This document shows, piece after piece, positions 1 through 64,000 of a stretch of DNA of 64,000 nt (positions within the stretch are counted from its first letter, which is position 1; each line of letters starts with the position of its first letter). Below the pieces are notes generated by a model. That model was not told the DNA's origin. It did not search any database and was given only the letters and a program-made list of their open reading frames with translations. The stretch is from Thermoanaerobaculia bacterium (GTDB lineage Bacteria > Acidobacteriota > Thermoanaerobaculia > UBA5066): contig JAJVIN010000002.1 of the NCBI GenBank assembly GCA_022071945.1, positions 104,941 through 168,940 on the forward strand, read 5' to 3'. Made by a program: the position numbers and the translations under genes.

Positions 1-1753
1 TGGTGGGGGTGTACAGGAAGTCGAGGACGCCGACAACGCCGGTCACGACGGTGTTGTTCGCGACCGTGTAGCGCGTCGGGAAATCGATTGTGTCGATGCG
101 GAACTTCTCGAGGTTGCCATCAAAACGCGGGACGCAGCAAGGCGGAGGCGGCGTCGCGGGAAGGTTCACGAAGAAATCGACGCCGGCTTCCCGGAAGGGC
201 CGGTTCGTACCGGGAAGCACCCCGTAAAAGCGGCCGTTCGTGCCGCCATTGGCGAATTCTGGATCCTTGAATCCCTCGGAGCCAGAAACGACATTCAGGG
301 TGTCAATCTGGACCCGCATGAACTCGTAGCGCTCGAGAGGCTGCTTGAAAGCCGCGTCGGGATCCGTCACGTCGGCCGGCGGAACCGGGGCGCCAGAAGG
401 AGAGAAGTCCGCCGATGTCAGGATGACGGGGGCGGGGAGGGGATAGGTCCCCAGGACCTGCGAGACGTTCGGTGTGCCGGGCACCGACGGGATCGATCCG
501 ATCTCGGTTATCGTCTGGGCGTTGGGGGTCGAGTTCGGGCGGAACTCCACCACGTTCCCGAGGACCGAAGCCTTGGCTCCGGGCACAACCCAGTCGGCCG
601 GCGCGCTGCTCGTGAAGACGAAGAGGCCCTCCGAGGTGAGCGGGTTCGTGTCCGGTGTCTCGGACTGGATGACGAATCCGTTGCTCTTGCGGTAGGTCAC
701 GATGCCGCTCGTCGAGACCGCCTGGCCAAGGTACGGGGACGTTCCCGTCGTTCCCTGAATCTGCGGGATCGTGAGGGCGCTCCCGACCAGGAGAGTCAGG
801 TTCCCGGTGCCGGTCCGCAGTTCGAGGTCCGTGATGGTGAACGGCATCGTCTTCGTGCCAGTCGCCGTGCCGACCGCAACGGTCGTCTGGTACGAGAAGA
901 TGTTGTCGCCAGCGGTCGCGTCGCCGTTCGTTCCGTTGTCGTAGAACGTCTGGGGATTCGCTCGCCCGATCGCGCTCAGATTCGCAGACACGGCGAGCCC
1001 GGTGCTCGCGGGGTTTGCTCCCGGAGTGACGGTCACGGTGAAGAGAACCGGGGTCGTGCCGTCGGCCGGAACGACCGAGGGGTTCGACGCTCCGACCCCC
1101 GTCGGGTTCGTCGGGACGGGTCCGCAGGAGTTCACCGGGGAAGCCGAGTTGCGCGGAACGGGGTTCGAGACGATCGTGAAGTCTGCCGCGTTGTTGTTCG
1201 TGTCGGTGCACCCGTTCAGGTTTCGTACAGCGGCAGTCGTGGTTGAAACGTTGGGTGTCGGGCTCCCCCCTTCGGAGCAGTTCGCGGTCGATCCGTACCC
1301 GACGTAGTCCACGATGCTGGCGCCCAGCGGGCAACCCGTGCCGCTCAACGGCCCCGTTGAGCTCACGAGGGCCATTTTCCCCGCGGAGTTGCCGGCATTG
1401 ATTGTGGTACTGGTGAGGTCAGCCGTCACCGGAATGGTCCCCCCCGATCCCGTGCTCCCGGTCACGATCAGGTAGTACCTGCCGGCCGGAATGCTCACGT
1501 TCGGGAGGCTGATCACGCTCCAGGAGGTTCCCGTGGCGGACGCATACTGAACGGACCAACCGTTGATCGATTGGGCAGTCCCTCCCCTGTTGAAGAGCTC
1601 GATGTAGTCGCGGGTGTAGGTCGGGGGACCGGAGCTGCTGCCTCCTCCGCCGTACACCTGGCTGATGACGACCTGGGCGCTGGCTGTCGAGGCGAAAAGG
1701 AAGCATAGGGCGCTCGCAAGCGCCAAGAGGGAAGGTGTTCTGCGGGCGGACAT
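1..1753 (-). CDS. Secreted lamin-tail-domain (LTD) protein, ExeM/NucH-type extracellular nuclease N-terminal part; 3' end lies beyond window start
   Basis: Absent from ORF track (no in-window stop). Hand translation of the minus strand from ATG at 1753-1751 gives signal peptide MSARRTPSLLALASALCFLFASTASAQ. This is followed by VVISQVYGGGGSSSGPPTYTRDYIELFNRGGTAQSINGWSVQYASATGTSW, the LTD signature typical of ExeM/NucH nucleases. The frame stays open to position 1. AGGAGGAG lies ~10 nt upstream of the ATG. Confidence 0.75.
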   Translation of the reverse strand, partial: MSARRTPSLLALASALCFLFASTASAQVVISQVYGGGGSSSGPPTYTRDYIELFNRGGTAQSINGWSVQYASATGTSWSVISLPNVSIPAGRYYLIVTGSTGSGGTIPVTADLTSTTINAGNSAGKMALVSSTGPLSGTGCPLGASIVDYVGYGSTANCSEGGSPTPNVSTTTAAVRNLNGCTDTNNNAADFTIVSNPVPRNSASPVNSCGPVPTNPTGVGASNPSVVPADGTTPVLFTVTVTPGANPASTGLAVSANLSAIGRANPQTFYDNGTNGDATAGDNIFSYQTTVAVGTATGTKTMPFTITDLELRTGTGNLTLLVGSALTIPQIQGTTGTSPYLGQAVSTSGIVTYRKSNGFVIQSETPDTNPLTSEGLFVFTSSAPADWVVPGAKASVLGNVVEFRPNSTPNAQTITEIGSIPSVPGTPNVSQVLGTYPLPAPVILTSADFSPSGAPVPPADVTDPDAAFKQPLERYEFMRVQIDTLNVVSGSEGFKDPEFANGGTNGRFYGVLPGTNRPFREAGVDFFVNLPATPPPPCCVPRFDGNLEKFRIDTIDFPTRYTVANNTVVTGVVGVLDFLYTPT

Positions 1754-1917
1754 GAAGGTTACTCTCCTCCTGATCCCGAGAGAGTCGGGACCTAAAGGAT
1801 AGCCCGTCAGGGACCGAATGGGGCGTGAATACCCGGCAAAGATGACGTGAAAGCCATTCTCAGGGCGCAGCCCGAGACCTGGGCCCTCCTACCGGTTGAG
1901 CCGAGCTCGCTTCCTGG

Positions 1918-2559
1918 CTACCAGGGAACGGCCGTATCGGTCTTCTTTTTCCCGACATCCTGCCCAGGCAGCTGGAAGGGCAGCCTCACCTTGATGTCCC
2001 GGTTCTTGATGATGAGCGCGTAAAGACCGGGCTTCCACTCGCCCTCCGGTGACGGAAAGAAGAGATCCCCGACCAAGAGATACGTGTGCGAGGCGTAGAT
2101 CTCGTCCCGCACCACGTCTCGGCCCGGGACGGTGAAGAACCGCATCTTCTCCTCGTACCGGGGTCCCACGAAGTAGCCATTCAGCGGTTCCCGCGAGGGC
2201 TGGGCCGCCATCAGGAAACGTTCGATGTCGGTGAAGCGCTCCCCGAAGGTCTTTTGCGTGGGGAGCGGGATCTCCCGCCCATCGGGAAGAGCCAAGCTGA
2301 CGTCCTCGCGGTTGATGGAGACCGTCTTGCCCGCCCAGCCATGAATGCGCGTATCCAACATCAGCCAGGGTTCCTTCAGGTTGTTGCTCGAGTACCTGTA
2401 CCCGATGACGATCTGGATGGTGTCGTCCTTGTAGCGCATCACCGTCCGGCCGAGCTGCTTGACGGTGCCGTCGCTGGCGGCAAGAGAGAGGCCCGGCAGC
2501 GCGAGGAAGGACACGAGGGATCCCAGGGCGAGTGCGCGGCCGATTCTGTTGATCTGCAT
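1918..2559 (-). CDS. Hypothetical secreted protein (213 aa)
   Basis: C-terminal 213 codons of track ORF 1918..2775. Internal ATG at 2559 is preceded by GGAGGT and followed by signal-like MQINRIGRALALGSLVSFLALPGLSLAAS. The upstream part of the ORF is only repeat-derived peptide. Confidence 0.6.
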   Translation of the reverse strand: MQINRIGRALALGSLVSFLALPGLSLAASDGTVKQLGRTVMRYKDDTIQIVIGYRYSSNNLKEPWLMLDTRIHGWAGKTVSINREDVSLALPDGREIPLPTQKTFGERFTDIERFLMAAQPSREPLNGYFVGPRYEEKMRFFTVPGRDVVRDEIYASHTYLLVGDLFFPSPEGEWKPGLYALIIKNRDIKVRLPFQLPGQDVGKKKTDTAVPW

Positions 2560-2686
2560 GATGACCTCCGTGCCGTGATTCTCGATCCGGTTCGTCCCGG
2601 TTTGGAGACGAACCCGCGGCTTGGCAGGGTCCGAAGCGAAAGTCGTGCCTGGTCGAGAGTGTCGGGCCGCCACGGCCATCTGGGGG

Positions 2687-2817
2687 CCACGGACCTCCGT
2701 GCGCCACGGACTTCCGTGCGCCACGGACTTCCGTGCGCCACGGACCTCCGTGCGCCACGGACTTCCGTGCGCCACGGACTTCCGTGCGCCACGGACTTCC
2801 GTGCGCCACGGACTTCA
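2687..2817. repeat. Tandem array, ~7.7 copies of 17-bp unit CCACGGAC(C/T)TCCGTGCG; each unit holds inverted repeat CACGGA-NN-TCCGTG
   Basis: Read directly: units start at 2687, 2704, 2721, 2738, 2755, 2772 and 2789, with a partial unit at 2806. Units 1 and 4 have CC, the others CT. Intergenic between divergent genes starting at 2559 (-) and 2891 (+). Confidence 0.95.
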
Positions 2818-2890
2818 TCTCGAGCATGCGGATGTCTTGCCGTGGCGGGTTCCGTGTGACACCACCCCCGGTCCGGCGTAAATTACTCTG

Positions 2891-3793
2891 ATGGCCTCCA
2901 CCAGGAAGACCGACTCTCCGGCCCGCTTCGCCCTCCTTTCCATCGCGGCCGCGGTCGTGACCATCGCCCTGAAGACGGTTGCCTATCTGATGACGGGCTC
3001 GGTTGGCCTCCTCTCGGATGCGGTCGAGTCCGTCGTGAACCTCCTCGCCGCTCTCGTGGCCTTCTGGGCTCTCAAGTTCGCAAGCCGGCCCGCGGACGAG
3101 GACCACGCCTTCGGGCACACGAAGGCCGAGTACCTCGCCAGCGGATTCGAGGGACTCGCGATCATGGGCGCCTCGGGCGCGATCGCGGCGACGGCGGTGA
3201 TCCGGCTGAAGCATCTCGAGCCCCTGGAGAACGTCGGCGTCGGACTTCTCGTCTCCGTCGCGGCCTCCGCCATCAACGGGGTGGTGGCCTGGGTACTCTT
3301 CCGGGCGGGCAAGAGGCTCAACTCGATCACTCTCAGAGCCGATGCCCACCATCTGATGACCGATGTCTGGACATCTGTCGGGGTCCTCATCGCCGTCCTC
3401 GTCGTGAAGCTGACGGGCTGGCTCGTTCTCGACCCCCTCATCGCCCTCGTCGTGGCGGCGAACATCCTGCTGACCGCCATGAGGCTTCTCATCGAGACCG
3501 GCCACGGCCTCCTCGACCGCGCGGTGCCCAGGAGCGAGCAGGCCGTGCTCGAGTCGGCCCTGGTGCCCTTTCGCGAGCGCGGGATCGTGGTCCACGCGTT
3601 ACGCACCCGCTCGGCCGGGCCTTTGAGGTTCATCGACATGCACGTCCTGGTGCCGGGGTTGTGGACCGTCAAGGAGGGCCACGACATCTGCGAGGAGATC
3701 GAGCGGTCCATCCGGCAGGCGCTGCCGAGAACCTCGGTCCTGACTCACCTCGAACCCATCGAGGACCCCGCCTCGTTCGAGGAACCGCCATGA
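2891..3793 (+). CDS. Cation diffusion facilitator (CDF) family divalent-metal efflux transporter
   Basis: 300 aa. TM-rich N-terminal domain with LLSDAVESVVN and HAFGHTKAE, plus ADAHHLMTDV motifs typical of CDF (CzcD/FieF-like). Cytoplasmic C-terminal domain present. Confidence 0.9.
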   Translation: MASTRKTDSPARFALLSIAAAVVTIALKTVAYLMTGSVGLLSDAVESVVNLLAALVAFWALKFASRPADEDHAFGHTKAEYLASGFEGLAIMGASGAIAATAVIRLKHLEPLENVGVGLLVSVAASAINGVVAWVLFRAGKRLNSITLRADAHHLMTDVWTSVGVLIAVLVVKLTGWLVLDPLIALVVAANILLTAMRLLIETGHGLLDRAVPRSEQAVLESALVPFRERGIVVHALRTRSAGPLRFIDMHVLVPGLWTVKEGHDICEEIERSIRQALPRTSVLTHLEPIEDPASFEEPP

Positions 3794-3869
3794 ACCCTGA
3801 AATCGGCTATGGACTAAAGGAGCCGTTGACGGGAAGATAACGGTCTCGAATAGACCGGAAAAGAGCGGA

Positions 3870-4820
3870 GTGGCGGGATACGACTCGAGCATGGTTTTCA
3901 ATCTTCAGCAGGATCGGAGGCCGCGTTTCTGGGACTGGAGTGCTTCGGGCTCCCGTCTCATCAGCCGTCCCATCGTCGTCGACGGGCTCGCGAAGCCGTA
4001 CCTGAAGATCGAGATCGCCCCGCGGATCCGGCAGCTCGACGGGAGGCTCGTGGACGAGTCCTTCGAGGCCGTCGAGCACATGGCGAACCAGCTGATCCGC
4101 AGCTTCACGCTCCCGCAACTCGTCATGGCGACAGTGGCCCTGCAGATTCACATGCGGCGAACACGGAGCTTCATCGAGAAGAAGCGAGAGCTGCAGGAAC
4201 GCTGGACACTCCTTGCCCGGAAGATGCGCAGGCTGAGAGCAGAGGACGGCCACCTGACCTACGCCGAGAGAGACCTGGACGAAAAGAAGCGGGAGCTCGT
4301 CGAGGCCTCGCACGGGGCTCGCCAAGCTCTGGCGCTGAAAGAACGCGAAGAGCTTCTCCAGACCGAGGAGAGGGAGATCCGCGAGCGCCGGCAGCGCTGG
4401 AAGCAGGAAGAATCCGAAACGAAGGCGGCCTGGTCCGAGCTCGAGAAGGAGGACGAGGACCTCATGCGGGACGCGCCCTTCCACGGCCAGGAAGATCTGA
4501 GGCGTCCCTACATCCTCACGATCGTCTCCGGAGCCCAGGGGGGCCGCCGCCGCACGCTCTCGTCCGCGATGAACACCCTGGTCGAGGCCTTGCAAAAGCC
4601 TCTGTCCCGCACGGACCAGGCCCTCCTCGAGATCGCCCTGCGCCGCTGCGTGAGAGACCAGGCTCCCTTCGCCGAGCGCAACAGCCCAGAGTCCTGGGAG
4701 CGCGAACAGCTTCTGAAAGCGGAGACCGAGTTCCTCGAGGAGTTCCCCTGGGCGACCCCCTATCGCAGCCCGCTGACCATGGATGAGCACCGGGCGGGCC
4801 GGGGAGGGGGCGGTCTTTGA
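3870..4820 (+). CDS. Hypothetical coiled-coil protein (charged E/R/K-rich central region)
   Basis: 316-aa ORF; its stop overlaps the TTG start of the downstream kinase (TTGA at 4817-4820). No recognisable domain. Start uncertain (GTG 3870 or ATG 3891). Confidence 0.55.
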   Translation: MAGYDSSMVFNLQQDRRPRFWDWSASGSRLISRPIVVDGLAKPYLKIEIAPRIRQLDGRLVDESFEAVEHMANQLIRSFTLPQLVMATVALQIHMRRTRSFIEKKRELQERWTLLARKMRRLRAEDGHLTYAERDLDEKKRELVEASHGARQALALKEREELLQTEEREIRERRQRWKQEESETKAAWSELEKEDEDLMRDAPFHGQEDLRRPYILTIVSGAQGGRRRTLSSAMNTLVEALQKPLSRTDQALLEIALRRCVRDQAPFAERNSPESWEREQLLKAETEFLEEFPWATPYRSPLTMDEHRAGRGGGGL

Positions 4821-6754
4821 ACTTCCGCCGCTCGATCCGGACCCGCTTCGCGCTGATTCTTTCCTCGTTGATGGCGGCTCTCGTCATCCTGATCGGGAGC
4901 ATCCTCATCGCGGTCCGTGCCCGGGATCAGCGCCTGCTCCTCGAGACGAACGCGCGGGGATTCGCGGAGACGACAAAACGGCAGCTCTGCGAGATCTGGA
5001 AGCTCTACTACTGGTCCGGTTCGTACAAGTTCCGCGAGCAGGTCCGACAGACGCAGGCCCTCAACCAAGATCTCCACCGGATCCTGATCCTCTCTGTCTC
5101 CGGAGAAGTGCACTACGACTCCTTCGAGAGTCCGGAATTGACTCTCCGGGCGGAGCGTGTGAAACGGCGGCTGGAAGACCCGGAGCTCGTCCGGGCGGCG
5201 GCCCTGCCGACGATGTGGGTGAAGACCACCGAGATCCCGGGCAGGGGAGAGGCGCTCTTCATCGTGGCGCCGTTCTTCGAGGAGTGGGGGCGGCACCCGT
5301 ACTCGGTTCTCTATGTCTTCACCTATGAAAAGCTGCACGAGAGAGTCCGGGAGTCGGTCCGGTCGACGCTCCTTCTGACCCTCCTGGCGGTCGGAGTCGT
5401 CGCGGCGGTCTCCTCCTACATGGCGCGGAAGGTCGTGGGTCCCATCCTGCGTCTGACGGGCGAGGTGAGGAAGTTCTCGGAGGGGAGCGGCGAGGCCGTC
5501 AAGCTCGTCGCGACCGGCGACGAGATCGAAGAGCTTTCCAGGACCTTCAACGAGATGACGGAGCGGATCCGGACCCAGGTCGAGAAGCTCGAGCAGGCCA
5601 ACAAGGAGCTCGCGACGCTCGACCGGATGAAGACCGACCTGCTCGCGAACGTCTCCCACGAACTCCGGACGCCGCTCGCCGCGATCAGGGGTTACGTCGA
5701 GTTCCTCCTCGAGGGCCGTCTCGGGCCCGTCAACGATCAGCAGAGGAAGGCCCTCGACGTCTCGCTGCGGAATGCCGACCGGCTCACCAAGACGATCAAC
5801 ATGCTCCTCGACTTCTCGCGCATGGAGCTCGGCAGGGTGACGATTCGCCCGGCGCCCTTCCAGGTGGGCCGCCTCATCGCCCAGGTCGTCTCGGGCATCG
5901 AGAAGGAAGCCGAGCGGAGGAAGGTCCGGCTCACGATGAGGCTCGAGCCCGAGCTTCGGGCGGTGGAGGCCGACCGGGACCGGATCACCCAGGTCCTCGA
6001 GAATCTCGTCACGAACGCGTTGAAGTTCACGCCAGAGGGCGGATGGGTGGAAGTCGGGGCAAGGCCGTCCTCGAATACGAACAAGGTCGAGATCTGGGTG
6101 TCGGATACGGGCGTCGGGATCCCTCTCGAGCAGAGGCAGCGCGTCTTCGAGAAGTTCTTCCAGCTCGACGCGACACCGACCCGCAAGTTCGGCGGAATCG
6201 GCCTCGGTCTCGCGATCGTCAAATCGATCCTGGACGCGCATAACTCCGAGATCGAGGTGGACGAACGGGTCGGCGGCGGAACCGTCTTCAGGTTCAGTCT
6301 CACCGCCGTCCACGTCACGACCGAGTCGGGGATCTTCTACGGGTTCCTGCCCGTCGAGAACGCGGCGGCCGAAATCCTGGCGATTGACGACGACGAGGAC
6401 TTCCTCGCCCTCATCAAGGACACCCTCTCGAGCCACGGCTACGCCGTCAGGGTCGCCACGACCGCGGGCGACGGACTCGCCATGGCCAAGGAGAGAACAC
6501 CCCGCCTGATCCTCCTCGACATCAGGCTGCCGGACCGGGATGGTCTGGATCTTCTCTATGCCCTCAAGCACGAGTCCGCCACCAAGGACGTCCCCATCCT
6601 GATCGTGTCGGTCGTCGACGAGAGGATCGAGGGGAAGCGCCTCGGTGCCGTCGAGTACCTGGTCAAGCCGATCGACAGGGCGAAGCTGATCGAGGCCGCG
6701 TCGCGGGCCCTCGGAAAGAAACCTATTGAGAGAATGAAGGGAGCAACGGCATGA
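4817..6754 (+). CDS. Hybrid sensor histidine kinase (TM-sensor-TM-HAMP-HisKA-HATPase_c-receiver)
   Basis: H-box VSHELRTPLAAIRGY. N/G boxes LVTNALKFTPEGG, DTGVGIP, GGIGLGLAIVK. C-terminal receiver ILAIDDDEDF...LILLDIRLPDRDG...YLVKP. Confidence 0.9.
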   Translation: MNFRRSIRTRFALILSSLMAALVILIGSILIAVRARDQRLLLETNARGFAETTKRQLCEIWKLYYWSGSYKFREQVRQTQALNQDLHRILILSVSGEVHYDSFESPELTLRAERVKRRLEDPELVRAAALPTMWVKTTEIPGRGEALFIVAPFFEEWGRHPYSVLYVFTYEKLHERVRESVRSTLLLTLLAVGVVAAVSSYMARKVVGPILRLTGEVRKFSEGSGEAVKLVATGDEIEELSRTFNEMTERIRTQVEKLEQANKELATLDRMKTDLLANVSHELRTPLAAIRGYVEFLLEGRLGPVNDQQRKALDVSLRNADRLTKTINMLLDFSRMELGRVTIRPAPFQVGRLIAQVVSGIEKEAERRKVRLTMRLEPELRAVEADRDRITQVLENLVTNALKFTPEGGWVEVGARPSSNTNKVEIWVSDTGVGIPLEQRQRVFEKFFQLDATPTRKFGGIGLGLAIVKSILDAHNSEIEVDERVGGGTVFRFSLTAVHVTTESGIFYGFLPVENAAAEILAIDDDEDFLALIKDTLSSHGYAVRVATTAGDGLAMAKERTPRLILLDIRLPDRDGLDLLYALKHESATKDVPILIVSVVDERIEGKRLGAVEYLVKPIDRAKLIEAASRALGKKPIERMKGATA

Positions 6755-6808
6755 CGCGTGACCAAGAGCGCGGCAGAGTGGCTCTCCTGGGCGAAAACGA
6801 GGTGAGTC

Positions 6809-7198
6809 ATGCCGGAAGGTGAACAGAGCATCTTGATCGTTGACGACGAGGATGACGTCGTCGGCTTGCTCCAGCTGGTCTTCGAGACGAACGGATTCCT
6901 GGCACGGACGGCTGGAAACGGCAAGGCGGCGGTCGCGAGCGCCTACGAGAACCCTCCCGACGTGATCGTCCTCGATGTCATGATGCCCGAGATGGACGGC
7001 TGGCAAGTCCTGAAGATCCTGAAGGGGGACGAACGAACCCGCCACATCCCCGTGGTCATGCTTTCGGCCCGGGCGGAGCGGCGCGACAAGATGATCGGCC
7101 TGCAGGAGGGAGCCGACGCCTACATCGCCAAGCCCTTCTCGCCATCCGAAGTCGTCCAGGAAGTCAAGGACCTTCTCAACCGCGTCCCGCCCCGCTGA
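6809..7198 (+). CDS. Single-domain response regulator (CheY-like receiver)
   Basis: 129 aa; ILIVDDEDDV, VIVLDVMMPEMDG, AYIAKPF motifs. GAGGTGAG RBS upstream. Confidence 0.9.
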   Translation: MPEGEQSILIVDDEDDVVGLLQLVFETNGFLARTAGNGKAAVASAYENPPDVIVLDVMMPEMDGWQVLKILKGDERTRHIPVVMLSARAERRDKMIGLQEGADAYIAKPFSPSEVVQEVKDLLNRVPPR

Positions 7199-7206
7199 GA
7201 GGTGAC

Positions 7207-8523
7207 ATGTCGGACCTGGATAACAGCGCAACCCTGAGGGTCGAGTGGCTCCAGTACAGGTCGATGCTCTTCGACCGGGATGCCGGCCTGCCCACTCTCG
7301 CGTTCGTCATCGATAGCCTCAGGCGCGACATCGAGGACGACGGGGGAATCGCGGTCCTGACCTTCATGATGAATGCCGAACGGCAGGTGGAAGACCTCTG
7401 GGGCTGGCAGGAGTACGACCGGCTCATCACCTCGTTCGTGCGGTTTCTCCAGGGAATGATGGCGGAGAGCCGGCTCCCGCAGGGCGTCCTCTGCGTTCCC
7501 TCCGTGCGCAGCGACGAGATCCTCTTCTTCGTCCCGGTCAAGGAACACGCCGGTGTGACCGAAACCGCCCGCCTGCGCTGGCTGAAGACGCTCGCGAACT
7601 CCCTCGACAGCGCCGTCACCCAGTTCCTGGCGGAAAGGCTGGCATCCTTCGACCGCTACTGCTCGCACGTCGGCTACGCCCTCATCAGCTACGACGACAA
7701 GGTCCGGTTCGAGAGGCTGATCTACCGGGGCCTGCAGGAGGCCCGAAGCGAGGTGTTCCGGCGCAACGCCTCTGCCGAGGAACACGGCGCGATGGTCCTT
7801 CGCGACATTCTGGAGAAACGGGACATCGTCTCCGTCTTCCAGCCGATCTTCGACCTGGTGGAGAACCGCATGGCGGCCGCCGAGGCCCTCTCGCGGGGTC
7901 CGGCCGGGAGCGGTTTCGAGAACGCCGAGTCCCTCTTTTCCCTCGCCGAGAAGACCGAGCTCGTCATCCCGCTCGAGCGCCTCTGCCGGGAACGCTCTCT
8001 CGAGGAAGCGGGCAAGGTCCTGTGGCCTCACATGATCTTCCTGAACATGTCCCCGGCCGCTGCCGCAGATTCGGACTTCGTCGACGGGGCCCTCGTCCGC
8101 TCGGTTGCGCGGTGCCACCTGGACCCGAACCGCATCGTCATCGAGATCACCGAGCGCACGTACGCCCAGCATCAGGACCTGTTCTCGAATGTCATTCGAG
8201 GGCTGCGCCAGGAAGGCTTCCGCGTCGCGGTGGACGACCTCGGGTCCGGGTACTCGAATCTCGCCGCCCTGGCCGAGATCAAGCCGGAGTTCTTGAAGTT
8301 CGACCACCACTTCACCCGCGAGATCCAGAGAAATCGCATCAAGCAGGATCTTCTGGGAGCCATCCTCGCCTTCGCGATGAAGATGGACACGCAGGTCATC
8401 GCCGAGGGAATCGAGAACTCCGAGGAGTTCGAGGCGCTCAGGCGTCTCGGCGTGCCGCTCGGCCAGGGGTACTTCCTGGGCCGGCCCTCCTCGATCTCCA
8501 CGCTGGTGCGTCCGGCCGCCTGA
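7207..8523 (+). CDS. EAL-domain c-di-GMP phosphodiesterase with degenerate GGDEF-like N-terminal domain
   Basis: EAL motifs EALSR, EITE, DDLGSGYS, KFD, EGIE, QGYF are all present. In the N-terminal half, the position of GGDEF reads RSDEI. Confidence 0.85.
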   Translation: MSDLDNSATLRVEWLQYRSMLFDRDAGLPTLAFVIDSLRRDIEDDGGIAVLTFMMNAERQVEDLWGWQEYDRLITSFVRFLQGMMAESRLPQGVLCVPSVRSDEILFFVPVKEHAGVTETARLRWLKTLANSLDSAVTQFLAERLASFDRYCSHVGYALISYDDKVRFERLIYRGLQEARSEVFRRNASAEEHGAMVLRDILEKRDIVSVFQPIFDLVENRMAAAEALSRGPAGSGFENAESLFSLAEKTELVIPLERLCRERSLEEAGKVLWPHMIFLNMSPAAAADSDFVDGALVRSVARCHLDPNRIVIEITERTYAQHQDLFSNVIRGLRQEGFRVAVDDLGSGYSNLAALAEIKPEFLKFDHHFTREIQRNRIKQDLLGAILAFAMKMDTQVIAEGIENSEEFEALRRLGVPLGQGYFLGRPSSISTLVRPAA

Positions 8524-8627
8524 GCCCAAAGCTCCGGCCCAGGCCTGGGGCGGCTTCCGCGTTTCTGAAACGCACGACCTACGGCATCCCCGCAGCACGT
8601 CTGCGCAGGCGGAGGCCCAAGCCTCCT

Positions 8628-9509
8628 TCACACCGGCGAAATGGGGTCGCTATCGGCAGCCCCGCCGCGGTGCTCCTGACCTCGTCGCGCTTGTCCGGCC
8701 AGAAGGATCGCGGCGATGAGGGCGGACCCGCCCGCCAGGGTGTTCCATCCCACCGCCTCCTCGAAAGCCAGCCACCCGAATACGGCGCCGAAGGCTGTCG
8801 TCAGCGGGTTTGCCAGAGTCGCCCGGCCCGCCGGCACCTTCGAGAGGCCCCGAGTCAGGAACACCTGACCGAATTGCCCGGAGAGCGCCACCGCGAAAAG
8901 CCAGACCCAGTCCCTCCCGCCAGGCAGGACCACACCCTCCAGGGCCATTCCCGGCACCGACATCGCGAGCGAGACGAACGGGAACCAGAGGACGATCGTC
9001 ATCGGGTGCTCCGTCCTCACCGCGTCCCTGACCGCAACGTAGGCTCCCGAGCTCAACAAGGCGCCGAGAAGCGCCACCGCGGGAGCGTGAGGGTGCCGGG
9101 CGACCACCGCCGGCCCCGCGGGCAGCAGGAGGGCCACGCCGGCCACGGCCAGGACGAACGCGGGAACGAACATCTTTCCCGCGGGTTCACGCAGCAGCCA
9201 GAAGGCGAGGATGGCCGTGAACAACGGGCTCACCTGCTGCAAGAGAACGGCCTCCGCGAGCGGCTGGTGAGAAAGCGACCAGGCATAGCAGGAGAGAGCG
9301 AGGTGACCGAACGCGCCCCGGGCGGCCAGGACGCCGGGCCTCTTGCCCAGAACCGGGAGGTTCTTTCGACGAACCCACCAGTACGTCATCAGCACACAGC
9401 CGAGCGCGCGGAAGAAGATGAGCTCCTGAAGGGGCATGACTCGGCCGAGGACCTTGATGGCGGCGGCCATGACCGCGAAGAAGAAGGCGGAGAGGACCAT
9501 GTCCCCCAT
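8628..9509 (-). CDS. DMT superfamily (EamA-like) transporter
   Basis: 293 aa with ~10 hydrophobic helices and two EamA-like halves. Confidence 0.8.
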   Translation of the reverse strand: MGDMVLSAFFFAVMAAAIKVLGRVMPLQELIFFRALGCVLMTYWWVRRKNLPVLGKRPGVLAARGAFGHLALSCYAWSLSHQPLAEAVLLQQVSPLFTAILAFWLLREPAGKMFVPAFVLAVAGVALLLPAGPAVVARHPHAPAVALLGALLSSGAYVAVRDAVRTEHPMTIVLWFPFVSLAMSVPGMALEGVVLPGGRDWVWLFAVALSGQFGQVFLTRGLSKVPAGRATLANPLTTAFGAVFGWLAFEEAVGWNTLAGGSALIAAILLAGQARRGQEHRGGAADSDPISPV

Positions 9510-9573
9510 CGAGACCGATTATGGAGTCTCTCGGATCGTGGCCCTGGCTGGCTGGTTCGTCCCCCCGTGCCTC

Positions 9574-9616
9574 CCCAAGAAAGCGAAAGCCCTTCCCCCG
9601 CAGGGCGGGAGAAGGG
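9574..9616 (-). terminator. Rho-independent terminator after the 9638..10495 gene
   Basis: 13-bp stem with one mismatch (GCCCTTCCCCCGC agg GCGGGAGAAGGGC, 9588-9616). On the minus strand it is followed by TTTCGCTTTCTT. Confidence 0.7.
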
Positions 9617-9637
9617 CGGGTGCTCGTTCGGATGGGC

Positions 9638-10495
9638 TTACCGGTTCGGGTCGGGGCAGTAGCTGCTGGTGAACCCGCGGGCCTCTTCCCTGCGGGAGAG
9701 AGGGTTGCGATAGCGGTCGGGCAGGATACCGAGCTTCACGAGCTGCTGGTGGAACTCGTACCGGATCCTGACCGACGCGGCCGGACTGGACTCGAGCTCG
9801 AGGTCGACCCGGACCACGTCGTGGCGCGTCCGGTCGCCCATACCGGTGGCGGCGTACTCGTCGGAGAGCTTGGCCTCGCCCTTCGGCGCCGGCTGAGAGG
9901 ACGGAGCCTCTGCGGAGGGAGCCTGTGCGGAGGGAGCCTCTGCGGAGGGAGCCGGCATCCCGCCAGCATCGCGCGAGGCCTGCCTCTTCTCTTCCGCATC
10001 CTTCTCGCGTCCCCAGATGGTGACCGGGGGACGGCGCTCCCGCTCGAGGAAGAACACGGCCTCGATGACCCCCAGGTTGTCGGTCTGTCCCAGAAATGCG
10101 CCGTAAGACTGCCGCTCTCCGGTGAAGACGAAGCGGCGGGCGGAGGAGTCACTGACCTGCCATCCGGAGATCGTCACCGAGGAGTAGGGTTCGAGGACCC
10201 ACTTGCGGGCCTTCTTGGCGGCGGTGTGCGAGGCGTCGATCGTGTTGAGGCCGTCGACCGAGAGGGCGACCGCCGCGCGGCGCGACGTGGGGTTCGTGAT
10301 CCGGATCTCGTATTCGCGTCCCCTCAGAGCCTCGACGTAGGTGGTGCCGCGGGCGGGGTACTCCGTCAGGGGAACTCCGTCCACCAGGACGTCGATGTTG
10401 AAGGTGACGCGCTCGGGCCGGTCGAAGCCCCACGCACAGGCGGGAGTGGAGAAAAGGGTGAGGGCTGCGAGGGCTGCGATCAGGCGGGATTTCAT
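9638..10495 (-). CDS. Hypothetical secreted protein with APSAE-type repeat linker
   Basis: ATG at 10495 is preceded by AGGAGG and followed by signal peptide MKSRLIAALAALTLFSTPACA. The longer track ORF start (10591) was rejected. The internal APSAEAPSAQAPSAEAPSSQ is encoded by 15-bp DNA repeats near 9900-9950. Confidence 0.65.
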   Translation of the reverse strand: MKSRLIAALAALTLFSTPACAWGFDRPERVTFNIDVLVDGVPLTEYPARGTTYVEALRGREYEIRITNPTSRRAAVALSVDGLNTIDASHTAAKKARKWVLEPYSSVTISGWQVSDSSARRFVFTGERQSYGAFLGQTDNLGVIEAVFFLERERRPPVTIWGREKDAEEKRQASRDAGGMPAPSAEAPSAQAPSAEAPSSQPAPKGEAKLSDEYAATGMGDRTRHDVVRVDLELESSPAASVRIRYEFHQQLVKLGILPDRYRNPLSRREEARGFTSSYCPDPNR

Positions 10496-10562
10496 GGCTG
10501 CCTCCTTCAACCAGTACTGATCCCTGGTGCGGGGAAAAAGTTCCCCGGGCCATAATCCCGGC

Positions 10563-11888
10563 ATGAAGAAACTCATCCTCCAGATGGTCATCGGTGCCGT
10601 CGTTTCTTCCGCTTTCCTGATCTCGTGCGTGACGAATCCGGTGACGGGGAAATCGGAGTTCTCCCTGATCTCCGAGGAGGAAGAGAAGTCTCTGGGGGCC
10701 CAGAGTTACGGTCCCATGATCCAGCAATCGAACGGGACCGTCACCGATCCGCCCCTGCAGGCGTTCGTGCAGAGGGTCGGGGGCGACCTCTCGAAGGCCT
10801 CTCACCGGCCGGCGCTCGACTACCAGTTCACGGTGGTCAACGCGAACTACTTCAATGCCTTCGCGCTCCCGGGAGGAAAGGTGTGCATCACGCGCGGACT
10901 CCTGGCCCAGATGACGACCGAAGACCAGATGGCCGGGGTTCTCGGGCACGAGATCGGGCACGTCACCGCCCGCCACGGGGCGGCCTCCGTGACGCGCGGC
11001 ATCCTTGCCCAGACCGTGCTGACGGCCGGTGCCGTCGCGATGGAAGCCGGGGAGACGAAGAACCGCAACCTCTACCTGGCAGCCGCCGGAATCGGCGGGC
11101 AACTCATCCTGATGCGCTACTCCCGCGATCAGGAACGGCAGTCCGACGAACTCGGGATGGCCTACATGGCCAAGGCGGGCTACAACCCAAAGGGGTTTGT
11201 CGAGTCGATGGAGATCCTGAAAACGGCTCACGACAAAGAGCCCTCGAAACTCGAGGCCCTGTTCCAGAGCCACCCCATCACCTCCGAGCGGATCGACACC
11301 GGGCGGCAAAGGGCCGCCAACCTCTACCCGTCAGAGTCGGCCCGGCCAATCAGGACCAAGGAGTTCGAGGGGTCGTTGAAGAACCTCAAGGCCGAGATTC
11401 CGGCCTTCAAGGTCGCGGATGAGGGCGAGAAGGCCCTGACCAACAAGGACTACAGGACGGCCGTGTCGAAGTTCATGGAAGCGTCCCGGATGGCACCAAG
11501 ACAGGCCATCCTCCCCGCCAAGGAGGCGGTGGCGCGCCTTCTGGCCGAGGACTTCCAGATGGCCCGTACGGCCGCGGCCCAGGCGATCGAGAAGGATCGC
11601 GGCCTTCACCTCGGATTGCTCGTGTCCGGAATCGCGTCGGCGAAGCTCGGAAGCTGGCGTGATGCGGCCCGCGATCTCGAGCTGGCCGAGAAGGCGGGCG
11701 GGCCCTCCGTCGCCAGCTCGTTCTTCCTGGGGAGGGCCTACGAGGAATCGGGCAGCCGCGACCGCGCCGCCGAGAGATACAAGTGGGTCGTCGAGAACGG
11801 TCCCGACGGGCAGGAAACCCGTTACGCCCGTCAGCGCCTCGTCGAATGGGGGGCGCTTGCCTCCCCGGCACCCGCGCCCCAGAGGTGA
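10563..11888 (+). CDS. M48 family zinc metalloprotease lipoprotein with C-terminal TPR region (BepA-like architecture)
   Basis: HEIGHVTARH (HExxH). Lipobox-like MKKLILQMVIGAVVSSAFLISC at ATG 10563. C-terminal TPR-like helices. Confidence 0.85.
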   Translation: MKKLILQMVIGAVVSSAFLISCVTNPVTGKSEFSLISEEEEKSLGAQSYGPMIQQSNGTVTDPPLQAFVQRVGGDLSKASHRPALDYQFTVVNANYFNAFALPGGKVCITRGLLAQMTTEDQMAGVLGHEIGHVTARHGAASVTRGILAQTVLTAGAVAMEAGETKNRNLYLAAAGIGGQLILMRYSRDQERQSDELGMAYMAKAGYNPKGFVESMEILKTAHDKEPSKLEALFQSHPITSERIDTGRQRAANLYPSESARPIRTKEFEGSLKNLKAEIPAFKVADEGEKALTNKDYRTAVSKFMEASRMAPRQAILPAKEAVARLLAEDFQMARTAAAQAIEKDRGLHLGLLVSGIASAKLGSWRDAARDLELAEKAGGPSVASSFFLGRAYEESGSRDRAAERYKWVVENGPDGQETRYARQRLVEWGALASPAPAPQR

Positions 11889-11909
11889 GACCGCTTCCCG
11901 TGCGGGGGA

Positions 11910-12728
11910 TTACTTGCCGAGATCGCCGGCCACCCGGGCCGCGGTCTCGACGCCGCGAGCCAGCACGGAGCGGATCCGCCCGTCCTCGAGCGCGAGGATG
12001 CCGGCGATGGTGCAGCCGGCGGGAGTCGTGACGTCGTCCTTCAGGGCTGCCGGGTGCCTGCCGGTCGTCAGGATCATCTCCGCGGCGCCGAGCGTCATCT
12101 GAGAGGCCAGCTCGAGGGCGACGCTTCTGGGAAGTCCTCTCATGACCCCGCCATCGGCGAGCGCCTCGATGATCACGTAGATGAAGGCCGGACCGCTTGC
12201 CGACAGGCCCGTGACCGTGTCCATGTGCTTTTCCTCGAGCTCGAGCGTGCGCCCCATCGTGGAGAAGATCTCGCGTGCCAGGGCCGTGTGTTCGTCGTTG
12301 GCGTGGATGCCCTTCGAGACGACCGTCATCCCCTTACCGATGAAGCACGGCGTGTTGGGCATGGCGCGCACGACCGGGACTCCCTCGGGAGCGCGCTCCT
12401 CGATGAAGGCCGTGCTGATGCCCGCGGCGATCGAGATGAGGAGGGGCCTGTGATCGAGGGCGCCCTTGCCCTTGAGGGTCTCGACGGCCTTCTGGACGTC
12501 CTTCGGCTTCACGCAGAGGATGGCGATGTCGCTTCCCCTCACGGCCTCGGCGCTGTCCGTCGTGCAGACGATTCCCAGGTCGGCGGCGAGCCTCTCGGCC
12601 GTGTTCCGGGAGCGGGCGGAGGCGACGAGCTGTCCCGTCTCGACCTTGCCGGATTTCAAGAGGCCACCGGCCAGGGCGCGGCCCATCGTCCCGCCCCCCA
12701 CTATGGAGATTCTCTTCCCTTTCAGCAT
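11910..12728 (-). CDS. proC: Pyrroline-5-carboxylate reductase
   Basis: 272 aa. N-terminal ISIVGGGTMGRALAGGL Rossmann motif and full-length ProC-like sequence. Confidence 0.9.
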   Translation of the reverse strand: MLKGKRISIVGGGTMGRALAGGLLKSGKVETGQLVASARSRNTAERLAADLGIVCTTDSAEAVRGSDIAILCVKPKDVQKAVETLKGKGALDHRPLLISIAAGISTAFIEERAPEGVPVVRAMPNTPCFIGKGMTVVSKGIHANDEHTALAREIFSTMGRTLELEEKHMDTVTGLSASGPAFIYVIIEALADGGVMRGLPRSVALELASQMTLGAAEMILTTGRHPAALKDDVTTPAGCTIAGILALEDGRIRSVLARGVETAARVAGDLGK

Positions 12729-13645
12729 GGTTCGATGGTACCCGATCGGTCGCGAGGGGAGGGAATCGAGGCCTCGCCGGGAGGGAACCCCATCGAGAGC
12801 CGGATGGCCATGTACTCGGGCGTGACGGCGCCCGCGCGGTCTCTGAGCGAGAGTGGGGGCTCCTCGATCGGCGTTGCCTGGCGGGCCAGGGCCTCCGGCA
12901 AGAGGTCACTGGAAAGGACCGCGGCATGAAGAGTGATTCTGGGGGGCTCCTCGTCACGGAAGAGAACGTCGCGTCTGCGGACGAGCCTCAGGCCTTCGTC
13001 CTCGAGAGCCTTCGAGACGAACGTCTCCTGCCCGGCCCGGTAAACGAAGATGAAAAAGCCCCCGGGGGCGAGGCGAGGCGCCGCGGCTCGGACGTAGTCG
13101 GGCACGGACCCCCGCGTTTCGATCCTCGCCGCCACCGCCTGCCGGTGGGCGGCCGGCGTCGCGGTCCCTTCCGGAAAGTAAGGGGGAGACCCGGTGACGA
13201 GGTCGAAGGACCGGGGGCCCAGGAGAACGGACGAGGTGTTTCGAAGATCGCCGTGAAGCGGCGTGATCCTCTCCTCCAGGCCGTTGTAGGCGAGGCTCTT
13301 CCTGGCGAGCGCGAGGGACTCTGCCTGGGCCTCCACGGTGACCCATCTGCTGGAAGGGTGCTTCCAGGAAAGGAGCATCGCGACCGAACCGATTCCTGAA
13401 CCGAGGTCCAGCCCGGAGTCGATCCTCGGCGCGCAGACGGAGGCATACCACGCCGTGAGGAGATCGTCCGCCGAGAAGCGGTGGCCTCTCTCGTACTGGA
13501 AGATCCGGAAGTGGCCGGAGAGGAAGCTGAGGGTCTCTCCGGGTTCGGGCTCGAGTCCACCCGGTGGCAAGGGACCCGGCCGGACCCAGCCCCTGAAGGA
13601 CGGACCTGCTGACGGCGCCTTCTGTCTCACGGAGTCATCGGGCAA
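12722..13645 (-). CDS. Class I SAM-dependent methyltransferase (amino-methyltransferase type, GSPPYF motif)
   Basis: LDLGSGIGSVAM (motif I) and DLVTGSPPYF (motif IV). Overlaps hom stop and proC start, suggesting an operon. Confidence 0.75.
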   Translation of the reverse strand: MPDDSVRQKAPSAGPSFRGWVRPGPLPPGGLEPEPGETLSFLSGHFRIFQYERGHRFSADDLLTAWYASVCAPRIDSGLDLGSGIGSVAMLLSWKHPSSRWVTVEAQAESLALARKSLAYNGLEERITPLHGDLRNTSSVLLGPRSFDLVTGSPPYFPEGTATPAAHRQAVAARIETRGSVPDYVRAAAPRLAPGGFFIFVYRAGQETFVSKALEDEGLRLVRRRDVLFRDEEPPRITLHAAVLSSDLLPEALARQATPIEEPPLSLRDRAGAVTPEYMAIRLSMGFPPGEASIPSPRDRSGTIEPC

Positions 13646-14937
13646 GAGAGCGGAGGCTCGACGTTGAAGTCCATCGCCAGGATCTGGCGGATGGCGTCCT
13701 CGACCTGGCTCTCGGCGACCGCCTCGATCGTGATCACGAAGGGAAACGCTTCCTTGTGCTGGTCGGGCAGCTGGAGAACCGCGTCGATGTTGATGTGGTG
13801 GTCGGACAGACAGCGCGCGATGTCGGCGAGGATTCCGGGCCGGTCGCGGACGACGAAGCGGAGGTAGAAGGGAGCGACGAAGTCCTTCGAGGTTGCCCGA
13901 TGGAGAGGGGCCGCCTCGTAGGTTCCGAAGAACGGGGTTTCGGGACGCTGACCGCAGCGGGAAAGCTCGATGAGGTCCGAATAGACCGCCGTCGCCGTGG
14001 CGGCTCCCCCCGCTCCGGCCCCGGCGAAGAAGAAATCCCCTCCGTCCTGGGACTGGATCAGGACGGCGTTGGAGGGTCCGGCCACGCTCGCGAACAGGGA
14101 GTCGGTCTGAACCATGTGCGTCCGCACGGACAGAAAGAGCCCGTCACCGGGTATCTGCCGCACGAGGCCGAGCTGGCGAGGGGTGCGGCCCAGCTTGCGG
14201 CCGTAGATGAAATCCCAGGGGCGGAGCTGGCCGATTCCGCCCGTCCGGATGTCACCGAGGGAAACGCCCTGGCCGAACGCGATGCGAGCAATGATGGCGA
14301 GCTTGCAGGCGGCGTCCGTGCCTCCGACATCGGCCGTCGGATCCGCCTCGGCGTACCCGAGGCGCTGGGCATCCGCCAGCGCCTCGCCGTAGGTGCGGCC
14401 TTCTCGTTCCATCTCGGTCAGGATGAAGTTCGACGTGCCGTTGAGGATGCCGGAAATGGAGGTGAGACGGTGAGAGACGAAGCTCTCGCGCAGCACGCGG
14501 AGAAGCGGGATCCCGCCCGCCACGGAGGCCTCGGCCCTGAGACTGGCGCCGGAGGCGGCCGCAACGGCCTGGAGCTCGTCGCCATGGGCGGCGAGGAGGG
14601 CTTTGTTGGCCGTGACCACGTGCTTGCCGTTTGCCAGAGCGAGCTTGACGAACTCGTAAGCCTTCTCGATCCCCCCGATCAGCTCGACGACGGCATCGAC
14701 ATCAGCGGCCGTCGCCAGGGCCAGGGGATCCTCGTGCCAAGAGACCCCGGGCAGCCACCCGGCCCTTTTTCTCTCGACGTTGCGGTTCGCGACTCGCGTG
14801 ATGCGGAGCTCCACATCCCGATGAATGGGGGCGGAAGGACCGGACGCTGTCAGGAGTTGGGCCAAGGCCTGACCCACGGTGCCGAAGCCGGCGAGACCGA
14901 TTCGGAGGGTGGGGTACGACGGGCGGATCGCTGTCAT
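13627..14937 (-). CDS. hom: Homoserine dehydrogenase with C-terminal ACT domain
   Basis: 436 aa; RIGLAGFGTVGQAL NAD-binding motif. Full-length similarity to Hom by eye. Confidence 0.9.
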   Translation of the reverse strand: MTAIRPSYPTLRIGLAGFGTVGQALAQLLTASGPSAPIHRDVELRITRVANRNVERKRAGWLPGVSWHEDPLALATAADVDAVVELIGGIEKAYEFVKLALANGKHVVTANKALLAAHGDELQAVAAASGASLRAEASVAGGIPLLRVLRESFVSHRLTSISGILNGTSNFILTEMEREGRTYGEALADAQRLGYAEADPTADVGGTDAACKLAIIARIAFGQGVSLGDIRTGGIGQLRPWDFIYGRKLGRTPRQLGLVRQIPGDGLFLSVRTHMVQTDSLFASVAGPSNAVLIQSQDGGDFFFAGAGAGGAATATAVYSDLIELSRCGQRPETPFFGTYEAAPLHRATSKDFVAPFYLRFVVRDRPGILADIARCLSDHHINIDAVLQLPDQHKEAFPFVITIEAVAESQVEDAIRQILAMDFNVEPPLSCPMTP

Positions 14938-15214
14938 GGGGGCCGAATCTACGGAAAGTCGGGGCTTCGGGCAAATCGTGGCGGTGGAGGACGGAACGAG
15001 GGCACGCAGCGAACGGAGGCATGGTTCAAAGAGCCCCGAGGTGAGGAGCCAGGATGCCGAGACACTGTCTCATGTCATGGCGTCCCTTCCGCCAGGGTGC
15101 GCGGAACGGGTAGGATCGGACGAGCGAACGTCGGCGCTCTGGGCGAACCCGAGCTCGGACGGTTGTGGGGGAGGGGCAAATAGGACTTAGACTTGGGAAG
15201 GCGTCTGAGCCGGC

Positions 15215-16999
15215 ATGAGTTCGAGAGGATTCAAGGAGCGCTTTTTCGAGGGCGTCCCGAGGTACGAGTGGGTGGACACCCTCGGCCGGGGCGGAATGGG
15301 GATCGTCTACAAGGCGAAGGACAAGGAGCTCGACGAGATCGTCGCGATCAAGGTGCTTCAACCTGATTTCGACGGGACGGAGCTCGATCTCCTGACCCGT
15401 TTCAAGCGCGAGATCAACCTCAACCGGAAGATCAAGCACCCGAACGTAGCCCGGATCCACGACTTCGGGATGAGCGGGGAGTTCCCGTACATCACGATGG
15501 AGTACATACAGGGCAAGGACCTCAAGGCGACGATCCAGGATCGGGGACGGATCCCGCCGCCCGACGCCATCTCGATCCTCAGACAGATCGCCCGCGGCGT
15601 TCAGGCCGCCCACGAAGTCGGCATCATCCACCGGGACCTGAAGCCCCAGAACGTCATGCTCGACGGGAACGGAGCGGTGGCGATCCTGGATTTTGGCCTG
15701 GCGCGCGGCCGGACGAACGACAACCTGACCGCCTCCTCGATCGTCCTCGGCACCCCTCAATACCTTTCTCCCGAGCAGGCCTTGGGTGGGCAGGCGGACG
15801 CGCGGAGTGACCTCTATTCCATCGGCATCATCGCGTTCGAGATGCTCACGGGGGATGTCCCCTTCATCGGGGACACGCCTGTCGCGACCGCGATGAAGCA
15901 GGTGACGGCCCCGGTCCCCGACACGATGTCCCGATTTCCGGACGTCTCTCCCGGTCTTCGGGCGATCGTTCTCCGGACGCTCGCGAAGCGCCCTTCGGAC
16001 CGCTTCAGCTCGGCGGCCGAGCTCGAGGCCGAGATCGCCATGCTCGAACACAAGGTTGAAGAGGACACGGAGAGCCGGATCCGGCGCGCGACGTTCGAGG
16101 TCGGGCCCCCTTCGAGCGCGGGCATGCCGATCCCGGAGCGCCCGGCGAGCAGCATCGAGACTCTCATGGCCCCGCCCGACGCGCAGGGTCTCCCGCCGTC
16201 CCGGACGGAAGGAGACACTCCGCGCGCGGCGATGCGCCGGCACGTCCGGCCGGGCGCGCCAGCCACCGCAGGCGCGCCAGCCACCGCGGGTGTGGCGGCC
16301 CCGGCTCCACAGGTCCCTCCTCCCCAGCCATCGCCACAGGCAGCCCAGCCTGATTTCTCGCTCGGTCCGCAGGTCTATCCCCTCCCATCGATTCCCCAGG
16401 CGATCCCGGCGGCCGCGCTGCCTCCGCTGCAGCAAAAACCGGCGGGTCCTCCAGTCATGACGTCGGCCTACTCGGCTCCCGCTCCCGCCTCGCCGCCCGT
16501 CCAGCCGGCGGCCCCAGGCCGTGAGCTGGACCGCACGGTCGTCAAGCGCCGCGTGCCAAAGGTGCTGGTCGTGGACGCGGATTCGCAGAACGTCCTGACC
16601 TCGGCATCCGTCCTGGAGTCCTCGGGCACGCAGGTCGTGATCGCTCGCAGCGGCCAGGAGGCCCTCGAGCTCCTGATGAAGACCTCGGTCGACCTGATTT
16701 TCCTGGACATCTCGCTGCCCGGGATGGACGGGCTGGACGTGACCCGGATCATCAAGTCGCAGCCGGAGCTTTCGGCCATTCCCATTCTCCTCACGTCCCA
16801 GCGGCTCGACCGGAGCTTGTTTGCCTTCGGCATCCAGCTCGGGGCTGTCGATTTCATCCGCAAGCCGATCCCCGAGAAGACCCTCATCGGTTATGCCTGG
16901 CAGGTCTTGAAGCGGATCGGCTTCGTCCCGCCCGCGGGCGTCGTCGAGGCAGAGATGCCAGCCAAGGCCGCTCCCAGGGGGCCGAAACCATCCTACTAA
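15215..16999 (+). CDS. Hanks-type Ser/Thr protein kinase fused to a C-terminal response-regulator receiver domain
   Basis: Kinase motifs GRGGMGIVYKA, HRDLKPQN, DFGLAR, SPEQ. A Pro/Ala-rich linker contains the GAPATAG duplication. Receiver reads KVLVVDADSQ...LIFLDISLPGMDG...FIRKP. Confidence 0.9.
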   Translation: MSSRGFKERFFEGVPRYEWVDTLGRGGMGIVYKAKDKELDEIVAIKVLQPDFDGTELDLLTRFKREINLNRKIKHPNVARIHDFGMSGEFPYITMEYIQGKDLKATIQDRGRIPPPDAISILRQIARGVQAAHEVGIIHRDLKPQNVMLDGNGAVAILDFGLARGRTNDNLTASSIVLGTPQYLSPEQALGGQADARSDLYSIGIIAFEMLTGDVPFIGDTPVATAMKQVTAPVPDTMSRFPDVSPGLRAIVLRTLAKRPSDRFSSAAELEAEIAMLEHKVEEDTESRIRRATFEVGPPSSAGMPIPERPASSIETLMAPPDAQGLPPSRTEGDTPRAAMRRHVRPGAPATAGAPATAGVAAPAPQVPPPQPSPQAAQPDFSLGPQVYPLPSIPQAIPAAALPPLQQKPAGPPVMTSAYSAPAPASPPVQPAAPGRELDRTVVKRRVPKVLVVDADSQNVLTSASVLESSGTQVVIARSGQEALELLMKTSVDLIFLDISLPGMDGLDVTRIIKSQPELSAIPILLTSQRLDRSLFAFGIQLGAVDFIRKPIPEKTLIGYAWQVLKRIGFVPPAGVVEAEMPAKAAPRGPKPSY

Positions 17000-17066
17000 C
17001 CGCCCGAATGAAGCCCTCGGATCGCCCCTATCCGGGCGCGTTCCTCACACAAAAGGAGTACAAACG

Positions 17067-17810
17067 ATGAAACCTAGAGTCGGTGGTCTTCTGGCCATCC
17101 TCGCCCTCACGTCCCTCGCCGCCTCGGCGGCTCCGGCCGATAAACCCGCCGCAAAGCCCGCCGCAAAGCCGGCGGACCCCAAGGCGCCCGGCGCCGCGCC
17201 CGCGCCGGCCGCGCCTCTCGACGAGGCCAAGACCATCTATGCGCTCGGTGTCGTCATCAGCGGAAACCTCAAGCAGTTCCGGTTGACCCCGGCGGAGGTC
17301 GAGATCCTCAAATCCGGCCTCACCGACGGCCTCGCGGGCAAGGAGAAGAAGGAAGAGGTCGAGAAGAACGGTCCCAGGATCCAGGAACTCCTCGAGAAGC
17401 GGCAATCCGCCGCCGCCGCGGAGGAGAAAAAGGCCTCGGGGAGCTACCTGGCGAAGATGGCTGCCGAGCCGGGCGCTCAGAAGAAAGCCAGCGGTCTCGT
17501 CTACAGAGAGCTGAAGGCCGGAGCGGGGGAGCAACCCAAGTCGAACTCGAAGGTGAAAGTCCACTACCACGGCACGCTTTCGGACGGCACGGTCTTCGAT
17601 AGCTCCGTTCAGCGAGGCCAGCCGGCCGAGTTCCCTCTGGACCGAGTCATCCCCTGCTGGACGGAGGGTGTTCAGCTGATGAAGGTGGGGGGTAAGGCCA
17701 AGATCACCTGCCCATCCGAAATTGCCTACGGCGACCGCGGGGCCCCGCCGACCATCAAGCCGGGCGCCACGCTCACGTTCGAGGTGGAGCTCCTGGAAAT
17801 CGCGAAGTAG
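17067..17810 (+). CDS. Secreted FKBP-type peptidyl-prolyl cis-trans isomerase (FkpA/Mip-like)
   Basis: Signal peptide. C-terminal FKBP domain VKVHYHGTLSDGTVFDSS...ATLTFEVELLEI. Confidence 0.9.
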   Translation: MKPRVGGLLAILALTSLAASAAPADKPAAKPAAKPADPKAPGAAPAPAAPLDEAKTIYALGVVISGNLKQFRLTPAEVEILKSGLTDGLAGKEKKEEVEKNGPRIQELLEKRQSAAAAEEKKASGSYLAKMAAEPGAQKKASGLVYRELKAGAGEQPKSNSKVKVHYHGTLSDGTVFDSSVQRGQPAEFPLDRVIPCWTEGVQLMKVGGKAKITCPSEIAYGDRGAPPTIKPGATLTFEVELLEIAK

Positions 17811-17852
17811 CCTCGCGCACCCGGAGGTGCTCCGGGTGGTCTCGAATCGAAG

Positions 17853-17881
17853 AGCCCGGCCGAGCGCCGGGCTTTTCTCTT
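17853..17881 (+). terminator. Rho-independent terminator after FKBP gene
   Basis: Stem AGCCCGGC / GCCGGGCT with a 5-nt loop, followed by TTTTCTCTT. An additional 9-bp hairpin lies at 17818-17838. Confidence 0.75.
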
Positions 17882-18108
17882 GAGATGCCTGGGGGAACGG
17901 GACACGGGCGGGCTCGAGCCGGATTCGCATCCTCTGCGACCTGATCTCAGAAAAGTGGTGCGTAGTACGTATGCATCATGCCGATTGATCCATTCCGCTC
18001 ATACCCGGCGGGGCCGAACGGGAGTAGCCTTTCCCATGAAGATTCCCCTGGACTGGGACCATGAAGGGCCTTGCCGCCGGGGGGACATGGGAGAGGAGGA
18101 ATAACAAC

Positions 18109-20142
18109 ATGGGTGTGCTGAAACGTGGCCTCCTGTTTCTGGCCTCGGCGGGAGTCCTGGCGTTTCCCTCGATCGTTCCAACCGACAAGGGGATTCCGCT
18201 GCCGGATACGGGAAAGAGCTCGGCGCCCGCCATCGCTGACGGGTCGAAGCTCTACACGCCGGATCAGGCGGAGTACTACCTGGACGCCGATGCGATCGCC
18301 TACATTCGGCCGGGCCTGAGGCTCGCCATTCTCGGAGTGACGGACTTCGCCCCGGGAAAGAAGCCGACCGTCGAGTTCACGATGACGGACGATTTCGGAA
18401 AGCCGCTCGACAGGCTGGGTGGCGAGACCCCGGGTCCCGTGACCGTCCGGTTCGTCCCCGCCACATGGGATCAGGACACGCGCTCCTACACCGACCTCCT
18501 CGTCGCGGCCTCCACCGGATTCCCGACCCGCGACACGGCCGGCACGTTCCAGACGGTCGAGCTCGGCCGCTACAAGTACACGTTCTCGCTCGCGCTGGCG
18601 AACTTCGACGTGAACAAGCCCGCCACGTTGATGATCGGCGGCCGCCGCACGATGACGGACATCATCGGCAAGGACTACTGGGCGAACAACACGTTCAAGG
18701 ACTTCGTCCCCGCGACGGGCGGAAGCGCGACGACCTGGAACGCGACGACCAACGCCAAGTGCAACAACTGCCACGACCCGCTCGCTCTGCACGGCGGCAA
18801 CTATCGCGACATCAAGACCTGCGAGATGTGCCACAACCCCAACAACATGAAGGGCGCGACCCTCGAGCCGTTCAACGGACAGAAGTTCTGGCACGCGATC
18901 CACTCCTCCAATGACCACGAGATCGGGCACGTCACCTACCCGCAGGATCTGCGCAACTGCGTGAACTGCCACGACTCCACGGCGGCGGGCAGCGACAGCT
19001 GGTACACCCGTCCGACGCGCGCCTCTTGCGGCGGCTGCCACGCGAGCGTCGACTTCGCGGGCGGCACGAACCACCCCGCGCAGCCCGATGACACCAAGTG
19101 CGCCAATTGCCACGCCCCCGAGGGGGATCGGGAGTTCGATGCCTCGATCAAGGGCGCGCACGTCATCCCAGAGAAGTCCAAGCAGCTCAAGGGCCTGAAG
19201 ATGACGATCGTCTCGGTCGCCAACGCCAAGGCGGGCCAGAAGCCGACGATGACGTTCAAGATCACCGACAACGCCGGCAAGGCGATCGACCCCAGCACGA
19301 TGTACGCGCCGGTCGGCTCTCTCGCCCCGATCATGGCCGGTCCCACGGGCGACTACGCCTGGTACAAGCGCGAAGCGGTTTCCGCGACGAACAAGCCGGC
19401 CTTCGACGCCGCGACGGGCAACGCGACCTACACCTTCACGAATGCGATCCCGGCCGACTTCAAGGGCACGCTGGCCTTCTCCGCCGATGCCTACCTGAAC
19501 TCGACGATCAAGCGCGGCGACGGCGAGCCCGACATGACCCTCCGCGAGGCCGCGACGAACCCGATGATGTATGTTGCCGTGACGGGCGACGTCGTCAACC
19601 GGCGAACCTCCGTCACGCTCGCGCAGTGCAACCGCTGCCACGACCGTCTCGCCCTCCACGGCGGCCAGCGCCTCGTCATCGAGGAGTGCGTGATCTGCCA
19701 CAACGCCAACGAGACCGACACGAGCCGCCGGCCGGCCGCCGATGGACCGCCCGAGTCCGTCCAGATGGCCCGCATGATCCACCGCATCCACACCGGCGAG
19801 GAGCTCACCCAGGACTACACGGTCTACGGCTTCTACACGCCGCCGAACCCGCCGAACCCGGTCAACTTCAACGAGATCCTGTATCCGGGAGACCGTCGCA
19901 ACTGCGTGGCCTGCCATACCTCCACCGGATACCAGCCGCCTCTCAATGGTCGCCTGAGCGTCAACACTCAGCGTGACTACTTTGCCCCGCAGGGTCCGTC
20001 CACGGTCGCGTGCCTCGGCTGCCACGACAATCGTGACTCCGCCTCTCACGCGTACCTGATGACGGCCCCCTTTGGCGAGTCCTGCGGCGCCTGCCACGGC
20101 GCGAATTCCGATTGGTCTCCGGCCAAGGTCCACGCCCGGTAA
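18109..20142 (+). CDS. mtrC: Decaheme c-type cytochrome, OmcA/MtrC-family architecture (5+5 hemes separated by non-heme domains)
   Basis: Ten CXXCH motifs: CNNCH, CEMCH, CVNCH, CGGCH, CANCH, then a ~190 aa heme-free segment, then CNRCH, CVICH, CVACH, CLGCH, CGACH. ATG 18109 is preceded by GGAGAGGAGG; signal peptide MGVLKRGLLFLASAGVLAFP. Lies upstream of mtrA/mtrB-like genes. Confidence 0.85.
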   Translation: MGVLKRGLLFLASAGVLAFPSIVPTDKGIPLPDTGKSSAPAIADGSKLYTPDQAEYYLDADAIAYIRPGLRLAILGVTDFAPGKKPTVEFTMTDDFGKPLDRLGGETPGPVTVRFVPATWDQDTRSYTDLLVAASTGFPTRDTAGTFQTVELGRYKYTFSLALANFDVNKPATLMIGGRRTMTDIIGKDYWANNTFKDFVPATGGSATTWNATTNAKCNNCHDPLALHGGNYRDIKTCEMCHNPNNMKGATLEPFNGQKFWHAIHSSNDHEIGHVTYPQDLRNCVNCHDSTAAGSDSWYTRPTRASCGGCHASVDFAGGTNHPAQPDDTKCANCHAPEGDREFDASIKGAHVIPEKSKQLKGLKMTIVSVANAKAGQKPTMTFKITDNAGKAIDPSTMYAPVGSLAPIMAGPTGDYAWYKREAVSATNKPAFDAATGNATYTFTNAIPADFKGTLAFSADAYLNSTIKRGDGEPDMTLREAATNPMMYVAVTGDVVNRRTSVTLAQCNRCHDRLALHGGQRLVIEECVICHNANETDTSRRPAADGPPESVQMARMIHRIHTGEELTQDYTVYGFYTPPNPPNPVNFNEILYPGDRRNCVACHTSTGYQPPLNGRLSVNTQRDYFAPQGPSTVACLGCHDNRDSASHAYLMTAPFGESCGACHGANSDWSPAKVHAR

Positions 20143-20239
20143 CGGTGTTTGTCCCGGTGGAGAGCCAGAACCCTGGCTCTCCACCTTTGTCCGCTCATCC
20201 GGGCGGAGAGACAGGAAACATCCGGCAAGAGAGGGGACT

Positions 20240-21136
20240 ATGAAGATTCGTCTGTGGCTGGCCGTCGGGGCTGCCTGGATCCTGCTCCCGGGGCTGCTTT
20301 TCGCGAACCCGCAGAACACGGGTTCGGCTGAGGCGAGCGGCCCGACGTGCGCCGACTGCCACGAGGAGCAGACCTCGAAGTTCGCGCTGAACCCGCATGC
20401 CCGCAAGGCGTGCGAGTCTCCTTCCGCGCGGGCCGAGATCTGCGCGACGTGCCACGGCGACGGAAAAGCGCACATGGAAGCGGGCGGCGACAAGAGCCTC
20501 ATCAAGACTCTGAGCGGACGCCAGGGTTCCGAGACCTGCGTCTCCTGTCACAAGGAGACGAAGGAACACTACTCCTACAGGCTCGGCGTTCATGCGTCCA
20601 CCGATGCCGTGAACTGCCTGACCTGTCATTCCATTCACAAGGCGGAGAAGAAGAGCAGCAAGCTCCTCGCGAAAAAGGAGCTCGATCTCTGCGCCTCCTG
20701 CCATTCCAACGTGGCGGCCAGCTTCAAGGACAAGCCGTACAAGCACCACCTCGGCCGCAACGTCATCGAGTGCAGCTCGTGCCACGAGCCCCACGGCCGC
20801 GCGGGCAAGGACATGATGAAGATCAACCGCGCGGACGAGTCTCCGTGCGTGAGCTGCCACACCGACAAGCGCGGGCCGCACGTCTTTCCGCACCTGGCCT
20901 CCGGGACGGGAACGTGCCAGAGCTGTCACGAACCCCACGGTTCGAACTATCCGCACCAGCTGACCCGGGCGTCCGTCGACAAGTTGTGCCTCGAGTGCCA
21001 TTCGCCGTTTGGCACGGGTTCCCTCGGTTCCCAGCCCGTCGCCACGCACAACCTCCTCCTCCCGAGGTGGCGGAATTGCACGACGTGCCACACCGCCATC
21101 CACGGTTCCAACCGTTCGCCGAAGCTGTTGAAGTAG
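20240..21136 (+). CDS. mtrA: Periplasmic decaheme c-type cytochrome, DmsE/MtrA family
   Basis: 298 aa with ten CXXCH motifs evenly spaced. Signal peptide MKIRLWLAVGAAWILLPGLLFA at ATG 20240. The upstream extension of the track ORF was rejected. Confidence 0.88.
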   Translation: MKIRLWLAVGAAWILLPGLLFANPQNTGSAEASGPTCADCHEEQTSKFALNPHARKACESPSARAEICATCHGDGKAHMEAGGDKSLIKTLSGRQGSETCVSCHKETKEHYSYRLGVHASTDAVNCLTCHSIHKAEKKSSKLLAKKELDLCASCHSNVAASFKDKPYKHHLGRNVIECSSCHEPHGRAGKDMMKINRADESPCVSCHTDKRGPHVFPHLASGTGTCQSCHEPHGSNYPHQLTRASVDKLCLECHSPFGTGSLGSQPVATHNLLLPRWRNCTTCHTAIHGSNRSPKLLK

Positions 21137-21146
21137 GAGCCGCGCC

Positions 21147-23096
21147 ATGAGAAGAACACGGCTTTCGCTCTCTCTCGCGTCCCTCCTCCTTGCTTCAGCG
21201 GTCCAGGCACAGGTCGTCACCGATGTCGAGGTCGGCTACCGCTTCGTCGACGTGAAGGGCAACGAGGACATGTACCGCACGCAGGTCGGCGAGCGGGAAG
21301 GCTTCCTCCTTCGCGGGCTGACCCTGCAGACCGCCGACTTCGGCGGCAAGCTCCAGTTCATCGATCAATTCCGGCTCGACGTCGCCGACATCGGCGCCGG
21401 CCCGGCCGGGATGATCCGCCTGGAGGCGGTCCGCGAGGGCACCTACAGGCTCCGCTTCAACTATCGCCACAGCGAGCACACGAGCTTCTTGCCCGAGTTC
21501 GCGAATCCGTTCCTCGGCCAGGGCATCATCCCCGGCCAGCACACATGGGAACGTGACCGCGATGTCTACGACGTCGAGGTCGAAATCCTCCCGGGCAAGG
21601 CCGTCACGCCCATCCTCGGCTACACGTATTCCCAGTACCGCGGACCCGGGGCGACCACCTATCACTTCTCCCAAGACGAGTTCCGCCTGACCGAAAAGCT
21701 GGACGACAAGGAACAAGAGTTCCGGGCCGGTCTCGCGTTCAACGCGGGACCCGTGAACGGGCACTTCATCCAGGGTTGGCGCAAGTACGACAGCAACACG
21801 GAGCTGACGCTTGCTCCCGGCGGCAACAACGGCAACAACAGCATCACCGTTCTCGACAAGGATGTCTCCGTCACGGACCTCACGCGGACGATGAGCTACG
21901 AGAGCACGGCTCCCGTCACCAATGCCGTCGTGAACTTCCGGCTGTTCGAATCCTGGCGGCTCGTCGGCCTTTACGTGAGGGCCAAGGACGATCTGGATTC
22001 CAACTTGAGCGAGGCGTCGGCGGGCAATCTCGTCTCCTTTGCCATCGACCGCTACGCGAAGGGCTGGAGGGAGTCCAGCAGCGCAAACGCCATCAACACC
22101 TACTGGCGGGGCGCCGGCCGTCTCGAGGGCAACATTCTCAATGTGGTCGACGTCTCCGCTGGCTTTGCCCGCAGGGAAAACACCCTGGAGGGAACGGCCC
22201 TCATCGATAGTCTCTTCTCGGGCACCACGACGTTCACCAACGTCGATCCCAAGGACATCCGCGTCATCATCGATGCCAAGACGGGCGTCGAGAAGACCGA
22301 GGACACCTGGGACGTGCAGGCATCGGCCCGCCACCTCGGTCCCGTCGGGATTCGCGTGGGGTATTCCCAGTCCAATCAGGATCTCAAGGTCTCCGAGGAC
22401 GTCTCCGAGATCGTGATCCCGGGAGGCCAGTCTGGCCAGTACGAGCGCAAGATCGACCGGTTCGACGCGGCGCTCAGCTTTGCCATGGCCGGGTTCTCGT
22501 TCACGGGAGCTTACAAGCACGAGTCGGCCGACGAGCCGGTCATGAGGACCGACTTTCTCGACAAGGACACCTTCTCCCTCAGGGCGAGCTACCGGTTCAA
22601 GGAGCTCCTGGACCTCTACGGCGTCTACCGGGACACCCAGATCGAGAACGACCGGACAGGCTACGCCTACGATGCTTCGATGCGGGATTGGCGCCTCGGC
22701 TTCTCGGTCTCTCCGATCAAGCAGCTGACCCTCGGTTTCAACTACGGACAGTCCGACGGCGACACCTCCATTCCCTACAAGGTTCCCTACACCTTCGACA
22801 ACCCGGATCCCACCAATCTCTCCTATCAGGAAGAGAGCGGCCGGTCGTGGGAAGCCTCTCTGACGGGGCATCTGAAGCCCGTCACGCTCGAGGCTGGCTA
22901 CGGCTGGTACGAGAACACCGGAACGTACGCGCTGAAGCTGCAGCGGGCTCGCATCATGGCCGACATCGACATCACGAAGTTGTTCGGCGTGGCCGGAGAG
23001 TGGTGCTGGGACAAGTACGAGGAGAAGTACGCTCAACCGGTCTACGGGAACTACGAGGCGAACCGCATCGGCGTCTTCCTCAGGATCCATCAATAG
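21147..23096 (+). CDS. mtrB: Outer-membrane beta-barrel porin, MtrB/PioB-like (decaheme-associated)
   Basis: 649 aa. Signal peptide MRRTRLSLSLASLLLASAVQAQ. Alternating beta-strand pattern rich in Y/G/D/N throughout. Starts 11 nt after the mtrA-like stop. Confidence 0.75.
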   Translation: MRRTRLSLSLASLLLASAVQAQVVTDVEVGYRFVDVKGNEDMYRTQVGEREGFLLRGLTLQTADFGGKLQFIDQFRLDVADIGAGPAGMIRLEAVREGTYRLRFNYRHSEHTSFLPEFANPFLGQGIIPGQHTWERDRDVYDVEVEILPGKAVTPILGYTYSQYRGPGATTYHFSQDEFRLTEKLDDKEQEFRAGLAFNAGPVNGHFIQGWRKYDSNTELTLAPGGNNGNNSITVLDKDVSVTDLTRTMSYESTAPVTNAVVNFRLFESWRLVGLYVRAKDDLDSNLSEASAGNLVSFAIDRYAKGWRESSSANAINTYWRGAGRLEGNILNVVDVSAGFARRENTLEGTALIDSLFSGTTTFTNVDPKDIRVIIDAKTGVEKTEDTWDVQASARHLGPVGIRVGYSQSNQDLKVSEDVSEIVIPGGQSGQYERKIDRFDAALSFAMAGFSFTGAYKHESADEPVMRTDFLDKDTFSLRASYRFKELLDLYGVYRDTQIENDRTGYAYDASMRDWRLGFSVSPIKQLTLGFNYGQSDGDTSIPYKVPYTFDNPDPTNLSYQEESGRSWEASLTGHLKPVTLEAGYGWYENTGTYALKLQRARIMADIDITKLFGVAGEWCWDKYEEKYAQPVYGNYEANRIGVFLRIHQ

Positions 23097-23135
23097 TTTG
23101 ACTTGGGCCCCCGAGGGCTCCAAACTTCCTCTTCG

Positions 23136-23171
23136 AACCCGGCGCGCCGCGCCGGGTTCTTCATCTCTTCC
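23136..23171 (+). terminator. Terminator hairpin after mtrB-like gene
   Basis: Near-perfect palindrome AACCCGGCGCG c CGCGCCGGGTT (23136-23158), followed by CTTCATCTCTTCC. Confidence 0.6.
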
Positions 23172-23203
23172 GGGTCGATCCGGAGGCGGTCACGGGGGCC
23201 AGA

Positions 23204-24859
23204 ATGGGTCTGATATCAGTCGAGCTTCCCTGGGGAGCCAATGAGGTTCTGGAAGAAACGCCGGTGAGCGAGGTGCTCTTTTCCGGTCCGGTCCAGAGCC
23301 AGGAGATCATCGCGGCAAAGGTCAACAGCCGCCTCGTCGGCCTCGACTTCAAGCTCGAGGGGCCCTGCCGCGTCGAACCCGTGGAAACAGATTCCGTCGA
23401 GGGCGAGGAAGTTGCCCGCCGGACGGCCGCGCTCCTGTTCCACTCGATAGCCCGAAAACTCTACCCGAAGCTCCGCCTTCAGGTCGGGCAGAGCCTCCGG
23501 GGCGGCTATCACTATTCGATCTCGGGCAATGGCGTCGACCTGACGGACATGGCCGCCGCCCTCAACCAGAGGTTCCAGCAAGAGGCGGAAGCCGGACGGC
23601 AGATCGTTCGCCGAGACGTGAGCCTGGAGGCTGCCCAGGCCCTCTTCGCCCAGACCGATCCCGAGAAGGTCCGGATCCTCAGGGTCTGGTCGAACCCTCG
23701 CGTCCCCCTCGTCAGCTGCATGGACTTCGTCGACATCCGGTACGGTCCGTACGCCCTCAACTCCCGGTGCGCCCGCCGTTTCCGGATCGAGGCATTCCCG
23801 CCCGGGCTCATCCTGGTTTTCGAGGGGCAGCGCGGCTTCAGCCCGTCAGGGGCCGAGGGGGGATCCGTCCTCTTCCGTGCCTACCAGGAGACCCGTGAGT
23901 GGAACGACCGGATCGGCGTCAGCACGGTCTCGGACCTGAATGATCTCTGTCTGAAAGACCAGATCAAGCAGGTCATCAAGATCGCCGAGGGGCAGCACGA
24001 GAAGAAGATCGCTCAGCTCGCGGACCGGATCTCCGACCCCAAGCAGGGGATCCGGGTCGTCTGTGTCGCGGGACCCTCGTCAGCGGGGAAGACCACCTTC
24101 ACGAAGAGGCTCTCGATCCAGCTCCTCGTGAACGGCGTCAACCCGCAGACCCTCAGCCTGGACGACTACTACGTCGATCGCGAAAAGACGCCCCTGGACG
24201 AATCCGGTGATCTCGATTTCGAGGCCCTCGAGGCGATCGATCTGCCTCTTTTCTGGGAACACCTCAAGCTCCTCGTGGAGGGCAAGCCGGTCAGGACCCC
24301 GGTCTACGACTTCAAGACGGGCCTGAGGCGTCCGGAATCCGAGTGGCGGCAGCGCCGTCTCGACCCGCACGACGTCCTCGTGATCGAGGGGATCCACGGG
24401 CTCAACCCGGCGTTGACGCAGAGTGTTCCCGACTCCTTGATCTTCAAGATCTTCATCAACGCCCTGACCCAGCTCTGCATCGACTCGTACAACCGGATCC
24501 GGACCAGCGACACCCGGCTTCTGAGGCGCATCGTGAGGGACCGCCTCTACCGCAACTACTCCGCGGCCGAGACGATCCTGCGCTGGCCCAAGGTTAGGGC
24601 CGGGGAAGAGAAGCACATCTTCCCGTTCCAGGAACGGTGCGACGCGATGTTCAACTCCGCGCTCACCTACGAAGCCTCGGTCATCAAGAACTTCGCCCAG
24701 AGATACCTTCTCGAGATCCCGCCCGATTCGGCGGCGCAAGCGAGAGGTCACCACCTCCTAAGGTTCCTCGATCTCTTCGTTCCCGTCTGGCCCAACGATG
24801 TCCCGGCGACGAGCATCCTCCGGGAGTTCATCGGCGGCAGCGGGTTCTCGTACAAGTAG
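23204..24859 (+). CDS. Uridine/nucleoside kinase (PRK family) protein with N-terminal TGS/ThrRS-like domains
   Basis: P-loop VAGPSSAGKTTF, LSLDDYY, VLVIEGIHGLNP. The N-terminal ~250 aa resemble the TGS plus editing-like region. Confidence 0.75.
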   Translation: MGLISVELPWGANEVLEETPVSEVLFSGPVQSQEIIAAKVNSRLVGLDFKLEGPCRVEPVETDSVEGEEVARRTAALLFHSIARKLYPKLRLQVGQSLRGGYHYSISGNGVDLTDMAAALNQRFQQEAEAGRQIVRRDVSLEAAQALFAQTDPEKVRILRVWSNPRVPLVSCMDFVDIRYGPYALNSRCARRFRIEAFPPGLILVFEGQRGFSPSGAEGGSVLFRAYQETREWNDRIGVSTVSDLNDLCLKDQIKQVIKIAEGQHEKKIAQLADRISDPKQGIRVVCVAGPSSAGKTTFTKRLSIQLLVNGVNPQTLSLDDYYVDREKTPLDESGDLDFEALEAIDLPLFWEHLKLLVEGKPVRTPVYDFKTGLRRPESEWRQRRLDPHDVLVIEGIHGLNPALTQSVPDSLIFKIFINALTQLCIDSYNRIRTSDTRLLRRIVRDRLYRNYSAAETILRWPKVRAGEEKHIFPFQERCDAMFNSALTYEASVIKNFAQRYLLEIPPDSAAQARGHHLLRFLDLFVPVWPNDVPATSILREFIGGSGFSYK

Positions 24860-24882
24860 GCGCGTCGGGATCCAGCCGATCC

Positions 24883-24919
24883 TTCGGGAAAAGAAACGCC
24901 CCGGCTCCTGCCGGGGCGT
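24883..24919 (-). terminator. Rho-independent terminator of the SOD gene (hairpin shared with the convergent kinase gene)
   Basis: 10-bp stem ACGCCCCGGC tcct GCCGGGGCGT (24896-24919). On the minus strand it is followed by TTCTTTTCC. Confidence 0.75.
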
Positions 24920-24945
24920 CTGGGCTACAGAGCAGTGAAGGGCGG

Positions 24946-25524
24946 CTACTTCAGCCGGGTTTCGGCCACGTCCCAGTTGACGTTCTTCCAGAACGCGGCG
25001 ATGTAGTCGGCGCGCTTGAGGCCGTAGTCGAGCATGAAGGCGTGCTCGAAGACGTCCATGATGAGCACCGGATTGCAGCCCGCGAAGTGTCCCGCATCGT
25101 GCTCGTTGATCCAGGTGTTGAAGAACCGGCCGGAGGCGAGGTCCTGATAGAGAACGACCCAGCCGATTCCGCGCATCGCGCCCGTGGCCCGAAAGTCCTT
25201 CTCCCACGCCTCGACACTGCCGAACTGCGCCACCAGGGCCTTGGCGAGCGGGCCATCGGGGTTGAGGGGCTTGCTGCCTCCGAGGTTGTCGAAGTAGTAC
25301 TCGTGCAGCCGCATCCCGTTGAATTCCCAGCCGAAACGTCTCTTCAGCTCGGCGAACTCCGCGTCGCCCTGCTTGCCGTCGGCCAGAAGCGCCGCCATCT
25401 TGTCGATGAGCTTGTTCGAGTTCGTGACATAGCCCTGATAGAGCGTGAAGTGATTCTTCAGGAGAGTCTCGCTGAAGCCTTCCATTCCGATCAGATGCGA
25501 GTAGTCCTTTGCGGTGTACGCCAT
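24946..25524 (-). CDS. Fe/Mn-family superoxide dismutase
   Basis: ATG 25524 (MAYTAKDY) with AGGAGA upstream. Metal-ligand contexts NHFTLYQGY, LHEYYF, DVFEHAFMLDY. Confidence 0.85.
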   Translation of the reverse strand: MAYTAKDYSHLIGMEGFSETLLKNHFTLYQGYVTNSNKLIDKMAALLADGKQGDAEFAELKRRFGWEFNGMRLHEYYFDNLGGSKPLNPDGPLAKALVAQFGSVEAWEKDFRATGAMRGIGWVVLYQDLASGRFFNTWINEHDAGHFAGCNPVLIMDVFEHAFMLDYGLKRADYIAAFWKNVNWDVAETRLK

Positions 25525-25580
25525 AAGTCTCCTTTCGAGAAGCTTCCGATGCGGCTCCAGGCCGTTCCGCGGCTCCAAGC

Positions 25581-25611
25581 GCGGGGCCGGGCCGAAATGA
25601 TCCGGCCCCGC
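25581..25611 (-). terminator. Possible terminator hairpin after ccmF
   Basis: 10-bp stem GCGGGGCCGG / CCGGCCCCGC with an 11-nt loop, immediately after the ccmF stop. No clear U-tract. Confidence 0.4.
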
Positions 25612-25617
25612 CGCTCC

Positions 25618-27996
25618 CTAGGCCAGCGACGCCCTGTTGGCGTCCTGCATTCTACGGAACAAGGCCAGGATTCCACCTGCCATCATGATGTAAAAGCCGG
25701 TCCAGACCAGAGAAATCAGGGGTTTCCGCGTGACATCGACCGAGAACGATTCGGGCGTGGCGGGCTTCAGATCAGACCCCGGGTTGAGCCCGAGAACCTC
25801 GATCTCGATCACTCCTTCGCTCGCCGCCGTCTTTCGAATTCTAAACCGTCCCTCGGTCCCCGGGATCGCGACGTCGTCGGCCTGCGTTCCCCCTGGTCCC
25901 GACGCGCCGATGAGGGTGACGAAGCGGGCCTCGAGCTCCGCGGGCCCCGCCCCCGCGCTCACCAGAAGTCGCGCGGTCACCGTGACTCGGGGAGTGGCGG
26001 ATTCGACCTGCGACTTGTCGGCGCTGAAGTCGATGAACTTGAAGGTGACCCCGTCAACCGTCTTGGCGATGCCCTTTTCGAGCTTCAGGACCGTTCCTTC
26101 CTGCCGCGCGGGCGATCCGGGATCGTAAGACTGGGGCGAGAGGTACAGGTCCATCAGCGGCGTCGAGCGGACATCGGGATTCGCCATCAACTGCTGCGTC
26201 CGCTCGTTCTGGTACATCTTCGGGTAGGCCTTCCAGACCTTGCCCGTTCCGGACTTGACCTCCACCTCCATCGCTTGCTTTGCCCTCCGGTCCGGCAGCA
26301 AGGCGGGATTCAGCTGATTGAACTGCTTGACTTCTCCGTCCTCGTTGACGAAGACCGTCCGGGTGAACGTCATCGTCGAGGTGCCGACCTGGATCGGCTG
26401 TCCCTTCGGGAGCGTGACCTGCGCCTTTTCCTCGTAGACACCCGAGATGAGGATGCCGGCGATCATGATCGACGTCCCGGCGTGCGAAAGGTACCCGCCC
26501 ATCGACCGGATCGCCCTGCGGCGAACGTAGAGGACGATCGCCTCGGCGGAGGCGGCGAGGCCCACGGCCGAAAGCCCGATGATGAGGAGGTCCATCGGCT
26601 TGCGGACGCCCGCCGCGAAGGCGAGCCCGAAGCCGCAGAGCCCGATCAGAAGAGAGAAGACCGACTTTTTCAGGAGCGATCCGGGTGCCTCTCCACGCCA
26701 GGTGATGAACGGAACGAGCGAGATCAGAAGCACCATGATGGCCGCCACCGGTGTGTGGGTGACGTTGTAGAAACTCGTGGCGACCTGTGACGCCTTGCCG
26801 AACATCCGGGTGAGGATCGGGGCCGACGTGCCCAGCAGGATGACGATTCCCGAGGCGCAGAAGAGCGTCACGGAAAGAATGAAGAGGACGGAGCGCGAGA
26901 GGAAAGGCTCCTCTTTTTCCTTGCCCGTCTCTGGATCGATCACCGGCTCCTTCGGGATCTCTCGCCAGCGGTAAGCCAGGAGACCGAGGCCGCCGAAGAA
27001 GAAGACTCCGATGATGGCGACGAGCCAGCCCGTGATGCCGAGGTCGACGAAGGAATGGACCGAGAAGTCGGCCAGGACCCCTGACCTCGTCAAGAAGGTA
27101 CCATAGAGGATGCAACAGAACGCGAGTATGGCCAGGATCAGGTTGATCTTCCTGTGCTTCTCGCGGTTCTTCTGCAGGAACATCCCGTGGACGAGGGCAA
27201 CCGTCGCGAGCCAGGGGACGAGAGATGTGTTCTCCACGGGGTCCCAGGCCCAGTAGCCGCCCCAGCCGAGCGTCTTGTAGGCCCAGTACCCTCCCATCAG
27301 GATCGCCGTCCCGAGCGTCACCATGCTGAAAAGAGCCCACGGCATCGCCCGGACGACCCAGCCATCCCACCGCTTGGACCACAGAGCCCCGATCGCGAAG
27401 GCAAACGGGACGGAGAGTGACGCGAATCCCGCGAACATCACCGGCGGGTGGATGACCATCCAGGGGTCCTGCAGGAGCGGATTCAGTCCTTGCCCGTCGG
27501 GCGGGACCTCGGCCAGAAACCGGAAGGGCGGCTGCTTTGCCAGGATCGCGACGATGCCGAGAAACGACAGGACGTAGATGATCATCACCTGCGGTTCCTG
27601 CTCGCGCGCGGTCTGGATCACGGCGAAGCCAATCAGGCCGCCGAAGAAGAGCCACAAGAGAAATGAGCCCTCCTGCCCAGCCCAGAACGTCGAGAAGAGA
27701 TAGTTGAGGGGCAGGTCGAGTCCCGAGTAAGAGGCGACGTAGGAGATCCGGAAGTCGTGAGAGAGAAGCACTCTCAGGAGGAGGGCGCTCGCCACGAAGA
27801 TCCCGCCGGCGAAGGCCAGGTAGAGGGATCGGGCGAAGCGGATCTGGTCGCCGTACTCGGCCGCTCGCCTCTCGGGGGCGGAGGCCGGGGCCAGCCGGAG
27901 CGCCCGGTAGTAGGCCAGGCACGTCGCGATTCCCGCCACGAGGGAGAACCAGATGGCAAGAGTTCCAGGGGCGAATCCAATCTGTTGCGGGTTCAT
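25618..27996 (-). CDS. ccmF: Cytochrome c-type biogenesis protein CcmF (heme lyase), long form
   Basis: 792 aa from ATG 27996 (MNPQQIGFAPGTLAIW). WAYKTLGWGGYWAWDPVEN tryptophan-rich motif. Many TM helices. The upstream 68 codons of the track ORF were rejected as Arg/Ser-rich junk. Confidence 0.9.
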   Translation of the reverse strand: MNPQQIGFAPGTLAIWFSLVAGIATCLAYYRALRLAPASAPERRAAEYGDQIRFARSLYLAFAGGIFVASALLLRVLLSHDFRISYVASYSGLDLPLNYLFSTFWAGQEGSFLLWLFFGGLIGFAVIQTAREQEPQVMIIYVLSFLGIVAILAKQPPFRFLAEVPPDGQGLNPLLQDPWMVIHPPVMFAGFASLSVPFAFAIGALWSKRWDGWVVRAMPWALFSMVTLGTAILMGGYWAYKTLGWGGYWAWDPVENTSLVPWLATVALVHGMFLQKNREKHRKINLILAILAFCCILYGTFLTRSGVLADFSVHSFVDLGITGWLVAIIGVFFFGGLGLLAYRWREIPKEPVIDPETGKEKEEPFLSRSVLFILSVTLFCASGIVILLGTSAPILTRMFGKASQVATSFYNVTHTPVAAIMVLLISLVPFITWRGEAPGSLLKKSVFSLLIGLCGFGLAFAAGVRKPMDLLIIGLSAVGLAASAEAIVLYVRRRAIRSMGGYLSHAGTSIMIAGILISGVYEEKAQVTLPKGQPIQVGTSTMTFTRTVFVNEDGEVKQFNQLNPALLPDRRAKQAMEVEVKSGTGKVWKAYPKMYQNERTQQLMANPDVRSTPLMDLYLSPQSYDPGSPARQEGTVLKLEKGIAKTVDGVTFKFIDFSADKSQVESATPRVTVTARLLVSAGAGPAELEARFVTLIGASGPGGTQADDVAIPGTEGRFRIRKTAASEGVIEIEVLGLNPGSDLKPATPESFSVDVTRKPLISLVWTGFYIMMAGGILALFRRMQDANRASLA

Positions 27997-28030
27997 CGGG
28001 CCTCGCTTTCTCGGGTGCGCAAAAGGCGGC

Positions 28031-28432
28031 TCAGAGCTTCTGGGGCCCGCCGTACTTCTTCTCGACCTCTTCGCCCTGGTACTTGGAGGGGCACTTGACG
28101 AGGAGCTTCTCGGCCACGAATTCCTTGCCGTGGTACTTCCCGATGGCCACGATCGAGACTGCTTCCTCGAAGTTCGCCGGCTTGATGTCCCGGTACGCAA
28201 CGGGCATGACCGCGCGGGTCTTCTCGTCGATCAGGTTGAAGTGGAGAGTCTTGGTGGACGTGTCGTAGCGGCTCGTGCCCTTTTCGAGCCCGCCCATCAC
28301 CTGAACCGTCCGCTGGGCCTCCCTGGCCTCGTCGAACGTGACGTAGGGAGTCATGGACTTCGTGAACGTGGAGAGCCCGAGCGCCAGGAACGCGATGATG
28401 ATGACGGCGCCGGCCCAGTAGGCTTTCTTCAT
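28031..28432 (-). CDS. ccmE: Heme chaperone CcmE, Cys-type (CxxxY) variant
   Basis: 133 aa with an N-terminal TM anchor and OB-fold-like body. The C-terminal motif LLVKCPSKY (Cys114...Tyr118 by my count) replaces the canonical HxxxY. Confidence 0.85.
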   Translation of the reverse strand: MKKAYWAGAVIIIAFLALGLSTFTKSMTPYVTFDEAREAQRTVQVMGGLEKGTSRYDTSTKTLHFNLIDEKTRAVMPVAYRDIKPANFEEAVSIVAIGKYHGKEFVAEKLLVKCPSKYQGEEVEKKYGGPQKL

Positions 28433-28590
28433 GGTTGGTCCCCCCGGGAAAGGTGTTTCAGGGCGGTCTTCAGCTTGCGTTCGAGGTAGAAGACATAGCC
28501 GAAGAGGCCCGCCCAGATGACGATGTTGACGGCTGCGACGTAGAGAAGGGCTCCGTACAGGGGCTGCGGAGCCGCGGGGATCTCGCTCAA
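28429..28590 (-). CDS. ccmD: Probable CcmD-like small membrane protein
   Basis: 53 codons from TTG overlapping the ccmC stop (TTGA at 28590-28587). Single TM YGALLYVAAVNIVIWAGLFGYVFYL followed by a basic tail. Its stop overlaps the ccmE start. Confidence 0.5.
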   Translation of the reverse strand: MSEIPAAPQPLYGALLYVAAVNIVIWAGLFGYVFYLERKLKTALKHLSRGDQP

Positions 28591-29273
28591 GAGGCCATCT
28601 CCTGCTGCCGGACCGCCTCGGCCTCCCGGAAGAGCCGGGCGACCTTGCGGTCCAGGGAGTAAATCCAGAAGAAAAACACGGTGAATGCCGCGAGAGAAGA
28701 GAAGAACACGAGCCTGATGTCGGGTGACATCTCCACCTTGCCGCGGGGGTTGATGACTGTGTCGGGGTGGAGGGAGGCGTACATTCGCGGCACCGCGAAC
28801 ATCAAGAAGGGCACCGTGACGAAGGCGATCAGGGCGTAGGCCGCCGAGAGGGTGGCCCGGCGCTCGGGATCCTCGATCGCCGCCCTGAGGCCGGTGTAGG
28901 CCCCGTAGACGAGGAGGAGGAGCACGATCGAGGTCTCTCGCGGGTCCCAGTTCCAGTACGAGTTCCACATCACCCGGGCGAAGATCGAGCCCGTGACGGT
29001 GGCGAGAAAGCAGAAGAGAAGCCCGAGCCTCGCCGCGGCCGCGGCCGCGTCATCGGATTCGGGCCGCCTGTTTCTCAGGTAGAGGCCCGAGTGGATCGCG
29101 GCGATCAAGAAAGCCAGGGTCGCGATCCAGGCCATCGGAACATGAAAGAAGACGATGCGGGAGGATTCGCCGACGAAGTTCTCCGCCGGACGGGCGTACA
29201 GAAACGCTGCCCAGAGGATGACCGACATCGAAACCCCGAGAATGACCCTGACGAGAAGGCCCAAGTTCCCCAT
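28587..29273 (-). CDS. ccmC: Heme exporter protein CcmC
   Basis: 228 aa. WNSYWNWDPRET matches the WGxxWxWDPR tryptophan-rich motif. Six TM-like segments. Confidence 0.9.
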   Translation of the reverse strand: MGNLGLLVRVILGVSMSVILWAAFLYARPAENFVGESSRIVFFHVPMAWIATLAFLIAAIHSGLYLRNRRPESDDAAAAAARLGLLFCFLATVTGSIFARVMWNSYWNWDPRETSIVLLLLVYGAYTGLRAAIEDPERRATLSAAYALIAFVTVPFLMFAVPRMYASLHPDTVINPRGKVEMSPDIRLVFFSSLAAFTVFFFWIYSLDRKVARLFREAEAVRQQEMAS

Positions 29274-29316
29274 CCCGGCCCAATGATAAGGCTTCGGCGG
29301 GCCAGGGAGTGTGACG

Positions 29317-30009
29317 CTACTCGCGAAAAACGGCGTCGAAAAGGAAGAACGAGGCTGTCGTCATCACGCCGTCGTATGCAATCAACAGCTTGATCACATC
29401 GATGCCGGCCAGAAACTCGGATTCCGTCGCGGAAAGCCGTGTGCCCGCCACGGAGGCGACCAGGGGAGGCAGGAGAAGGGGAGTCGCCAGGACCGCGAAG
29501 AGAGCCCCCTTGGCGGTCGCCTTCGCGACGATGGCGGCCGTGAACGTGCTCGCCGAAGCCAGCCCGAGAGCTCCGAGAACGAGGACGCACAGAAAGAGGC
29601 CGGGGTTTTCCAGGTGGAACGACATCATCCCGATGTAGAGCGGCACGATCATGGCCAAGACGAGGAAAAGGAGCACCGTGTTGGCCAGGAGCTTGCCGAA
29701 AAACACCGCTTCGGCGGAGGCTGTCAGTCTGAGGGCGGGAGCCGTCCCGCTCTCCTCTTCCTTCACGAAGATCCGGGCCAGCCCCGTCATCGCGGAAAAG
29801 AAGATCACGATCCACAGAAGAACGGAATGAACGACGGGCCGGTCTTCGGGGGCGATTGCGGCGGGGCCGACGGCGTATCCCACCAAGACCAGGACCGCGA
29901 ACGCGAACAGAAGAAGCGTGCTCGTCGCCACGCGAGTCCTCCACTCCGTGCGGAGATCCTTGGACAGGATCGCGATCGACGTCGCCAGAAAGCCTGGACG
30001 GCCGCTCAT
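29317..30009 (-). CDS. ccmB: Heme exporter permease CcmB
   Basis: 230 aa polytopic membrane protein. Start overlaps the ccmA stop (ATGA). Position within the ccm operon. Confidence 0.85.
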   Translation of the reverse strand: MSGRPGFLATSIAILSKDLRTEWRTRVATSTLLLFAFAVLVLVGYAVGPAAIAPEDRPVVHSVLLWIVIFFSAMTGLARIFVKEEESGTAPALRLTASAEAVFFGKLLANTVLLFLVLAMIVPLYIGMMSFHLENPGLFLCVLVLGALGLASASTFTAAIVAKATAKGALFAVLATPLLLPPLVASVAGTRLSATESEFLAGIDVIKLLIAYDGVMTTASFFLFDAVFRE

Positions 30010-30632
30010 AGCGAGATCACCTCGTCCGCGAGCGCGAGGTCCCGCGTGTCATTGGAGGCGATCACGACCGCCCCGCCGCGCCTTTGCCGGGAAACGAACT
30101 TGGCCACGATCGCTCTCCCGGCCTCGTCGAGATTCGAGCTGGGTTCGTCGAGAAGGAGAAGAGGGGGCTCCGCCAGGACGCCGAAGATGAGCTTCAATCG
30201 TTGCCTCTGGCCAGTCGAGAGGAAGCGGGTCTCGATTTCTCTGAGGCGCTTCGGGTCCAGGCCGGCATCCTCGATCAGGTCCTCGATCGCCCCGGTCGAG
30301 AGTCTCAGTCCCTTCAGGCGGCCGAAGAACGCGAGGTTCTCGGCCGGGGTCAGCTCGCCGTAGAGCGCCAGGTCGGGAGCAGTCCAGCCGATCGAACCTG
30401 GAGTCTCCCGAGGGGGGAGCATGGGCGAGCCGGCGTCGCGGGATGACGCCACCGCGACGGTCCCCGAGGACGTGCGGAGGAGCCCGGCGAGCATCTTGAG
30501 GAGAGTCGTCTTGCCGGCGCCGTTTCTTCCCGCGATCCCCGTGACGCGGTTGTGGCCGACGGAAAACGAGAGCGGGCCCAGGATCTTTCGCGAGCCGAAG
30601 GCGCGGGCGACGCGATCACACGTCAGGATCAT
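30006..30632 (-). CDS. ccmA: Heme exporter ATP-binding protein CcmA
   Basis: From ATG 30632 (MILTCDRV). Walker A GRNGAGKTT, signature LSTGQRQRL, Walker B LLLLDEP. The longer track ORF start (30806) was rejected. Confidence 0.88.
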   Translation of the reverse strand: MILTCDRVARAFGSRKILGPLSFSVGHNRVTGIAGRNGAGKTTLLKMLAGLLRTSSGTVAVASSRDAGSPMLPPRETPGSIGWTAPDLALYGELTPAENLAFFGRLKGLRLSTGAIEDLIEDAGLDPKRLREIETRFLSTGQRQRLKLIFGVLAEPPLLLLDEPSSNLDEAGRAIVAKFVSRQRRGGAVVIASNDTRDLALADEVISL

Positions 30633-30650
30633 GCGGGCGGAGGATACAGG

Positions 30651-31358
30651 GTGGAAAATCCTCCCGTGGGCAAAACGCTCCTCGGCTTCCTTCTTTTTCT
30701 CGTCATCTCGCTCTGGCGGATCTCCCTTCGACTGCGCGTTCACGGAGACGAGAACCGCGAGCCGGCGATCCGGGCTGGGCGTCCCATTCTCCACCTTCTC
30801 TGGCATCAGCGGCTCGTTCTCGGAATCCTCGCCTACCCGTTCCGGGGTGCAGTCACCATGGCCTCGCGGAGCAAGGACGGCGACATCATCGCTGCTTTTC
30901 TGAAGTTCTGGGGATTCCGGGTGGCCCGGGGTTCGTCGTCGCGAGGAGGCCGGGAAGCCCTCTCGGAGATGATCGAGCTCGTGGCGGGGACGGCGAGCTG
31001 GTGTGCGTTGACGACGGACGGTCCGCGCGGGCCGGCCCGGAAGAGCAAACCTGGCTTTCTGACTCTCGCGCGTGCCACCAACGCCCTCATGGTTCCGGTC
31101 GGCTCATCGGCTGTCCGCGGCCGGTTCTTGAATTCCTGGGACAGGTTCTTCGTTCCGTTGCCCTTTTCCCGCTGCGTCCTCGTCCACGGTCCCGCGCTTG
31201 CGCAGAATCCGGGAGAACCCGACGAGGAGTTCCTGAACCGGGTCGATGCCGCCATCGATGCCGCCACCGCCGAGGCGGACCGCCTGTGTGGCGTCACCGG
31301 AGCCCCGCGCGAACGGGCGCCTCGGGCCGGCTCCGCGTCTTTGGAGGTCAGATCGTGA
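30651..31358 (+). CDS. DUF374-type lysophospholipid acyltransferase family protein
   Basis: GTG 30651 follows GGAGGA. LWHQRL..., SRSKDGDIIA, VARGSSSRGG, TTDGPRGP motifs are characteristic of DUF374. Divergent from ccmA. Confidence 0.7.
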   Translation: MENPPVGKTLLGFLLFLVISLWRISLRLRVHGDENREPAIRAGRPILHLLWHQRLVLGILAYPFRGAVTMASRSKDGDIIAAFLKFWGFRVARGSSSRGGREALSEMIELVAGTASWCALTTDGPRGPARKSKPGFLTLARATNALMVPVGSSAVRGRFLNSWDRFFVPLPFSRCVLVHGPALAQNPGEPDEEFLNRVDAAIDAATAEADRLCGVTGAPRERAPRAGSASLEVRS

Positions 31359-32344
31359 CCCCCCTTCTTCCGGTGTCCTTCGCCGACGTTGTGGCGGCGC
31401 GAGACCGGATTTCCCCGTTCATTCACAAGACCCCGGTCCTGACCTCCCGGACCCTCGATTCCCGGACTGGGTCGCGGGTGTTCCTGAAGGCCGAGATCTT
31501 CCAGCGGATCGGAGCCTTCAAGGTCCGCGGTGCCTTCTCACGCTTGACGCTCCTGTCGCCGGAAGAGAGGCGCAGGGGAGTCGTCGCATTCTCGTCAGGG
31601 AACCACGCCCAGGCGGTCGCTCTGGCGGCGCGAGAGCTCGGAATTCCGGCCACGATCGTGATGCCCGACGACGCGCCGCGGGCCAAGCTCGACGCGACGC
31701 GCGGATACGGGGCTGAGGTTGTGATCTACGCGCGTTCGACGGGGGCGGGACCCTCGCGAGAAGAACTGGCGAGGCGAATCGTCGACGAATCCGGCGCCGT
31801 CCTCGTTCCGCCGTTTGATGATCGTGCCGTCATCGCGGGCCAGGGCACGCTGGCGGTGGAGCTTCTCGAGGAGGTTCCGGACCTCGACATCCTGATCACG
31901 CCGTGCGGCGGGGGCGGGCTCCTGTCGGGGTGTTGTGTCGCCGCAGTCGAACTCCGGCCGGGGATCCGCCTCTACGGCGTCGAACCCGAGGCCGGGGACG
32001 ACGTCAGAAGGTCTCTGGAGAAGGGCGAGCCCGTGGCCATTCCCGTCCCGGCAACGATCGCGGATTCTCTGCAGACGACGAGAGTCGGGAATCTCACCTT
32101 CGCGATCCTCCGGGAGCTTGCATCCGGAATCGTCACGGTTCCCGACAGAGCTCTGATCGATGCCGTCCGGTTCTTGGTGGAGAGGCTCAAGCTCGTCGTC
32201 GAGCCGGGCGGGGCAGCGGCCTTGGCCGCTCTCCTGTCCGACCGAGTTCCCGGGTGCCGCGGACTTCGAGCCGGCGTCGTCCTTTCCGGGGGGAATGTCG
32301 ACCTGGATCGCCTCGGGGACTGGCTCGTCAACGAAGGTGGATGA
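31355..32344 (+). CDS. PLP-dependent threonine/serine dehydratase family enzyme
   Basis: GTG 31355 overlaps the upstream stop (GTGA). IGAFKVRGA (PLP lysine) and SSGNHAQAVA motifs. 329 aa. Confidence 0.8.
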   Translation: MTPLLPVSFADVVAARDRISPFIHKTPVLTSRTLDSRTGSRVFLKAEIFQRIGAFKVRGAFSRLTLLSPEERRRGVVAFSSGNHAQAVALAARELGIPATIVMPDDAPRAKLDATRGYGAEVVIYARSTGAGPSREELARRIVDESGAVLVPPFDDRAVIAGQGTLAVELLEEVPDLDILITPCGGGGLLSGCCVAAVELRPGIRLYGVEPEAGDDVRRSLEKGEPVAIPVPATIADSLQTTRVGNLTFAILRELASGIVTVPDRALIDAVRFLVERLKLVVEPGGAAALAALLSDRVPGCRGLRAGVVLSGGNVDLDRLGDWLVNEGG

Positions 32345-32963
32345 GGAGCCCGGCGCCCACGGAAAGGTAGCCCGCCTTGCGTCCGGTCATGGACTGTACG
32401 GATTCGGCCTCGAGAAAGACGTAGCGTCCGTCCGCGATCAGCGTCGTCCTGGGTTTCAGCCTGTATTCCAGGCCGAGGCCCGCGTGGAACGCGAAGACAT
32501 GTTCCGTCCCGGAGACCGCGCCCGAATTCCTGACGAGGTGGTAGCCGCCGCCCAGGATCGGATGGGGCTGGACCCTGGAGTTCTCGAGGAGAAATACGAG
32601 AGCCGAGACGGTGAGCGACGCCTCGAGGATGTCGAGATCCCTGGCGTTCGCGGGGCCATAGGAGGCCTGACGGATGGCCAGGGAGGCCTCGACGCCGAGA
32701 CCCCCGGTGATGCGGCCTCGCCCGCTGAACTGTCCGAAGAAAGTCCCGCTGCTCTCCGCCGTCGGGATCGAGTACCTGATGGACCCGCCGAGGCCCAGGC
32801 CGGGATCGGAGAGAGGTTGAGCCGCCAGGCTGCCCGGAAGCAGGGCAGGTGAGAAGAACAGGGCGGCCATGATCAGCAAAGAGAAGAGCCGCGCCGGGTG
32901 CCAGAAAGAGCTTCTCTCGTCGATTCCACGAGGTGAGGTGAAGACCTGGCCGCGTTCGTCCAT
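32328..32963 (-). CDS. Small outer-membrane beta-barrel protein (OmpW/OmpA-barrel-like)
   Basis: C-terminal 211 codons of track ORF 32328..34106. Signal-like LFSLLIMAALFFSPALLPGSLAAQ. Alternating strands ending in GAGLLIHLR. The rest of the 592-aa ORF is antisense to the kinase gene. Confidence 0.6.
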   Translation of the reverse strand: MDERGQVFTSPRGIDERSSFWHPARLFSLLIMAALFFSPALLPGSLAAQPLSDPGLGLGGSIRYSIPTAESSGTFFGQFSGRGRITGGLGVEASLAIRQASYGPANARDLDILEASLTVSALVFLLENSRVQPHPILGGGYHLVRNSGAVSGTEHVFAFHAGLGLEYRLKPRTTLIADGRYVFLEAESVQSMTGRKAGYLSVGAGLLIHLR

Positions 32964-32975
32964 AATTGGCGGGTC

Positions 32976-35810
32976 GTGAGGAAGAGGACCTGGAAGACCG
33001 AGTTGCCTCCGCTGATCGGGGTGACCATCGGGCAGTTCATCGCGTTGCGGCTGATGGAGTGGGCTCCGGCCGCGGCGGAGACGGACGAGATCGCTCGAGT
33101 CCTGGTTCATTTCAACTACTTCTACGCCCCCTTCATTCTCACCGCGTTCTTCCTGTTTTTCGCGTATCGCCTTCTCAAGACGATCGTGGATGTTCGGGGA
33201 ATCGACTGGTGGGGCTTTTTGCGAGCTATCGCGGGCTACCTCGTGATCGCGGCCGCGATTCCGATCGGGGCGCACTTCGATCAACTTCTGGCGCTTCTCG
33301 GGTATGTCTCGCCTTCCTTCGGGGACTCGGCCCGGACACTTCGCGAGGGCGGGTTTTACAAGACTCTCTTCCAGAACGACTGGATTCGGCTCGCCATGGA
33401 TCTCGTGGGCGTCGTCGTCGCCTTCGTCGCGTTTCGGATCGGGTCGACTCCACCTGACGAGGAGTCGGTCGCGAGCGATGTGGCCAAGTCCGGTGACTGG
33501 GGCCGGGCCGGCGATCTGTATCTGAAGGCCGGAGACGTCAAGGCGGCCAAGAAGGCGTTCAAGAAGGGTAACCTGCCCCACCGTCTCGCGGCGCTCGAGC
33601 TCCGAGAGAACAACTTCGCCGAGGCCGCCAGGCTCTTCGAGGAGGCCGGCAGCGCCCACGCCTGGGACGCCGCAAAGAGCTACGAGGCGGCCGGAGATCA
33701 AACGAATTACCGCCGGCTCCTGACGGAAGCGATGGCAGACGCCCGCTCGACTGCCAAGTGGGAGCGCGTGGTCGAGATCGCGGAGGCAACCGGCGATCTC
33801 GAGGCCCTCGAGGAGGGATCCCGCCGCCTGGCCGAGAGCAAGGCGGCCGGCCCTGGAAGAACTTCGCTTTTCCAGAAAGCGGCCAAGGCAGCCGTTGCCC
33901 GGGGAAACATGCTGGGCGCGGCGGAGTGCCACCGCGCGGCAGGAGACTTCCTCTTGGCCGCGGACGCCTATCGCAAGGCCGGCAAGATCCTGGAGGCCGC
34001 GAAGGACTTCGAGCGGGGGGGCGACCTTCTCAACGCCGCCCGGGCGCAGAAGGAAGCGGGCAACGAGAAGCCCGCCTACGAGCTCCTGGCGCGGGACTCC
34101 GAGCAAAAAGGAGATCTCGACCGCGCGGCGGAAGCCTGGTTCCGGGCCGGGGCGTTCGACCGGTCAGCCGCCATCTTCGAGCGGCGCGGGAACATCCAGC
34201 GCGCCGGCGAGATCTACTTGCAGGCGAACCGGATGGATCGCGCGGCCCCGCTCCTCCACAAGTCTGGCGACATCGGCCGCGCGGCTCCCGCCTACGAGGC
34301 AGCGGGCCGGATCGACATGGCCGCCTTCCTTTATCGCGACCTGGGCTACCACGAAAAAGCGGCGGCGCTCTTCCGCACGGTCGGAAAGATCACCGAGGCG
34401 GCCCAGTGCCTCGAGATGGTCGGACGGCTCGAGGAAGCGATCCCGCTCTACAGCAGGGCCTCGCGCGGACTCGATGCCGCGCGCTGTGCCCTGAAGGCGG
34501 GGCACCGGGACCAGGCCTGGGAGCACTTGATCACGGTCCCCAGGAGCACGCCCGGCATCCCTCAGATGTTCATCCAGCTGGCCGAGGCGCACCTGAGATC
34601 GAACGAGGTCAGCGACGCGATCCACGTCCTGCGGGAATTCGTCGGGTCCACCTACCCCACCCGGAACAGCCTCGTGGAGTTCGAGGCCCTCTCGCGGGCA
34701 CTCGAGGCGGCAGGGGAGTACCACGAGGCGGCCGAGATCATGGGACGGATCGCGGAGATCGATCCCGGCTTCAAGAACGCCGGGCCCCGGGCGCAGGCGC
34801 TCGGCCAAAAAGGCCAGACGAAACGCCTGGCTGCCTCCGTGCCGTCTCCGGAGCTCGTCCCGTCGTCGCAGCTCTCCAGGGCACCCATCATGCCGACCGC
34901 CGGCCCGCCTGCCGTGCAGGCGCTCCAGGCGAGCCAGCCCACGCTCCATCCCAGGACTCCATCAGGCGTGTTCCAGCCGTCGCGGTTGAGTGGCCGTTCC
35001 ACCGCCTTCTCGCTCATCGCCGATCCCTCGATCCGCTACGAGGTCCTCTCCGAGCTGGGAAGAGGCGGGATGGGAGTGGTCCACAAGGCCCTCGACAGAA
35101 AGCTCGACCGCTACGTCGCGCTCAAGATCCTCCCGGCGACGCTCTGGGGGGACGAGACGGCGATGAGGTACTTCGAGCGTGAGGCCAAGGCCATCGCCGC
35201 CATGAGCCACCCGAATGTCGTGGCGCTCTACGACTTCGGGGAAGGATTCGGAAGCGCCTACCTCGCGATGGAATACCTCGAGGGCCCAACCCTCCAGTCG
35301 TACATGAAGAGCGACCTGGAGAAGGTGCAGAAGAACTGGCGGGACTACTTCATCCAGGCGGCGCGGGGAGTGGCGGCCGCCCACGCGAAGGGCATCCTGC
35401 ACAGAGACATCAAGCCTGCAAACCTGATGCTCGATGGACACGGGACGCTGCGTATCCTGGATTTCGGCCTGGCGAGGCCCGAGGCCGACTCGGGCCTCAC
35501 GTCGAAGCTCATCGGGACCCCGGCGTTCTTCCCGCCCGAACTCCTTCGCGGCGAGACGCCCAGTCCCGCATCCGACGTCTACTCGCTCGGGGCGACCTTC
35601 TATACGCTTGCCACGGGGCGCTGGCCCTACACGGGAGACGACATCCTGGTGGCGCGCCTCGAGCGGGATCCGGAAGATCCGCGCAACTTCGCTCCGTTCC
35701 TCGGCGAGGACGAGGTCTATGTCCTGTTGAAGTCCATGCACCGCTTCCGCCCGGAGAGGTACCAGGACGCCGGCCAGCTTCTCGCGGCCCTTCTGGCGAT
35801 GGACGCCTAG
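32976..35810 (+). CDS. Membrane-anchored Ser/Thr protein kinase with N-terminal TM region, long helical-repeat region and C-terminal kinase domain
   Basis: 944 aa. Kinase motifs GRGGMGVVHKA, HRDIKPAN, DFGLAR lie in the last ~280 aa. The central region has many ~20-aa A/G/D/R-rich helical repeats (AGDxxxAAxxY-like). Confidence 0.85.
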   Translation: MRKRTWKTELPPLIGVTIGQFIALRLMEWAPAAAETDEIARVLVHFNYFYAPFILTAFFLFFAYRLLKTIVDVRGIDWWGFLRAIAGYLVIAAAIPIGAHFDQLLALLGYVSPSFGDSARTLREGGFYKTLFQNDWIRLAMDLVGVVVAFVAFRIGSTPPDEESVASDVAKSGDWGRAGDLYLKAGDVKAAKKAFKKGNLPHRLAALELRENNFAEAARLFEEAGSAHAWDAAKSYEAAGDQTNYRRLLTEAMADARSTAKWERVVEIAEATGDLEALEEGSRRLAESKAAGPGRTSLFQKAAKAAVARGNMLGAAECHRAAGDFLLAADAYRKAGKILEAAKDFERGGDLLNAARAQKEAGNEKPAYELLARDSEQKGDLDRAAEAWFRAGAFDRSAAIFERRGNIQRAGEIYLQANRMDRAAPLLHKSGDIGRAAPAYEAAGRIDMAAFLYRDLGYHEKAAALFRTVGKITEAAQCLEMVGRLEEAIPLYSRASRGLDAARCALKAGHRDQAWEHLITVPRSTPGIPQMFIQLAEAHLRSNEVSDAIHVLREFVGSTYPTRNSLVEFEALSRALEAAGEYHEAAEIMGRIAEIDPGFKNAGPRAQALGQKGQTKRLAASVPSPELVPSSQLSRAPIMPTAGPPAVQALQASQPTLHPRTPSGVFQPSRLSGRSTAFSLIADPSIRYEVLSELGRGGMGVVHKALDRKLDRYVALKILPATLWGDETAMRYFEREAKAIAAMSHPNVVALYDFGEGFGSAYLAMEYLEGPTLQSYMKSDLEKVQKNWRDYFIQAARGVAAAHAKGILHRDIKPANLMLDGHGTLRILDFGLARPEADSGLTSKLIGTPAFFPPELLRGETPSPASDVYSLGATFYTLATGRWPYTGDDILVARLERDPEDPRNFAPFLGEDEVYVLLKSMHRFRPERYQDAGQLLAALLAMDA

Positions 35811-35832
35811 GCCTAGGCGGCGGGCGAGCTCG

Positions 35833-36279
35833 TCACACCCTCAGTTTCTCGGGAACGATGCCCCGCTCCAGGCACCGGCGGTAAAGGGCCTTGCGGGTCT
35901 TGCTGAGCCACACGAAGAGCTGCTTGGCGTTCTCGAACTTGATCTTTTCGGCCGGTTCCTGGGAGGTCCCCTCGCATCCCACGATGTCGTACTCACGGCA
36001 GATGAGAGGCCGGTTCTCGTAGATCCCGCACAGTCCGTCCGGACGGAGGAACTCGCACGTCGTCGGAAAGACGATGAACCAGTCGTTGTCGTGCGACTGG
36101 TAGATCGAGATATCCTTGTGGTAGAGGAACCACAGGATCGTGGAGATGCGGCGAACGGAGTCGGGCGGGTCGATGCCAACGGCGACGTGCTTGCAGCACT
36201 TGGCGCAGGACGGACACACATCTATGGGGGCGAGGCCGGGCAGCCCGTCCGGCGGTAATGTAGGCAGGTTCGACTTCAT
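35833..36279 (-). CDS. YkgJ-family cysteine-cluster (zinc/iron-chelating) protein
   Basis: 148 aa. CPSCAKCC N-terminal cluster plus CGIYENRPLICREY, typical of the UPF0153/YkgJ family. Confidence 0.75.
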   Translation of the reverse strand: MKSNLPTLPPDGLPGLAPIDVCPSCAKCCKHVAVGIDPPDSVRRISTILWFLYHKDISIYQSHDNDWFIVFPTTCEFLRPDGLCGIYENRPLICREYDIVGCEGTSQEPAEKIKFENAKQLFVWLSKTRKALYRRCLERGIVPEKLRV

Positions 36280-36314
36280 GGTCGCTCCGGAACGAAACTC
36301 TGGGAGGAGATTAG

Positions 36315-37349
36315 ATGAAGGCAGTCCTGCTGAGAAGTCACGGGGGCAACGAGAACCTCGAGATCGGAGAGATTCCAGAAAAAAAGCCTGGCCCCGGCGA
36401 GGTCCAGGTCCGAATCACAGCCGCCGCTCTCAACCGCCTCGATCTCTTCGTTCGCAACGGAATCCCGGGAGTGAAGCTCGCCTTTCCCCATGTACCCGGC
36501 GCGGACGGCTTTGGAACCGTCTCGGCGGTGGGCGACGGGGTGTCGCGGCTGAAGGAAGGGGATGCCGTGGTTCTTCAGCCCGGCCTCTTCTGCGGCCGGT
36601 GCGAGTTCTGCCGCGATGGCGAGATCAGCCTTTGCGTCGACTACGGGATCCTCGGGGAACACGCGGCGGGGACGCTTGCGGAGTTCGTCACCGTTCCAGA
36701 AGCCAACGTTTTCCGGGCCCCTGCGGGGTTGACTCCCGAAGAAGGCGCCGCCTTTCCGCTCGCGGGCATGACCGCCTGGCGGATGCTGGTGACGAGGGCC
36801 CGGCTGCGGCCGGGCGAGAGCGTCCTCATCCATGGCATCGGCGGCGGGGTCTCGGTCTTCGCGCTGCAGATCGCCCGGGTGTGCGGTGCCGCCTCGGTCT
36901 TTGTCACGTCGAGCTCCAGTCAGAAGCTCGAGAAGGCGATGGAGCTCGGAGCCGACCACGGGTTGAACTACACGAAGGAGGACGTGGGCAAACGCGTCCG
37001 CGAGCTCACCGGCAAGCGCGGCGTCGACGTCGTGGTCGACTCGGTCGGACAGGCGACATGGCGCGCTTCCTTGACGGCTGCCGCCAAGCGGGGCCGCATC
37101 GTGACCTGTGGCGCGACATCGGGACCGAACCCGGAAGAAGAGATCCGCATCATCTTCTGGAAGCAGCTCGACATCCTTGGCTCGACGATGGGAACGAGCC
37201 GGGAGTTCACGGGGCTTCTCAGTGCCGTCGAAGCCGGCCGCATCCGGCCGGTCGTCGACTCGGTCTTCCCTCTCTCGGAGCCGGTGAAGGCGTACGAGCG
37301 GCTCGAATCCCCGGCGGGCTTCGGCAAGGTCGTCGTCTCGGTCAGTTGA
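36315..37349 (+). CDS. Zinc-type alcohol dehydrogenase / quinone oxidoreductase (MDR superfamily)
   Basis: 344 aa. GHVPGADGFG-like zinc site, CGRCEFCRDGEISLC structural zinc loop, GIGGGV cofactor motif. GGGAGGAG RBS. Confidence 0.88.
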   Translation: MKAVLLRSHGGNENLEIGEIPEKKPGPGEVQVRITAAALNRLDLFVRNGIPGVKLAFPHVPGADGFGTVSAVGDGVSRLKEGDAVVLQPGLFCGRCEFCRDGEISLCVDYGILGEHAAGTLAEFVTVPEANVFRAPAGLTPEEGAAFPLAGMTAWRMLVTRARLRPGESVLIHGIGGGVSVFALQIARVCGAASVFVTSSSSQKLEKAMELGADHGLNYTKEDVGKRVRELTGKRGVDVVVDSVGQATWRASLTAAAKRGRIVTCGATSGPNPEEEIRIIFWKQLDILGSTMGTSREFTGLLSAVEAGRIRPVVDSVFPLSEPVKAYERLESPAGFGKVVVSVS

Positions 37350-37367
37350 GAATCCCATGGGCTGGCG

Positions 37368-39950
37368 ATGAAGGCCCTTGAAACGAAGTCAACCAGAAGC
37401 CAGGCACAGACGCCGGCACCCGCCGTGGGCTGGGGAAGAGTCGGACTCGCGCTCGTTCTCGCGCTGACTTCGTGGGGCATCACGGCCGTCAGTTTCGGGC
37501 CGGTGGCGCGGGTGGACAGAACCCCGGCGAACGTGCTCCTCTCTCTCCTCGCGAGCGCCTTCGTCCTGACCGTTTACCTCACTGTGGCCGTCCTTCTGGC
37601 GCGAGCTCGAACGGCGGATCCGGCGCCGAAGGTGCTGCTCGTGCTCCTTCCGGTTTTGGGAGTGGGACACTCCCAGGACTTCCTGGAGCTCGGCTCGGTC
37701 CCGCCAGGGTTCTTCGGAGCCTGGGACGTGTTCCTCCGACAGGGGATTCCGGCGCTCTCGGCGGGCCCGATCCTGGCTTTCCTGGCCGTCTTTCCATCCG
37801 AAACCCGCTTCAGGAAGGCGATTCCCGGTCTCCTTGCCGCATTCTCGGTGGGGCCGTTCGCCTGGGCCGTCTTCGACTTCATGAGGCTCGGGCCCGAGGC
37901 CTTCAACCGCCCCTCGATCCGGCTCCTCCTCTGCAACCTCCTCGTGATCGCCGCCAACGTTTCGGCGATCGTCCGGCTCGTCTCGGGTGCCCTCAGCGCT
38001 TCGACCGAGCGGGACCGCCAGAGGGCCCGGATCGTGCTCTTCCCGACAGCGGCGTGGGTGCTCTTGCTGGTCTTGGTCAACAATCTTTCCTTCCTTCTGC
38101 AAAGTAGGACTGGAGCGCCGGTATTCCTGGCGGCCCTCCTCTCCGTTATCTTCCCCCTCTCCCTCTCGGCCGCCGTGCTGAAGACGAAGCTCTTCCAGAT
38201 CGATCGCCTGATCCGGCTCGGGCTTGCACGCGTGACGGCCTCTGCCCTCCTCGTCCTCGCCTTTCTCTTCGCGGCTCCCGCTCTGGCCTCGCGCGCCGCT
38301 GTCGCATTCCCGGCAAGCGAGGGGGTGAGAGAGCTCGCCGCGGGAGCCCTGGCCGCGGCGCTCGTCCTCCTGATGACGCCTCTGCGGGACCAGCTGCAGA
38401 GGGCAATCGACGCGTCGTTCTACAAGACGAGGGACGATCCGTACAGGCTGCTTCTGGCCGCGATGGTCCCGGAACCCTCGCGTCCCGGGAGCGCCGCCGG
38501 GCCCACGGAGATCAGCGATCACGTGCGCCAGGTGCTCAATCCGGAGAGGCAGTGGCTCTGGATAGACGATGGCCAGCCCGAACCGGCTCGAGGTGACGAA
38601 CCCGGCGCAACGCGCCCGCAGGAGGAACTAGGTCGCCCGGATCCCGGTTCGACGAGGGTGATGTCGGCCCGGTCTCCAAGGAGGCTCCGCGCGGCGATGG
38701 CCAGATACTCAGCGGATCCCGTGTTGGTTCTCTCGGAGGTTCCGGCAGCCGAGGAGCCGGTGTTTCAGGAGTTGGGGGACGAGGGATTCGAGATCCTGAT
38801 TCCTCTCACGGGTTCCAGGATGGAGGTCCTGGGTCTGTGGGCCCTCGGGCCGAAGAAGAGCGAGGAGCCCTACGGAAGCCGGGAGAAAGAAGCCCTGGGC
38901 GCTCTCGCGCGAGCCATGGCCCTTCACATCGAGCGCGACCGGCTTGCGTCGCAAGTCGAGTTCGAGCGGATGGGCCGGCAGAAGGTCGAGGGGGCGAGCC
39001 TGTTGCCGGGAGGCGCGGAGTTCCACGAATGTCCGCTTTGCGGACTCTGTTCCGACGGAGGGGGAACCTGCCCGGCAGAGGGCGCGGTGATGGTCTCGGT
39101 CCAGGCAGGGCCGCGAACGGTCGCCTCTCGTTACCGCCTCGATCAGCGAATCGGGCGGGGCGGGATGGGAGCGGTCTACCGGGCCTACGACACCGTGCTT
39201 CGCCGCGATGTCGCGGTGAAGCTCATCCGGCAGGATCAGGCCGGGCACGAGATCAGCCGGCAACGATTCCGGCAAGAGGCGCTGCTCGCGGCCCGTCTGC
39301 AGCATCCCAATGCGGTCGCGGTCTTCGACACCGGGGAATTCCCCGCAGGGGCCTACCATGTCATGGAACTCGTGGAGGGGAGCAACCTCGCGATCGAGTT
39401 GCGGCAACGCGGGAGGCTCCCCTTTGCCGAGGGGTGGCCCTACATTGAGGGGATGCTTTCGGCACTCGCGGCGGCCCACGATGTCGGGCTCGTGCATCGC
39501 GACGTGAAGCCGTCCAACTTGCTTCTCGCAAGGGGGCGGAGCGGAGACTTGACCGTGAAGCTGGCGGACTTCGGTCTGGCCCGCGGCGTGGAGGGAGAAG
39601 CGGGCCTGCCCGTGCCGAGTGACTTGACGCGGACGGGCACGATCGTGGGGAGCCCCGGTTACATGGCTCCGGAAGTCATGTCCGGGCGTCCCGCGACGCC
39701 AGCCTCCGACGTCTGGGCGGCCGCCGTCACATCGTACGAGATCCTGAGCGGGAAGAAGGCGTTCACGGGTGCGAGCCTCGTCGAGATCTACGAGTTTGCC
39801 AAGGCCGAACTCTTCGAGCCACTCTCCAGGCTCGCTCCGGATGTTCCTCTGCGGTTCGCCGCCGTTCTCGAGGCGGCCCTGTCCGCGAGCCCGAAGCGGC
39901 GGCCCAGAACGGCCGGCCGCCTCCTGGAAGCCCTTCGAGCCTCGGTCTGA
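37368..39950 (+). CDS. Polytopic membrane Ser/Thr protein kinase (multi-TM N-terminal sensor region, Cys cluster, C-terminal kinase domain)
   Basis: 860 aa. About 10 hydrophobic helices in the first ~330 aa. CPLCGLCSDGGGTCP just before the kinase domain. GRGGMGAVYRA, HRDVKPSN, DFGLAR. Confidence 0.85.
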   Translation: MKALETKSTRSQAQTPAPAVGWGRVGLALVLALTSWGITAVSFGPVARVDRTPANVLLSLLASAFVLTVYLTVAVLLARARTADPAPKVLLVLLPVLGVGHSQDFLELGSVPPGFFGAWDVFLRQGIPALSAGPILAFLAVFPSETRFRKAIPGLLAAFSVGPFAWAVFDFMRLGPEAFNRPSIRLLLCNLLVIAANVSAIVRLVSGALSASTERDRQRARIVLFPTAAWVLLLVLVNNLSFLLQSRTGAPVFLAALLSVIFPLSLSAAVLKTKLFQIDRLIRLGLARVTASALLVLAFLFAAPALASRAAVAFPASEGVRELAAGALAAALVLLMTPLRDQLQRAIDASFYKTRDDPYRLLLAAMVPEPSRPGSAAGPTEISDHVRQVLNPERQWLWIDDGQPEPARGDEPGATRPQEELGRPDPGSTRVMSARSPRRLRAAMARYSADPVLVLSEVPAAEEPVFQELGDEGFEILIPLTGSRMEVLGLWALGPKKSEEPYGSREKEALGALARAMALHIERDRLASQVEFERMGRQKVEGASLLPGGAEFHECPLCGLCSDGGGTCPAEGAVMVSVQAGPRTVASRYRLDQRIGRGGMGAVYRAYDTVLRRDVAVKLIRQDQAGHEISRQRFRQEALLAARLQHPNAVAVFDTGEFPAGAYHVMELVEGSNLAIELRQRGRLPFAEGWPYIEGMLSALAAAHDVGLVHRDVKPSNLLLARGRSGDLTVKLADFGLARGVEGEAGLPVPSDLTRTGTIVGSPGYMAPEVMSGRPATPASDVWAAAVTSYEILSGKKAFTGASLVEIYEFAKAELFEPLSRLAPDVPLRFAAVLEAALSASPKRRPRTAGRLLEALRASV

Positions 39951-39971
39951 GTTCGTCGGGTCCCTCGCCGC

Positions 39972-42926
39972 TCACCTGGCACCAGACTTCTGTTCGAGTG
40001 CTTCCAGGAACTCAGGATCCCTGTATCCGGCCTTCTTCAGGACCTCGACGAGGGGCGCAGCCTCGCCGGTCTGGCCGAGGTGGAGGAGGGCCACGCACCG
40101 CGTGGCCAGCATTCTGGTATCGGCTCTCTCGAGGTCCTTCGTGAAGGGGAGGAGGCGTTCCGCTGCCCGGGCGTAGGGAACTCGGGCGCCGGTTCGGTCC
40201 CCTCCCTCGGCCATGGACTGTCCGAGCCACACCTCGGCGCTCGCGAGACCGTACTGCCAGGCGGCGTTACCCGGCTCGTCGGTGACGAGCTTCGAGAGAG
40301 TAGCCACCGAGTCCGCCAGGGTTCGGCTAGCCTCGGCGGTCGCGCCGGTCCGAGACATGACGGAGCCCATCAAGGCGGCCACCAAGGCCGCATCGCGCTC
40401 GGCGGAGCGGTTGGAGGGATCCCGGCGTGCGATCTCGGCCATTTCGCGCGCTGCGATCCTGTACTCCTCGAGGGCCTCGCGGAATCGGCCCGCCTCCTTC
40501 AGGACCCGCGCCGCGGCAGCCGTGGACTGTGCGTGGTCCCGGCGCCAGGCGGCGTTTTCTGGGTCCTGGGTAGACAGAAAGCGGGCGATCTCCTGCTGCT
40601 TGCGGATTTCCGCGAGGGCTTCGTCGTAACGGCCCAGAGACCTGTAGACCCATCCGACGCTGTTGTGGGCGACCGAGAGCTCCCGCTTCAGCTGCAGGTT
40701 CTTCGGGTCCTCGAGGGAGAGGGCGGAAATCTGGTCGCGGTAGGTTGCGTACTCCGCGAGAGCGCCGCCCGTGTTTCCCAGAGCGGAGAGGAGATCTCCC
40801 AGCTTACTGTGAACGGCAGCCCGGTCGCGTTTCCAGAGCCGGTTCCCGGGTTCCTGAGCGAGGGCCTTCTCGATCAGGCCGAGCCCTGACCGCACGGACT
40901 GGAGGGCCTTCTCGACGTCGCCCGAGGTCTCGTACATGTCGCCCATCCTCAGGACGAGGGAAGCCTCTTCGACCTGTTGCTCGGCGCTCTGACGGATGGC
41001 ATCCGGCAGCTCTTGTCTGACCCTGAGAGCGTCCTCGAACCGGGCGGAGGCGGCCCGGTTCTCCCCGCGAACGCCCTCGACTGTACCCAGGTTCTGAAGG
41101 CTCGCCGCGAGGCCTCTCTTCCACTCCGCGTTCGAGGCGTCGCGGGAGAGAAGGGCCTTCTTGATCTCGAGCGCGCGGCTGTAGGAGCGCTCGGCCGCCG
41201 CGAGATCTCCCCGGACTCTCAGGACGTGACCGATCTCGTCGAGGGCGCGGGCCTTCTGAAAACGGTGAGAGTCCGACTGAGTCGCCTCGGGCTCTGACTC
41301 GAGCTCCGAGAGAGCGCGCACGAGGACGGTATCGAGCACGTCAAGACGGCCGATCGGCTCGAGCGACTCCCGCAGGTCCTTCAGCATGAAGTCGAGGAGG
41401 GAATCGGAGCGGGACCGGGCGCGGGCCTCCTCCTGGCGCGCCTTCTCGACGCGCTCCTTCTCGATTCGGACGGTACGGGCGTGGAAGATGGCGGAGACCG
41501 CGAGCACGGCCAGAAGGAGAATGGCCGACGCCGCGGCGGCTCTCCGCTCGAGGGCCTGCCGGCGATGGCGGCCCGCCGCGGCCTCGACCCGTTCGAGGAG
41601 CCGTGAGCGCTTCACTGGATCGGCCAACCTACTGGCATTGACGCGGGCCAGAACAAGATCCCCGTTGTCGAGGGCCAGCTGTGCGAAGCGCTCGTTTGTC
41701 GACTCGAGGATCTCCGGCACCGCGGGGTGCGAGCTCCAGAGCGTCTGGGCTCTCGCGGTTTCGGAAAGGATGTCCGTGAAGTGACCGTAGTCGGGGTCCG
41801 GTCGTTGGAGTCGCGGGATCAAGCTCGAGAGGATGGCGGCGGCCTCCCGGCGCCTGCTCGTCCCGGAAAGGTAGTCCTGGATCGTTTCCACGAGCTTGGC
41901 GGTCGCGGTCGGGCGAGCCGCTCTGTCGGGTGAGAGGCAGCGTTCGGAAAGGGCCACGAGCTCCGCCGGGGCTTCCCGGCTCCCAAGAGCCGCCTCGAGA
42001 GGAACGGTGTAGCCGCGCGCGGCCTGGCGAAAGACCTCGTCGGATGTCATGCCGGGCCTCGGCGGACTGCCGGCCAGGAGTTGGTAGAGGATTCCGCCTG
42101 CGAGGTAGATGTCGGTCCAGGGGCCGACCCCGCTGGCGGAGGCCGCCGCCTGCTCGGGAGCCATGTACGCGAGCGTTCCCGCCGGGCTGACGGCGGTCTC
42201 CGGAGACGGCAGGGCGAGCCACGCGGCGCGCTCGACGGCGTCGGCAGGCAGGGTGGCGCCGAACCTGATCGCAAGGCCCCAGTCGATGAGCCACGTCTCG
42301 CCGTACTCGCCCAGCATCACCTGGCCGGGCTTGAGGTCGCGATGAAGGACACCCCGGGAGTGGGCATACGAAACGGCCTGGAGAACGGCGAGGAGGACTG
42401 GGAGATGGCGGGCCAGAAAGTCGGGCACCGGTAGGGTCTTGAAGTCTTCCTGCAGAGCGTGCGTCCACAGGCGGCCCTTCAGATAACGCATCGCCAGAAC
42501 CGGAAGTCCTTCTGAATCCAGGCCCAAGTCGTAAACGGGCGGGATCGAGGGATGTTCGATTCGCGCGGTGATCAGGGCCTCCTGCTCGAAGACGCCCCGG
42601 GAGAGAGTCGGAGACGAGAGCACCCCGGACTCCGAAGTCCGCTTGCGCGAGACGCGCTTGAGGGCGACTCGGCGGCCCAGGGACGTCTGCACGGCTTCCC
42701 AGACCTCGCCAAAGCCGCCCTCTCCCGCCACATTGACGAGTCGGTAGGCTGGTACGGACTTCTCTCCCTCCGCCAGATCTCCTGGGTCCTGGATGATCCA
42801 GGGGACGAGCCTGAGGTCTGTGAGATTCGCGCTCTTTCCCTGTCCGAGCTGGCGCGTGCGGCCCGGGTCGTACGTCACGCCGGGATCGGCGGGCCATCCC
42901 GTTGGCAGGTCAGGAAGGTGGTCCAC
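39972..42926 (-). CDS. Ser/Thr protein kinase with TM segment and C-terminal TPR repeats
   Basis: 984 aa. GEGGFGEVWEA, HRDLKPGQ, DWGLA. TM AAASAILLLAVLAVSAIF. Then many TPR-like repeats. Confidence 0.88.
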   Translation of the reverse strand: MDHLPDLPTGWPADPGVTYDPGRTRQLGQGKSANLTDLRLVPWIIQDPGDLAEGEKSVPAYRLVNVAGEGGFGEVWEAVQTSLGRRVALKRVSRKRTSESGVLSSPTLSRGVFEQEALITARIEHPSIPPVYDLGLDSEGLPVLAMRYLKGRLWTHALQEDFKTLPVPDFLARHLPVLLAVLQAVSYAHSRGVLHRDLKPGQVMLGEYGETWLIDWGLAIRFGATLPADAVERAAWLALPSPETAVSPAGTLAYMAPEQAAASASGVGPWTDIYLAGGILYQLLAGSPPRPGMTSDEVFRQAARGYTVPLEAALGSREAPAELVALSERCLSPDRAARPTATAKLVETIQDYLSGTSRRREAAAILSSLIPRLQRPDPDYGHFTDILSETARAQTLWSSHPAVPEILESTNERFAQLALDNGDLVLARVNASRLADPVKRSRLLERVEAAAGRHRRQALERRAAAASAILLLAVLAVSAIFHARTVRIEKERVEKARQEEARARSRSDSLLDFMLKDLRESLEPIGRLDVLDTVLVRALSELESEPEATQSDSHRFQKARALDEIGHVLRVRGDLAAAERSYSRALEIKKALLSRDASNAEWKRGLAASLQNLGTVEGVRGENRAASARFEDALRVRQELPDAIRQSAEQQVEEASLVLRMGDMYETSGDVEKALQSVRSGLGLIEKALAQEPGNRLWKRDRAAVHSKLGDLLSALGNTGGALAEYATYRDQISALSLEDPKNLQLKRELSVAHNSVGWVYRSLGRYDEALAEIRKQQEIARFLSTQDPENAAWRRDHAQSTAAAARVLKEAGRFREALEEYRIAAREMAEIARRDPSNRSAERDAALVAALMGSVMSRTGATAEASRTLADSVATLSKLVTDEPGNAAWQYGLASAEVWLGQSMAEGGDRTGARVPYARAAERLLPFTKDLERADTRMLATRCVALLHLGQTGEAAPLVEVLKKAGYRDPEFLEALEQKSGAR

Positions 42927-42972
42927 GGCGGGTCTTGAGCCTCATCTCAGGATTGCCCGGGTTTTTCGATCG

Positions 42973-43578
42973 TCAACCGTAGTAGGGGGGCTCGTTGCCC
43001 GGCTTCCACTTGATATTGCAGCCCATGCTGGGCCGCTGCGGTGAGAGCGGCGGGACGCCCGCCAGGACTGCATCGGCGGCGGCCCGAAGGTCCTTGCCTG
43101 TCGGTGGAGACTGGGTCGAGTCGTAGACGCCGGGACCGAGCTTCGAGGGCCGGGTTCCATCGAATCTGCCCCGGTACAGGAGACGATGCGAAGCGTCGAA
43201 AAGGAAGAAGTCTGGCGTGCACGCCGCGGAATAGGCTTTCGCCACTGCCTGTGTCTCGTCGTAAAGGTACGGGAACGAGTAGCCGCGGCGAGCGGCTTCC
43301 GCCCGCATCTCCGCCGGGGAGTCTTCCGGAAAGGCCTCGACGTCGTTGCTGTTGATCCCGACGACGCTGAGACCCTTCGCCTGGTACTCGCGAGTAAAGG
43401 CCGAAAACGCATCCGCGAGGTGCTTGACGTACGGGCAGTGGTTGCAGATGAAGGCCACGAGGAGGGGCTTGCCCGCGAAGTCCGAACGCGAAACGGGGAT
43501 TCCGTTCGTGTCCGCGAGAGTGAAGTCAGGCGCCTCCGCACCGATCTGGAGGCGCTGTGTCGATTCTGTCAACGCCAT
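42973..43578 (-). CDS. Thioredoxin-fold (AhpC/TSA-like) thiol-disulfide oxidoreductase family protein
   Basis: 201 aa. APDFTL...GKPLLVAFICNHCPYV (CxxC) motif. Confidence 0.8.
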   Translation of the reverse strand: MALTESTQRLQIGAEAPDFTLADTNGIPVSRSDFAGKPLLVAFICNHCPYVKHLADAFSAFTREYQAKGLSVVGINSNDVEAFPEDSPAEMRAEAARRGYSFPYLYDETQAVAKAYSAACTPDFFLFDASHRLLYRGRFDGTRPSKLGPGVYDSTQSPPTGKDLRAAADAVLAGVPPLSPQRPSMGCNIKWKPGNEPPYYG

Positions 43579-43618
43579 GCCGCGACTCCTGGGGACGGAA
43601 CGCTAGCACAGCAGGCGG

Positions 43619-44389
43619 TCAGCGGTGCGAAGCGCGGGGCTCTCGCGTGGCGCCTTCGAGAGCGCGGCGGTAGCTGTCGGACGTCCAGGCTTCGGGGCTG
43701 AAGAAGTACACCCGCCTCCCGGCCCACGGGACCGGGATGAGCTCGCGCGTGGCCAGGCCGAGGCTCGTCCGGCATTCGGGGGACGAGAAGTCGTGCCCGG
43801 AGGCGATGCGCCGGCGAATCACCGGGCCATCCGGCCCCATGTCGAAGAGCATCGGGACGATCTCGTCGGCGGCCAGGCCCGAAAGCCAGTTGTCCCCGAG
43901 GCACCACGAAGCGAGTGCCGTGAAGGAGAGGAGAGTCGTGGACGGGAGCCTGTCGCGCAGCTCGGAGAGGAGGGCTCGAAAGAACGGACGCTCCGAGACG
44001 GTTGCGTCCGAGTCAATCTGGATGGCGCGTACTTTCGGGACCCGGCTCACCCGCAGGACTTCCTCCACGATGCGGGAGCGCTGTCCTGCGGTCAGAGCGG
44101 GATTGGCTCCGTGAGGTGTCTCGACCCGGGCGACGGCCATGAGAGGGGTGTCAGGGCTGGTCAGGAGTGGCTGGAGACGCGGAACCACGCTGAGGCTCTC
44201 GCTCTCGAGCTGGAGGGTGACCGCGAGAAACGCGACGCCCGTACCGGTTCCGCTCAGGAACCGGAGGTCTTCACGGCGCTCCCAGGCCCACAGGACGCGT
44301 TTCGGAAAGGAGTCATGCTGGCCCTGAGTCGTGGGACTCGATGCGGCCGGCAGGATGAAGGCCATCGTCGCGACGAACCAGCGGATCAC
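43619..44389 (-). CDS. Hypothetical secreted protein
   Basis: 256-aa ORF with a signal-like N-terminus MIRWFVATMAFILPAASS. No motif I can name. Confidence 0.5.
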   Translation of the reverse strand: MIRWFVATMAFILPAASSPTTQGQHDSFPKRVLWAWERREDLRFLSGTGTGVAFLAVTLQLESESLSVVPRLQPLLTSPDTPLMAVARVETPHGANPALTAGQRSRIVEEVLRVSRVPKVRAIQIDSDATVSERPFFRALLSELRDRLPSTTLLSFTALASWCLGDNWLSGLAADEIVPMLFDMGPDGPVIRRRIASGHDFSSPECRTSLGLATRELIPVPWAGRRVYFFSPEAWTSDSYRRALEGATREPRASHR

Positions 44390-44404
44390 GGGTTCTGCCG
44401 CGGG

Positions 44405-45001
44405 CTATGGTTGCTGTTCTTTCGTCGTGTCGGGGACGTCCGGGATCCACCACCCGCCCATGTCGATCTCGATAGAGTCGAACGGCAGGGCGCGGACGGT
44501 CTTGTCTCCCTCGTGCAGACCGGCGATGACCCAGCGATTTCCGTCTCTTTCGAAGATCTCGAGGGTCTTTGCGATCGGGTCGATCAACCAGGCCCAGTTC
44601 ACCTCGTGCGCGAGGTAGATCGGGAGCTTTCGCATCCGGTCGATCCGGAGCGATCGAGGCGAGAGGATCTCGCAGACCCAGTCGGGAGCGAGCGTGAAGT
44701 AGGCCGTGGAAGGGAAGATGGGCATCCTTTCGCGGCGCCAGCCGGCCAGGTCGGGTACCAGGACGTCGTCGCCAAGGTGAAGCTCGGGTTCATCGAGAAT
44801 CCACCAGCCTCCGGGCCCGCCTCGACCGCGCTGGAACGGGCTGTTCAGATCCCCTCCGAGGACGGAACTCGCATACGCGTGCGGTGATGCTGGCCTCGGC
44901 GAGACGATCAGCTCCCCGTGAATCAGCTCTCCGACGACGATGTCGGGGAGAGCCAGGATGTCGGCATAGGTCGCTCGGCGGGTCACTGGGACGGCGGACA
45001 T
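44405..45001 (-). CDS. Uma2-family (DUF820) restriction-endonuclease-fold protein
   Basis: 198 aa from ATG 45001 (MSAVPVTRRATYADILALPD). GELIHGELIVSPRP, PDLAGW and PDWVCEILSP motifs are typical of Uma2. The upstream part of track ORF 44405..45265 is the nuoN-derived repeat, not this gene. Confidence 0.8.
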   Translation of the reverse strand: MSAVPVTRRATYADILALPDIVVGELIHGELIVSPRPASPHAYASSVLGGDLNSPFQRGRGGPGGWWILDEPELHLGDDVLVPDLAGWRRERMPIFPSTAYFTLAPDWVCEILSPRSLRIDRMRKLPIYLAHEVNWAWLIDPIAKTLEIFERDGNRWVIAGLHEGDKTVRALPFDSIEIDMGGWWIPDVPDTTKEQQP

Positions 45002-45056
45002 GCCTGAAGCGTAGCCATCTGGCGGCGGGGGAGCAAGCACGGCGATTCCCACGGAT

Positions 45057-45171
45057 GCACGAAGGGCGGGCACGAGGCCCGCCCTTCGGATTCTGATTCG
45101 ATGTGTTTCGGGCTTTCGCCGCACTGCCAGGGAGACCGCCGACGCCGCCGAGCGGGCGAGGCCGAAGAGGG
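45057..45171. repeat. Left copy of ~115-bp direct repeat: degenerate duplicate of the nuoN 3' end plus its downstream hairpin
   Basis: Manual ungapped alignment with 55512-55626 gives about 103 of 115 positions identical. The first 40 nt are identical, including hairpin GAAGGGCGGGC acgag GCCCGCCCTTC. The nuoN stop (cta at 55568-55570) reads ctt in this copy. Confidence 0.9.
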
Positions 45172-45640
45172 GAAGCCACCCGCCCAGGCCGGCCTGTCTA
45201 TTCGTCAAGGATGAGCGCCCGTGCCGCGAATTCGATGTCCTCGTGGACTCGCTCACGTGTTGCACAGAAGTCGATGAGTAAAGCCTGTGGTTTCACGAAG
45301 CGGCGAAGGGTGTGGGTGAAGGTTGCGTCGGCGCCGGATGCGCAGAAGTCCTCGAGCATCTGGGAGGCCAGGACGCAGAGGGTGGAGTCGCTCAACTTGA
45401 TGGACCAGTACCGGCCTGCCTACGGAGCTTCCGAGCATCCGCCACTTGACTGGAAGCCTTCTGCCTGGAAACTGGACGAGACCTTCCGGACGGAGGCGAA
45501 GCTGGCCTTGAGACGTCTGTATAGGCCGCGATAGCGGATCCCACCTTCCGCTCTTCTCGAGATGCTCCCTTGGCTTTTCTCTTCACCGACCCTATCTTTT
45601 CGCCAGGGATTGGAACGATCGAGATGAGGAGGCTCCCGTC

Positions 45641-48160
45641 ATGAGCCTCGCTCGGGGTACTCGGCTCGGCCCCTACGAGATCCTCACCCCGCTGGGCGCG
45701 GGAGGCATGGGCGAAGTCTTCCGTGCCCGTGACACACGCCTCGACCGCGATGTCGCGGTAAAGGTCCTCCCGGACGGCGTCGCCGGCGACCCGAAAGCGC
45801 TCTCGCGGTTCCAGGCGGAGGCCAAAGCCGTCGCAGCCCTCTCACATCCCAACATCCTCGCCATTTTCGAATTGGGGGAGGTGGAAGGCACAACGTTCGT
45901 CGTCACCGAACTTCTCGAAGGACAGACCCTGCGCTCCGCACTCGCACAGGGAGCTCTCCCGGTCAAACGGGTGCTCGACATCGCAATCTCCATCGCAACA
46001 GGACTGGCAGCGGCTCACGAGAAAGGCATCGTCCACCGCGACATCAAGCCAGAGAACGTCTTTCTCACCAAGGACGGCCAAGCCAAGGTCCTCGACTTCG
46101 GCCTTGCCCGTCACGAGACCACCCTCCGCTCGGACGAGGACGCCTCCACCATCTCCGTCCTCACCGACGTCGGCACCGTCCTCGGGACCGTTTCCTACAT
46201 GTCCCCGGAGCAGGCCCGCGCTCTTCCCGTAGACCACCGTTCCGACCAGTTCTCCCTCGGCATCGTCCTCTACGAGATGCTGTCAGGCAGGCGGCCCTTC
46301 CGAGGAACCTCCAAAGCCGAGACGTTGGCGTCGATCATCCGAGACGAGCCGGAACCCCTGGAGAAGGCCGCGCCTGGACTGGCGGGTCCGGTCTGCTGGC
46401 TCGTGGAAAGGCTGCTCTCGAAGGAAGCCTCCCGGCGGTACGAGTCCACGCATGACCTTGTGCAAGAGCTGATGACGTGCCGTGTGCACTTGTCGGAAGG
46501 CAAGGAGCGGCCACCCGCACCTGCAAAGGTACCGGAACGCATCCCCTGGAAGCTCATCTGGTTGGCGGCAGCCGTGTCGACAGCACTCGTGGCCGGCTTC
46601 ATAGCCGTTCGCAGCGGACACCGCCCGCCGAGTTCTGGCGGCTCCGTGAGCCTCCTGGCCCTGCCGTGCAAGGTATACGGAGCGCCCGAGTTCGTTTTTC
46701 TCACTGATGCGGTGCCGGGAACGATCTCGACGCTTCTCAGCGGCATCGAGGGGCTCGACACGAAGGTCCCGCCCAGCAGCATGGATGTCGAGAAGGTCAA
46801 GGGCGATCTGAGCCGGCTTGCCGATCTGTATCAGGTCACTCTCTTTGTCGTCACGTCGGTGACCGCCGCGCCCGGGAGATTTGCTCTCAACGTTCAGCTC
46901 GTCGATGCTCGGACGAGAAAAGTGACGTGGGGAAAGCAGTATGAGGGGCCGCGCGAGACCTACAACGACCTTGCGAGGCAGTCAGCAGAAGGGATCCGGC
47001 AGGCGGTAAAGCCCTCCGCCTCGCCGATAGGGGACACGGGCCAGTCATCCGAAGCCGAGCTTGCATTCCGGCAAGGGAAGTACCTGTCAAACCGCTACAA
47101 CAACTTTCACAAGCCCACCGATTTCGATGCCGCGATGGAAGCGTTCACACGAGCACTCGCAATTGATCCTTCCCAGGCAGTGGCGGCCGCGGAAGCCGGA
47201 TTCCTGTACATCCTGAGGTTCGAGGGAGAAGGGGATGTGAACCACGCGCGGAAACAAGCAGAATCGTGGGCGCGCCGCGCCCTCGGTATCGACCCGCGTT
47301 GCGGGCAGGGCTGGGCAACTCTGAGCGGGGTCGAGCTGTATGCGGCACACCCTGACCCCGAGAGGGGTGTCGACTACGCAGTCAAGGCTGTCGCCTTTTC
47401 GCCACGGGAAGCCTGGGTCCACCTGAGCATGGGCCTGTGGGCTGCGAACCCGGGATCGACTTCGCTCTTCATGGCCGCAGTTCAACGGTCGCACGAACTC
47501 AACCCCTTGTATCTGTATGCGACCAGCAACATGGCGTTTGCTTTGACCTTGCGCGGAAGGCCACAGGAGGCGCTTCCAGTCATCGATCAGGCTCTGCAGC
47601 TTGAACCCGGCTGGCCCTACGGTTTCGCAACGCGAAGCTATGCACTGCTGCAACTTGGCCGTCTGGAAGAAGCCGAGAAGAGCCTGAAAAGCGCGGAGGG
47701 TGAGTACGCGGCGGCTTCGCCGGTTCATGAATGGTGCCGCCAGATCCGGCTGGCAATCGCTGCCAGCCGGAAGGACACTTCCGCTTTCGAGACTCAAGCC
47801 TGCAAGACCCTGCCTCAGCTCTTCGATGGCAGCGCGGATGGCAGCACCGTGGCGAACGCCGCTCAGTGCCTGGCTCCCAAGCTGGCGCGGTTCGGATGGA
47901 CCGACGACGCGATGAAGATTCTCATCCGAAGCGTCGAGGTCGGCGTGGCCCCACCCTATGACTGGCTTCTCACCGATCCTGATATCCAGCTCCTGCGCAC
48001 AGATCCGCGCTTCGCGGTGGTGATGGCGGGATCCCGGGAGGGCGCCGCCATGGTTGCGACGGCTCTCGATCAGGCTCGTGTACGCGGTGAGTTGCCGAGG
48101 TACCTCGAAAGACCTCTTGAAGAACTGCACGAACTTCTGAAGAGGGATTCGAAGAACTGA
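45641..48160 (+). CDS. Ser/Thr protein kinase with TM segment, periplasmic domain and C-terminal TPR repeats
   Basis: 839 aa. GAGGMGEVFRA, HRDIKPEN, DFGLAR. TM LIWLAAAVSTALVAGFIAV. GAGGAGG RBS. More A/T in third codon positions than neighbouring genes, by eye. Confidence 0.88.
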   Translation: MSLARGTRLGPYEILTPLGAGGMGEVFRARDTRLDRDVAVKVLPDGVAGDPKALSRFQAEAKAVAALSHPNILAIFELGEVEGTTFVVTELLEGQTLRSALAQGALPVKRVLDIAISIATGLAAAHEKGIVHRDIKPENVFLTKDGQAKVLDFGLARHETTLRSDEDASTISVLTDVGTVLGTVSYMSPEQARALPVDHRSDQFSLGIVLYEMLSGRRPFRGTSKAETLASIIRDEPEPLEKAAPGLAGPVCWLVERLLSKEASRRYESTHDLVQELMTCRVHLSEGKERPPAPAKVPERIPWKLIWLAAAVSTALVAGFIAVRSGHRPPSSGGSVSLLALPCKVYGAPEFVFLTDAVPGTISTLLSGIEGLDTKVPPSSMDVEKVKGDLSRLADLYQVTLFVVTSVTAAPGRFALNVQLVDARTRKVTWGKQYEGPRETYNDLARQSAEGIRQAVKPSASPIGDTGQSSEAELAFRQGKYLSNRYNNFHKPTDFDAAMEAFTRALAIDPSQAVAAAEAGFLYILRFEGEGDVNHARKQAESWARRALGIDPRCGQGWATLSGVELYAAHPDPERGVDYAVKAVAFSPREAWVHLSMGLWAANPGSTSLFMAAVQRSHELNPLYLYATSNMAFALTLRGRPQEALPVIDQALQLEPGWPYGFATRSYALLQLGRLEEAEKSLKSAEGEYAAASPVHEWCRQIRLAIAASRKDTSAFETQACKTLPQLFDGSADGSTVANAAQCLAPKLARFGWTDDAMKILIRSVEVGVAPPYDWLLTDPDIQLLRTDPRFAVVMAGSREGAAMVATALDQARVRGELPRYLERPLEELHELLKRDSKN

Positions 48161-48395
48161 CGACAGTGGAGGCGCGAGCACCTCGAGGCGCGACCGGACC
48201 CGCCATGAGCCGTGCATGAGGACCGTTATCGCAAGAGCCTGGACTTCGTTCGCAACAACGATCTCCTGGACCCTGGCCGGCGGTGCTCGACCTGAAACCC
48301 GTGCCCGTCACTCTCGGCGCCCAGTCCCTGCCGGGCCTGGCCGTTCCCATGTAACCCATGGCTTCCGGGCCCCGTCGACAGGTCCCGCTGCCGAG

Positions 48396-49811
48396 TCAGT
48401 CGATCGCGAGCGGCAAGACCAGCCGGAACGTGCTCCCCTTGCCGGGAGCGCTCTCGAACGTGACGCGGCCTCCGTGGGCCTCGGCCGTCCACTTGACGAG
48501 AGCCAATCCGAGACCAGATCCCGGGACGTCTCGAGAACGGCTCGGGTCGATCCGATAGAAGCGTTCGAAGATCCTGGATTGATGTTCCGTGGCGATCCCA
48601 GGGCCTTCGTCGGAAACCGACAGGTGGGTCCACGGGCCTTCCTTCGCTGTTCGGACCGTGATGGTGGAACCTGCCGGGGAGTACTTGATGGCGTTGTCGA
48701 GGAGGTTCATCACCGCGCGGCGCAGGGCCCGCAGGTCCCCTCGGACCCAGGCGGCTTCCTCGAGAAAGGTCTCGACCTCTTGCCCCCGATCCTCCGCGAG
48801 GACCGAGAGGTTCTCCGCGACCTCGCCGGCGATTGATGCGAGGTCGACTCTCTCCCTGGCGAGCTGGGCCTGACCCGACTCGGCCCGGGCGAGGGCGAGG
48901 AGATCGTCGGACACCCTGGCGAGCCGGTCGACTTCCTCGAGCATGGTCTCGACCGTCTCCTTGTAGTCCTGAGCGGTCTTCCCGTTTCTGAGCCCAACCT
49001 CACCGACGGTCTTCAGTGTGGTCAGAGGAGTTCGCAGCTCGTGTGAGGCGTCCGCCGTGAAGCGGCGCAGGTGCTCGAACGAGGATTCCAGCCGGGCGAG
49101 GGTCCCGTTGAAGGCGTCGCGAACCTGATCGACCTCGGCGCTGGAGTCTGGGATGTCGAGACGTTCTCTCAGCCATTCAGGACCGATCCCGCGTGCCAGT
49201 CCCGCGAGACGGGACAGCGGGCCCAGAAAAAGGCCGGTGACGAACCACCCACCCAGGGCGCCCGCCGACAGCACCACGAGCGAAAGGACTGCGAGTTCGA
49301 TCCAGAGTTCTCGGATCTGCTGCCTCACACCAGCTTCCGACACGGCCGCGCGGACCAGGAAACGCTCGCTGCCAACCTGGAGGGACTCGGACATCACGCG
49401 GACGGGGCCCGAGGGGAGATGGACGGTCTCGGGAGTTCCGTGGCGAGGATGTGGCCGCCCCGTCAACGGGGCGGCCATGGTGCCCGCGGAGAGGAGGGGT
49501 GTCTCGCGATCGCCGAAGACCTCCACGTAGTGGCCGCCCCCTTCTTCCTCGGCGATCTGCTTGCCGAGGAACCCCCCGGCCCAGGCGGGCTCGCCCGCTT
49601 CATCGAGCACGAGGGCCCGGCTCGCCAGTTCGATGTCTTCGTGAACTCTTCGGTCCAGGTCGGCATTCGCGTGCGAGGAGAAAGAGAACCCCACCGCAAC
49701 CGAGTAGGCCACCAGACAGGACCCGAGGAGCGCCACGTACCAGACAGTGATCCTCGTTCGGAGGCTCCGCCGGCGATGGAGGGGCGGAGGACCCTTCGCG
49801 AAACCGGTCAT
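48396..49811 (-). CDS. Sensor histidine kinase, heavy-metal (CusS/CopS/CzcS-like) subfamily
   Basis: 471 aa. N-terminal SLRTRITVWYVALL, two TM segments flanking a periplasmic loop, HAMP, H-box ADASHELRTPLTTL, and G boxes DEGPGI, GSGLGLALVK. Confidence 0.85.
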   Translation of the reverse strand: MTGFAKGPPPLHRRRSLRTRITVWYVALLGSCLVAYSVAVGFSFSSHANADLDRRVHEDIELASRALVLDEAGEPAWAGGFLGKQIAEEEGGGHYVEVFGDRETPLLSAGTMAAPLTGRPHPRHGTPETVHLPSGPVRVMSESLQVGSERFLVRAAVSEAGVRQQIRELWIELAVLSLVVLSAGALGGWFVTGLFLGPLSRLAGLARGIGPEWLRERLDIPDSSAEVDQVRDAFNGTLARLESSFEHLRRFTADASHELRTPLTTLKTVGEVGLRNGKTAQDYKETVETMLEEVDRLARVSDDLLALARAESGQAQLARERVDLASIAGEVAENLSVLAEDRGQEVETFLEEAAWVRGDLRALRRAVMNLLDNAIKYSPAGSTITVRTAKEGPWTHLSVSDEGPGIATEHQSRIFERFYRIDPSRSRDVPGSGLGLALVKWTAEAHGGRVTFESAPGKGSTFRLVLPLAID

Positions 49812-50524
49812 TCGTCCGTGTCGCGTGCGGTGAATCCGATCCCGCGGATGGTGTGAATGAGGCGGGTGGAGTGACCCTGGTCGACCTTGCGGCGGATGCG
49901 TCCGATGTGGACGTCGATGACGTTGTCGAGGGGCGTGCTGCGCTCCGTCTCTTTCCAGACGTCGCGGGCGATCATTTCGCGTGAGACCAGAGAGCCCCGA
50001 TGGCGGACGAGGTATTCGAGGAGAGCGAACTCACGGGAGGTCAGCTCGATTGGCGTGCCACCTCGCGAGACGGAGCGGCTCGGGATGTCGAGCACGAGAT
50101 CGGCGAGCGTGAGCCGCGTGAGCTGGTCGCCACGGCCCCGGCGCAGCAGAGCGCGCACGCGGGCGAGCAACTCGGGAAAGGCGAAGGGCTTCACGAGGTA
50201 GTCGTCAGCCCCCGCATCCAGCCCCGCGACACGGTCCTCTACGGCATCGCGGGCCGTGAGGACGAGAACGGGAGCCAGGACGCTCTTCTGACGGAGGGCT
50301 CTGAGGATCTCGAGACCGTCCCTTCCCGGGAGCATCCAGTCCAGGATGATGGCGTCAAAGAGACCGGTCGAGGCCTCGAAGAAGCCCGCCTCGCCGCTCA
50401 TGGCCACCGTCACCGCGTACCCCTCGGCCTCGAAGCCTGCCTGCAGGGCGCGGGCCACGCGTCCCTCGTCCTCGACGACGAGCAGGGACGGGGCGTCAAG
50501 ACCGGTCATTGGTTTCACGTGCAA
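49808..50524 (-). CDS. OmpR/PhoB-family response regulator, heavy-metal (CusR-like) subfamily
   Basis: LLVVEDEGRVARAL, AIILDWMLPGRDG, VLTARDAVEDRVAGLDAGADDYLVKPFAFPELLARV, and a winged-helix C-terminus. Stop overlaps the kinase start. Alternative start at 50509. Confidence 0.88.
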   Translation of the reverse strand: MHVKPMTGLDAPSLLVVEDEGRVARALQAGFEAEGYAVTVAMSGEAGFFEASTGLFDAIILDWMLPGRDGLEILRALRQKSVLAPVLVLTARDAVEDRVAGLDAGADDYLVKPFAFPELLARVRALLRRGRGDQLTRLTLADLVLDIPSRSVSRGGTPIELTSREFALLEYLVRHRGSLVSREMIARDVWKETERSTPLDNVIDVHIGRIRRKVDQGHSTRLIHTIRGIGFTARDTDE

Positions 50525-50565
50525 GAGTCATTCTAGCGAGACCTCCTTGCCCCGGGGGCACGAAC

Positions 50566-50593
50566 GGGAAGGGGGCCGCGAGGCCCCCTTTTC
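50566..50593 (-). terminator. Hairpin between the cytochrome gene and the response-regulator gene
   Basis: GGGGGCC gcga GGCCCCC, flanked by TTTTCGAAAA on the plus strand and TTCCCGTT on the minus strand. Confidence 0.5.
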
Positions 50594-50619
50594 GAAAACC
50601 AGAGTTTGAGGGGCGGGTT

Positions 50620-52464
50620 CTAGTCGTCGGTCGTGTGGGCCGAGACCGGCTCGGGAGCGTCCGCCGGCTTGGAACTGGAGAGCCGCTTCTGGGTCATCGA
50701 ACCGGCCTTGCTCGTGTCCCACCACTTGCCGCCCGGTCCGAAGTACGTCTTCAGGAAGTTGGCGTTGGAGACGTCGTGCGGCTGGTTCCAGACGGCGATG
50801 TCCGGGTCGAGGCCGAGGCCGGCGGAATTGACCTTCGTGCCGTGACACGAGACGGCGCAGGAGTTCGGCATGCCGCCCTTGTCCTGGTAGGTCAAGGTCT
50901 TCTCCGGTGCGATGACCTCGAACGTGTGGGAAGCGATATCCCAGTTCTCGGCCGTGGATGCGGTCTTCGGCATGTGGCAGTCGATGCAGCGCGAGAGACC
51001 CATCATCCGCTCCGGGGCGTACGGATGGTGCGAGTGCTCGGCGATGACCTTCCCGATCTTGTCGACGTTCTTGTCGTATTCGGCGACGTCTTCCTTCTTG
51101 ATCGACTCGAAGGGTCCGTGAGTCGCGTGGCAGGCGAGGCAGAGGGTGTTGTTGTCCTTCTTGGTCGGGATCGTGAGGCTGCCGTCGACGATCTTCTCCA
51201 CGAGCTGGTACGGGTTCGCCGTCTTCTTGTGCGGGTCGTGACACTCGGTGCACTTCACCGGGTGGAACTGGAAGGCGGGCTTGCCGGAGGCGTCGAAGTC
51301 GAAGGACTGCTGGTGGTGCTGCTTGGAGGTCTGACCGTCCGGCCAGCGGCCCGCCGCGTCGGTGTAGTAGGTCGAGAGAGCATCGCTCTTGCCGGGGTAC
51401 CAGGAGGTGCCGGTGTCGTCCTTGTAGGGCCACTCGTGGACCTTGCCCGGTACGGAGAAGACGCGGACGTGGCACTGGGCGCAGACTTCATTCGCCTTCT
51501 TCGTGTCCATCTTGGCGGGGTTGGCGATCTTGGCCGGATCGCCATTGCCGAAGATGTGGTTGGAGCCGGGGCCGTGGCAGGCTTCGCAGCCGATGTTCAG
51601 AATATCGAAGACGCCATCGCCGTCGAAGTCGAAGTAGTTCGGGTCGTCCGCCTTGTAGAGCGAGGCGACGTACGGACGGTAGAGATACTCACCGGCCGCG
51701 GTCTTCTCCATCTTGCGGATGCCGGTGGTGTGGCAGCCGATGCACTTCTTCGACTGTGTGCTCCCGTTCTTGGCCGCGAGGTCGCCCGCTGCGACCGCCT
51801 TGGTGAAGAGCGGAGCCTTCGACGTGGCGTCGTACCAGTTGTTGGGGTTGTAGAGAACGTAGCGAGCCCGGGCCTCGTTGAACTGGATCGGCGAGGTGTA
51901 TGCATCCTTCGAGAAGGTGCCGTCGGCGAGCGGGACCTTCAGGACGTACCGCTGCTTCCACGGGCCGTTGCCACCCTGCGTGTACAGGACCGGCATCTTC
52001 AGTTCGCCAATGCTCACGTAGTACGTGCCGCTCTCCACGGAGAGCTTCGGGGCGTTGGGCTTGTACGGGTCGAAGACCGAACTGATCGTGTTGAAGTCGA
52101 GCGCCTGGGCGAAGTCGTCGACACCGTTCTTGTCGTAGTCGTTCACGACGCCGAGGCCGGCCTTCATCGCGTACTGCGTCATCGGCCTCCGGTAGGCCTT
52201 GGCGTGCTTGGTATCGCGCCAGTGTGAGACACCGGGATGGCAGGCGATGCAATACTCCGAGCCGACGTACACTCCGGCCTCCATTTCGGCGTTCGTGTAG
52301 TAGCCCGAGAGTGTCTTCGCCAATGTACCGTTCTTCAGCACGCGCTGGGCCGTCAGCTCCACGGGTTGACCGTGGCTTGGCTCCAGAAGCGGCTTGTCCG
52401 CGGCCAGAGCTGGGATCGCGAGGGGGACGACGATGGCGAGAGCGAATCTCCGTAGATGTTTCAT
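50620..52464 (-). CDS. Secreted multiheme c-type cytochrome (7 CXXCH + 1 CXXXCH), not MtrC-like
   Basis: 614 aa from ATG 52464 (MKHLRRFALAIVVPLAIPALA), with GGAGAAGGAG upstream. Motifs CIACH, CIGCH, CEACH, CAQCH, CTECH, CLACH, CIDCH and CAVSCH. The track ORF N-terminal extension was rejected. Confidence 0.85.
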   Translation of the reverse strand: MKHLRRFALAIVVPLAIPALAADKPLLEPSHGQPVELTAQRVLKNGTLAKTLSGYYTNAEMEAGVYVGSEYCIACHPGVSHWRDTKHAKAYRRPMTQYAMKAGLGVVNDYDKNGVDDFAQALDFNTISSVFDPYKPNAPKLSVESGTYYVSIGELKMPVLYTQGGNGPWKQRYVLKVPLADGTFSKDAYTSPIQFNEARARYVLYNPNNWYDATSKAPLFTKAVAAGDLAAKNGSTQSKKCIGCHTTGIRKMEKTAAGEYLYRPYVASLYKADDPNYFDFDGDGVFDILNIGCEACHGPGSNHIFGNGDPAKIANPAKMDTKKANEVCAQCHVRVFSVPGKVHEWPYKDDTGTSWYPGKSDALSTYYTDAAGRWPDGQTSKQHHQQSFDFDASGKPAFQFHPVKCTECHDPHKKTANPYQLVEKIVDGSLTIPTKKDNNTLCLACHATHGPFESIKKEDVAEYDKNVDKIGKVIAEHSHHPYAPERMMGLSRCIDCHMPKTASTAENWDIASHTFEVIAPEKTLTYQDKGGMPNSCAVSCHGTKVNSAGLGLDPDIAVWNQPHDVSNANFLKTYFGPGGKWWDTSKAGSMTQKRLSSSKPADAPEPVSAHTTDD

Positions 52465-52510
52465 GCGCACTCTCCTTCTCCTTTCCTTGACCGTTGGTGG
52501 TCCGGGTGTT

Positions 52511-53398
52511 TCATTCGTCGAAGAGCTTCGGGTCGTGGTTGGACCCGTGGATGGCGATGTGGCAGGTCGTGCAGTTGCGGTAGCGGGGTTTCGTCTGGTC
52601 GTGTGACGAGCCGAGGCTCGTGTGGCACTCGAGGCACAGAGAAGAGATGGATCTGCGGGTGAGCATCCGCGGGTTGGTCGAGCCATGCGGGACGTGACAC
52701 GTCACGCACGCTCCCCCTGTCTCGCGTGGGGCGTGCGGAAAGACGAACGGTCCCGCCAGGTCGGTGTGGCAGTCGATGCAGGCCCCGCCGTTTCGAGCAT
52801 CGAGCAGCCGTCCCTGCCGGCCCTTGCCGTGGACCGAGTGGCAGTTCTTGCACTCGAAGGGGCGGCGGCCGTCTCGGTGGGCGTAGGGCAAGAGGGTCGC
52901 CGACTTCTGCTCCATGTGACACGAGCCGCAGAGGTCGTGCGAGCCCGCGATGAGCAGGGGAGTGGATCCAGGCTTCTTGTGGCCAGAGGCGTGGCACGAG
53001 AGGCATGCGACCTGACCGCGCGCATGTGCCGGTGACGAGAGCGAGACGTTGCCGGACGCGGCGTGGCAGGAGACACAGGCGGCCACTCCCGGGACTCGCC
53101 TGATGTTCTCCTTGGCCGGGCTCTCGAGGTGGGCGGCGGCGTTTCCGTGGCAGGCCACGCAGGAGTTCTGGAACAGAGACTCCGACGAACGCTTCATGGC
53201 CAGGCCGTGGGGACCGGCTGCCGTCCCGGTCACCTGCTCCTCGTGGCACGCGGCGCAGGTTTCGGCGGTCTGGGGAGTCTCTTCGGCGATGCCGGGAGAC
53301 GAGGTCCCCGTTCCGCGCTCGCCTTGCTCGCGCGGGCCCGGGGAGAGGAGAAGACCCAGGAGGAGGGTGATGACAGCGCGCATGATCAGAAGTCCCAT
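52511..53398 (-). CDS. Periplasmic decaheme c-type cytochrome, DmsE/MtrA family (second copy)
   Basis: 295 aa with ten CXXCH motifs. The C-terminus NCTTCHIAIHGSNHDPKL parallels NCTTCHTAIHGSNRSPKL of the first copy. Alternative start ATG 53383 (MRAVITLLL). Confidence 0.88.
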   Translation of the reverse strand: MGLLIMRAVITLLLGLLLSPGPREQGERGTGTSSPGIAEETPQTAETCAACHEEQVTGTAAGPHGLAMKRSSESLFQNSCVACHGNAAAHLESPAKENIRRVPGVAACVSCHAASGNVSLSSPAHARGQVACLSCHASGHKKPGSTPLLIAGSHDLCGSCHMEQKSATLLPYAHRDGRRPFECKNCHSVHGKGRQGRLLDARNGGACIDCHTDLAGPFVFPHAPRETGGACVTCHVPHGSTNPRMLTRRSISSLCLECHTSLGSSHDQTKPRYRNCTTCHIAIHGSNHDPKLFDE

Positions 53399-55311
53399 CT
53401 CACGAGGAGCCCGTAGCGCGACACCTCGTAGTCATCTCTGTCCGCGCGAGACTCGTCGTACGAGTAGTGCTGGACGAAGGCGGAGAGTTCCGTCTTCGCG
53501 GACGCCCGAACGCTCACTCGCCCGTTCACCGTCCAGGATGTCAGCGGCCACGTGTCGCCGTCGTCCTCGACGCGAGAGCCGTCGGCCGCGATCCGGACCA
53601 GGCCGAGCGTGACGTGTCCGGCGGCTGTGAAGGTGACAGCGGAGAGGTCGTAGATCGAGGTGCCCGGGATGCCGCCAGACGGCGCCGGGAGGAGGATCCC
53701 GGTCTCTGAGTGGAAGTTGCTGATGTTCACCCCGGCGCTGATTCCGTGGAGGGCGGACGGGTGCTCCCAGCCGGCCGTGAGGCCGCCGGACTTGGACTGC
53801 CTGTCGAGAGCGGCCTCGGCGGGCGGGTTGGACCCTTCCTCCCAGCGTCCGTGTACGGAAGCCGAGAATCCCCCTGACAGAGTGAGCTGAAGGCGGCCGG
53901 TCAGGCGGTCAACTGTTTCGGGTTCCGTCCGGAAGACGAAGCCGTCGAAGGCTCCGTGTTCGTACTCGGCCGAGAGCCGGAATCCCGATGGAAGGTTGAG
54001 CGAGGCTCCAGCAACCGTGCCTCGGGTGTCGCGCTCGGCGTCATGAGCGGGCTCGGCCTGCGTGGTCTTCCAGGAAACATCCCGCTGGGCCGCGAATCCG
54101 CCTGCCCAGATCGCGAACGTCCTGGCTTCCCAGGCGATCTCGATTCGGCCTCCCTGGTCCTTCGTGTCGAACATCCCGGCTTCGTCGATCGGAAGGACGA
54201 TGTCGTTCACATGTCCCGTGGGGCTCGTCAGCCGCAGCAGCCGCTGTCCCAGAAGAGTGGAGTCGGTCCGGGAGTCGTTCAGGTTGCCGAAGAGGCGGAG
54301 CTTCAGGTTCTGGGTGATCGCGAATCCCATCCTGAGGTTGGCGGCCCAGGTGTCCATCGTCGCGGACCCAGCCGTCTGGTCGAGGTTCTCGATCCGGCCG
54401 ATCTGTCCCCCCGAGAGGTCGAACACCTTCGAGCCATCGCCGGTGGTGTCGAGATCCGGCCTGCTGAAAAGGAGGCTGCCCGTGACCTCGAAGCGCGTCG
54501 AGGTGTACGAGGCCATGGCTCGCGTCGTCGGGATGACCTGCTTGTCCTCTCGTGTGCTCGTTGCGCCGGTCAGAGGGTTGACGAGGCTGCCGGGTCCGCC
54601 GGGAGACCAGCGGTCCTTGCGAGATGCCCAGGCAAGTGCCTGCTCGATGGAGCCGTGAAAGCTTCCGAGGCCCTTGGTTTCGAGCCGGACCGCTCCTTCG
54701 AGCTGATTTCGATCGAACGCGACCGCGAGCGGATAGATCTGGTTGAGGCCGAGGAAAGGCTGGATCGCGTTCCCGGTTCGCTCGAGGTACCGCGCCCGAA
54801 GCGAAAGCCGGAGCTTCTCGAGACCTTCGTAGACCGCCCCGGCCTTCCAGCGGCTGATGGACCAGGTGTCCGTCCTCGCCGACAGATCGGACTCCTGGAT
54901 CTCGAAGGCGGAGTCACGACGGTCGTATCCGAGATCGATTCGCCAGCAAGGGGCCGGGAGAAACCTGAGATGAGCCTTCTGATAGGGCTCGGATCCGCCG
55001 AACCCCCACGCTTCGGCTGAGAGAAGCTCGCTCCCGTCCTTGGCCGCCAGTTTCAGGGAGAGGTCCTCCAGAGAAACGCCCTCGCCGAGGTAGTGCTGGG
55101 TCTTGAAAGACCCGAGACTTCCCGAGTCGCTCCTCCAGACGTATCCCGCCGTGATCGACCCGGTGAGGCCTTCCGCCGCCATTTCAGGAGCCAGGACGAG
55201 GCCCGTCGTCAGCGCGGCAGTCGCGAGCCACCTGAGGGGCGCCCCGAGGCGCCGCGATCGTCCTGCCTGACCATCGGCCCCTCGTTGCGGTCGCCGCCGC
55301 TCCCGTCTCAT
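53386..55311 (-). CDS. Outer-membrane beta-barrel porin, MtrB/PioB-like (second copy)
   Basis: 641 aa from ATG 55311 (MRRERRR), preceded by AGGAGG. Signal-like LRWLATAALTTGLVLAPEMAA. Strand-rich sequence ending in the C-terminal motif LLVRWDF. Immediately upstream of the decaheme gene. Confidence 0.72.
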   Translation of the reverse strand: MRRERRRPQRGADGQAGRSRRLGAPLRWLATAALTTGLVLAPEMAAEGLTGSITAGYVWRSDSGSLGSFKTQHYLGEGVSLEDLSLKLAAKDGSELLSAEAWGFGGSEPYQKAHLRFLPAPCWRIDLGYDRRDSAFEIQESDLSARTDTWSISRWKAGAVYEGLEKLRLSLRARYLERTGNAIQPFLGLNQIYPLAVAFDRNQLEGAVRLETKGLGSFHGSIEQALAWASRKDRWSPGGPGSLVNPLTGATSTREDKQVIPTTRAMASYTSTRFEVTGSLLFSRPDLDTTGDGSKVFDLSGGQIGRIENLDQTAGSATMDTWAANLRMGFAITQNLKLRLFGNLNDSRTDSTLLGQRLLRLTSPTGHVNDIVLPIDEAGMFDTKDQGGRIEIAWEARTFAIWAGGFAAQRDVSWKTTQAEPAHDAERDTRGTVAGASLNLPSGFRLSAEYEHGAFDGFVFRTEPETVDRLTGRLQLTLSGGFSASVHGRWEEGSNPPAEAALDRQSKSGGLTAGWEHPSALHGISAGVNISNFHSETGILLPAPSGGIPGTSIYDLSAVTFTAAGHVTLGLVRIAADGSRVEDDGDTWPLTSWTVNGRVSVRASAKTELSAFVQHYSYDESRADRDDYEVSRYGLLVRWDF

Positions 55312-55511
55312 CACGACACCTCCTGGCGTCTCGAAACCGCATGGCGAACGCCCGGATTTCGAGTCCGTCAAATGGTATCGACGGGCTCGGCGGTGGGATC
55401 TGAAGACTTTCTGAAGATCGCTTCAGGTCTCCGCAGCGGAGGCGGGAGCCGCACGACGCACCGGCACCCCCCGAGTTGAACCTCACGGTTCGCTGGCCCA
55501 TCCCCCAGGTC

Positions 55512-55626
55512 GCACGAAGGGCGGGCACGAGGCCCGCCCTTCGGATTCTGACTCGAAGTGAATGGGGCTATCGCAACGCTGCCAGGGAGACCGCCGACGC
55601 CGCCGCGCGGGCGAGGTCGAGGAGGG
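55512..55626. repeat. Right copy of ~115-bp direct repeat: the functional nuoN 3' end (last ~19 codons) plus its terminator hairpin
   Basis: See the left copy. The hairpin is at 55516-55542 and the nuoN stop at 55568-55570. Confidence 0.9.
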
Positions 55627-57034
55627 CCTTCGGCGCGATTCCGAGGATCAGCATTCCGGCCATGACCAGGAGGTACGACGCTCCGGAAAGCACGTCTTCC
55701 TCGGGGAGGTTCACCTCTCGGCCCGGCTCCTTCATCCACAGAAAGTAGACGACGCGCAGGTAGTACCCGACGGAGATCAGGCTTCCGAAGACGCCCACGA
55801 TCGTCAGCCACACGAGCCCCTGGTCGACGGCTGCCTTGAAGACGACGAGCTTGCCGATGAACCCGACAGTCGGGGGCAGGCCCGTCAACGAGATCATCGC
55901 GATCGTCAGCACCCACGCGGGGCCCGGGCGCTTCTTCCCGAGGCCAGAGAGGTCCGCGAGCGTGTGCGGCCCTTTTTCGCCGTTGGAGAGAACGCCGACC
56001 GCGAGGAACGCGGCGATGTTGGTGATCAGGTAGCCCGCCAGGAAGAACAGGAGCCCCTCGAAGGCGTCCTTCGTGAAGGTGGCGAGACCAATCGCGGCGT
56101 ACCCCATCTGCGCGATGCCCGAGTAGGCGAGCATGCGCTTCAGGTCACGCTGGGCGAGCGCCACGACGTTGCCGTAGAGGATCGAGATCGTTGCCAGGAT
56201 CGCGAGAAGGGGAGTCCAGGGTTCGCCCAGCCCAGCGGGGGCGAGAGCCTGGAGAACCCGCACCATGACGATCGCGGCCGCGGCCTTGGGGGCCGTCGAG
56301 AGGAACGCGATCGCTGGCGTCGTCATTCCCTGGTAGACGTCCGGGGCCCAGGAGTGGAAGGGGACCAGCGAGAGCTTGAATCCGAGCGCCGCGATGACGG
56401 CCAGAAGGCCGAGCGCGAGGAGCGGATCCAGGAGAGGCGAGTGGGTCCCAGAGAGTTCCGCCAGCTTCGCGAGTTGCGTCGAGCCCATCCGGCCGTAGAT
56501 GGTGGCGATCCCGAAGAGCAGGAAAGCCGAAGAGAACGCTCCCATCAGGAAGTACTTCATCCCCGCCTCGACGGCTTCGGGGAGCTCCCGATACCAGGCC
56601 GCCAGGACGTAGAGACCGAACGACATCAGCTCGAGCCCGAGGAAGACGATGAGCAGATCGTTCCCCTTGACCATGAGCATCAGGCCGGACGCGGACCAGA
56701 GAAGCAGGCCGAAGAACTCACCGTGCCCCTTGTTGTCCCGCTGAAGGAGTGCGGTGCCGCCCAGAATGGCGAGAGCCAGGGCCATGAGTGTCAGCAGGTC
56801 GACGAAGCGGGTCAGGTCGGAGGCCTCGATGGCGCCGGCGAAGAACTTGCCCGGCGTGTAGTGGCTCGAGAAGTTCGCGATGACGACGCCGGCCAGGGCG
56901 ATATACGGAAACGAGGGACGGGAGAACTTCGCGAAGGCGTCGAGCAGGACGAGAAGGAGCCCCGTCGCAACGAGGATCAGCTCCGGAGCCACGGCCCAGA
57001 AATCCGCGCTCGTGAGTTGGATGGAGATGGGCAT
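55568..57034 (-). CDS. nuoN: NADH-quinone oxidoreductase subunit N
   Basis: 488 aa polytopic antiporter-like subunit. Last gene of the nuo run. Confidence 0.9.
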   Translation of the reverse strand: MPISIQLTSADFWAVAPELILVATGLLLVLLDAFAKFSRPSFPYIALAGVVIANFSSHYTPGKFFAGAIEASDLTRFVDLLTLMALALAILGGTALLQRDNKGHGEFFGLLLWSASGLMLMVKGNDLLIVFLGLELMSFGLYVLAAWYRELPEAVEAGMKYFLMGAFSSAFLLFGIATIYGRMGSTQLAKLAELSGTHSPLLDPLLALGLLAVIAALGFKLSLVPFHSWAPDVYQGMTTPAIAFLSTAPKAAAAIVMVRVLQALAPAGLGEPWTPLLAILATISILYGNVVALAQRDLKRMLAYSGIAQMGYAAIGLATFTKDAFEGLLFFLAGYLITNIAAFLAVGVLSNGEKGPHTLADLSGLGKKRPGPAWVLTIAMISLTGLPPTVGFIGKLVVFKAAVDQGLVWLTIVGVFGSLISVGYYLRVVYFLWMKEPGREVNLPEEDVLSGASYLLVMAGMLILGIAPKALLDLARAAASAVSLAALR

Positions 57035-57059
57035 CTCTACAGACTCTCCTCTCTTCGTC

Positions 57060-58598
57060 TCACGGGTGCAAGCGCGCCGCCTCGAGCACGAACGTGATCG
57101 ACGGCTTCAGGAGATCCAGAACGGGGCCGGGGTAGACACCCAGGATCACGATGCCCGCGACCAGGGGCATCGCTCCGAGAAACTCCCAGATGTTGATGTC
57201 CGTCAGTCCGTTGTTGACGGGCTGCGTGACCGGTCCCCAGAAGACCTTCTGGATCAGCGTGAGCATGTAGATGGCCGAAAGGATCATCCCGGTGGCCGCG
57301 ATGGCGCACCAGACGACGTTGACCTTGAAGACTCCGGCGAGGATCAGGAACTCCCCGATGAAGCCGTTCAGACCGGGAAGGCCGATCGAGCCGAGGGTCG
57401 CGATGACGAAGAGCGTCGTCGTCACCGGCACCTGCCGCGCGACGCCGCCGTAGTCCGCCATCTCTCTCGTGTGCCGGCGGTCGTAGAGAACGCCGACGAG
57501 CATGAAGAGAAGTCCCGTCGTCAGACCGTGGCCGATCATCTGGTAGATCGCCCCGGCCGCCGCCTCGGCGTTGCCAGCGAAGATCCCGAGCACGACGAGC
57601 GCAAGGTGGCTGACCGAGGAGTAGGCCACCAGTTTCTTCATGTCCTTCTGCGCCGCGGCCACCCAGGCCCCGTAGACGACGCCGACGAGCGCGAGCCCCA
57701 CGATCAGCGGGGTGAACTTCATCGTCGCGTTCGGGAAGAGCGGAAGCGCAAAGCGCATCAGACCGTACGTTCCGAGCTTCAGGAGAACACCCGCCAGGAT
57801 GACGGATCCGCCCGTCGGCGCCTCGACGTGGGCGTCCGGGAGCCAGGTGTGGAGCGGCCACAGCGGGACTTTCACGAGGAAGGCGAGCGCGAATGCCCCG
57901 AAGACCAGGGCTTCCATCCCGGGAGTGAGCGCCCACGCATTCGACTTCGCCGCGTTCATCCAGTCGAGAAGCGAGAACGAGAGGATTCCCGTCGTCTTCT
58001 GGTGCTGGATCGCCAGGAAGAGGATCGCGATGAACATCAGGAGCGAGCCGACGAGCGTGAAGAGGAAGAACTTCATCGCCGCGTAGATCCGCCGCTTGCC
58101 GCCCCAGATGCCGATGATGAAGTACATCGGGACGAGCATCACTTCCCAGAAAACGTAGAAGAGGATGGTGTCGAGAGCGACGAGGCTTCCGAGCATCCCC
58201 GTCTCGAGGATGAGGAAGGAGACGACGTAGCCCTTGAACCGCTGGAGGTCCTGACCCGCGGCCACGAGGAGGACGCAGAACGTCAGGAGGGTTGTCAAAA
58301 CGACGAGGGAGAGCGCGAAGCCGTCGATTCCGAGCTGATAGCGGATCCCGAGGCTCTCCATCCACGGGTAGTCCACCCGGAACCCCGAGATCCCCGGGGT
58401 GGCCGGATCGAATCGAAGGGCGATCTTCGCGGAGACGAGAAGAGTCGCCCCCGAGAAGAGGAGCCCCATGGCCCGGATCGCCTGTTTCGCCTCCGCCGGG
58501 ACGGCGAGGAGAAGAAGCGCTCCGAGCGACGGCAGGAACAGGAGCGTCGTCAGAATGTCGGCGCCCAGAAGGTCCAGCGAAGTAATCGAGTCAAGCAT
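57060..58598 (-). CDS. nuoM: NADH-quinone oxidoreductase subunit M
   Basis: 512 aa antiporter-like subunit. Position between nuoL and nuoN. Confidence 0.9.
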   Translation of the reverse strand: MLDSITSLDLLGADILTTLLFLPSLGALLLLAVPAEAKQAIRAMGLLFSGATLLVSAKIALRFDPATPGISGFRVDYPWMESLGIRYQLGIDGFALSLVVLTTLLTFCVLLVAAGQDLQRFKGYVVSFLILETGMLGSLVALDTILFYVFWEVMLVPMYFIIGIWGGKRRIYAAMKFFLFTLVGSLLMFIAILFLAIQHQKTTGILSFSLLDWMNAAKSNAWALTPGMEALVFGAFALAFLVKVPLWPLHTWLPDAHVEAPTGGSVILAGVLLKLGTYGLMRFALPLFPNATMKFTPLIVGLALVGVVYGAWVAAAQKDMKKLVAYSSVSHLALVVLGIFAGNAEAAAGAIYQMIGHGLTTGLLFMLVGVLYDRRHTREMADYGGVARQVPVTTTLFVIATLGSIGLPGLNGFIGEFLILAGVFKVNVVWCAIAATGMILSAIYMLTLIQKVFWGPVTQPVNNGLTDINIWEFLGAMPLVAGIVILGVYPGPVLDLLKPSITFVLEAARLHP

Positions 58599-58604
58599 CG
58601 TCGG

Positions 58605-60737
58605 TCAGCGCATCCAGATGTACAGGGTGAAGCCCAGGACACCCAGCACGAAAGTCAGTGCGTAGTTCCGCACGTTCCCGGTGGTGAAGAATCGGACGAG
58701 GTCGCCCGTCAACTCGACCATGAAGGCCGATGCATTGACGAGCCCGTCGATGAAGAGGGCGTCGAAGCCGCGCCACAAGAAGGTCCCGATCTTCCGGAAG
58801 GGGGAGAGCACGAGAGCTTCGATCCCCTCGTCCACGTTCCACTTGTTGGCGACGACCTTGCCGAGCGTTCCGGTCTTCTCGAAGAAGGCATGCGCGGCCG
58901 GAGACGCGATGATGTCCTCGGGCGCGGCTCCCGGCGTGAACTTCGCGTCCTGCCCCGTGTACCACTTGAAGGCCAGGAAGATGCCCGCGCCCGCGACCGC
59001 CAGCGACACCGCCATCAAGAGGTACTCGGTTGCGTGCGAGACCTCGTGCGCGTGCATCTTGCCGACGCTTGGTGAAAGGAACTCCACCATCAGGTTCTTC
59101 CCGAAGACCTCGGGGAGTCCGAGGAATCCGGTCAGGACCGACCCGGCCCCGAGGATCCAGAGAGGCACGGTCATCGTCAGAGGCGATTCGTGGATGTGGC
59201 TCTCTTGCTCGGGTGTTCCGCGGTACGTGCCCGAGAACGTCATCCGGTAGAGCCGGAACATGTAGAAGGCCGTCATTCCCGCCGTGACGAGGCCGACCGC
59301 GAAGAGGATGTAATGGCCGCCCGCGAAGGCCGACCCGAGGATCTGGTCTTTCGAGAAGAAGCCGGCGAACGGCACGATGCCGGCGATGGCGAGCGCCGAG
59401 ACCAGCATCGTCAGGTGAGTGGCGGGGGTCTTCTTCGCGAGGCCTCCCATGGCCCTCATGTCCTGCTCGTGGTGGAGGGCGTGGATCACCGAACCCGACC
59501 CGAGGAAGAGACAGGCCTTGAAAAAGGCGTGGGTGAAGACGTGGAACATGCCGATCGCGAACGCTCCGACCCCGCACGCCAGGAACATGTACCCGAGCTG
59601 GGAGACGGTCGAGTAGGCGAGGACCTTCTTGATGTCGTTTTGAGCCAGGCCGATCGAAGCGGCCAGGATCGCCGTTCCGGCCCCCACCCACGCGACGAGC
59701 GTCAGGGCGTCGGGGGCCAGGAGGAAGACGGCCGAGCAGCGGGCCACGAGGTAGACGCCCGCGGTGACCATCGTGGCGGCGTGGATGAGGGCGGAAACCG
59801 GTGTCGGACCCGCCATCGCGTCCGGAAGCCAGACGTACAGGGGAACCTGGGCGCTCTTGCCGCAGGCACCCAGGAAAAGGAGCGCGCAGACCGCGTAGAC
59901 GCCGAGGGGAGTGCCGGACGCCATTTGTTGTTGACGCGCCATGTCGACGAACGAGAAGTCGGTCGTCCCGAAGAGCGCCAGGATGCCGAAGATCCCGAGC
60001 ACCATTCCGAAGTCGCCGACCCGGTTCGTCACGAACGCCTTCTTCCCGGCCGCCGCCGCGAAGTCCTTGTCGTAGTAGTAGCCGATCAGGAGGTAAGAGC
60101 AGAGGCCCACGCCCTCCCAGCCGATGAAGAGCATCGGCAGGTTGTTTGCGAGAACCAGCATCAGCATCGAGAACATGAAGAGGTTGAGGTAGGCGAAGAA
60201 CCGGCCGTACCCTGCCTCTGCCTGCATGTACCCGACGCTGTAAAGGTGGATGAGCGTTCCGACGAAAGTGACGAACGACAGCATCAGGGCCGACAGCGCG
60301 TCGATCCTGAAGGCGATGTCGATCGAGAGTCCGCCCACCTGGATCCAGTGGTAGAGCGTCTCGACGATGGGCCGGGCGCCCTCGACGTTGCTCATCACGC
60401 TCTTGGCGTAGGGCACCAGGATGCCGAAGGAGAGAACCGTGGCGAGCCCGACGGTGCCCACGCCCACGACGCCGTGAAAGAGGCGCAGCGCCCACGGGAG
60501 CATGGGCCCCGTGTCGTGGTGTCCGTGATCGTGACCGTGTGCGTCGTGCGAGTCATGGGCGCCGTGCGCGGCCTCGTGGGATCCGTGGTCGTGACCGTGT
60601 CCCTCGTCCGGATGCGCCTTCCTCCACTCCTCCCCCCGCTTTTGCGCCTGCGCGGCGCCGTAGAGGAGAGAGGCGAGCCCGTTGAGGAGGAAGCCCAGCA
60701 GGGGGAGGGCAGGGATCAGCCAAATCGGGTAGTTCAT
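58605..60737 (-). CDS. nuoL: NADH-quinone oxidoreductase subunit L with His/Asp-rich insertion after TM1
   Basis: 710 aa. WEGVGLCSYLLIGYYY motif and a long C-terminal lateral-helix region. The insertion reads HPDEGHGHDHGSHEAAHGAHDSHDAHGHDHGHHD. Confidence 0.9.
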   Translation of the reverse strand: MNYPIWLIPALPLLGFLLNGLASLLYGAAQAQKRGEEWRKAHPDEGHGHDHGSHEAAHGAHDSHDAHGHDHGHHDTGPMLPWALRLFHGVVGVGTVGLATVLSFGILVPYAKSVMSNVEGARPIVETLYHWIQVGGLSIDIAFRIDALSALMLSFVTFVGTLIHLYSVGYMQAEAGYGRFFAYLNLFMFSMLMLVLANNLPMLFIGWEGVGLCSYLLIGYYYDKDFAAAAGKKAFVTNRVGDFGMVLGIFGILALFGTTDFSFVDMARQQQMASGTPLGVYAVCALLFLGACGKSAQVPLYVWLPDAMAGPTPVSALIHAATMVTAGVYLVARCSAVFLLAPDALTLVAWVGAGTAILAASIGLAQNDIKKVLAYSTVSQLGYMFLACGVGAFAIGMFHVFTHAFFKACLFLGSGSVIHALHHEQDMRAMGGLAKKTPATHLTMLVSALAIAGIVPFAGFFSKDQILGSAFAGGHYILFAVGLVTAGMTAFYMFRLYRMTFSGTYRGTPEQESHIHESPLTMTVPLWILGAGSVLTGFLGLPEVFGKNLMVEFLSPSVGKMHAHEVSHATEYLLMAVSLAVAGAGIFLAFKWYTGQDAKFTPGAAPEDIIASPAAHAFFEKTGTLGKVVANKWNVDEGIEALVLSPFRKIGTFLWRGFDALFIDGLVNASAFMVELTGDLVRFFTTGNVRNYALTFVLGVLGFTLYIWMR

Positions 60738-60747
60738 GTCTGCCCCC

Positions 60748-61071
60748 CTACCACTTCAAGAGGTTGATCTTGTCGACGTCGACCGTGCTTCGGGCACGGA
60801 AGAGCGCGACGAACATCGCGAGACCGATCGAGGCTTCGGCGGCGGCGATGGCGATGACGAAAAAGACGATCACCTGGCCCGAGATGTCCCCCCGCATCCG
60901 CGCGTAGGTCAGCAGGAGCAGGTTGGCCGCGTTCATCATCAGCTCGATTGAGAGGAAGATCGAAAGAGCGTTCCGCTTCAGGAGCGCACCGGCCATCCCG
61001 ATGAAGAAGAGCAACGTTCCGACGGTCAGGTACGCCGCGGGCGCCACGGCCATCGGTTCCACAGCGTTCAC
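60748..61071 (-). CDS. nuoK: NADH-quinone oxidoreductase subunit K
   Basis: 107 aa with three TM helices. Overlaps the nuoJ stop. Confidence 0.9.
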   Translation of the reverse strand: MNAVEPMAVAPAAYLTVGTLLFFIGMAGALLKRNALSIFLSIELMMNAANLLLLTYARMRGDISGQVIVFFVIAIAAAEASIGLAMFVALFRARSTVDVDKINLLKW

Positions 61072-61586
61072 TCGAACCTCCGCTTCGACAGGATGAGGGC
61101 GCCGACCGCGGCGAGCAGGAGCAGGACTGACAGCGCCTCGAAGGCCAAGAGGTAGTCCGTGAACAGGACCTTCCCGAGGAGCGGGATCTCGTCCTTGGCC
61201 GGGATCAGGAACGGTCCGTTCCCGACCGGCACTGGCGGGTTTCCGGCCCGGAGCGTCAGTCCCGTCACCAGCCCTCCCAGCCCGAGGACGGCGAGGATTC
61301 CGAGATAGAAGTGGATCTTCCTCGTCTCCTTGTCCGCGGCCTCCTGCTCGAGGTTGAGGAGCATGATGACGAAGAGGAAGAGGACGAGGATCGCGCCCGC
61401 GTAGACGATCACCTGGAGCGCAGCGATGAAGGGCGCGGCCAGGAGCACCGAGAGGATCGCGAGCCCGAAGAAGGTCACGACGAGGGACAGGACGCTCTTG
61501 ACCGGCTTTCTCTGAAAGAGCATCACCAGGGAGAAGACGATCGCGAGCGCCGAGGCAAGGGCGAAGACGATGGTTTCGGTGTTCAT
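61068..61586 (-). CDS. nuoJ: NADH-quinone oxidoreductase subunit J
   Basis: 172 aa from ATG 61586 (MNTETIVFALASALAIVF), with GGGAGGA upstream. The longer track start (61730) was rejected because it would overlap nuoH. Confidence 0.88.
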   Translation of the reverse strand: MNTETIVFALASALAIVFSLVMLFQRKPVKSVLSLVVTFFGLAILSVLLAAPFIAALQVIVYAGAILVLFLFVIMLLNLEQEAADKETRKIHFYLGILAVLGLGGLVTGLTLRAGNPPVPVGNGPFLIPAKDEIPLLGKVLFTDYLLAFEALSVLLLLAAVGALILSKRRFE

Positions 61587-61600
61587 GCCCGTCCTCCCTC

Positions 61601-62641
61601 TCACGCCTTCCCGGCAGCGACCAGGATCGCCACGTACAGCAGGTTGAGGACCGACAGCGGCAAGAAGACCTTCCAGCCGAGATCCATGAGCTGGTCGTAG
61701 CGGAAGCGTGGGAGCGTCCAGCGGACCCACAGGAAGATGAAGATGAAGAGCCCTGTCTTGGCGGCGAAGACCGCGATGGAGAGGAGCGCGCCGGCGACTC
61801 CCGTGAAGGCGATTCCGGGGAGCGACCAGCCGCCGAAGTAGAGCGTCACGATGAGGGCAGAGGCCGCCACCATGTTCGCGTACTCACCCATGAAGAACAT
61901 CGCGAACTTGAAGGCCGAGTACTCGGTGTGGTACCCGGCGACGAGCTCCGCCTCGGCCTCTGGGAGGTCGAAGGGGAGCCGGTTCGTCTCCGCAAAGGCC
62001 GAGATGATGAAGATCACCGCGCCCAGGATCTGCGGGACGACGTTCCAGATGTGCTGCTGCTGGTAGGCCACCACCTCGGGCAGGCGGAGCGACCCGGCGG
62101 TCATGAAGACGCCGATCGCCGAGATCCCCATCGCCAGCTCGTAGCTGATGATCTGGGCGGACGATCGGATGCCGCCGAGGAGCGAGAACTTGTCGTTCGA
62201 TGTGTAGCCCGCCAGGACGATGCCGTAGATGCCGATCGACGTCAGGGCGAACATGTAGAGAACGCCCACGTTGACGTCCGCGATGATGAGCGGGACGTCG
62301 TAGGTCTGGCCGCCGAGAGTGACCGGAAGGCTCGACCCGAACGGGATGATGGCGAAGGTCGTGATGGCGGGGACGAGAGTGATCCAGGGCGCGAGGTTGA
62401 AGAGGAAGCGGTCCGCGTAGGTCGGCGTGACGTCTTCCTTCATGAAGAACTTGATCGCGTCGGCCAGGGACTGGAAGAGGCCCAGGGGGCCCACCCGGTT
62501 CGGGCCGGGGCGGTCCTGGATGAAGGCGGCCACGCGCCTCTCCGCCCAGATCAGCATGGGCAGGAGGGCTGCCAGGACGACGCCCCAGACGAAGGCGATC
62601 TTCGCGCCGGCCGCCGCGACATTGAAGAGTTCCGGGCTCAA
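61601..62641 (-). CDS. nuoH: NADH-quinone oxidoreductase subunit H
   Basis: 346 aa. RKVAAFIQDRPGPNRVGP-like N-terminal motif, EAEAELVAGYHTEYS motif. Confidence 0.92.
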   Translation of the reverse strand: MSPELFNVAAAGAKIAFVWGVVLAALLPMLIWAERRVAAFIQDRPGPNRVGPLGLFQSLADAIKFFMKEDVTPTYADRFLFNLAPWITLVPAITTFAIIPFGSSLPVTLGGQTYDVPLIIADVNVGVLYMFALTSIGIYGIVLAGYTSNDKFSLLGGIRSSAQIISYELAMGISAIGVFMTAGSLRLPEVVAYQQQHIWNVVPQILGAVIFIISAFAETNRLPFDLPEAEAELVAGYHTEYSAFKFAMFFMGEYANMVAASALIVTLYFGGWSLPGIAFTGVAGALLSIAVFAAKTGLFIFIFLWVRWTLPRFRYDQLMDLGWKVFLPLSVLNLLYVAILVAAGKA

Positions 62642-64000
62642 CCGTTCCTCCCTTCCGCCGCCGCCGCGATGAGCTTCGCTTCCGCCTCCTCGGGCGAGAA
62701 GATCGAGTCATAGGCGGAAGCCGGCGAGATGACCGCCGGGTAGCCGGCCACCGCCCTCGATTCCCGCTCGGCATCGGCATAGAGCGGGATCTCCTTCTTC
62801 AAGAGCTCGAAGACGTCCCCGGCCGTCCAGCGGGTGTCGAAGACGCCCCATCGCTTGCCAAGGTGCAGGAGTACTTCCATGTCGGTGCGAACGACGGGTG
62901 GCGGGACGATCGCGATCGAGAACGCCTGGATACGCCGCTGGGAGTTGACGAAGGTTCCTTCCTTCCCGCTGAGGGAAGCCACGGGCAGGACGACGTCCGC
63001 GACCTCGGTCAGGGCGTTCTTCGTCCGGGCGTGGACGGCGACGAAGCCAGCCTTTCTCGCGGCCTGAACGAACGCGGGATCACTGGCCTTCTTGGCGAAA
63101 GCGGCGTCCGCGACGTAGAGCACGGCTGGCGTGAACTTGCCGCTCGAGAGCTTCTCGAGAGCCGAATCAGAGAGCGCTCTCGTCACCCCGGCCGCGACGG
63201 CGCCCCTCGAGTTGGGCGCGGATTCGAGACCCTTCAGCCAGCCCTCCTGGTTCCCTTCGGCCTTGGGATTCTTGATCCGGCGGAGGGCGCCGTTGTCGAC
63301 GACGAACTCGACGTTGGGAACGCCGAGTCTCGTCCGAAACAGGCTGTTGAGAAGGTAGTTCTCCTCGGTCGACAGGTTGGCGGACCCGATGACGAGGATC
63401 GACGCGGCCCCCTTGGCCTTGATGGCCTCGTCGACCGCCTTCTGGATCCGCTCGAGCGCATCTCCCCAGTTGGTCTCCTTCGTGCTGCCGCCGTCCTTGA
63501 CCACCGGGCGAGTGAAGTCCTGCGCGTTGAGCTCCTCGGCGCGGAACCGGCCGTAGTCGCACATCCAGTAGTCGTTGACGTCGGGGTTCGGACGCGGCAG
63601 GAACCGGAAGACCTGCCGGTCCCGGTGCTCGATCGAGATGTTGCAGCCGATCTCGCAGCCCGTGCAGACCGAGCGGGCCTTGTCGAGCCACCAGACGCGC
63701 TTCCTGAACCGGAAGTCCTTCGTGGTCAGGGCGCCAACGGGGCAGACGTCGGCGGTACACGCGGACCACTCGTTGTCGAGAACCTTCCCCTCGTGCGTCC
63801 AGACGATCGTGTGGCCGCCGCGCTCGATGAAGGTCAGCTCGCCGGTTCCGGCGATCTCGGCGCAGAACCGGATGCAGCGGGTGCACTGGATGCAGCGCGT
63901 CATGTCGGCGATGACGTGGGGGCCAATTCCTGTCCGGTCGTAGCCCGGATACTGGCGGCGCGGCTCGCTCGTGCGGGAGACGGGCAACCCGGCCGCAAAC
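62638..64000 (-). CDS. nuoG: NADH-quinone oxidoreductase subunit G (C-terminal ~450 aa; 5' end beyond window)
   Basis: CIQCTRCIRFC and CPVGAL iron-sulfur motifs, then a molybdopterin-oxidoreductase-like domain. The N-terminal 2Fe-2S part is missing, so the gene continues past 64000. Stop overlaps the nuoH start. Confidence 0.85.
   Translation of the reverse strand, partial: FAAGLPVSRTSEPRRQYPGYDRTGIGPHVIADMTRCIQCTRCIRFCAEIAGTGELTFIERGGHTIVWTHEGKVLDNEWSACTADVCPVGALTTKDFRFRKRVWWLDKARSVCTGCEIGCNISIEHRDRQVFRFLPRPNPDVNDYWMCDYGRFRAEELNAQDFTRPVVKDGGSTKETNWGDALERIQKAVDEAIKAKGAASILVIGSANLSTEENYLLNSLFRTRLGVPNVEFVVDNGALRRIKNPKAEGNQEGWLKGLESAPNSRGAVAAGVTRALSDSALEKLSSGKFTPAVLYVADAAFAKKASDPAFVQAARKAGFVAVHARTKNALTEVADVVLPVASLSGKEGTFVNSQRRIQAFSIAIVPPPVVRTDMEVLLHLGKRWGVFDTRWTAGDVFELLKKEIPLYADAERESRAVAGYPAVISPASAYDSIFSPEEAEAKLIAAAAEGRNG

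Follow-up and report, generated by a model that had tools for sequence, protein, structure and literature searches.

Three consecutive genes on the forward strand of the window, by which we mean the whole 64 kb stretch of DNA that was analysed, encode two decaheme cytochromes and a predicted β-barrel in the order mtrC–mtrA–mtrB (Table 1). The coordinates and lengths of the three open reading frames, as well as their Shewanella-like C–A–B order on one strand, confirm an earlier interpretation made without database searches (the sequence-only reading). The genes are separated by 97 nt (C–A) and 10 nt (A–B), and direct reading places a Shine–Dalgarno-like motif at every start, namely GGAGG 8–9 nt before the ATG of the mtrC-like gene at 18109, GAGAGGGG before 20240 and TAGGAG before 21147. 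Only four ORFs of the window contain at least two CxxCH motifs, and two decahemes side by side are therefore no chance pattern. The G+C content of the cluster (0.63–0.66) equals that of the window.

The triad is preceded by an FKBP-type isomerase gene (17067–17810) and followed by a gene for a PRK/uridine-kinase-family protein, and genes for System I cytochrome c maturation are located 2.5 kb downstream of the cluster. In total, the window holds one MtrC and two MtrA, and a second member of the barrel family again adjoins an MtrA-like decaheme. Neither a CymA/NapC-type quinol dehydrogenase nor type II secretion genes are encoded within the 64 kb, the window showed no iron-oxidation marker, Cyc2 included, and family scans noted no transposase, integrase or tRNA beside the cluster. 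The exact MtrC-like protein is found at NCBI in the MAG of a Thermoanaerobaculia bacterium, in agreement with the earlier impression that the genomic context is not gammaproteobacterial; the host is uncultured and inhabits aerated and anoxic sludge and bioreactors.

Table 1. Features of the mtr-like locus (positions in the window; energies and z scores refer to RNA folding)
Feature	Position	Strand	Size	kcal/mol	z	Remarks
Upstream hairpin and U-run	17849..17884	+		-23.2	-3.7	Hairpin 17849-17877, then UUUUCUCUU
Probable 5′ untranslated leader	18053..18108	+				RNA contig starts at 18053, 18066 and 18067 in three runs
mtrC-like gene	18109..20142	+	677 aa			OmcA/MtrC-family decaheme; signal peptide
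Intercistronic mtrC–mtrA hairpin	20156..20185	+	13 bp	-28.1	-6.9	GC-rich
mtrA-like gene	20240..21136	+	298 aa			DmsE/MtrA type; 10 CxxCH
mtrB-like gene	21147..23096	+	649 aa			Predicted β-barrel; zero CxxCH; signal peptide ending AVQAQ
Downstream hairpin	23135..23159	+	11 bp	-23.0	-5.8	GC-rich; U-poor tail

The upstream hairpin, the stem of which reaches into its own T-run, is likely a terminator parting the FKBP-type isomerase gene from the mtr-like unit, and the downstream hairpin, which starts 39 nt past the barrel stop codon, likely marks the end of the transcription unit. The terminators that had been proposed on both flanks are thus upheld; a simple consensus scanner listed neither hairpin, and both were seen by reading and folding. 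A sigma-70 consensus was not found upstream of the mtrC-like gene. Transcription was assessed with assembled bioreactor metatranscriptome contigs, which may include DNA carry-over. RNA depth falls between 17403 and 18004. In run X24, one contig covers the C and A genes (18053–21041, depth 38) and another the B gene (21263–23028, depth 14.5), and a contig of run X23 (18922–21467) crosses both the C–A and the A–B junction. Contigs over the barrel stop at 23028 and 23062 with lower depth beyond, and flanking depth is at most 10. Transcription runs across both gene junctions, and the triad is co-transcribed. These contigs also read through the hairpin between mtrC and mtrA, which lies 14 nt past the mtrC stop codon and is followed by UUUG. 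A hairpin of −24 kcal/mol or lower is present at this position in 48 of 58 related loci, compared with 0/58 and 3/58 for coding controls, and the element may act as a partial terminator or stabilise the mRNA.

The 677-residue protein is a decaheme of the OmcA/MtrC family. It scores 366.7 bits against TIGR03507 (NCBIfam OmcA/MtrC; cutoff 209.3) with positions 7–672 of the 672-position profile covered, matches PF22113 in two stretches (139.1 bits; cutoff 30) and retrieves MtrF (3pmq) with an E-value of 2.9e-32. Its CxxCH motifs are arranged 5+5, at residues 218, 238, 284, 307 and 331 and at 507, 527, 599, 635 and 659, with heme-free stretches between. Ten histidines outside these motifs (H228, 262, 265, 322, 351, 517, 558, 561, 647 and 675), of which nine are invariant and one is nearly so among 42 homologues, provide the number required for bis-His ligation of ten hemes. 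The AF2 model, computed without hemes (pLDDT 78.9), is composed of four domains in the order β-barrel/pentaheme/β-barrel/pentaheme, with β-domains at about 70–200 and 360–490 and heme domains at about 205–350 and 500–677. The top 16 PDB matches of this model in Foldseek are all MtrC, OmcA, UndA or MtrF (E 1.6e-28 to 1e-21, TM ~0.6), and these four are its sole significant PDB neighbours. The protein thus models with the MtrC fold, as had been anticipated, and the alternative that it would model as a periplasmic enzyme was not borne out.

Two traits of the Shewanella proteins are missing. A lipobox cysteine is a trait of the characterised members (Shewanella MtrC and OmcA, which carry a lipid anchor) and not of the family HMM, and the Shewanella clade has a conserved, disulfide-forming cysteine pair in domain III of MtrC/OmcA. 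The window protein has no cysteine in its N-terminal 60 residues and none outside CxxCH; no lipobox pattern occurs in any of the 42 aligned homologues, which have either no further cysteines or isolated, non-conserved ones. Surface exposure of the MtrC-like protein is probable, and given the lack of both lipobox and domain-III pair its surface retention and flavin regulation must differ from those in Shewanella, or the protein might be released.

The 298-residue protein, on the evidence of its profile and structure-database matches, is an MtrA homologue of the DmsE/MtrA type, as the sequence-only reading held. It shows the family traits: it is about 300 residues long, carries a signal peptide as well as ten CxxCH, and is homologous to the MtrA chain of the solved Mtr complex (6r2q_A, E 1.9e-29 over residues 60–297). 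Its score with the DmsE-family model TIGR03508 is 190.4 bits, 1.8 below the cutoff of 192.2, over profile positions 4–257 of 258. A near-identical protein is annotated as "DmsE family decaheme" at JGI and as "hypothetical protein" at NCBI.

The 649-residue protein is predicted to be an MtrB-like outer-membrane barrel that is very divergent in sequence. Its AF2 model (pLDDT 80.9, pTM 0.75) has 26 strands according to DSSP, as does MtrB in 6R2Q. The best Foldseek match is MtrB (6r2q_B, E 1.8e-12, TM 0.65/0.65), followed by 22-strand TonB-dependent receptors with TM values of at most 0.48. No match to the protein was obtained with the MtrB/PioB sequence models (PF11854, NCBIfam) or by PDB sequence search, whether with the single sequence or with a 46-sequence profile, and its sole Pfam match is a partial one to the general Porin_4 family (33.6 bits). 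PF11854 is matched below threshold by 8 of the 46 barrel-family members (best E 9e-4) and by L001 (15 bits) and P0362 (18.5 bits; cutoff 23). All three assignments of the sequence-only reading are supported; at the level of the sequence models, OmcA/MtrC is secured, the DmsE score falls just short of its cutoff and MtrB/PioB gives no match. The same reading had named the lack of an MtrB/PioB score together with too small a barrel as evidence against an MtrB-like protein; the first half occurred, and the strand count is nevertheless that of MtrB. As the barrel lies beyond the standard family models, public annotation (NCBI) names only the mtrC gene of the triad. In hhalign, the barrel family aligns with the barrel of a Bryobacter C–A–barrel cluster at a probability of 99.6%; PSI-BLAST searches starting from Aeromonas MtrB have led to barrels of Bryobacterales that are annotated as "hypothetical protein" (Baker et al, 2022; PMC8805035).

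Of 67 related species-level loci, nearly all of them in MAGs of Thermoanaerobaculia or other Acidobacteriota, 55 retain the C→A→B order. In these 55 loci the barrel gene directly adjoins the MtrA-type decaheme gene as it does here, and the A–B gap has a median of ~21 nt among the related loci. The genes flanking the triad are not conserved among relatives. Clustered mtrC, mtrA and mtrB genes, as present in the window, are the criterion used by Baker et al (2022; PMC8805035).

We interpret the three-gene operon as an MtrCAB-type porin–cytochrome conduit for outward electron flow in uncultured Thermoanaerobaculia (Acidobacteriota) of sludge and bioreactors, and assign this reading a probability of about 0.78. 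The MtrA-like decaheme would be exported to the periplasm and threaded through the 26-strand MtrB-like barrel, so that a heme chain would span the outer membrane. The MtrC-like decaheme, with its two β-barrel domains alternating with two pentaheme domains, would dock on the outer face of the assembled complex and hand over electrons to acceptors that are insoluble or large, for instance Fe(III)/Mn(IV) oxides, humic substances, electrodes or partner cells. Electrons would presumably be drawn from the quinol pool via a quinol dehydrogenase in the inner membrane and carriers in the periplasm, neither of which is encoded beside the cluster. A cultured member of the class, Thermoanaerobaculum aquaticum, reduces Fe(III) and Mn(IV) (PMC8787282, PMC9671151), and a T. 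aquaticum MAG is reported with one MtrC and two MtrA (PMC9671151), the same count as in the window.

The same conduit could also work inward, in the manner of MtoAB and PioAB, and supply the periplasm with electrons taken from Fe(II) outside the cell, reduced humics, cathodes or a syntrophic partner. The direction of flow is not fixed by sequence alone, the host lives under aerated as well as anoxic conditions, and Mtr-type conduits have homologues in the MtoAB/PioAB systems of iron oxidisers, in which a decaheme and a large barrel are likewise encoded by adjacent genes; moreover, MtrC-bearing clusters occur in Betaproteobacteria, iron oxidisers among them (Baker et al, 2022; PMC8805035). However, the inward-directed MtoAB and PioAB are listed as pairs of A and B only, without an MtrC-type surface decaheme (Baker et al, 2022, methods; PMC8805035), whereas the window operon is led by an MtrC-type gene that is retained in most of the related loci. 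Together with the Fe(III)/Mn(IV) reduction of T. aquaticum, the sole cultured class member cited, and a window in which no iron-oxidation marker was seen, this makes inward flow unlikely.

It is highly improbable that the three proteins form no single trans-membrane complex, and that an ordinary large porin or transporter is merely co-encoded with periplasmic or secreted decaheme carriers or reductases. Such an arrangement would fit the failure of the MtrB/PioB models, the Porin_4 match and the missing lipid anchor of the MtrC-like protein, but not a barrel of 26 strands to which MtrB is by far the closest structure, the tight A–B spacing here and elsewhere, the conservation of the triad between variable flanks, or the recurrence of a same-family barrel beside an MtrA-like decaheme in the window. 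That the cluster was recently imported by horizontal transfer from a proteobacterial Mtr donor is scarcely credible, for although movement of Mtr clusters between lineages is known (Baker et al, 2022; PMC8805035) and the flanks of the triad differ among relatives, the best matches are all Acidobacteriota (at most 56% identity), the Shewanella structures share only 16–20% (C) and 11% (B), the cluster has the mean G+C of the window and no mobility gene or tRNA was noted beside it. The sequence-only reading had left horizontal acquisition and an under-described lineage side by side; because the gene order is kept across predominantly acidobacterial loci and the G+C content equals that of the window, the under-described lineage is favoured. 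The Thermoanaerobaculia lineage is under-annotated, and recent transfer is not indicated.

The conduit shares with Shewanella MtrCAB (6R2Q of S. baltica; MtrC 4LM8/6QYC, MtrF 3PMQ, OmcA 4LMH) the gene order, the 5+5 MtrC-type decaheme with its four-domain fold, an MtrA-type decaheme and a 26-strand barrel of ~650 residues. In contrast, identities in structural alignments amount to ~16–20% (C) and ~11% (B), the window MtrA is ~35 residues shorter than the 333-residue MtrA chain of 6R2Q, the MtrC proteins of the window clade have neither lipobox nor domain-III disulfide cysteines, the barrel is too divergent to be detected by the MtrB/PioB HMMs, the mtrC–mtrA hairpin is conserved in the window clade, and the vicinity of the cluster is free of cymA, omcA, mtrDEF and type II secretion genes. 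Possibly, if rather doubtfully, the triad represents a distinct old Mtr branch, in which the surface decaheme would be held or released without lipid anchor or flavin-gating disulfide, the barrel would have moved beyond the MtrB/PioB models and the conserved hairpin would set the MtrC:MtrAB ratio; in that case, the mechanism of anchoring or export could also be new, and the whole class, which is frequent in sludge, soils and sediments, would form an overlooked guild of bacteria capable of extracellular electron transfer, missed because NCBI names only mtrC and one HMM-based survey reported only an mtrC homologue.

Within the same phylum, the "Group 5" MtrCAB of Acidobacteriia/Bryobacterales have the same C–A–B triad, with an MtrC that, in the Bryobacteraceae Spst337 example, has 677 residues as in the window, an MtrB partner annotated as "hypothetical protein", as here, and no inner-membrane quinol oxidoreductase beside the cluster, again as here (Baker et al, 2022, mBio; PMC8805035). 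The window belongs to another class, Thermoanaerobaculia being absent from the text and tables of that study, and identities to Bryobacter loci are 38% (C), 33% (A) and 22–24% (B). A periplasmic tetraheme gene is reported downstream of mtrB in Group 5 (PMC8805035) but is absent at the window locus.

The logic of a barrel combined with a periplasmic and an outer multiheme cytochrome is also shared with the Geobacter porin–cytochrome complexes of the GSU2203/GSU2204 type. The window MtrA, however, reaches 137.5 bits against the GSU2203 decaheme model, far under its cutoff of 325, and the outer cytochrome is, as modelled, of the MtrC fold rather than an Omc-type lipoprotein. For the barrels of Geobacter, a smaller size is predicted.

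The three genes of cluster 1, which the sequence-only reading had placed at 18109-23096 on the forward strand of the window, were recovered with exactly those coordinates and lengths by ORF listing and translation (see table). The gaps between them are 97 nt (mtrC-like to mtrA-like) and 10 nt (mtrA-like to mtrB-like), and a Shine-Dalgarno-like motif precedes each of the three starts. Only four ORFs with at least two CxxCH motifs occur across the 64 kb, the other two lying on the reverse strand in a second porin-cytochrome cluster (cluster 2, 50620-55371). Long reverse-strand ORFs over cluster 1, for example 17947-20505 and 21195-23123, were rejected as mirror artefacts of high-GC DNA because the three forward-strand ORFs have GC3 values of 0.82-0.90, like the remaining genes of the window.

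Coordinates of features in the window and, where a locus label precedes the coordinates, in related loci
Feature	Coordinates	Strand	Details
Hanks-type Ser/Thr kinase genes (five)	15215-16999, 32976-35810, 37368-39950, 39972-42926, 45641-48160
FKBP peptidyl-prolyl isomerase gene	17067-17810	+	FKBP_N and FKBP_C; periplasmic-type, FkpA-like
Hairpin with U-run, upstream of cluster 1	17849-17877	+	-23.2 kcal/mol
mtrC-like gene (C)	18109-20142	+	677 aa, ten CxxCH
GC-rich 13-bp hairpin	20156-20185	+	starts 14 nt past mtrC stop; -28.1 kcal/mol, z -6.9
mtrA-like gene (A)	20240-21136	+	298 aa, ten CxxCH, evenly spread
mtrB-like barrel gene (B)	21147-23096	+	649 aa, no CxxCH
Hairpin, downstream of cluster 1	23135-23159	+	-23.0 kcal/mol
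Fe/Mn superoxide dismutase gene	24946-25578
Cluster 2 cytochrome	50620-52464	-	~614 aa, seven CxxCH and one CxxxCH
Cluster 2 MtrA-like decaheme	52511-53398	-	295 aa; DmsE model 160.8 bits, below cutoff
Cluster 2 barrel	53386-55371	-	~640-660 aa, likely start ATG at 55311
11-CxxCH/5-6-CxxCH gene pair, examples	L005:5617-9092, L013:5603-9011, L041:5455-8904, L055:5583-8941

The first protein, C, had been read as an MtrC/OmcA-type decaheme with a 5+5 layout, and both the family model and the fold bear this out. Five of its CxxCH motifs lie within residues 218-331 and five within 507-659. The OmcA/MtrC NCBIfam model matches over its full profile with 366.7 bits (cutoff 209.3), the Pfam MtrC/MtrF domain II/IV model matches twice, and sequence comparison places MtrF (E 2.9e-32) and S. 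baltica MtrC closest among solved structures. An AlphaFold model of the protein alone, without hemes (42 homologues, pLDDT 78.9), runs from beta-domain to pentaheme to beta-domain to pentaheme, and all 16 significant Foldseek matches to it are MtrC, OmcA, UndA or MtrF. Ten extra histidines are conserved among the homologues, nine of them invariant and one nearly so, which is the number that bis-His ligation of ten hemes requires. Whereas MtrC of the Shewanella clade carries a lipobox and a disulfide in domain III, C has neither: all 42 aligned MtrC-like proteins lack a lipobox and indeed any N-terminal cysteine, and every cysteine of C belongs to a heme motif, so that the disulfide is absent.

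The second protein, A, had been called DmsE/MtrA-type. Its homology to the MtrA chain of the solved S. baltica Mtr complex (6R2Q) is strong (E 1.9e-29), whereas the DmsE-family model, at 190.4 bits, stays 1.8 bits below its cutoff. A near-identical protein is named "hypothetical protein" by NCBI and "DmsE family" by JGI.

For the third protein, B, the proposed MtrB-type barrel found support in structure but not in family models. NCBIfam and Pfam scans gave no match to the MtrB/PioB models, the only match of B in either collection being a partial one to Porin_4; PDB sequences searched with B by phmmer and as a 46-sequence profile gave no match, and B has no database name. The AlphaFold model from the 46-sequence alignment (pLDDT 80.9, pTM 0.75) nevertheless shows 26 beta-strands, and the PDB structure nearest to it is MtrB (6r2q_B; E 1.8e-12, TM 0.65 in both directions, ~11% identity in the structural alignment), followed by 22-strand TonB-dependent receptors (TM <=0.48). 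A failed family model and a too-small barrel had been named together as evidence against the assignment; the family model did fail, but the barrel as predicted is 26-stranded and MtrB-like, so the two did not occur together. Weak, sub-threshold MtrB_PioB matches recur in the family: 8 of the 46 aligned sequences have one, as do the barrel from the closest relative (L001) and one of ten divergent representatives. Pfam scans of Bryobacter and "delta proteobacterium" barrels gave no above-threshold match to that model. The B family aligns with a Bryobacter barrel at an hhalign probability of 99.6%, and a PSI-BLAST search that began with Aeromonas MtrB has reached Bryobacterales barrels (Baker et al, 2022, PMC8805035); together these provide an indirect sequence bridge between B and MtrB. 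Out of 1.84 billion cluster representatives, 1,195 match the family at E <= 1e-3, and 271 of these do so at E <= 1e-30. As modelled, the unnamed neighbour of the mtrA-like gene is a 26-strand MtrB-like barrel.

The best-supported reading is that cluster 1 encodes an MtrCAB-type conduit. The MtrA-like hemes would be threaded through the 26-strand barrel, and electrons would pass from them to an extracellular decaheme, the MtrC-like protein. The presence of an MtrC-type protein and the reduction of iron and manganese by Thermoanaerobaculum aquaticum, a cultured member of the class (PMC9671151; PMC8787282), point to outward flow, by which Fe(III)/Mn(IV), humics or electrodes would be reduced; electron uptake through the conduit, that is inward flow, is possible. 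The window contains one MtrC and two MtrA, the same count as reported for a T. aquaticum MAG (PMC9671151). That C, A and B do not belong to one complex is unlikely in view of the strand count of B, the conserved adjacency of the three genes and the second MtrA-plus-barrel pair in the window.

The flanking terminators that had been proposed for cluster 1 correspond to stable hairpins on either side by folding; a simple consensus scan listed neither, though both are visible by eye, and a sigma-70 consensus scan found no promoter. Assembled contigs from metatranscriptomes of bioreactor communities span the gene junctions, so C, A and B appear to form a single transcription unit. A single contig of run X23 (18922-21467) spans both junctions, and contigs start at 18053-18067 in three runs, downstream of the upstream hairpin. 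In run X24, the contig over C and most of A (18053-21041) has a depth of 38 and that over B (21263-23028) a depth of 14.5. Depths over the genes flanking cluster 1 are <=10, all these being crude values from assembled contigs with possible DNA carry-over. Among the departures of this clade from the Shewanella paradigm is a conserved hairpin behind mtrC, 48 of 58 related loci having a comparable one (<= -24 kcal/mol) as opposed to 0/58 and 3/58 for coding controls. It is kept as a structure while its sequences differ between loci. RNA contigs continue past this hairpin, which therefore does not act as a full terminator; possible roles are in setting the MtrC:MtrAB ratio or in protecting the mtrC message from decay.

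A scan in which each GTDB species was represented by one genome yielded 67 related loci (identity <=56%), hosted nearly always by MAGs of Thermoanaerobaculia or other Acidobacteriota, with a few labelled Bryobacter, Nitrospirae or other. The C-A-B order with the same barrel family is kept in 55 of them, most of the others being truncated contigs, while flanking genes are not common to the relatives. Given this order, the acidobacterial hosts and a G+C content of cluster 1 equal to that of the window, the pattern agrees with a long presence in the class; composition and the distribution of the relatives speak against recent horizontal transfer, which was rejected. A contig with the exact MtrC-like protein is part of assembly GCA_023151375.1, and DNA runs with the locus come from sludge, activated-sludge, bioreactor and wastewater metagenomes.

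The FKBP gene, a PRK-like gene, kinase, SOD, CcmF and NuoN were rejected as accessory parts because none is syntenic with the triad in the relatives. The FKBP gene lies directly upstream of mtrC, with a terminator-like hairpin in between, and is probably outside the mtr module because, of the relatives, L001 alone has it too. About one-third of the related loci have, adjoining the triad, genes for an 11-CxxCH protein of ~620-660 aa and a 5-6-CxxCH protein of ~495 aa, often divergent upstream and sometimes downstream; this pair is absent from the window. Two Nitrospirae MAGs (L061:9060-12046, L062:2886-5895) show a different arrangement, in which an MtrC-like gene (32% identity) follows that of a 9-CxxCH protein of ~260 aa and is followed by neither an MtrA-like gene nor a B-family barrel.

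Mtr-type conduits are the best-understood exit for respiratory electrons from the Gram-negative cell, and their genes serve as markers for iron/manganese cycling and electroactive biofilms. Clustered mtrCAB has been described in three phyla, and "Group 5" comprises five Acidobacteriia/Bryobacterales clusters with MtrB annotated as "hypothetical protein"; Thermoanaerobaculia are absent from the text and tables of that study (Baker et al, 2022, PMC8805035). In metagenome papers since then, Mtr genes are mentioned for Acidobacteriota, T. aquaticum among them (PMC9671151), and one survey of the marker-gene type listed an mtrC homologue but no mtrAB for an acidobacterial group (PMC8787282). Because clustered mtrCAB of other Acidobacteriota (PMC8805035) and Mtr genes of T. 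aquaticum are already published, cluster 1 is no new kind of system but a known, under-annotated type with clade-specific departures, of which anchoring and regulation are testable departures from Shewanella. NCBI names only the mtrC gene in cluster 1, leaving the mtrA homologue "hypothetical" and the barrel nameless; parts of an Mtr system can escape marker-gene surveys. With a triad present in more than 50 Thermoanaerobaculia/Acidobacteriota species and transcribed in bioreactor communities, these genomes could be re-annotated, and the ~1,200 B-family representatives could seed an improved MtrB model. Among the main ORFs of the window, family scans found no type II secretion genes and no CymA/NapC-type inner-membrane quinol dehydrogenase; a quinol oxidoreductase is likewise described as missing for acidobacterial Group 5 (PMC8805035).

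The genomic context had been judged non-gammaproteobacterial, in agreement with five Hanks-type kinase genes in 64 kb; TPR repeats are fused to several of these kinases and a response-regulator receiver domain to one. Genes for System I cytochrome c maturation begin 2.5 kb past the downstream end of cluster 1 (25618-30806, reverse strand); they encode a CcmF-like protein of 860 aa, a CcmC-like protein, CcmB and a likely CcmA, an ABC ATPase. The gene order of cluster 2 differs from that of cluster 1. Its barrel is distant kin of the cluster 1 barrel family over the full length (hhalign probability 97.8%, E 6.7e-13), and its third protein, with weak cytochrome c552/NrfA-like matches, occupies the usual place of MtrC. 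An OmpR-type response regulator and a histidine kinase (48396-50524, reverse strand) come after cluster 2. Cluster 2 is immediately preceded by a nuo run for NADH:quinone oxidoreductase (genes including NuoG-, H-, J-, K-, L-, M- and N-like ones; 55568-63987, reverse strand), and it is unusual for a complex I operon to lead into porin-cytochrome genes. In two related loci (L038 and L039), homologues of cluster 2 stand directly upstream of the mtrCAB-like cluster.

Follow-up and report, generated by a model that had tools for sequence, protein, structure and literature searches.

A porin-cytochrome gene block between two copies of the nuoN end in an uncultured member of the Thermoanaerobaculia

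The integration of e14 into icd is reportedly to be credited to Hill et al. in 1989. In E. coli, e14 and phage 21 integrate into icd, giving rise to a pseudo-3′ end, icdC (PMC13626634). The locus analysed here, in the genome of a Thermoanaerobaculia bacterium, is similar in that the intact 3′ end of a housekeeping gene, in this case nuoN, stands on one side of the insert and a C-terminal fragment pseudogene on the other; in both systems the repeats exceed 100 nt and match imperfectly, and a single gene end would be regained if they recombined with each other. However, e14 is a prophage which carries an integrase and is excised upon SOS induction, whereas the nuoN insert has neither recombinase nor phage genes, is native in composition and is fixed in the species. 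It also differs from e14 in that its repeat includes the terminator hairpin, and in that the remnant has lost its stop codon.

Two mechanisms of host recombination, homology-facilitated illegitimate recombination and Campbell-type insertion by a single crossing-over, are known from natural transformation and from plasmid integration. Both are mentioned in PMC6382021. For both, a short homologous anchor suffices, and both account for an insert devoid of integrase, for the signature of a related donor and for an anchor or target present in duplicate.

As for the inserted genes, the systems to compare are the MtrCAB and PioAB conduits (Shewanella Mtr, structure 6R2Q), with which the cassette shares a large plug-less barrel, an adjacent decahaem cytochrome of about 300 aa, DmsE/MtrA-like though below the family cut-off, and a third multihaem cytochrome in the operon. 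Unlike them, it has the order barrel, decahaem, cytochrome, its third cytochrome has 8 haem sites and no lipobox, and it comes with a Cus-type sensor-regulator pair of its own.

The repeat and the end of nuoN

The DNA analysed, hereafter the window, is a stretch of 64,000 nucleotides. The nuo operon lies on its minus strand and extends to the window end, and the last gene of this operon is nuoN (55568 to 57034, minus strand, 488 aa, PF00361). Comparison of the window with itself revealed a gap-free direct repeat of 127 nt, 45045-45171 against 55500-55626, with 110 identical positions. A preliminary description of this DNA had reported a 115-bp repeat with about 103 identities, the first 40 nt being identical, and this is indeed what is found inside the longer repeat: 45057-45171 and 55512-55626 align without gaps (103/115 identities), and the 40-nt core is the same in both copies (45057-45096 and 55512-55551). 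The core match was absent in all of 100 shuffles. Within this core lies a hairpin with a GC-rich stem of 12 bp and a loop of 5 nt.

The right copy, T_R (55500 to 55626, minus strand), is the functional nuoN end. It is made of the 19 C-terminal codons of nuoN with the TAG stop, then, after a spacer of 18 nt, the hairpin (55515 to 55543, minus strand), which is the putative nuoN terminator, and some 12-15 nt beyond; no U-tract follows this hairpin on the nuoN strand. The left copy, T_L (45045 to 45171, minus strand), consists of a truncated and decayed nuoN 3′ remnant, LFGLARSAASAVSLAVRRK, and of a hairpin (45060 to 45088, minus strand) identical to that of T_R. Its stop has changed from TAG to AAG, which bears out the earlier assignment of the right copy as the true gene end and of the left one, just upstream of a Uma2 gene, as a copy with a mutated stop. 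Its coding part carries six more differences from T_R, 6/6 of them non-synonymous, and the conserved LLDLAR motif is broken (D to G). T_L is located upstream of the Uma2 gene, 59 nt from its start codon (45001), and runs without a break into the Uma2 promoter flank, the same flank that comes after the hairpin in L170, the empty-site contig described below.

T_L and T_R agree at every one of the 19 third-codon positions and in the hairpin loop, while each copy differs from L170 at 13-14 of the 57 coding nt. T_L and T_R are each other's closest relatives. We concluded from the shared third positions and loop, and from the distance of both copies to L170, that the duplicated copy came from the lineage of the window itself, after its split from L170. 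The possibility that T_L is a foreign attP arm was rejected, since every third-codon position and the loop are shared with T_R. Differences between the left and right copies are distributed 8/4/1 over the codon positions, a bias that is not significant (p ~0.06, estimated). The 40-nt core contains no difference, against 12 in the adjoining 75 nt (Fisher p = 0.008); once the stem is removed, p is ~0.06 over the 16 non-stem positions, and conservation of the stem accounts for most of the identity of the core. A core of this kind resembles the crossover core of an integrase, a point that weighs against an integrase-free origin.

The breaks of short-read unitigs fall exactly at the 40-nt core, as they might if the island were only mimicked by faulty assembly or by a dispersed repeat of the terminator or REP type. 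Across the 64-kb window, the hairpin motif and the 127-mer have two copies each, both joined to 57 nt of nuoN coding sequence, and in the 185 loci fetched the hairpin was found at orthologous sites only. Within these 64 kb and 185 loci, the sequence is not a dispersed terminator-type repeat, which the preliminary description had named as fatal to its reading. Concerning the assembly, contigs from at least 5 strains (NCBI MAG and Logan) span nuoN-T_R-cargo on one side and cargo-T_L-Uma2 on the other. As both junctions recur when strains at 94-100% identity are assembled independently, the repeat is not an assembly artefact, and we regard this whole family of explanations as extremely improbable.

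The empty site and its relatives

The inserted block measures 10,328 bp (45172-55499). Next to its left end lie two genes of the resident flank, one for a Uma2-family (PD-(D/E)XK) endonuclease (44405 to 45001, minus strand) and a DUF3142-like gene (43619 to 44389, minus strand). This flank, Uma2-DUF3142-(AhpC)-STK, is conserved, being also present in contigs L170 and L171. In L170, a 1,845-nt contig from a related species, nuoN, one hairpin, Uma2 and DUF3142 follow each other with nothing between, Uma2 coming directly after the nuoN hairpin; compared to the window, identity at the nucleotide level is 84% for the nuoN 3′ end and 77% for the Uma2 flank and gene. The empty site that had been predicted, nuoN-hairpin-Uma2, is thus present in L170, which is a single short-read contig from one sample, where a mis-join through the shared hairpin is conceivable, even if, in the species of the window, the assembler that produced L170 breaks at the repeat.

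All the relatives that are 94-100% identical have the segment between both repeats. The preliminary description would have been contradicted by relatives that all carry the segment, with neither an empty-site variant nor a compositional break. The outcome is divided: an empty-site variant was found, in L170, but no relative at ≥94% identity lacks the segment, and there is no compositional break (see below). A recent mobile island does not fit this distribution, the insertion being old and fixed across the clade at ≥94% identity.

At larger distances, the gene downstream of nuoN is rex when NuoN is 65-70% identical, and a glycosyltransferase gene at 76%. As the downstream gene varies with distance, the nuoN end is a synteny breakpoint. 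A NuoN search in species-representative genomes and JGI metagenomes gave nearest proteins that were 68-70% identical, with synteny ending at nuoN, and no empty site; an exact NuoN look-up returned unitigs only, all of them stopping at the repeat. A Uma2 homologue at 71% identity (P0026) was rejected as a paralogue in an unrelated context. No donor configuration, that is nuoN followed by the cassette with no remnant, was observed.

Mobility genes and the route of insertion

The locus had been presented as a classic site-specific integration, as with tRNA-targeting islands. In such a scheme, a tyrosine or serine recombinase would have joined an attB made of the nuoN 3′ end and hairpin to an attP with a copy of it, and the integrase would later have been lost, or would have acted in trans. 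Imperfect direct repeats that copy the 3′ end of a gene, with an identical palindromic core of 40 nt, are in keeping with it, as are the empty site of the relative L170 and the e14/icd/icdC precedent (PMC13626634). Yet the 10.3 kb contain no recombinase gene or fragment and no excisionase: none of the seven ORFs of the insert matched an integrase, excisionase or transposase in Pfam and NCBIfam scans, and translation of 45172-45640 in six frames gave no recombinase remnant. Nor do the inner ends share terminal inverted repeats (≥10 nt), and the region has no tRNA; the Rfam scan there gave two sub-threshold chance matches only. The tRNA-island model is not directly supported by these results. 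A transposon or IS-bounded element was discarded as well, as there is neither transposase nor inverted repeat and the duplication is 127 nt rather than short. Neither the 127-mer nor a 25-nt arm had a match in viral contigs, plasmids or phages, and the barrel protein had none in plasmids. Contig L168 has both ends inside the hairpin, a pattern expected of a circle and of a chromosomal repeat alike.

Composition also argues against an integrase-borne island, the cargo being made of chromosomal-type genes of native composition. Tetranucleotide distance along the segment stays within ±1.4 sd, and GC3 is 0.73-0.85, compared to a window range of 0.72-0.92; neither profile shows a break, contrary to what would be expected from the preliminary description. 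The Ser/Thr kinase gene, which had been called visibly lower in GC, is indeed the lowest (GC 62.8%, GC3 0.73, at the low end of the window), but the effect is small and several other genes are close to it. That the repeat arms are sisters of the host's own nuoN is a further argument against the integrase.

Duplications of the nuoN end were found in other lineages. In L171 and L185, separate contigs presumed to belong to one genome, a ~130-nt duplication of the nuoN end, 86% identical, has cargo ends that differ from those of the window, both inner ends of the insert being wholly different. The boundaries of the duplication are 7 nt apart at the 5′ side and nearly coincident at the 3′ side in the two cases. 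That a second lineage has almost the same segment duplicated, but other cargo ends, is what a hot spot of integrase-mediated insertion should give. Boundaries shared by two lineages are easier to reconcile with a defined att site than with illegitimate joints made at random, which is a point against an integrase-free origin. In L171/L185, the remnant abuts a second, 175-nt copy of the 3′ end of the resident Uma2 gene; this joint is of the kind made by illegitimate recombination, and would not result from an attP x attB exchange. In L166, from a distant acidobacterium, a nuoN-end duplication of 221 nt, 93% identical, is found around a 771-nt ParE cassette; its other length, and the fact that it surrounds only a toxin-antitoxin pair, also go against an integrase. 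Taken with the above, we hold insertion by an integrase to be possible, if rather on the unlikely side.

The repeat copies group by genome, not by position, as in concerted evolution. It could be proposed that the duplication and an insert are ancestral to the clade of the window, L170 and L171, that the copies were subject to gene conversion, that the cargo was replaced in one lineage, and that L170 arose by secondary deletion. With 115-130 nt and a perfect block of 40 nt, the repeats could allow a RecA-mediated deletion yielding the L170 structure, and the 5′ boundaries within 7 nt in two lineages are in agreement with a common origin. But conversion would homogenise tracts, and 12 of the 75 flanking positions differ beside the identical core. 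Moreover, two cargo replacements would be needed, both inner ends being different between the window and L171/L185, and the L171 remnant has its own joint with the Uma2 3′ end. This makes an ancestral duplication quite improbable.

The explanation we prefer, with a confidence only a little better than even, is an old, fixed insertion behind nuoN that was independent of any integrase and was produced by recombination via homology at the nuoN 3′ end and terminator. In the ancestor of the species, the block would have entered between the nuoN terminator hairpin and Uma2, the nuoN 3′ end and terminator serving as the homologous segment. This may have occurred with the DNA of a close relative having the cassette behind nuoN, one end being joined by homology and the other illegitimately, or alternatively by a Campbell-type single crossing-over with a circle on which the 127 nt were also present. 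In both cases there would be two copies of the 127-nt target, of which the nuoN-proximal one would have been kept as gene end and terminator and the Uma2-side one left as a truncated remnant with its stop lost. A dedicated integrase would have been neither used nor preserved, and the segment would at present be fixed and immobile, barring a possible RecA-mediated deletion between the repeats. Both host-recombination mechanisms also account for the odd joint of L171 and for the variable length of the L166 duplicate, but they do not predict nearly coincident 5′ boundaries in two lineages. In sum, the analysis supports the preliminary description in that a module with its regulators was truly inserted at the nuoN 3′ end and terminator, but does not directly support an island borne by an integrase.

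A broader proposal, that the nuoN 3′ end and terminator form a recurrent hot spot for integrase-independent insertions in Acidobacteriota, in at least three lineages and with 127-221 nt duplicated, seems to us distinctly doubtful. Such events could arise from breaks or template switches at the strong hairpin, or from cuts made by the adjacent Uma2 nuclease. If true, this would represent a general way to place chromosomal cassettes behind essential operons without the machinery of mobile elements.

The inserted genes

Profile scans and haem counts gave the gene content announced by the preliminary description, a kinase, a CusRS-like system and a cluster of barrel, decahaem and 8-site cytochrome. 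The gene closest to nuoN (53386 to 55311, minus strand) encodes an MtrB-like outer-membrane beta-barrel of 641 aa with no haem sites. Its AlphaFold model is all beta (pLDDT 86.4, pTM 0.77), and the best PDB match is MtrB (6R2Q_B, TM 0.65/0.65, E 5e-14) despite a sequence identity of 13%, compared to a TM of only ~0.4 with TonB-dependent receptor barrels. No exact-protein record was found for the barrel translated mechanically from a TTG start. The second gene (52511 to 53398, minus strand) encodes a DmsE/MtrA-like periplasmic decahaem cytochrome of 295 aa with 10 CXXCH motifs, which matches TIGR03508 over its full length at 160.8 bits, under the cut-off of 192.2. The third (50620 to 52464, minus strand) encodes a multihaem cytochrome of 614 aa with a signal peptide, 7 CXXCH and 1 CXXXCH. 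With 8 sites, no lipobox cysteine and a faint match only to the MtrC-MtrF domain, this protein is not a surface decahaem lipoprotein of the MtrC/OmcA type; it is presumed to be the outer component of the conduit, perhaps an outer partner of another kind than MtrC/OmcA.

The two regulatory genes resemble those of the heavy-metal type. An OmpR-family response regulator (CusR/CopR/CzcR type; 49808 to 50524, minus strand) scores 234.9 bits against TIGR01387, for a cut-off of 279.2, and a sensor histidine kinase (CusS/CopS/CzcS type; 48396 to 49811, minus strand) 293.2 bits against TIGR01386, for a cut-off of 292.55. On the other strand are a Ser/Thr protein kinase of 839 aa with C-terminal TPR repeats (45641 to 48160, plus strand) and, just inside the left end of the insert, an orphan ORF of 86 aa (45274 to 45534, plus strand) with no family outside the species. 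This ORF shows 9 non-synonymous and 1 synonymous codon differences between strains, and is probably non-functional or decaying; when its homologues were examined for traces of an integrase, the sole non-self match, P0261, was rejected as the translation of a junk repeat.

Upstream of the barrel gene, a direct repeat CTTCAG-N5-CTTCAG with an 11-bp period (55400 to 55416, minus strand) is a candidate binding site for the OmpR-family regulator of the cassette. In L169, a different context, it also precedes the gene of a barrel homologue with 49% identity. The trio of barrel, decahaem and ~600-aa cytochrome occurs together elsewhere, after dnaE and beside fur, which agrees with the earlier proposal that an electron-transfer module was acquired as a unit. 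One of these trios also has the response regulator and the operator-like motif; the motif is shared with the cassette in the dnaE context. We infer that the cargo is most likely a regulated electron conduit across the outer membrane, with the decahaem cytochrome threaded in the barrel and a multihaem cytochrome outside, and that the sensor-regulator pair beside the conduit genes would switch it on via CTTCAG-N5-CTTCAG. Nothing specific on porin-cytochrome clusters of Thermoanaerobaculia was found in the literature.

For island prediction, a direct repeat of a gene 3′ end, taken alone, is not evidence for an integrase-borne island, and the recurring nuoN-end duplications suggest that duplicates of gene ends may serve as a marker of integrase-less insertions. 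Respiratory modules can move between chromosomal sites with no recognisable mobile-element genes. The comparison with the empty site documents the gain, in one block and behind complex I, of a presumably complete, self-regulated MtrAB-like conduit in an uncultured lineage of Thermoanaerobaculia. This aids the annotation of iron- and metal-respiring potential in the Thermoanaerobaculia, and the CTTCAG-N5-CTTCAG motif with the Cus-type sensor provides concrete hypotheses as to its regulation.

The duplicated nuoN end and the Uma2 flank

A repeat search of the window yielded a gap-free 127-nt alignment, 87% identical, between 45045-45171 and 55500-55626. A direct count gives 110/127 identities overall and 103/115 over 45057-45171 and 55512-55626. 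The core (45057-45096 and 55512-55551) is identical at 40/40 nt and contains a GC-rich 12-bp stem with a 5-nt loop; shuffled sequence gave zero matches to it. The 64-kb window has just two copies of the hairpin motif and two of the 127-mer. The preliminary description was correct as to the coordinates, the 103/115 identity and the identical first 40 nt, and the self-comparison that it called for confirmed the repeat, with only two copies.

The right copy (55500-55626, minus strand) comprises the last 19 codons of nuoN (55568-57034, minus strand, PF00361) and their TAG stop, with the hairpin following after a spacer of 18 nt. The left copy (45045-45171, minus strand) has the sequence LFGLARSAASAVSLAVRRK, in which AAG stands in place of the stop, and it ends 59 nt upstream of the start of Uma2 at 45001, which was confirmed via an exact-protein record. 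The roles first proposed for the two copies, a true nuoN end on the right and a stop-mutated one upstream of Uma2 on the left, are thus borne out by the sequence. LLDLAR is kept at the NuoN C-termini of relatives and in the right copy; in the left copy this motif is broken by a D to G change and the stop is lost, which identifies the left copy as non-functional. Substitutions are unevenly placed: the core has 0/40 and the stretch towards nuoN 12/75 (Fisher p = 0.008). On the assumption that the 24 stem positions are under constraint, p is ~0.06 for the other 16 core positions.

The spacer of about 25 nt that separates the nuoN stop from the hairpin (window 55544-55570; comparison loci L175/L176, 11409-11527, and L177, ~2076-2139) is hypervariable between strains: the window and GCA_023151375.1 show ~10 differences in it despite ~98% genome identity. 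That of the left remnant is nearly invariant between strains.

Owing to the mutated stop, the reading frame of the nuoN remnant continues uninterrupted across the hairpin and is in frame with Uma2, and a mechanical 286-aa ORF (44405-45265, minus strand) starts at GTG 45265. The N-terminus of Uma2 is conserved in L170, a contig from a related species, and in L171, from a second species, which speaks for ATG 45001 as the real start. Between hairpin and Uma2 (window 45002-45056; L170 453-511), a conserved, promoter-like stretch, CTTGCTCCCCCG...GATGGCTACGCTTCA, was read by eye; a consensus scan found no sigma-70 site. The Uma2 ATG is placed 2-3 nt past GATGGCTACGCTTCA, suggesting that the transcript may be near-leaderless. 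Elsewhere in the window, 2668-2816 holds 8.8 copies (93% matches) of a 17-nt tandem repeat, CGCCACGGACTTCCGTG, whose unit is an imperfect palindrome.

Relatives with and without the segment

By its NuoN, the window belongs to the class Thermoanaerobaculia (Acidobacteriota); the top NuoN matches among species-representative genomes and JGI metagenomes reach just 68-70% identity. The species itself is present in samples such as SRR32934033, SRR28201750 and SRR10609169. The segment is found between the same repeats in GCA_023151375.1 (~98% nucleotide identity), in GCA_020845555.1 (96.2%) and in several Logan assemblies (94-100%), where one contig of 10,470 nt spans precisely from hairpin to hairpin. 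Since these strain-to-species-level relatives share both segment and repeats, the arrangement is real and predates the diversification of the clade.

The nearest Uma2 homologue beyond the species (87% identity) is carried by L170, a contig of 1,845 nt from sample SRR21101784, in the order nuoN 3′ end, one hairpin, Uma2 promoter flank and gene, DUF3142-like gene. Its nuoN 3′ end is 84% identical at the nucleotide level to window 55969-55512, and its Uma2 flank and gene 77% identical to 45169-43677. Against L170, the window is longer by 10,328 bases (45172-55499) and by an extra copy of the 127-nt target. The empty site that had been predicted, with nuoN, hairpin and Uma2 adjacent, was thus found, on a single short-read contig; where both copies exist, the same assembler stops at the repeat instead of threading through.

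The two copies agree at 19/19 third-codon positions and have the same hairpin loop. Comparison with L170 shows 13-14 differences in 57 coding nt for either copy, and another loop in L170. The copies being closer to each other than to L170, the second one arose after the split from L170, out of the sequence of this lineage or of a very close relative. L170 then represents the ancestral state unless gene conversion was at work. An ancestral duplication, later lost in L170, is improbable.

At 76% NuoN identity (GCA_016277765.1), the gene after nuoN encodes a GT2 glycosyltransferase (L184, 11567-12661), and at 65-70% (L001-L004, L088) one that we take, by eye, to be a Rex-type redox-sensing repressor. 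The gene following nuoN varies with distance, so that synteny generally breaks at the nuoN end. The window has no rex. In several relatives with 42-47% NuoN identity, a kinase follows nuoN within 1-3 kb. The nuo operon of L175 (426-11467, orthologous to window ~55568-64000 and beyond) has the order A-E-F-G-H-J-K-L-M-N; nuoB, C, D and I are missing from this cluster, and their products must come from genes at other loci.

Cargo and search for mobility genes

Seven ORFs are present in the segment: a barrel, two cytochromes, a response regulator, a histidine kinase, a Ser/Thr kinase and an 86-aa ORF. The barrel protein (641 aa) matched no Pfam family. Its model is a confident, large beta-barrel (pLDDT 86.4), with MtrB of the Shewanella Mtr complex as top PDB match (6R2Q_B, TM 0.65, E 5e-14); against TonB-dependent receptors, TM is just ~0.4. 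The next gene encodes 295 aa with 10 CXXCH and aligns over its full length with the DmsE/MtrA decahaem model, scoring below the cut-off. The third cytochrome (614 aa) has 7 CXXCH and 1 CXXXCH, and a signal peptide without lipobox. The porin-cytochrome cargo claimed initially is thereby supported. The cargo histidine kinase and response regulator are of the Cus/Cop/Czc type.

An operator-like direct repeat, CTTCAG-N5-CTTCAG, lies upstream of the barrel (55400-55416) and also precedes a 49% identical barrel in the comparison locus L169, where barrel, decahaem, cytochrome and regulator follow dnaE. In a Thermoanaerobaculia MAG, the three-gene core adjoins fur. The module is a self-contained, class-wide cassette at differing chromosomal sites, and its acquisition in one piece here fits that pattern.

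No recombinase, excisionase or transposase domain was detected in the seven ORFs or in any frame of the 470-nt inner left end. The 86-aa ORF is restricted to this species, and its strain differences amount to 9 non-synonymous and 1 synonymous codon changes. Searches found no inverted repeats of at least 10 nt between the inner ends of the segment, no tRNA or known RNA family in the region, and no similar sequence among viral contigs, plasmids and phages. GC, GC3 and tetranucleotide profiles, the compositional check named at first reading, show no break. The kinase noted as lower in GC is indeed, with the two-component genes, lowest in GC3 (0.73-0.75), but still inside the range of the window.

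The 64 kb hold five Ser/Thr protein kinase genes (15209-16996, 32937-35807, 37368-39950, 39972-42926 and 45641-48160), with 33-39% mutual identity in the kinase domain. A sub-threshold Rfam match to the c-di-GMP-I-GGC riboswitch (48329-48395, minus strand; 21.5 bits vs a gathering score of 59), in the gap between convergent kinase genes, is probably due to chance.

Origin of the insertion and nuoN-end duplications in other lineages

In the second species (JGI sample 3300049437), L185 ends in a true nuoN end (90% amino-acid identity) and hairpin, and L171/L172 carry, upstream of the Uma2 orthologue, a 130-nt nuoN-end copy without stop, 86% identical to L185. L185 and L171 are separate contigs of one sample and may belong to one genome. 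The copies of the window and of L171/L185 cluster by genome, not by position, and the inner sequences at both L171/L185 ends are unrelated to the window cargo. The L171 remnant is joined directly to a duplicate copy of the resident gene's 3′ end (Uma2) and the 39 nt that follow it (941-1115 vs 1743-1917; 175 nt, 94% identical), a joint typical of illegitimate or unequal recombination. This duplicate is preceded by ~8 copies of a 15-nt tandem repeat, GGCATTCTCACGGCC (L171 830-940), and likewise by an Ig-like repeat ORF.

Across 133 nuoN loci, a search for self-matches of the gene end picked out the distant acidobacterium L166, whose nuoN 3′ end is directly duplicated (6351-6571 and 7343-7563; 221 nt, 93% identical) around a 771-nt insert encoding a ParE toxin (PF05016) and a small partner, a putative antitoxin; no recombinase was found in this insert. 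In L058, a Terriglobia MAG, a tandem array of ~139-nt units, 92-98% identical, begins at the very end of nuoN (11689-12021).

The L171/L185 and L166 cases favour routes of host recombination, either one-ended homologous recombination with illegitimate joining or, alternatively, a Campbell-type crossover, by which the segment would have been inserted. The 5′ boundary of the L171 remnant, only 7 nt away from that of the window, and the perfect core still leave room for an att-site model, in which an integrase, since lost or acting in trans, mediated the insertion. These cases nevertheless speak against such an integrase, which seems unlikely. The footprint resembles that of e14 in icd, but the recombinase that defines such elements is missing here, and the cargo has a chromosomal appearance. 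Of the original proposal, insertion at the nuoN 3′ end is supported, while classic site-specific integration is not shown. The insertion may well have taken an integrase-independent route, and such recombination is, on balance, more likely than classic site-specific integration.

By analogy with e14/icd, we regard the case as a gene-end-duplicating insertion of a known kind, with an Mtr-like conduit as cargo. Its most unusual element is that duplications of the nuoN end recur across three lineages.
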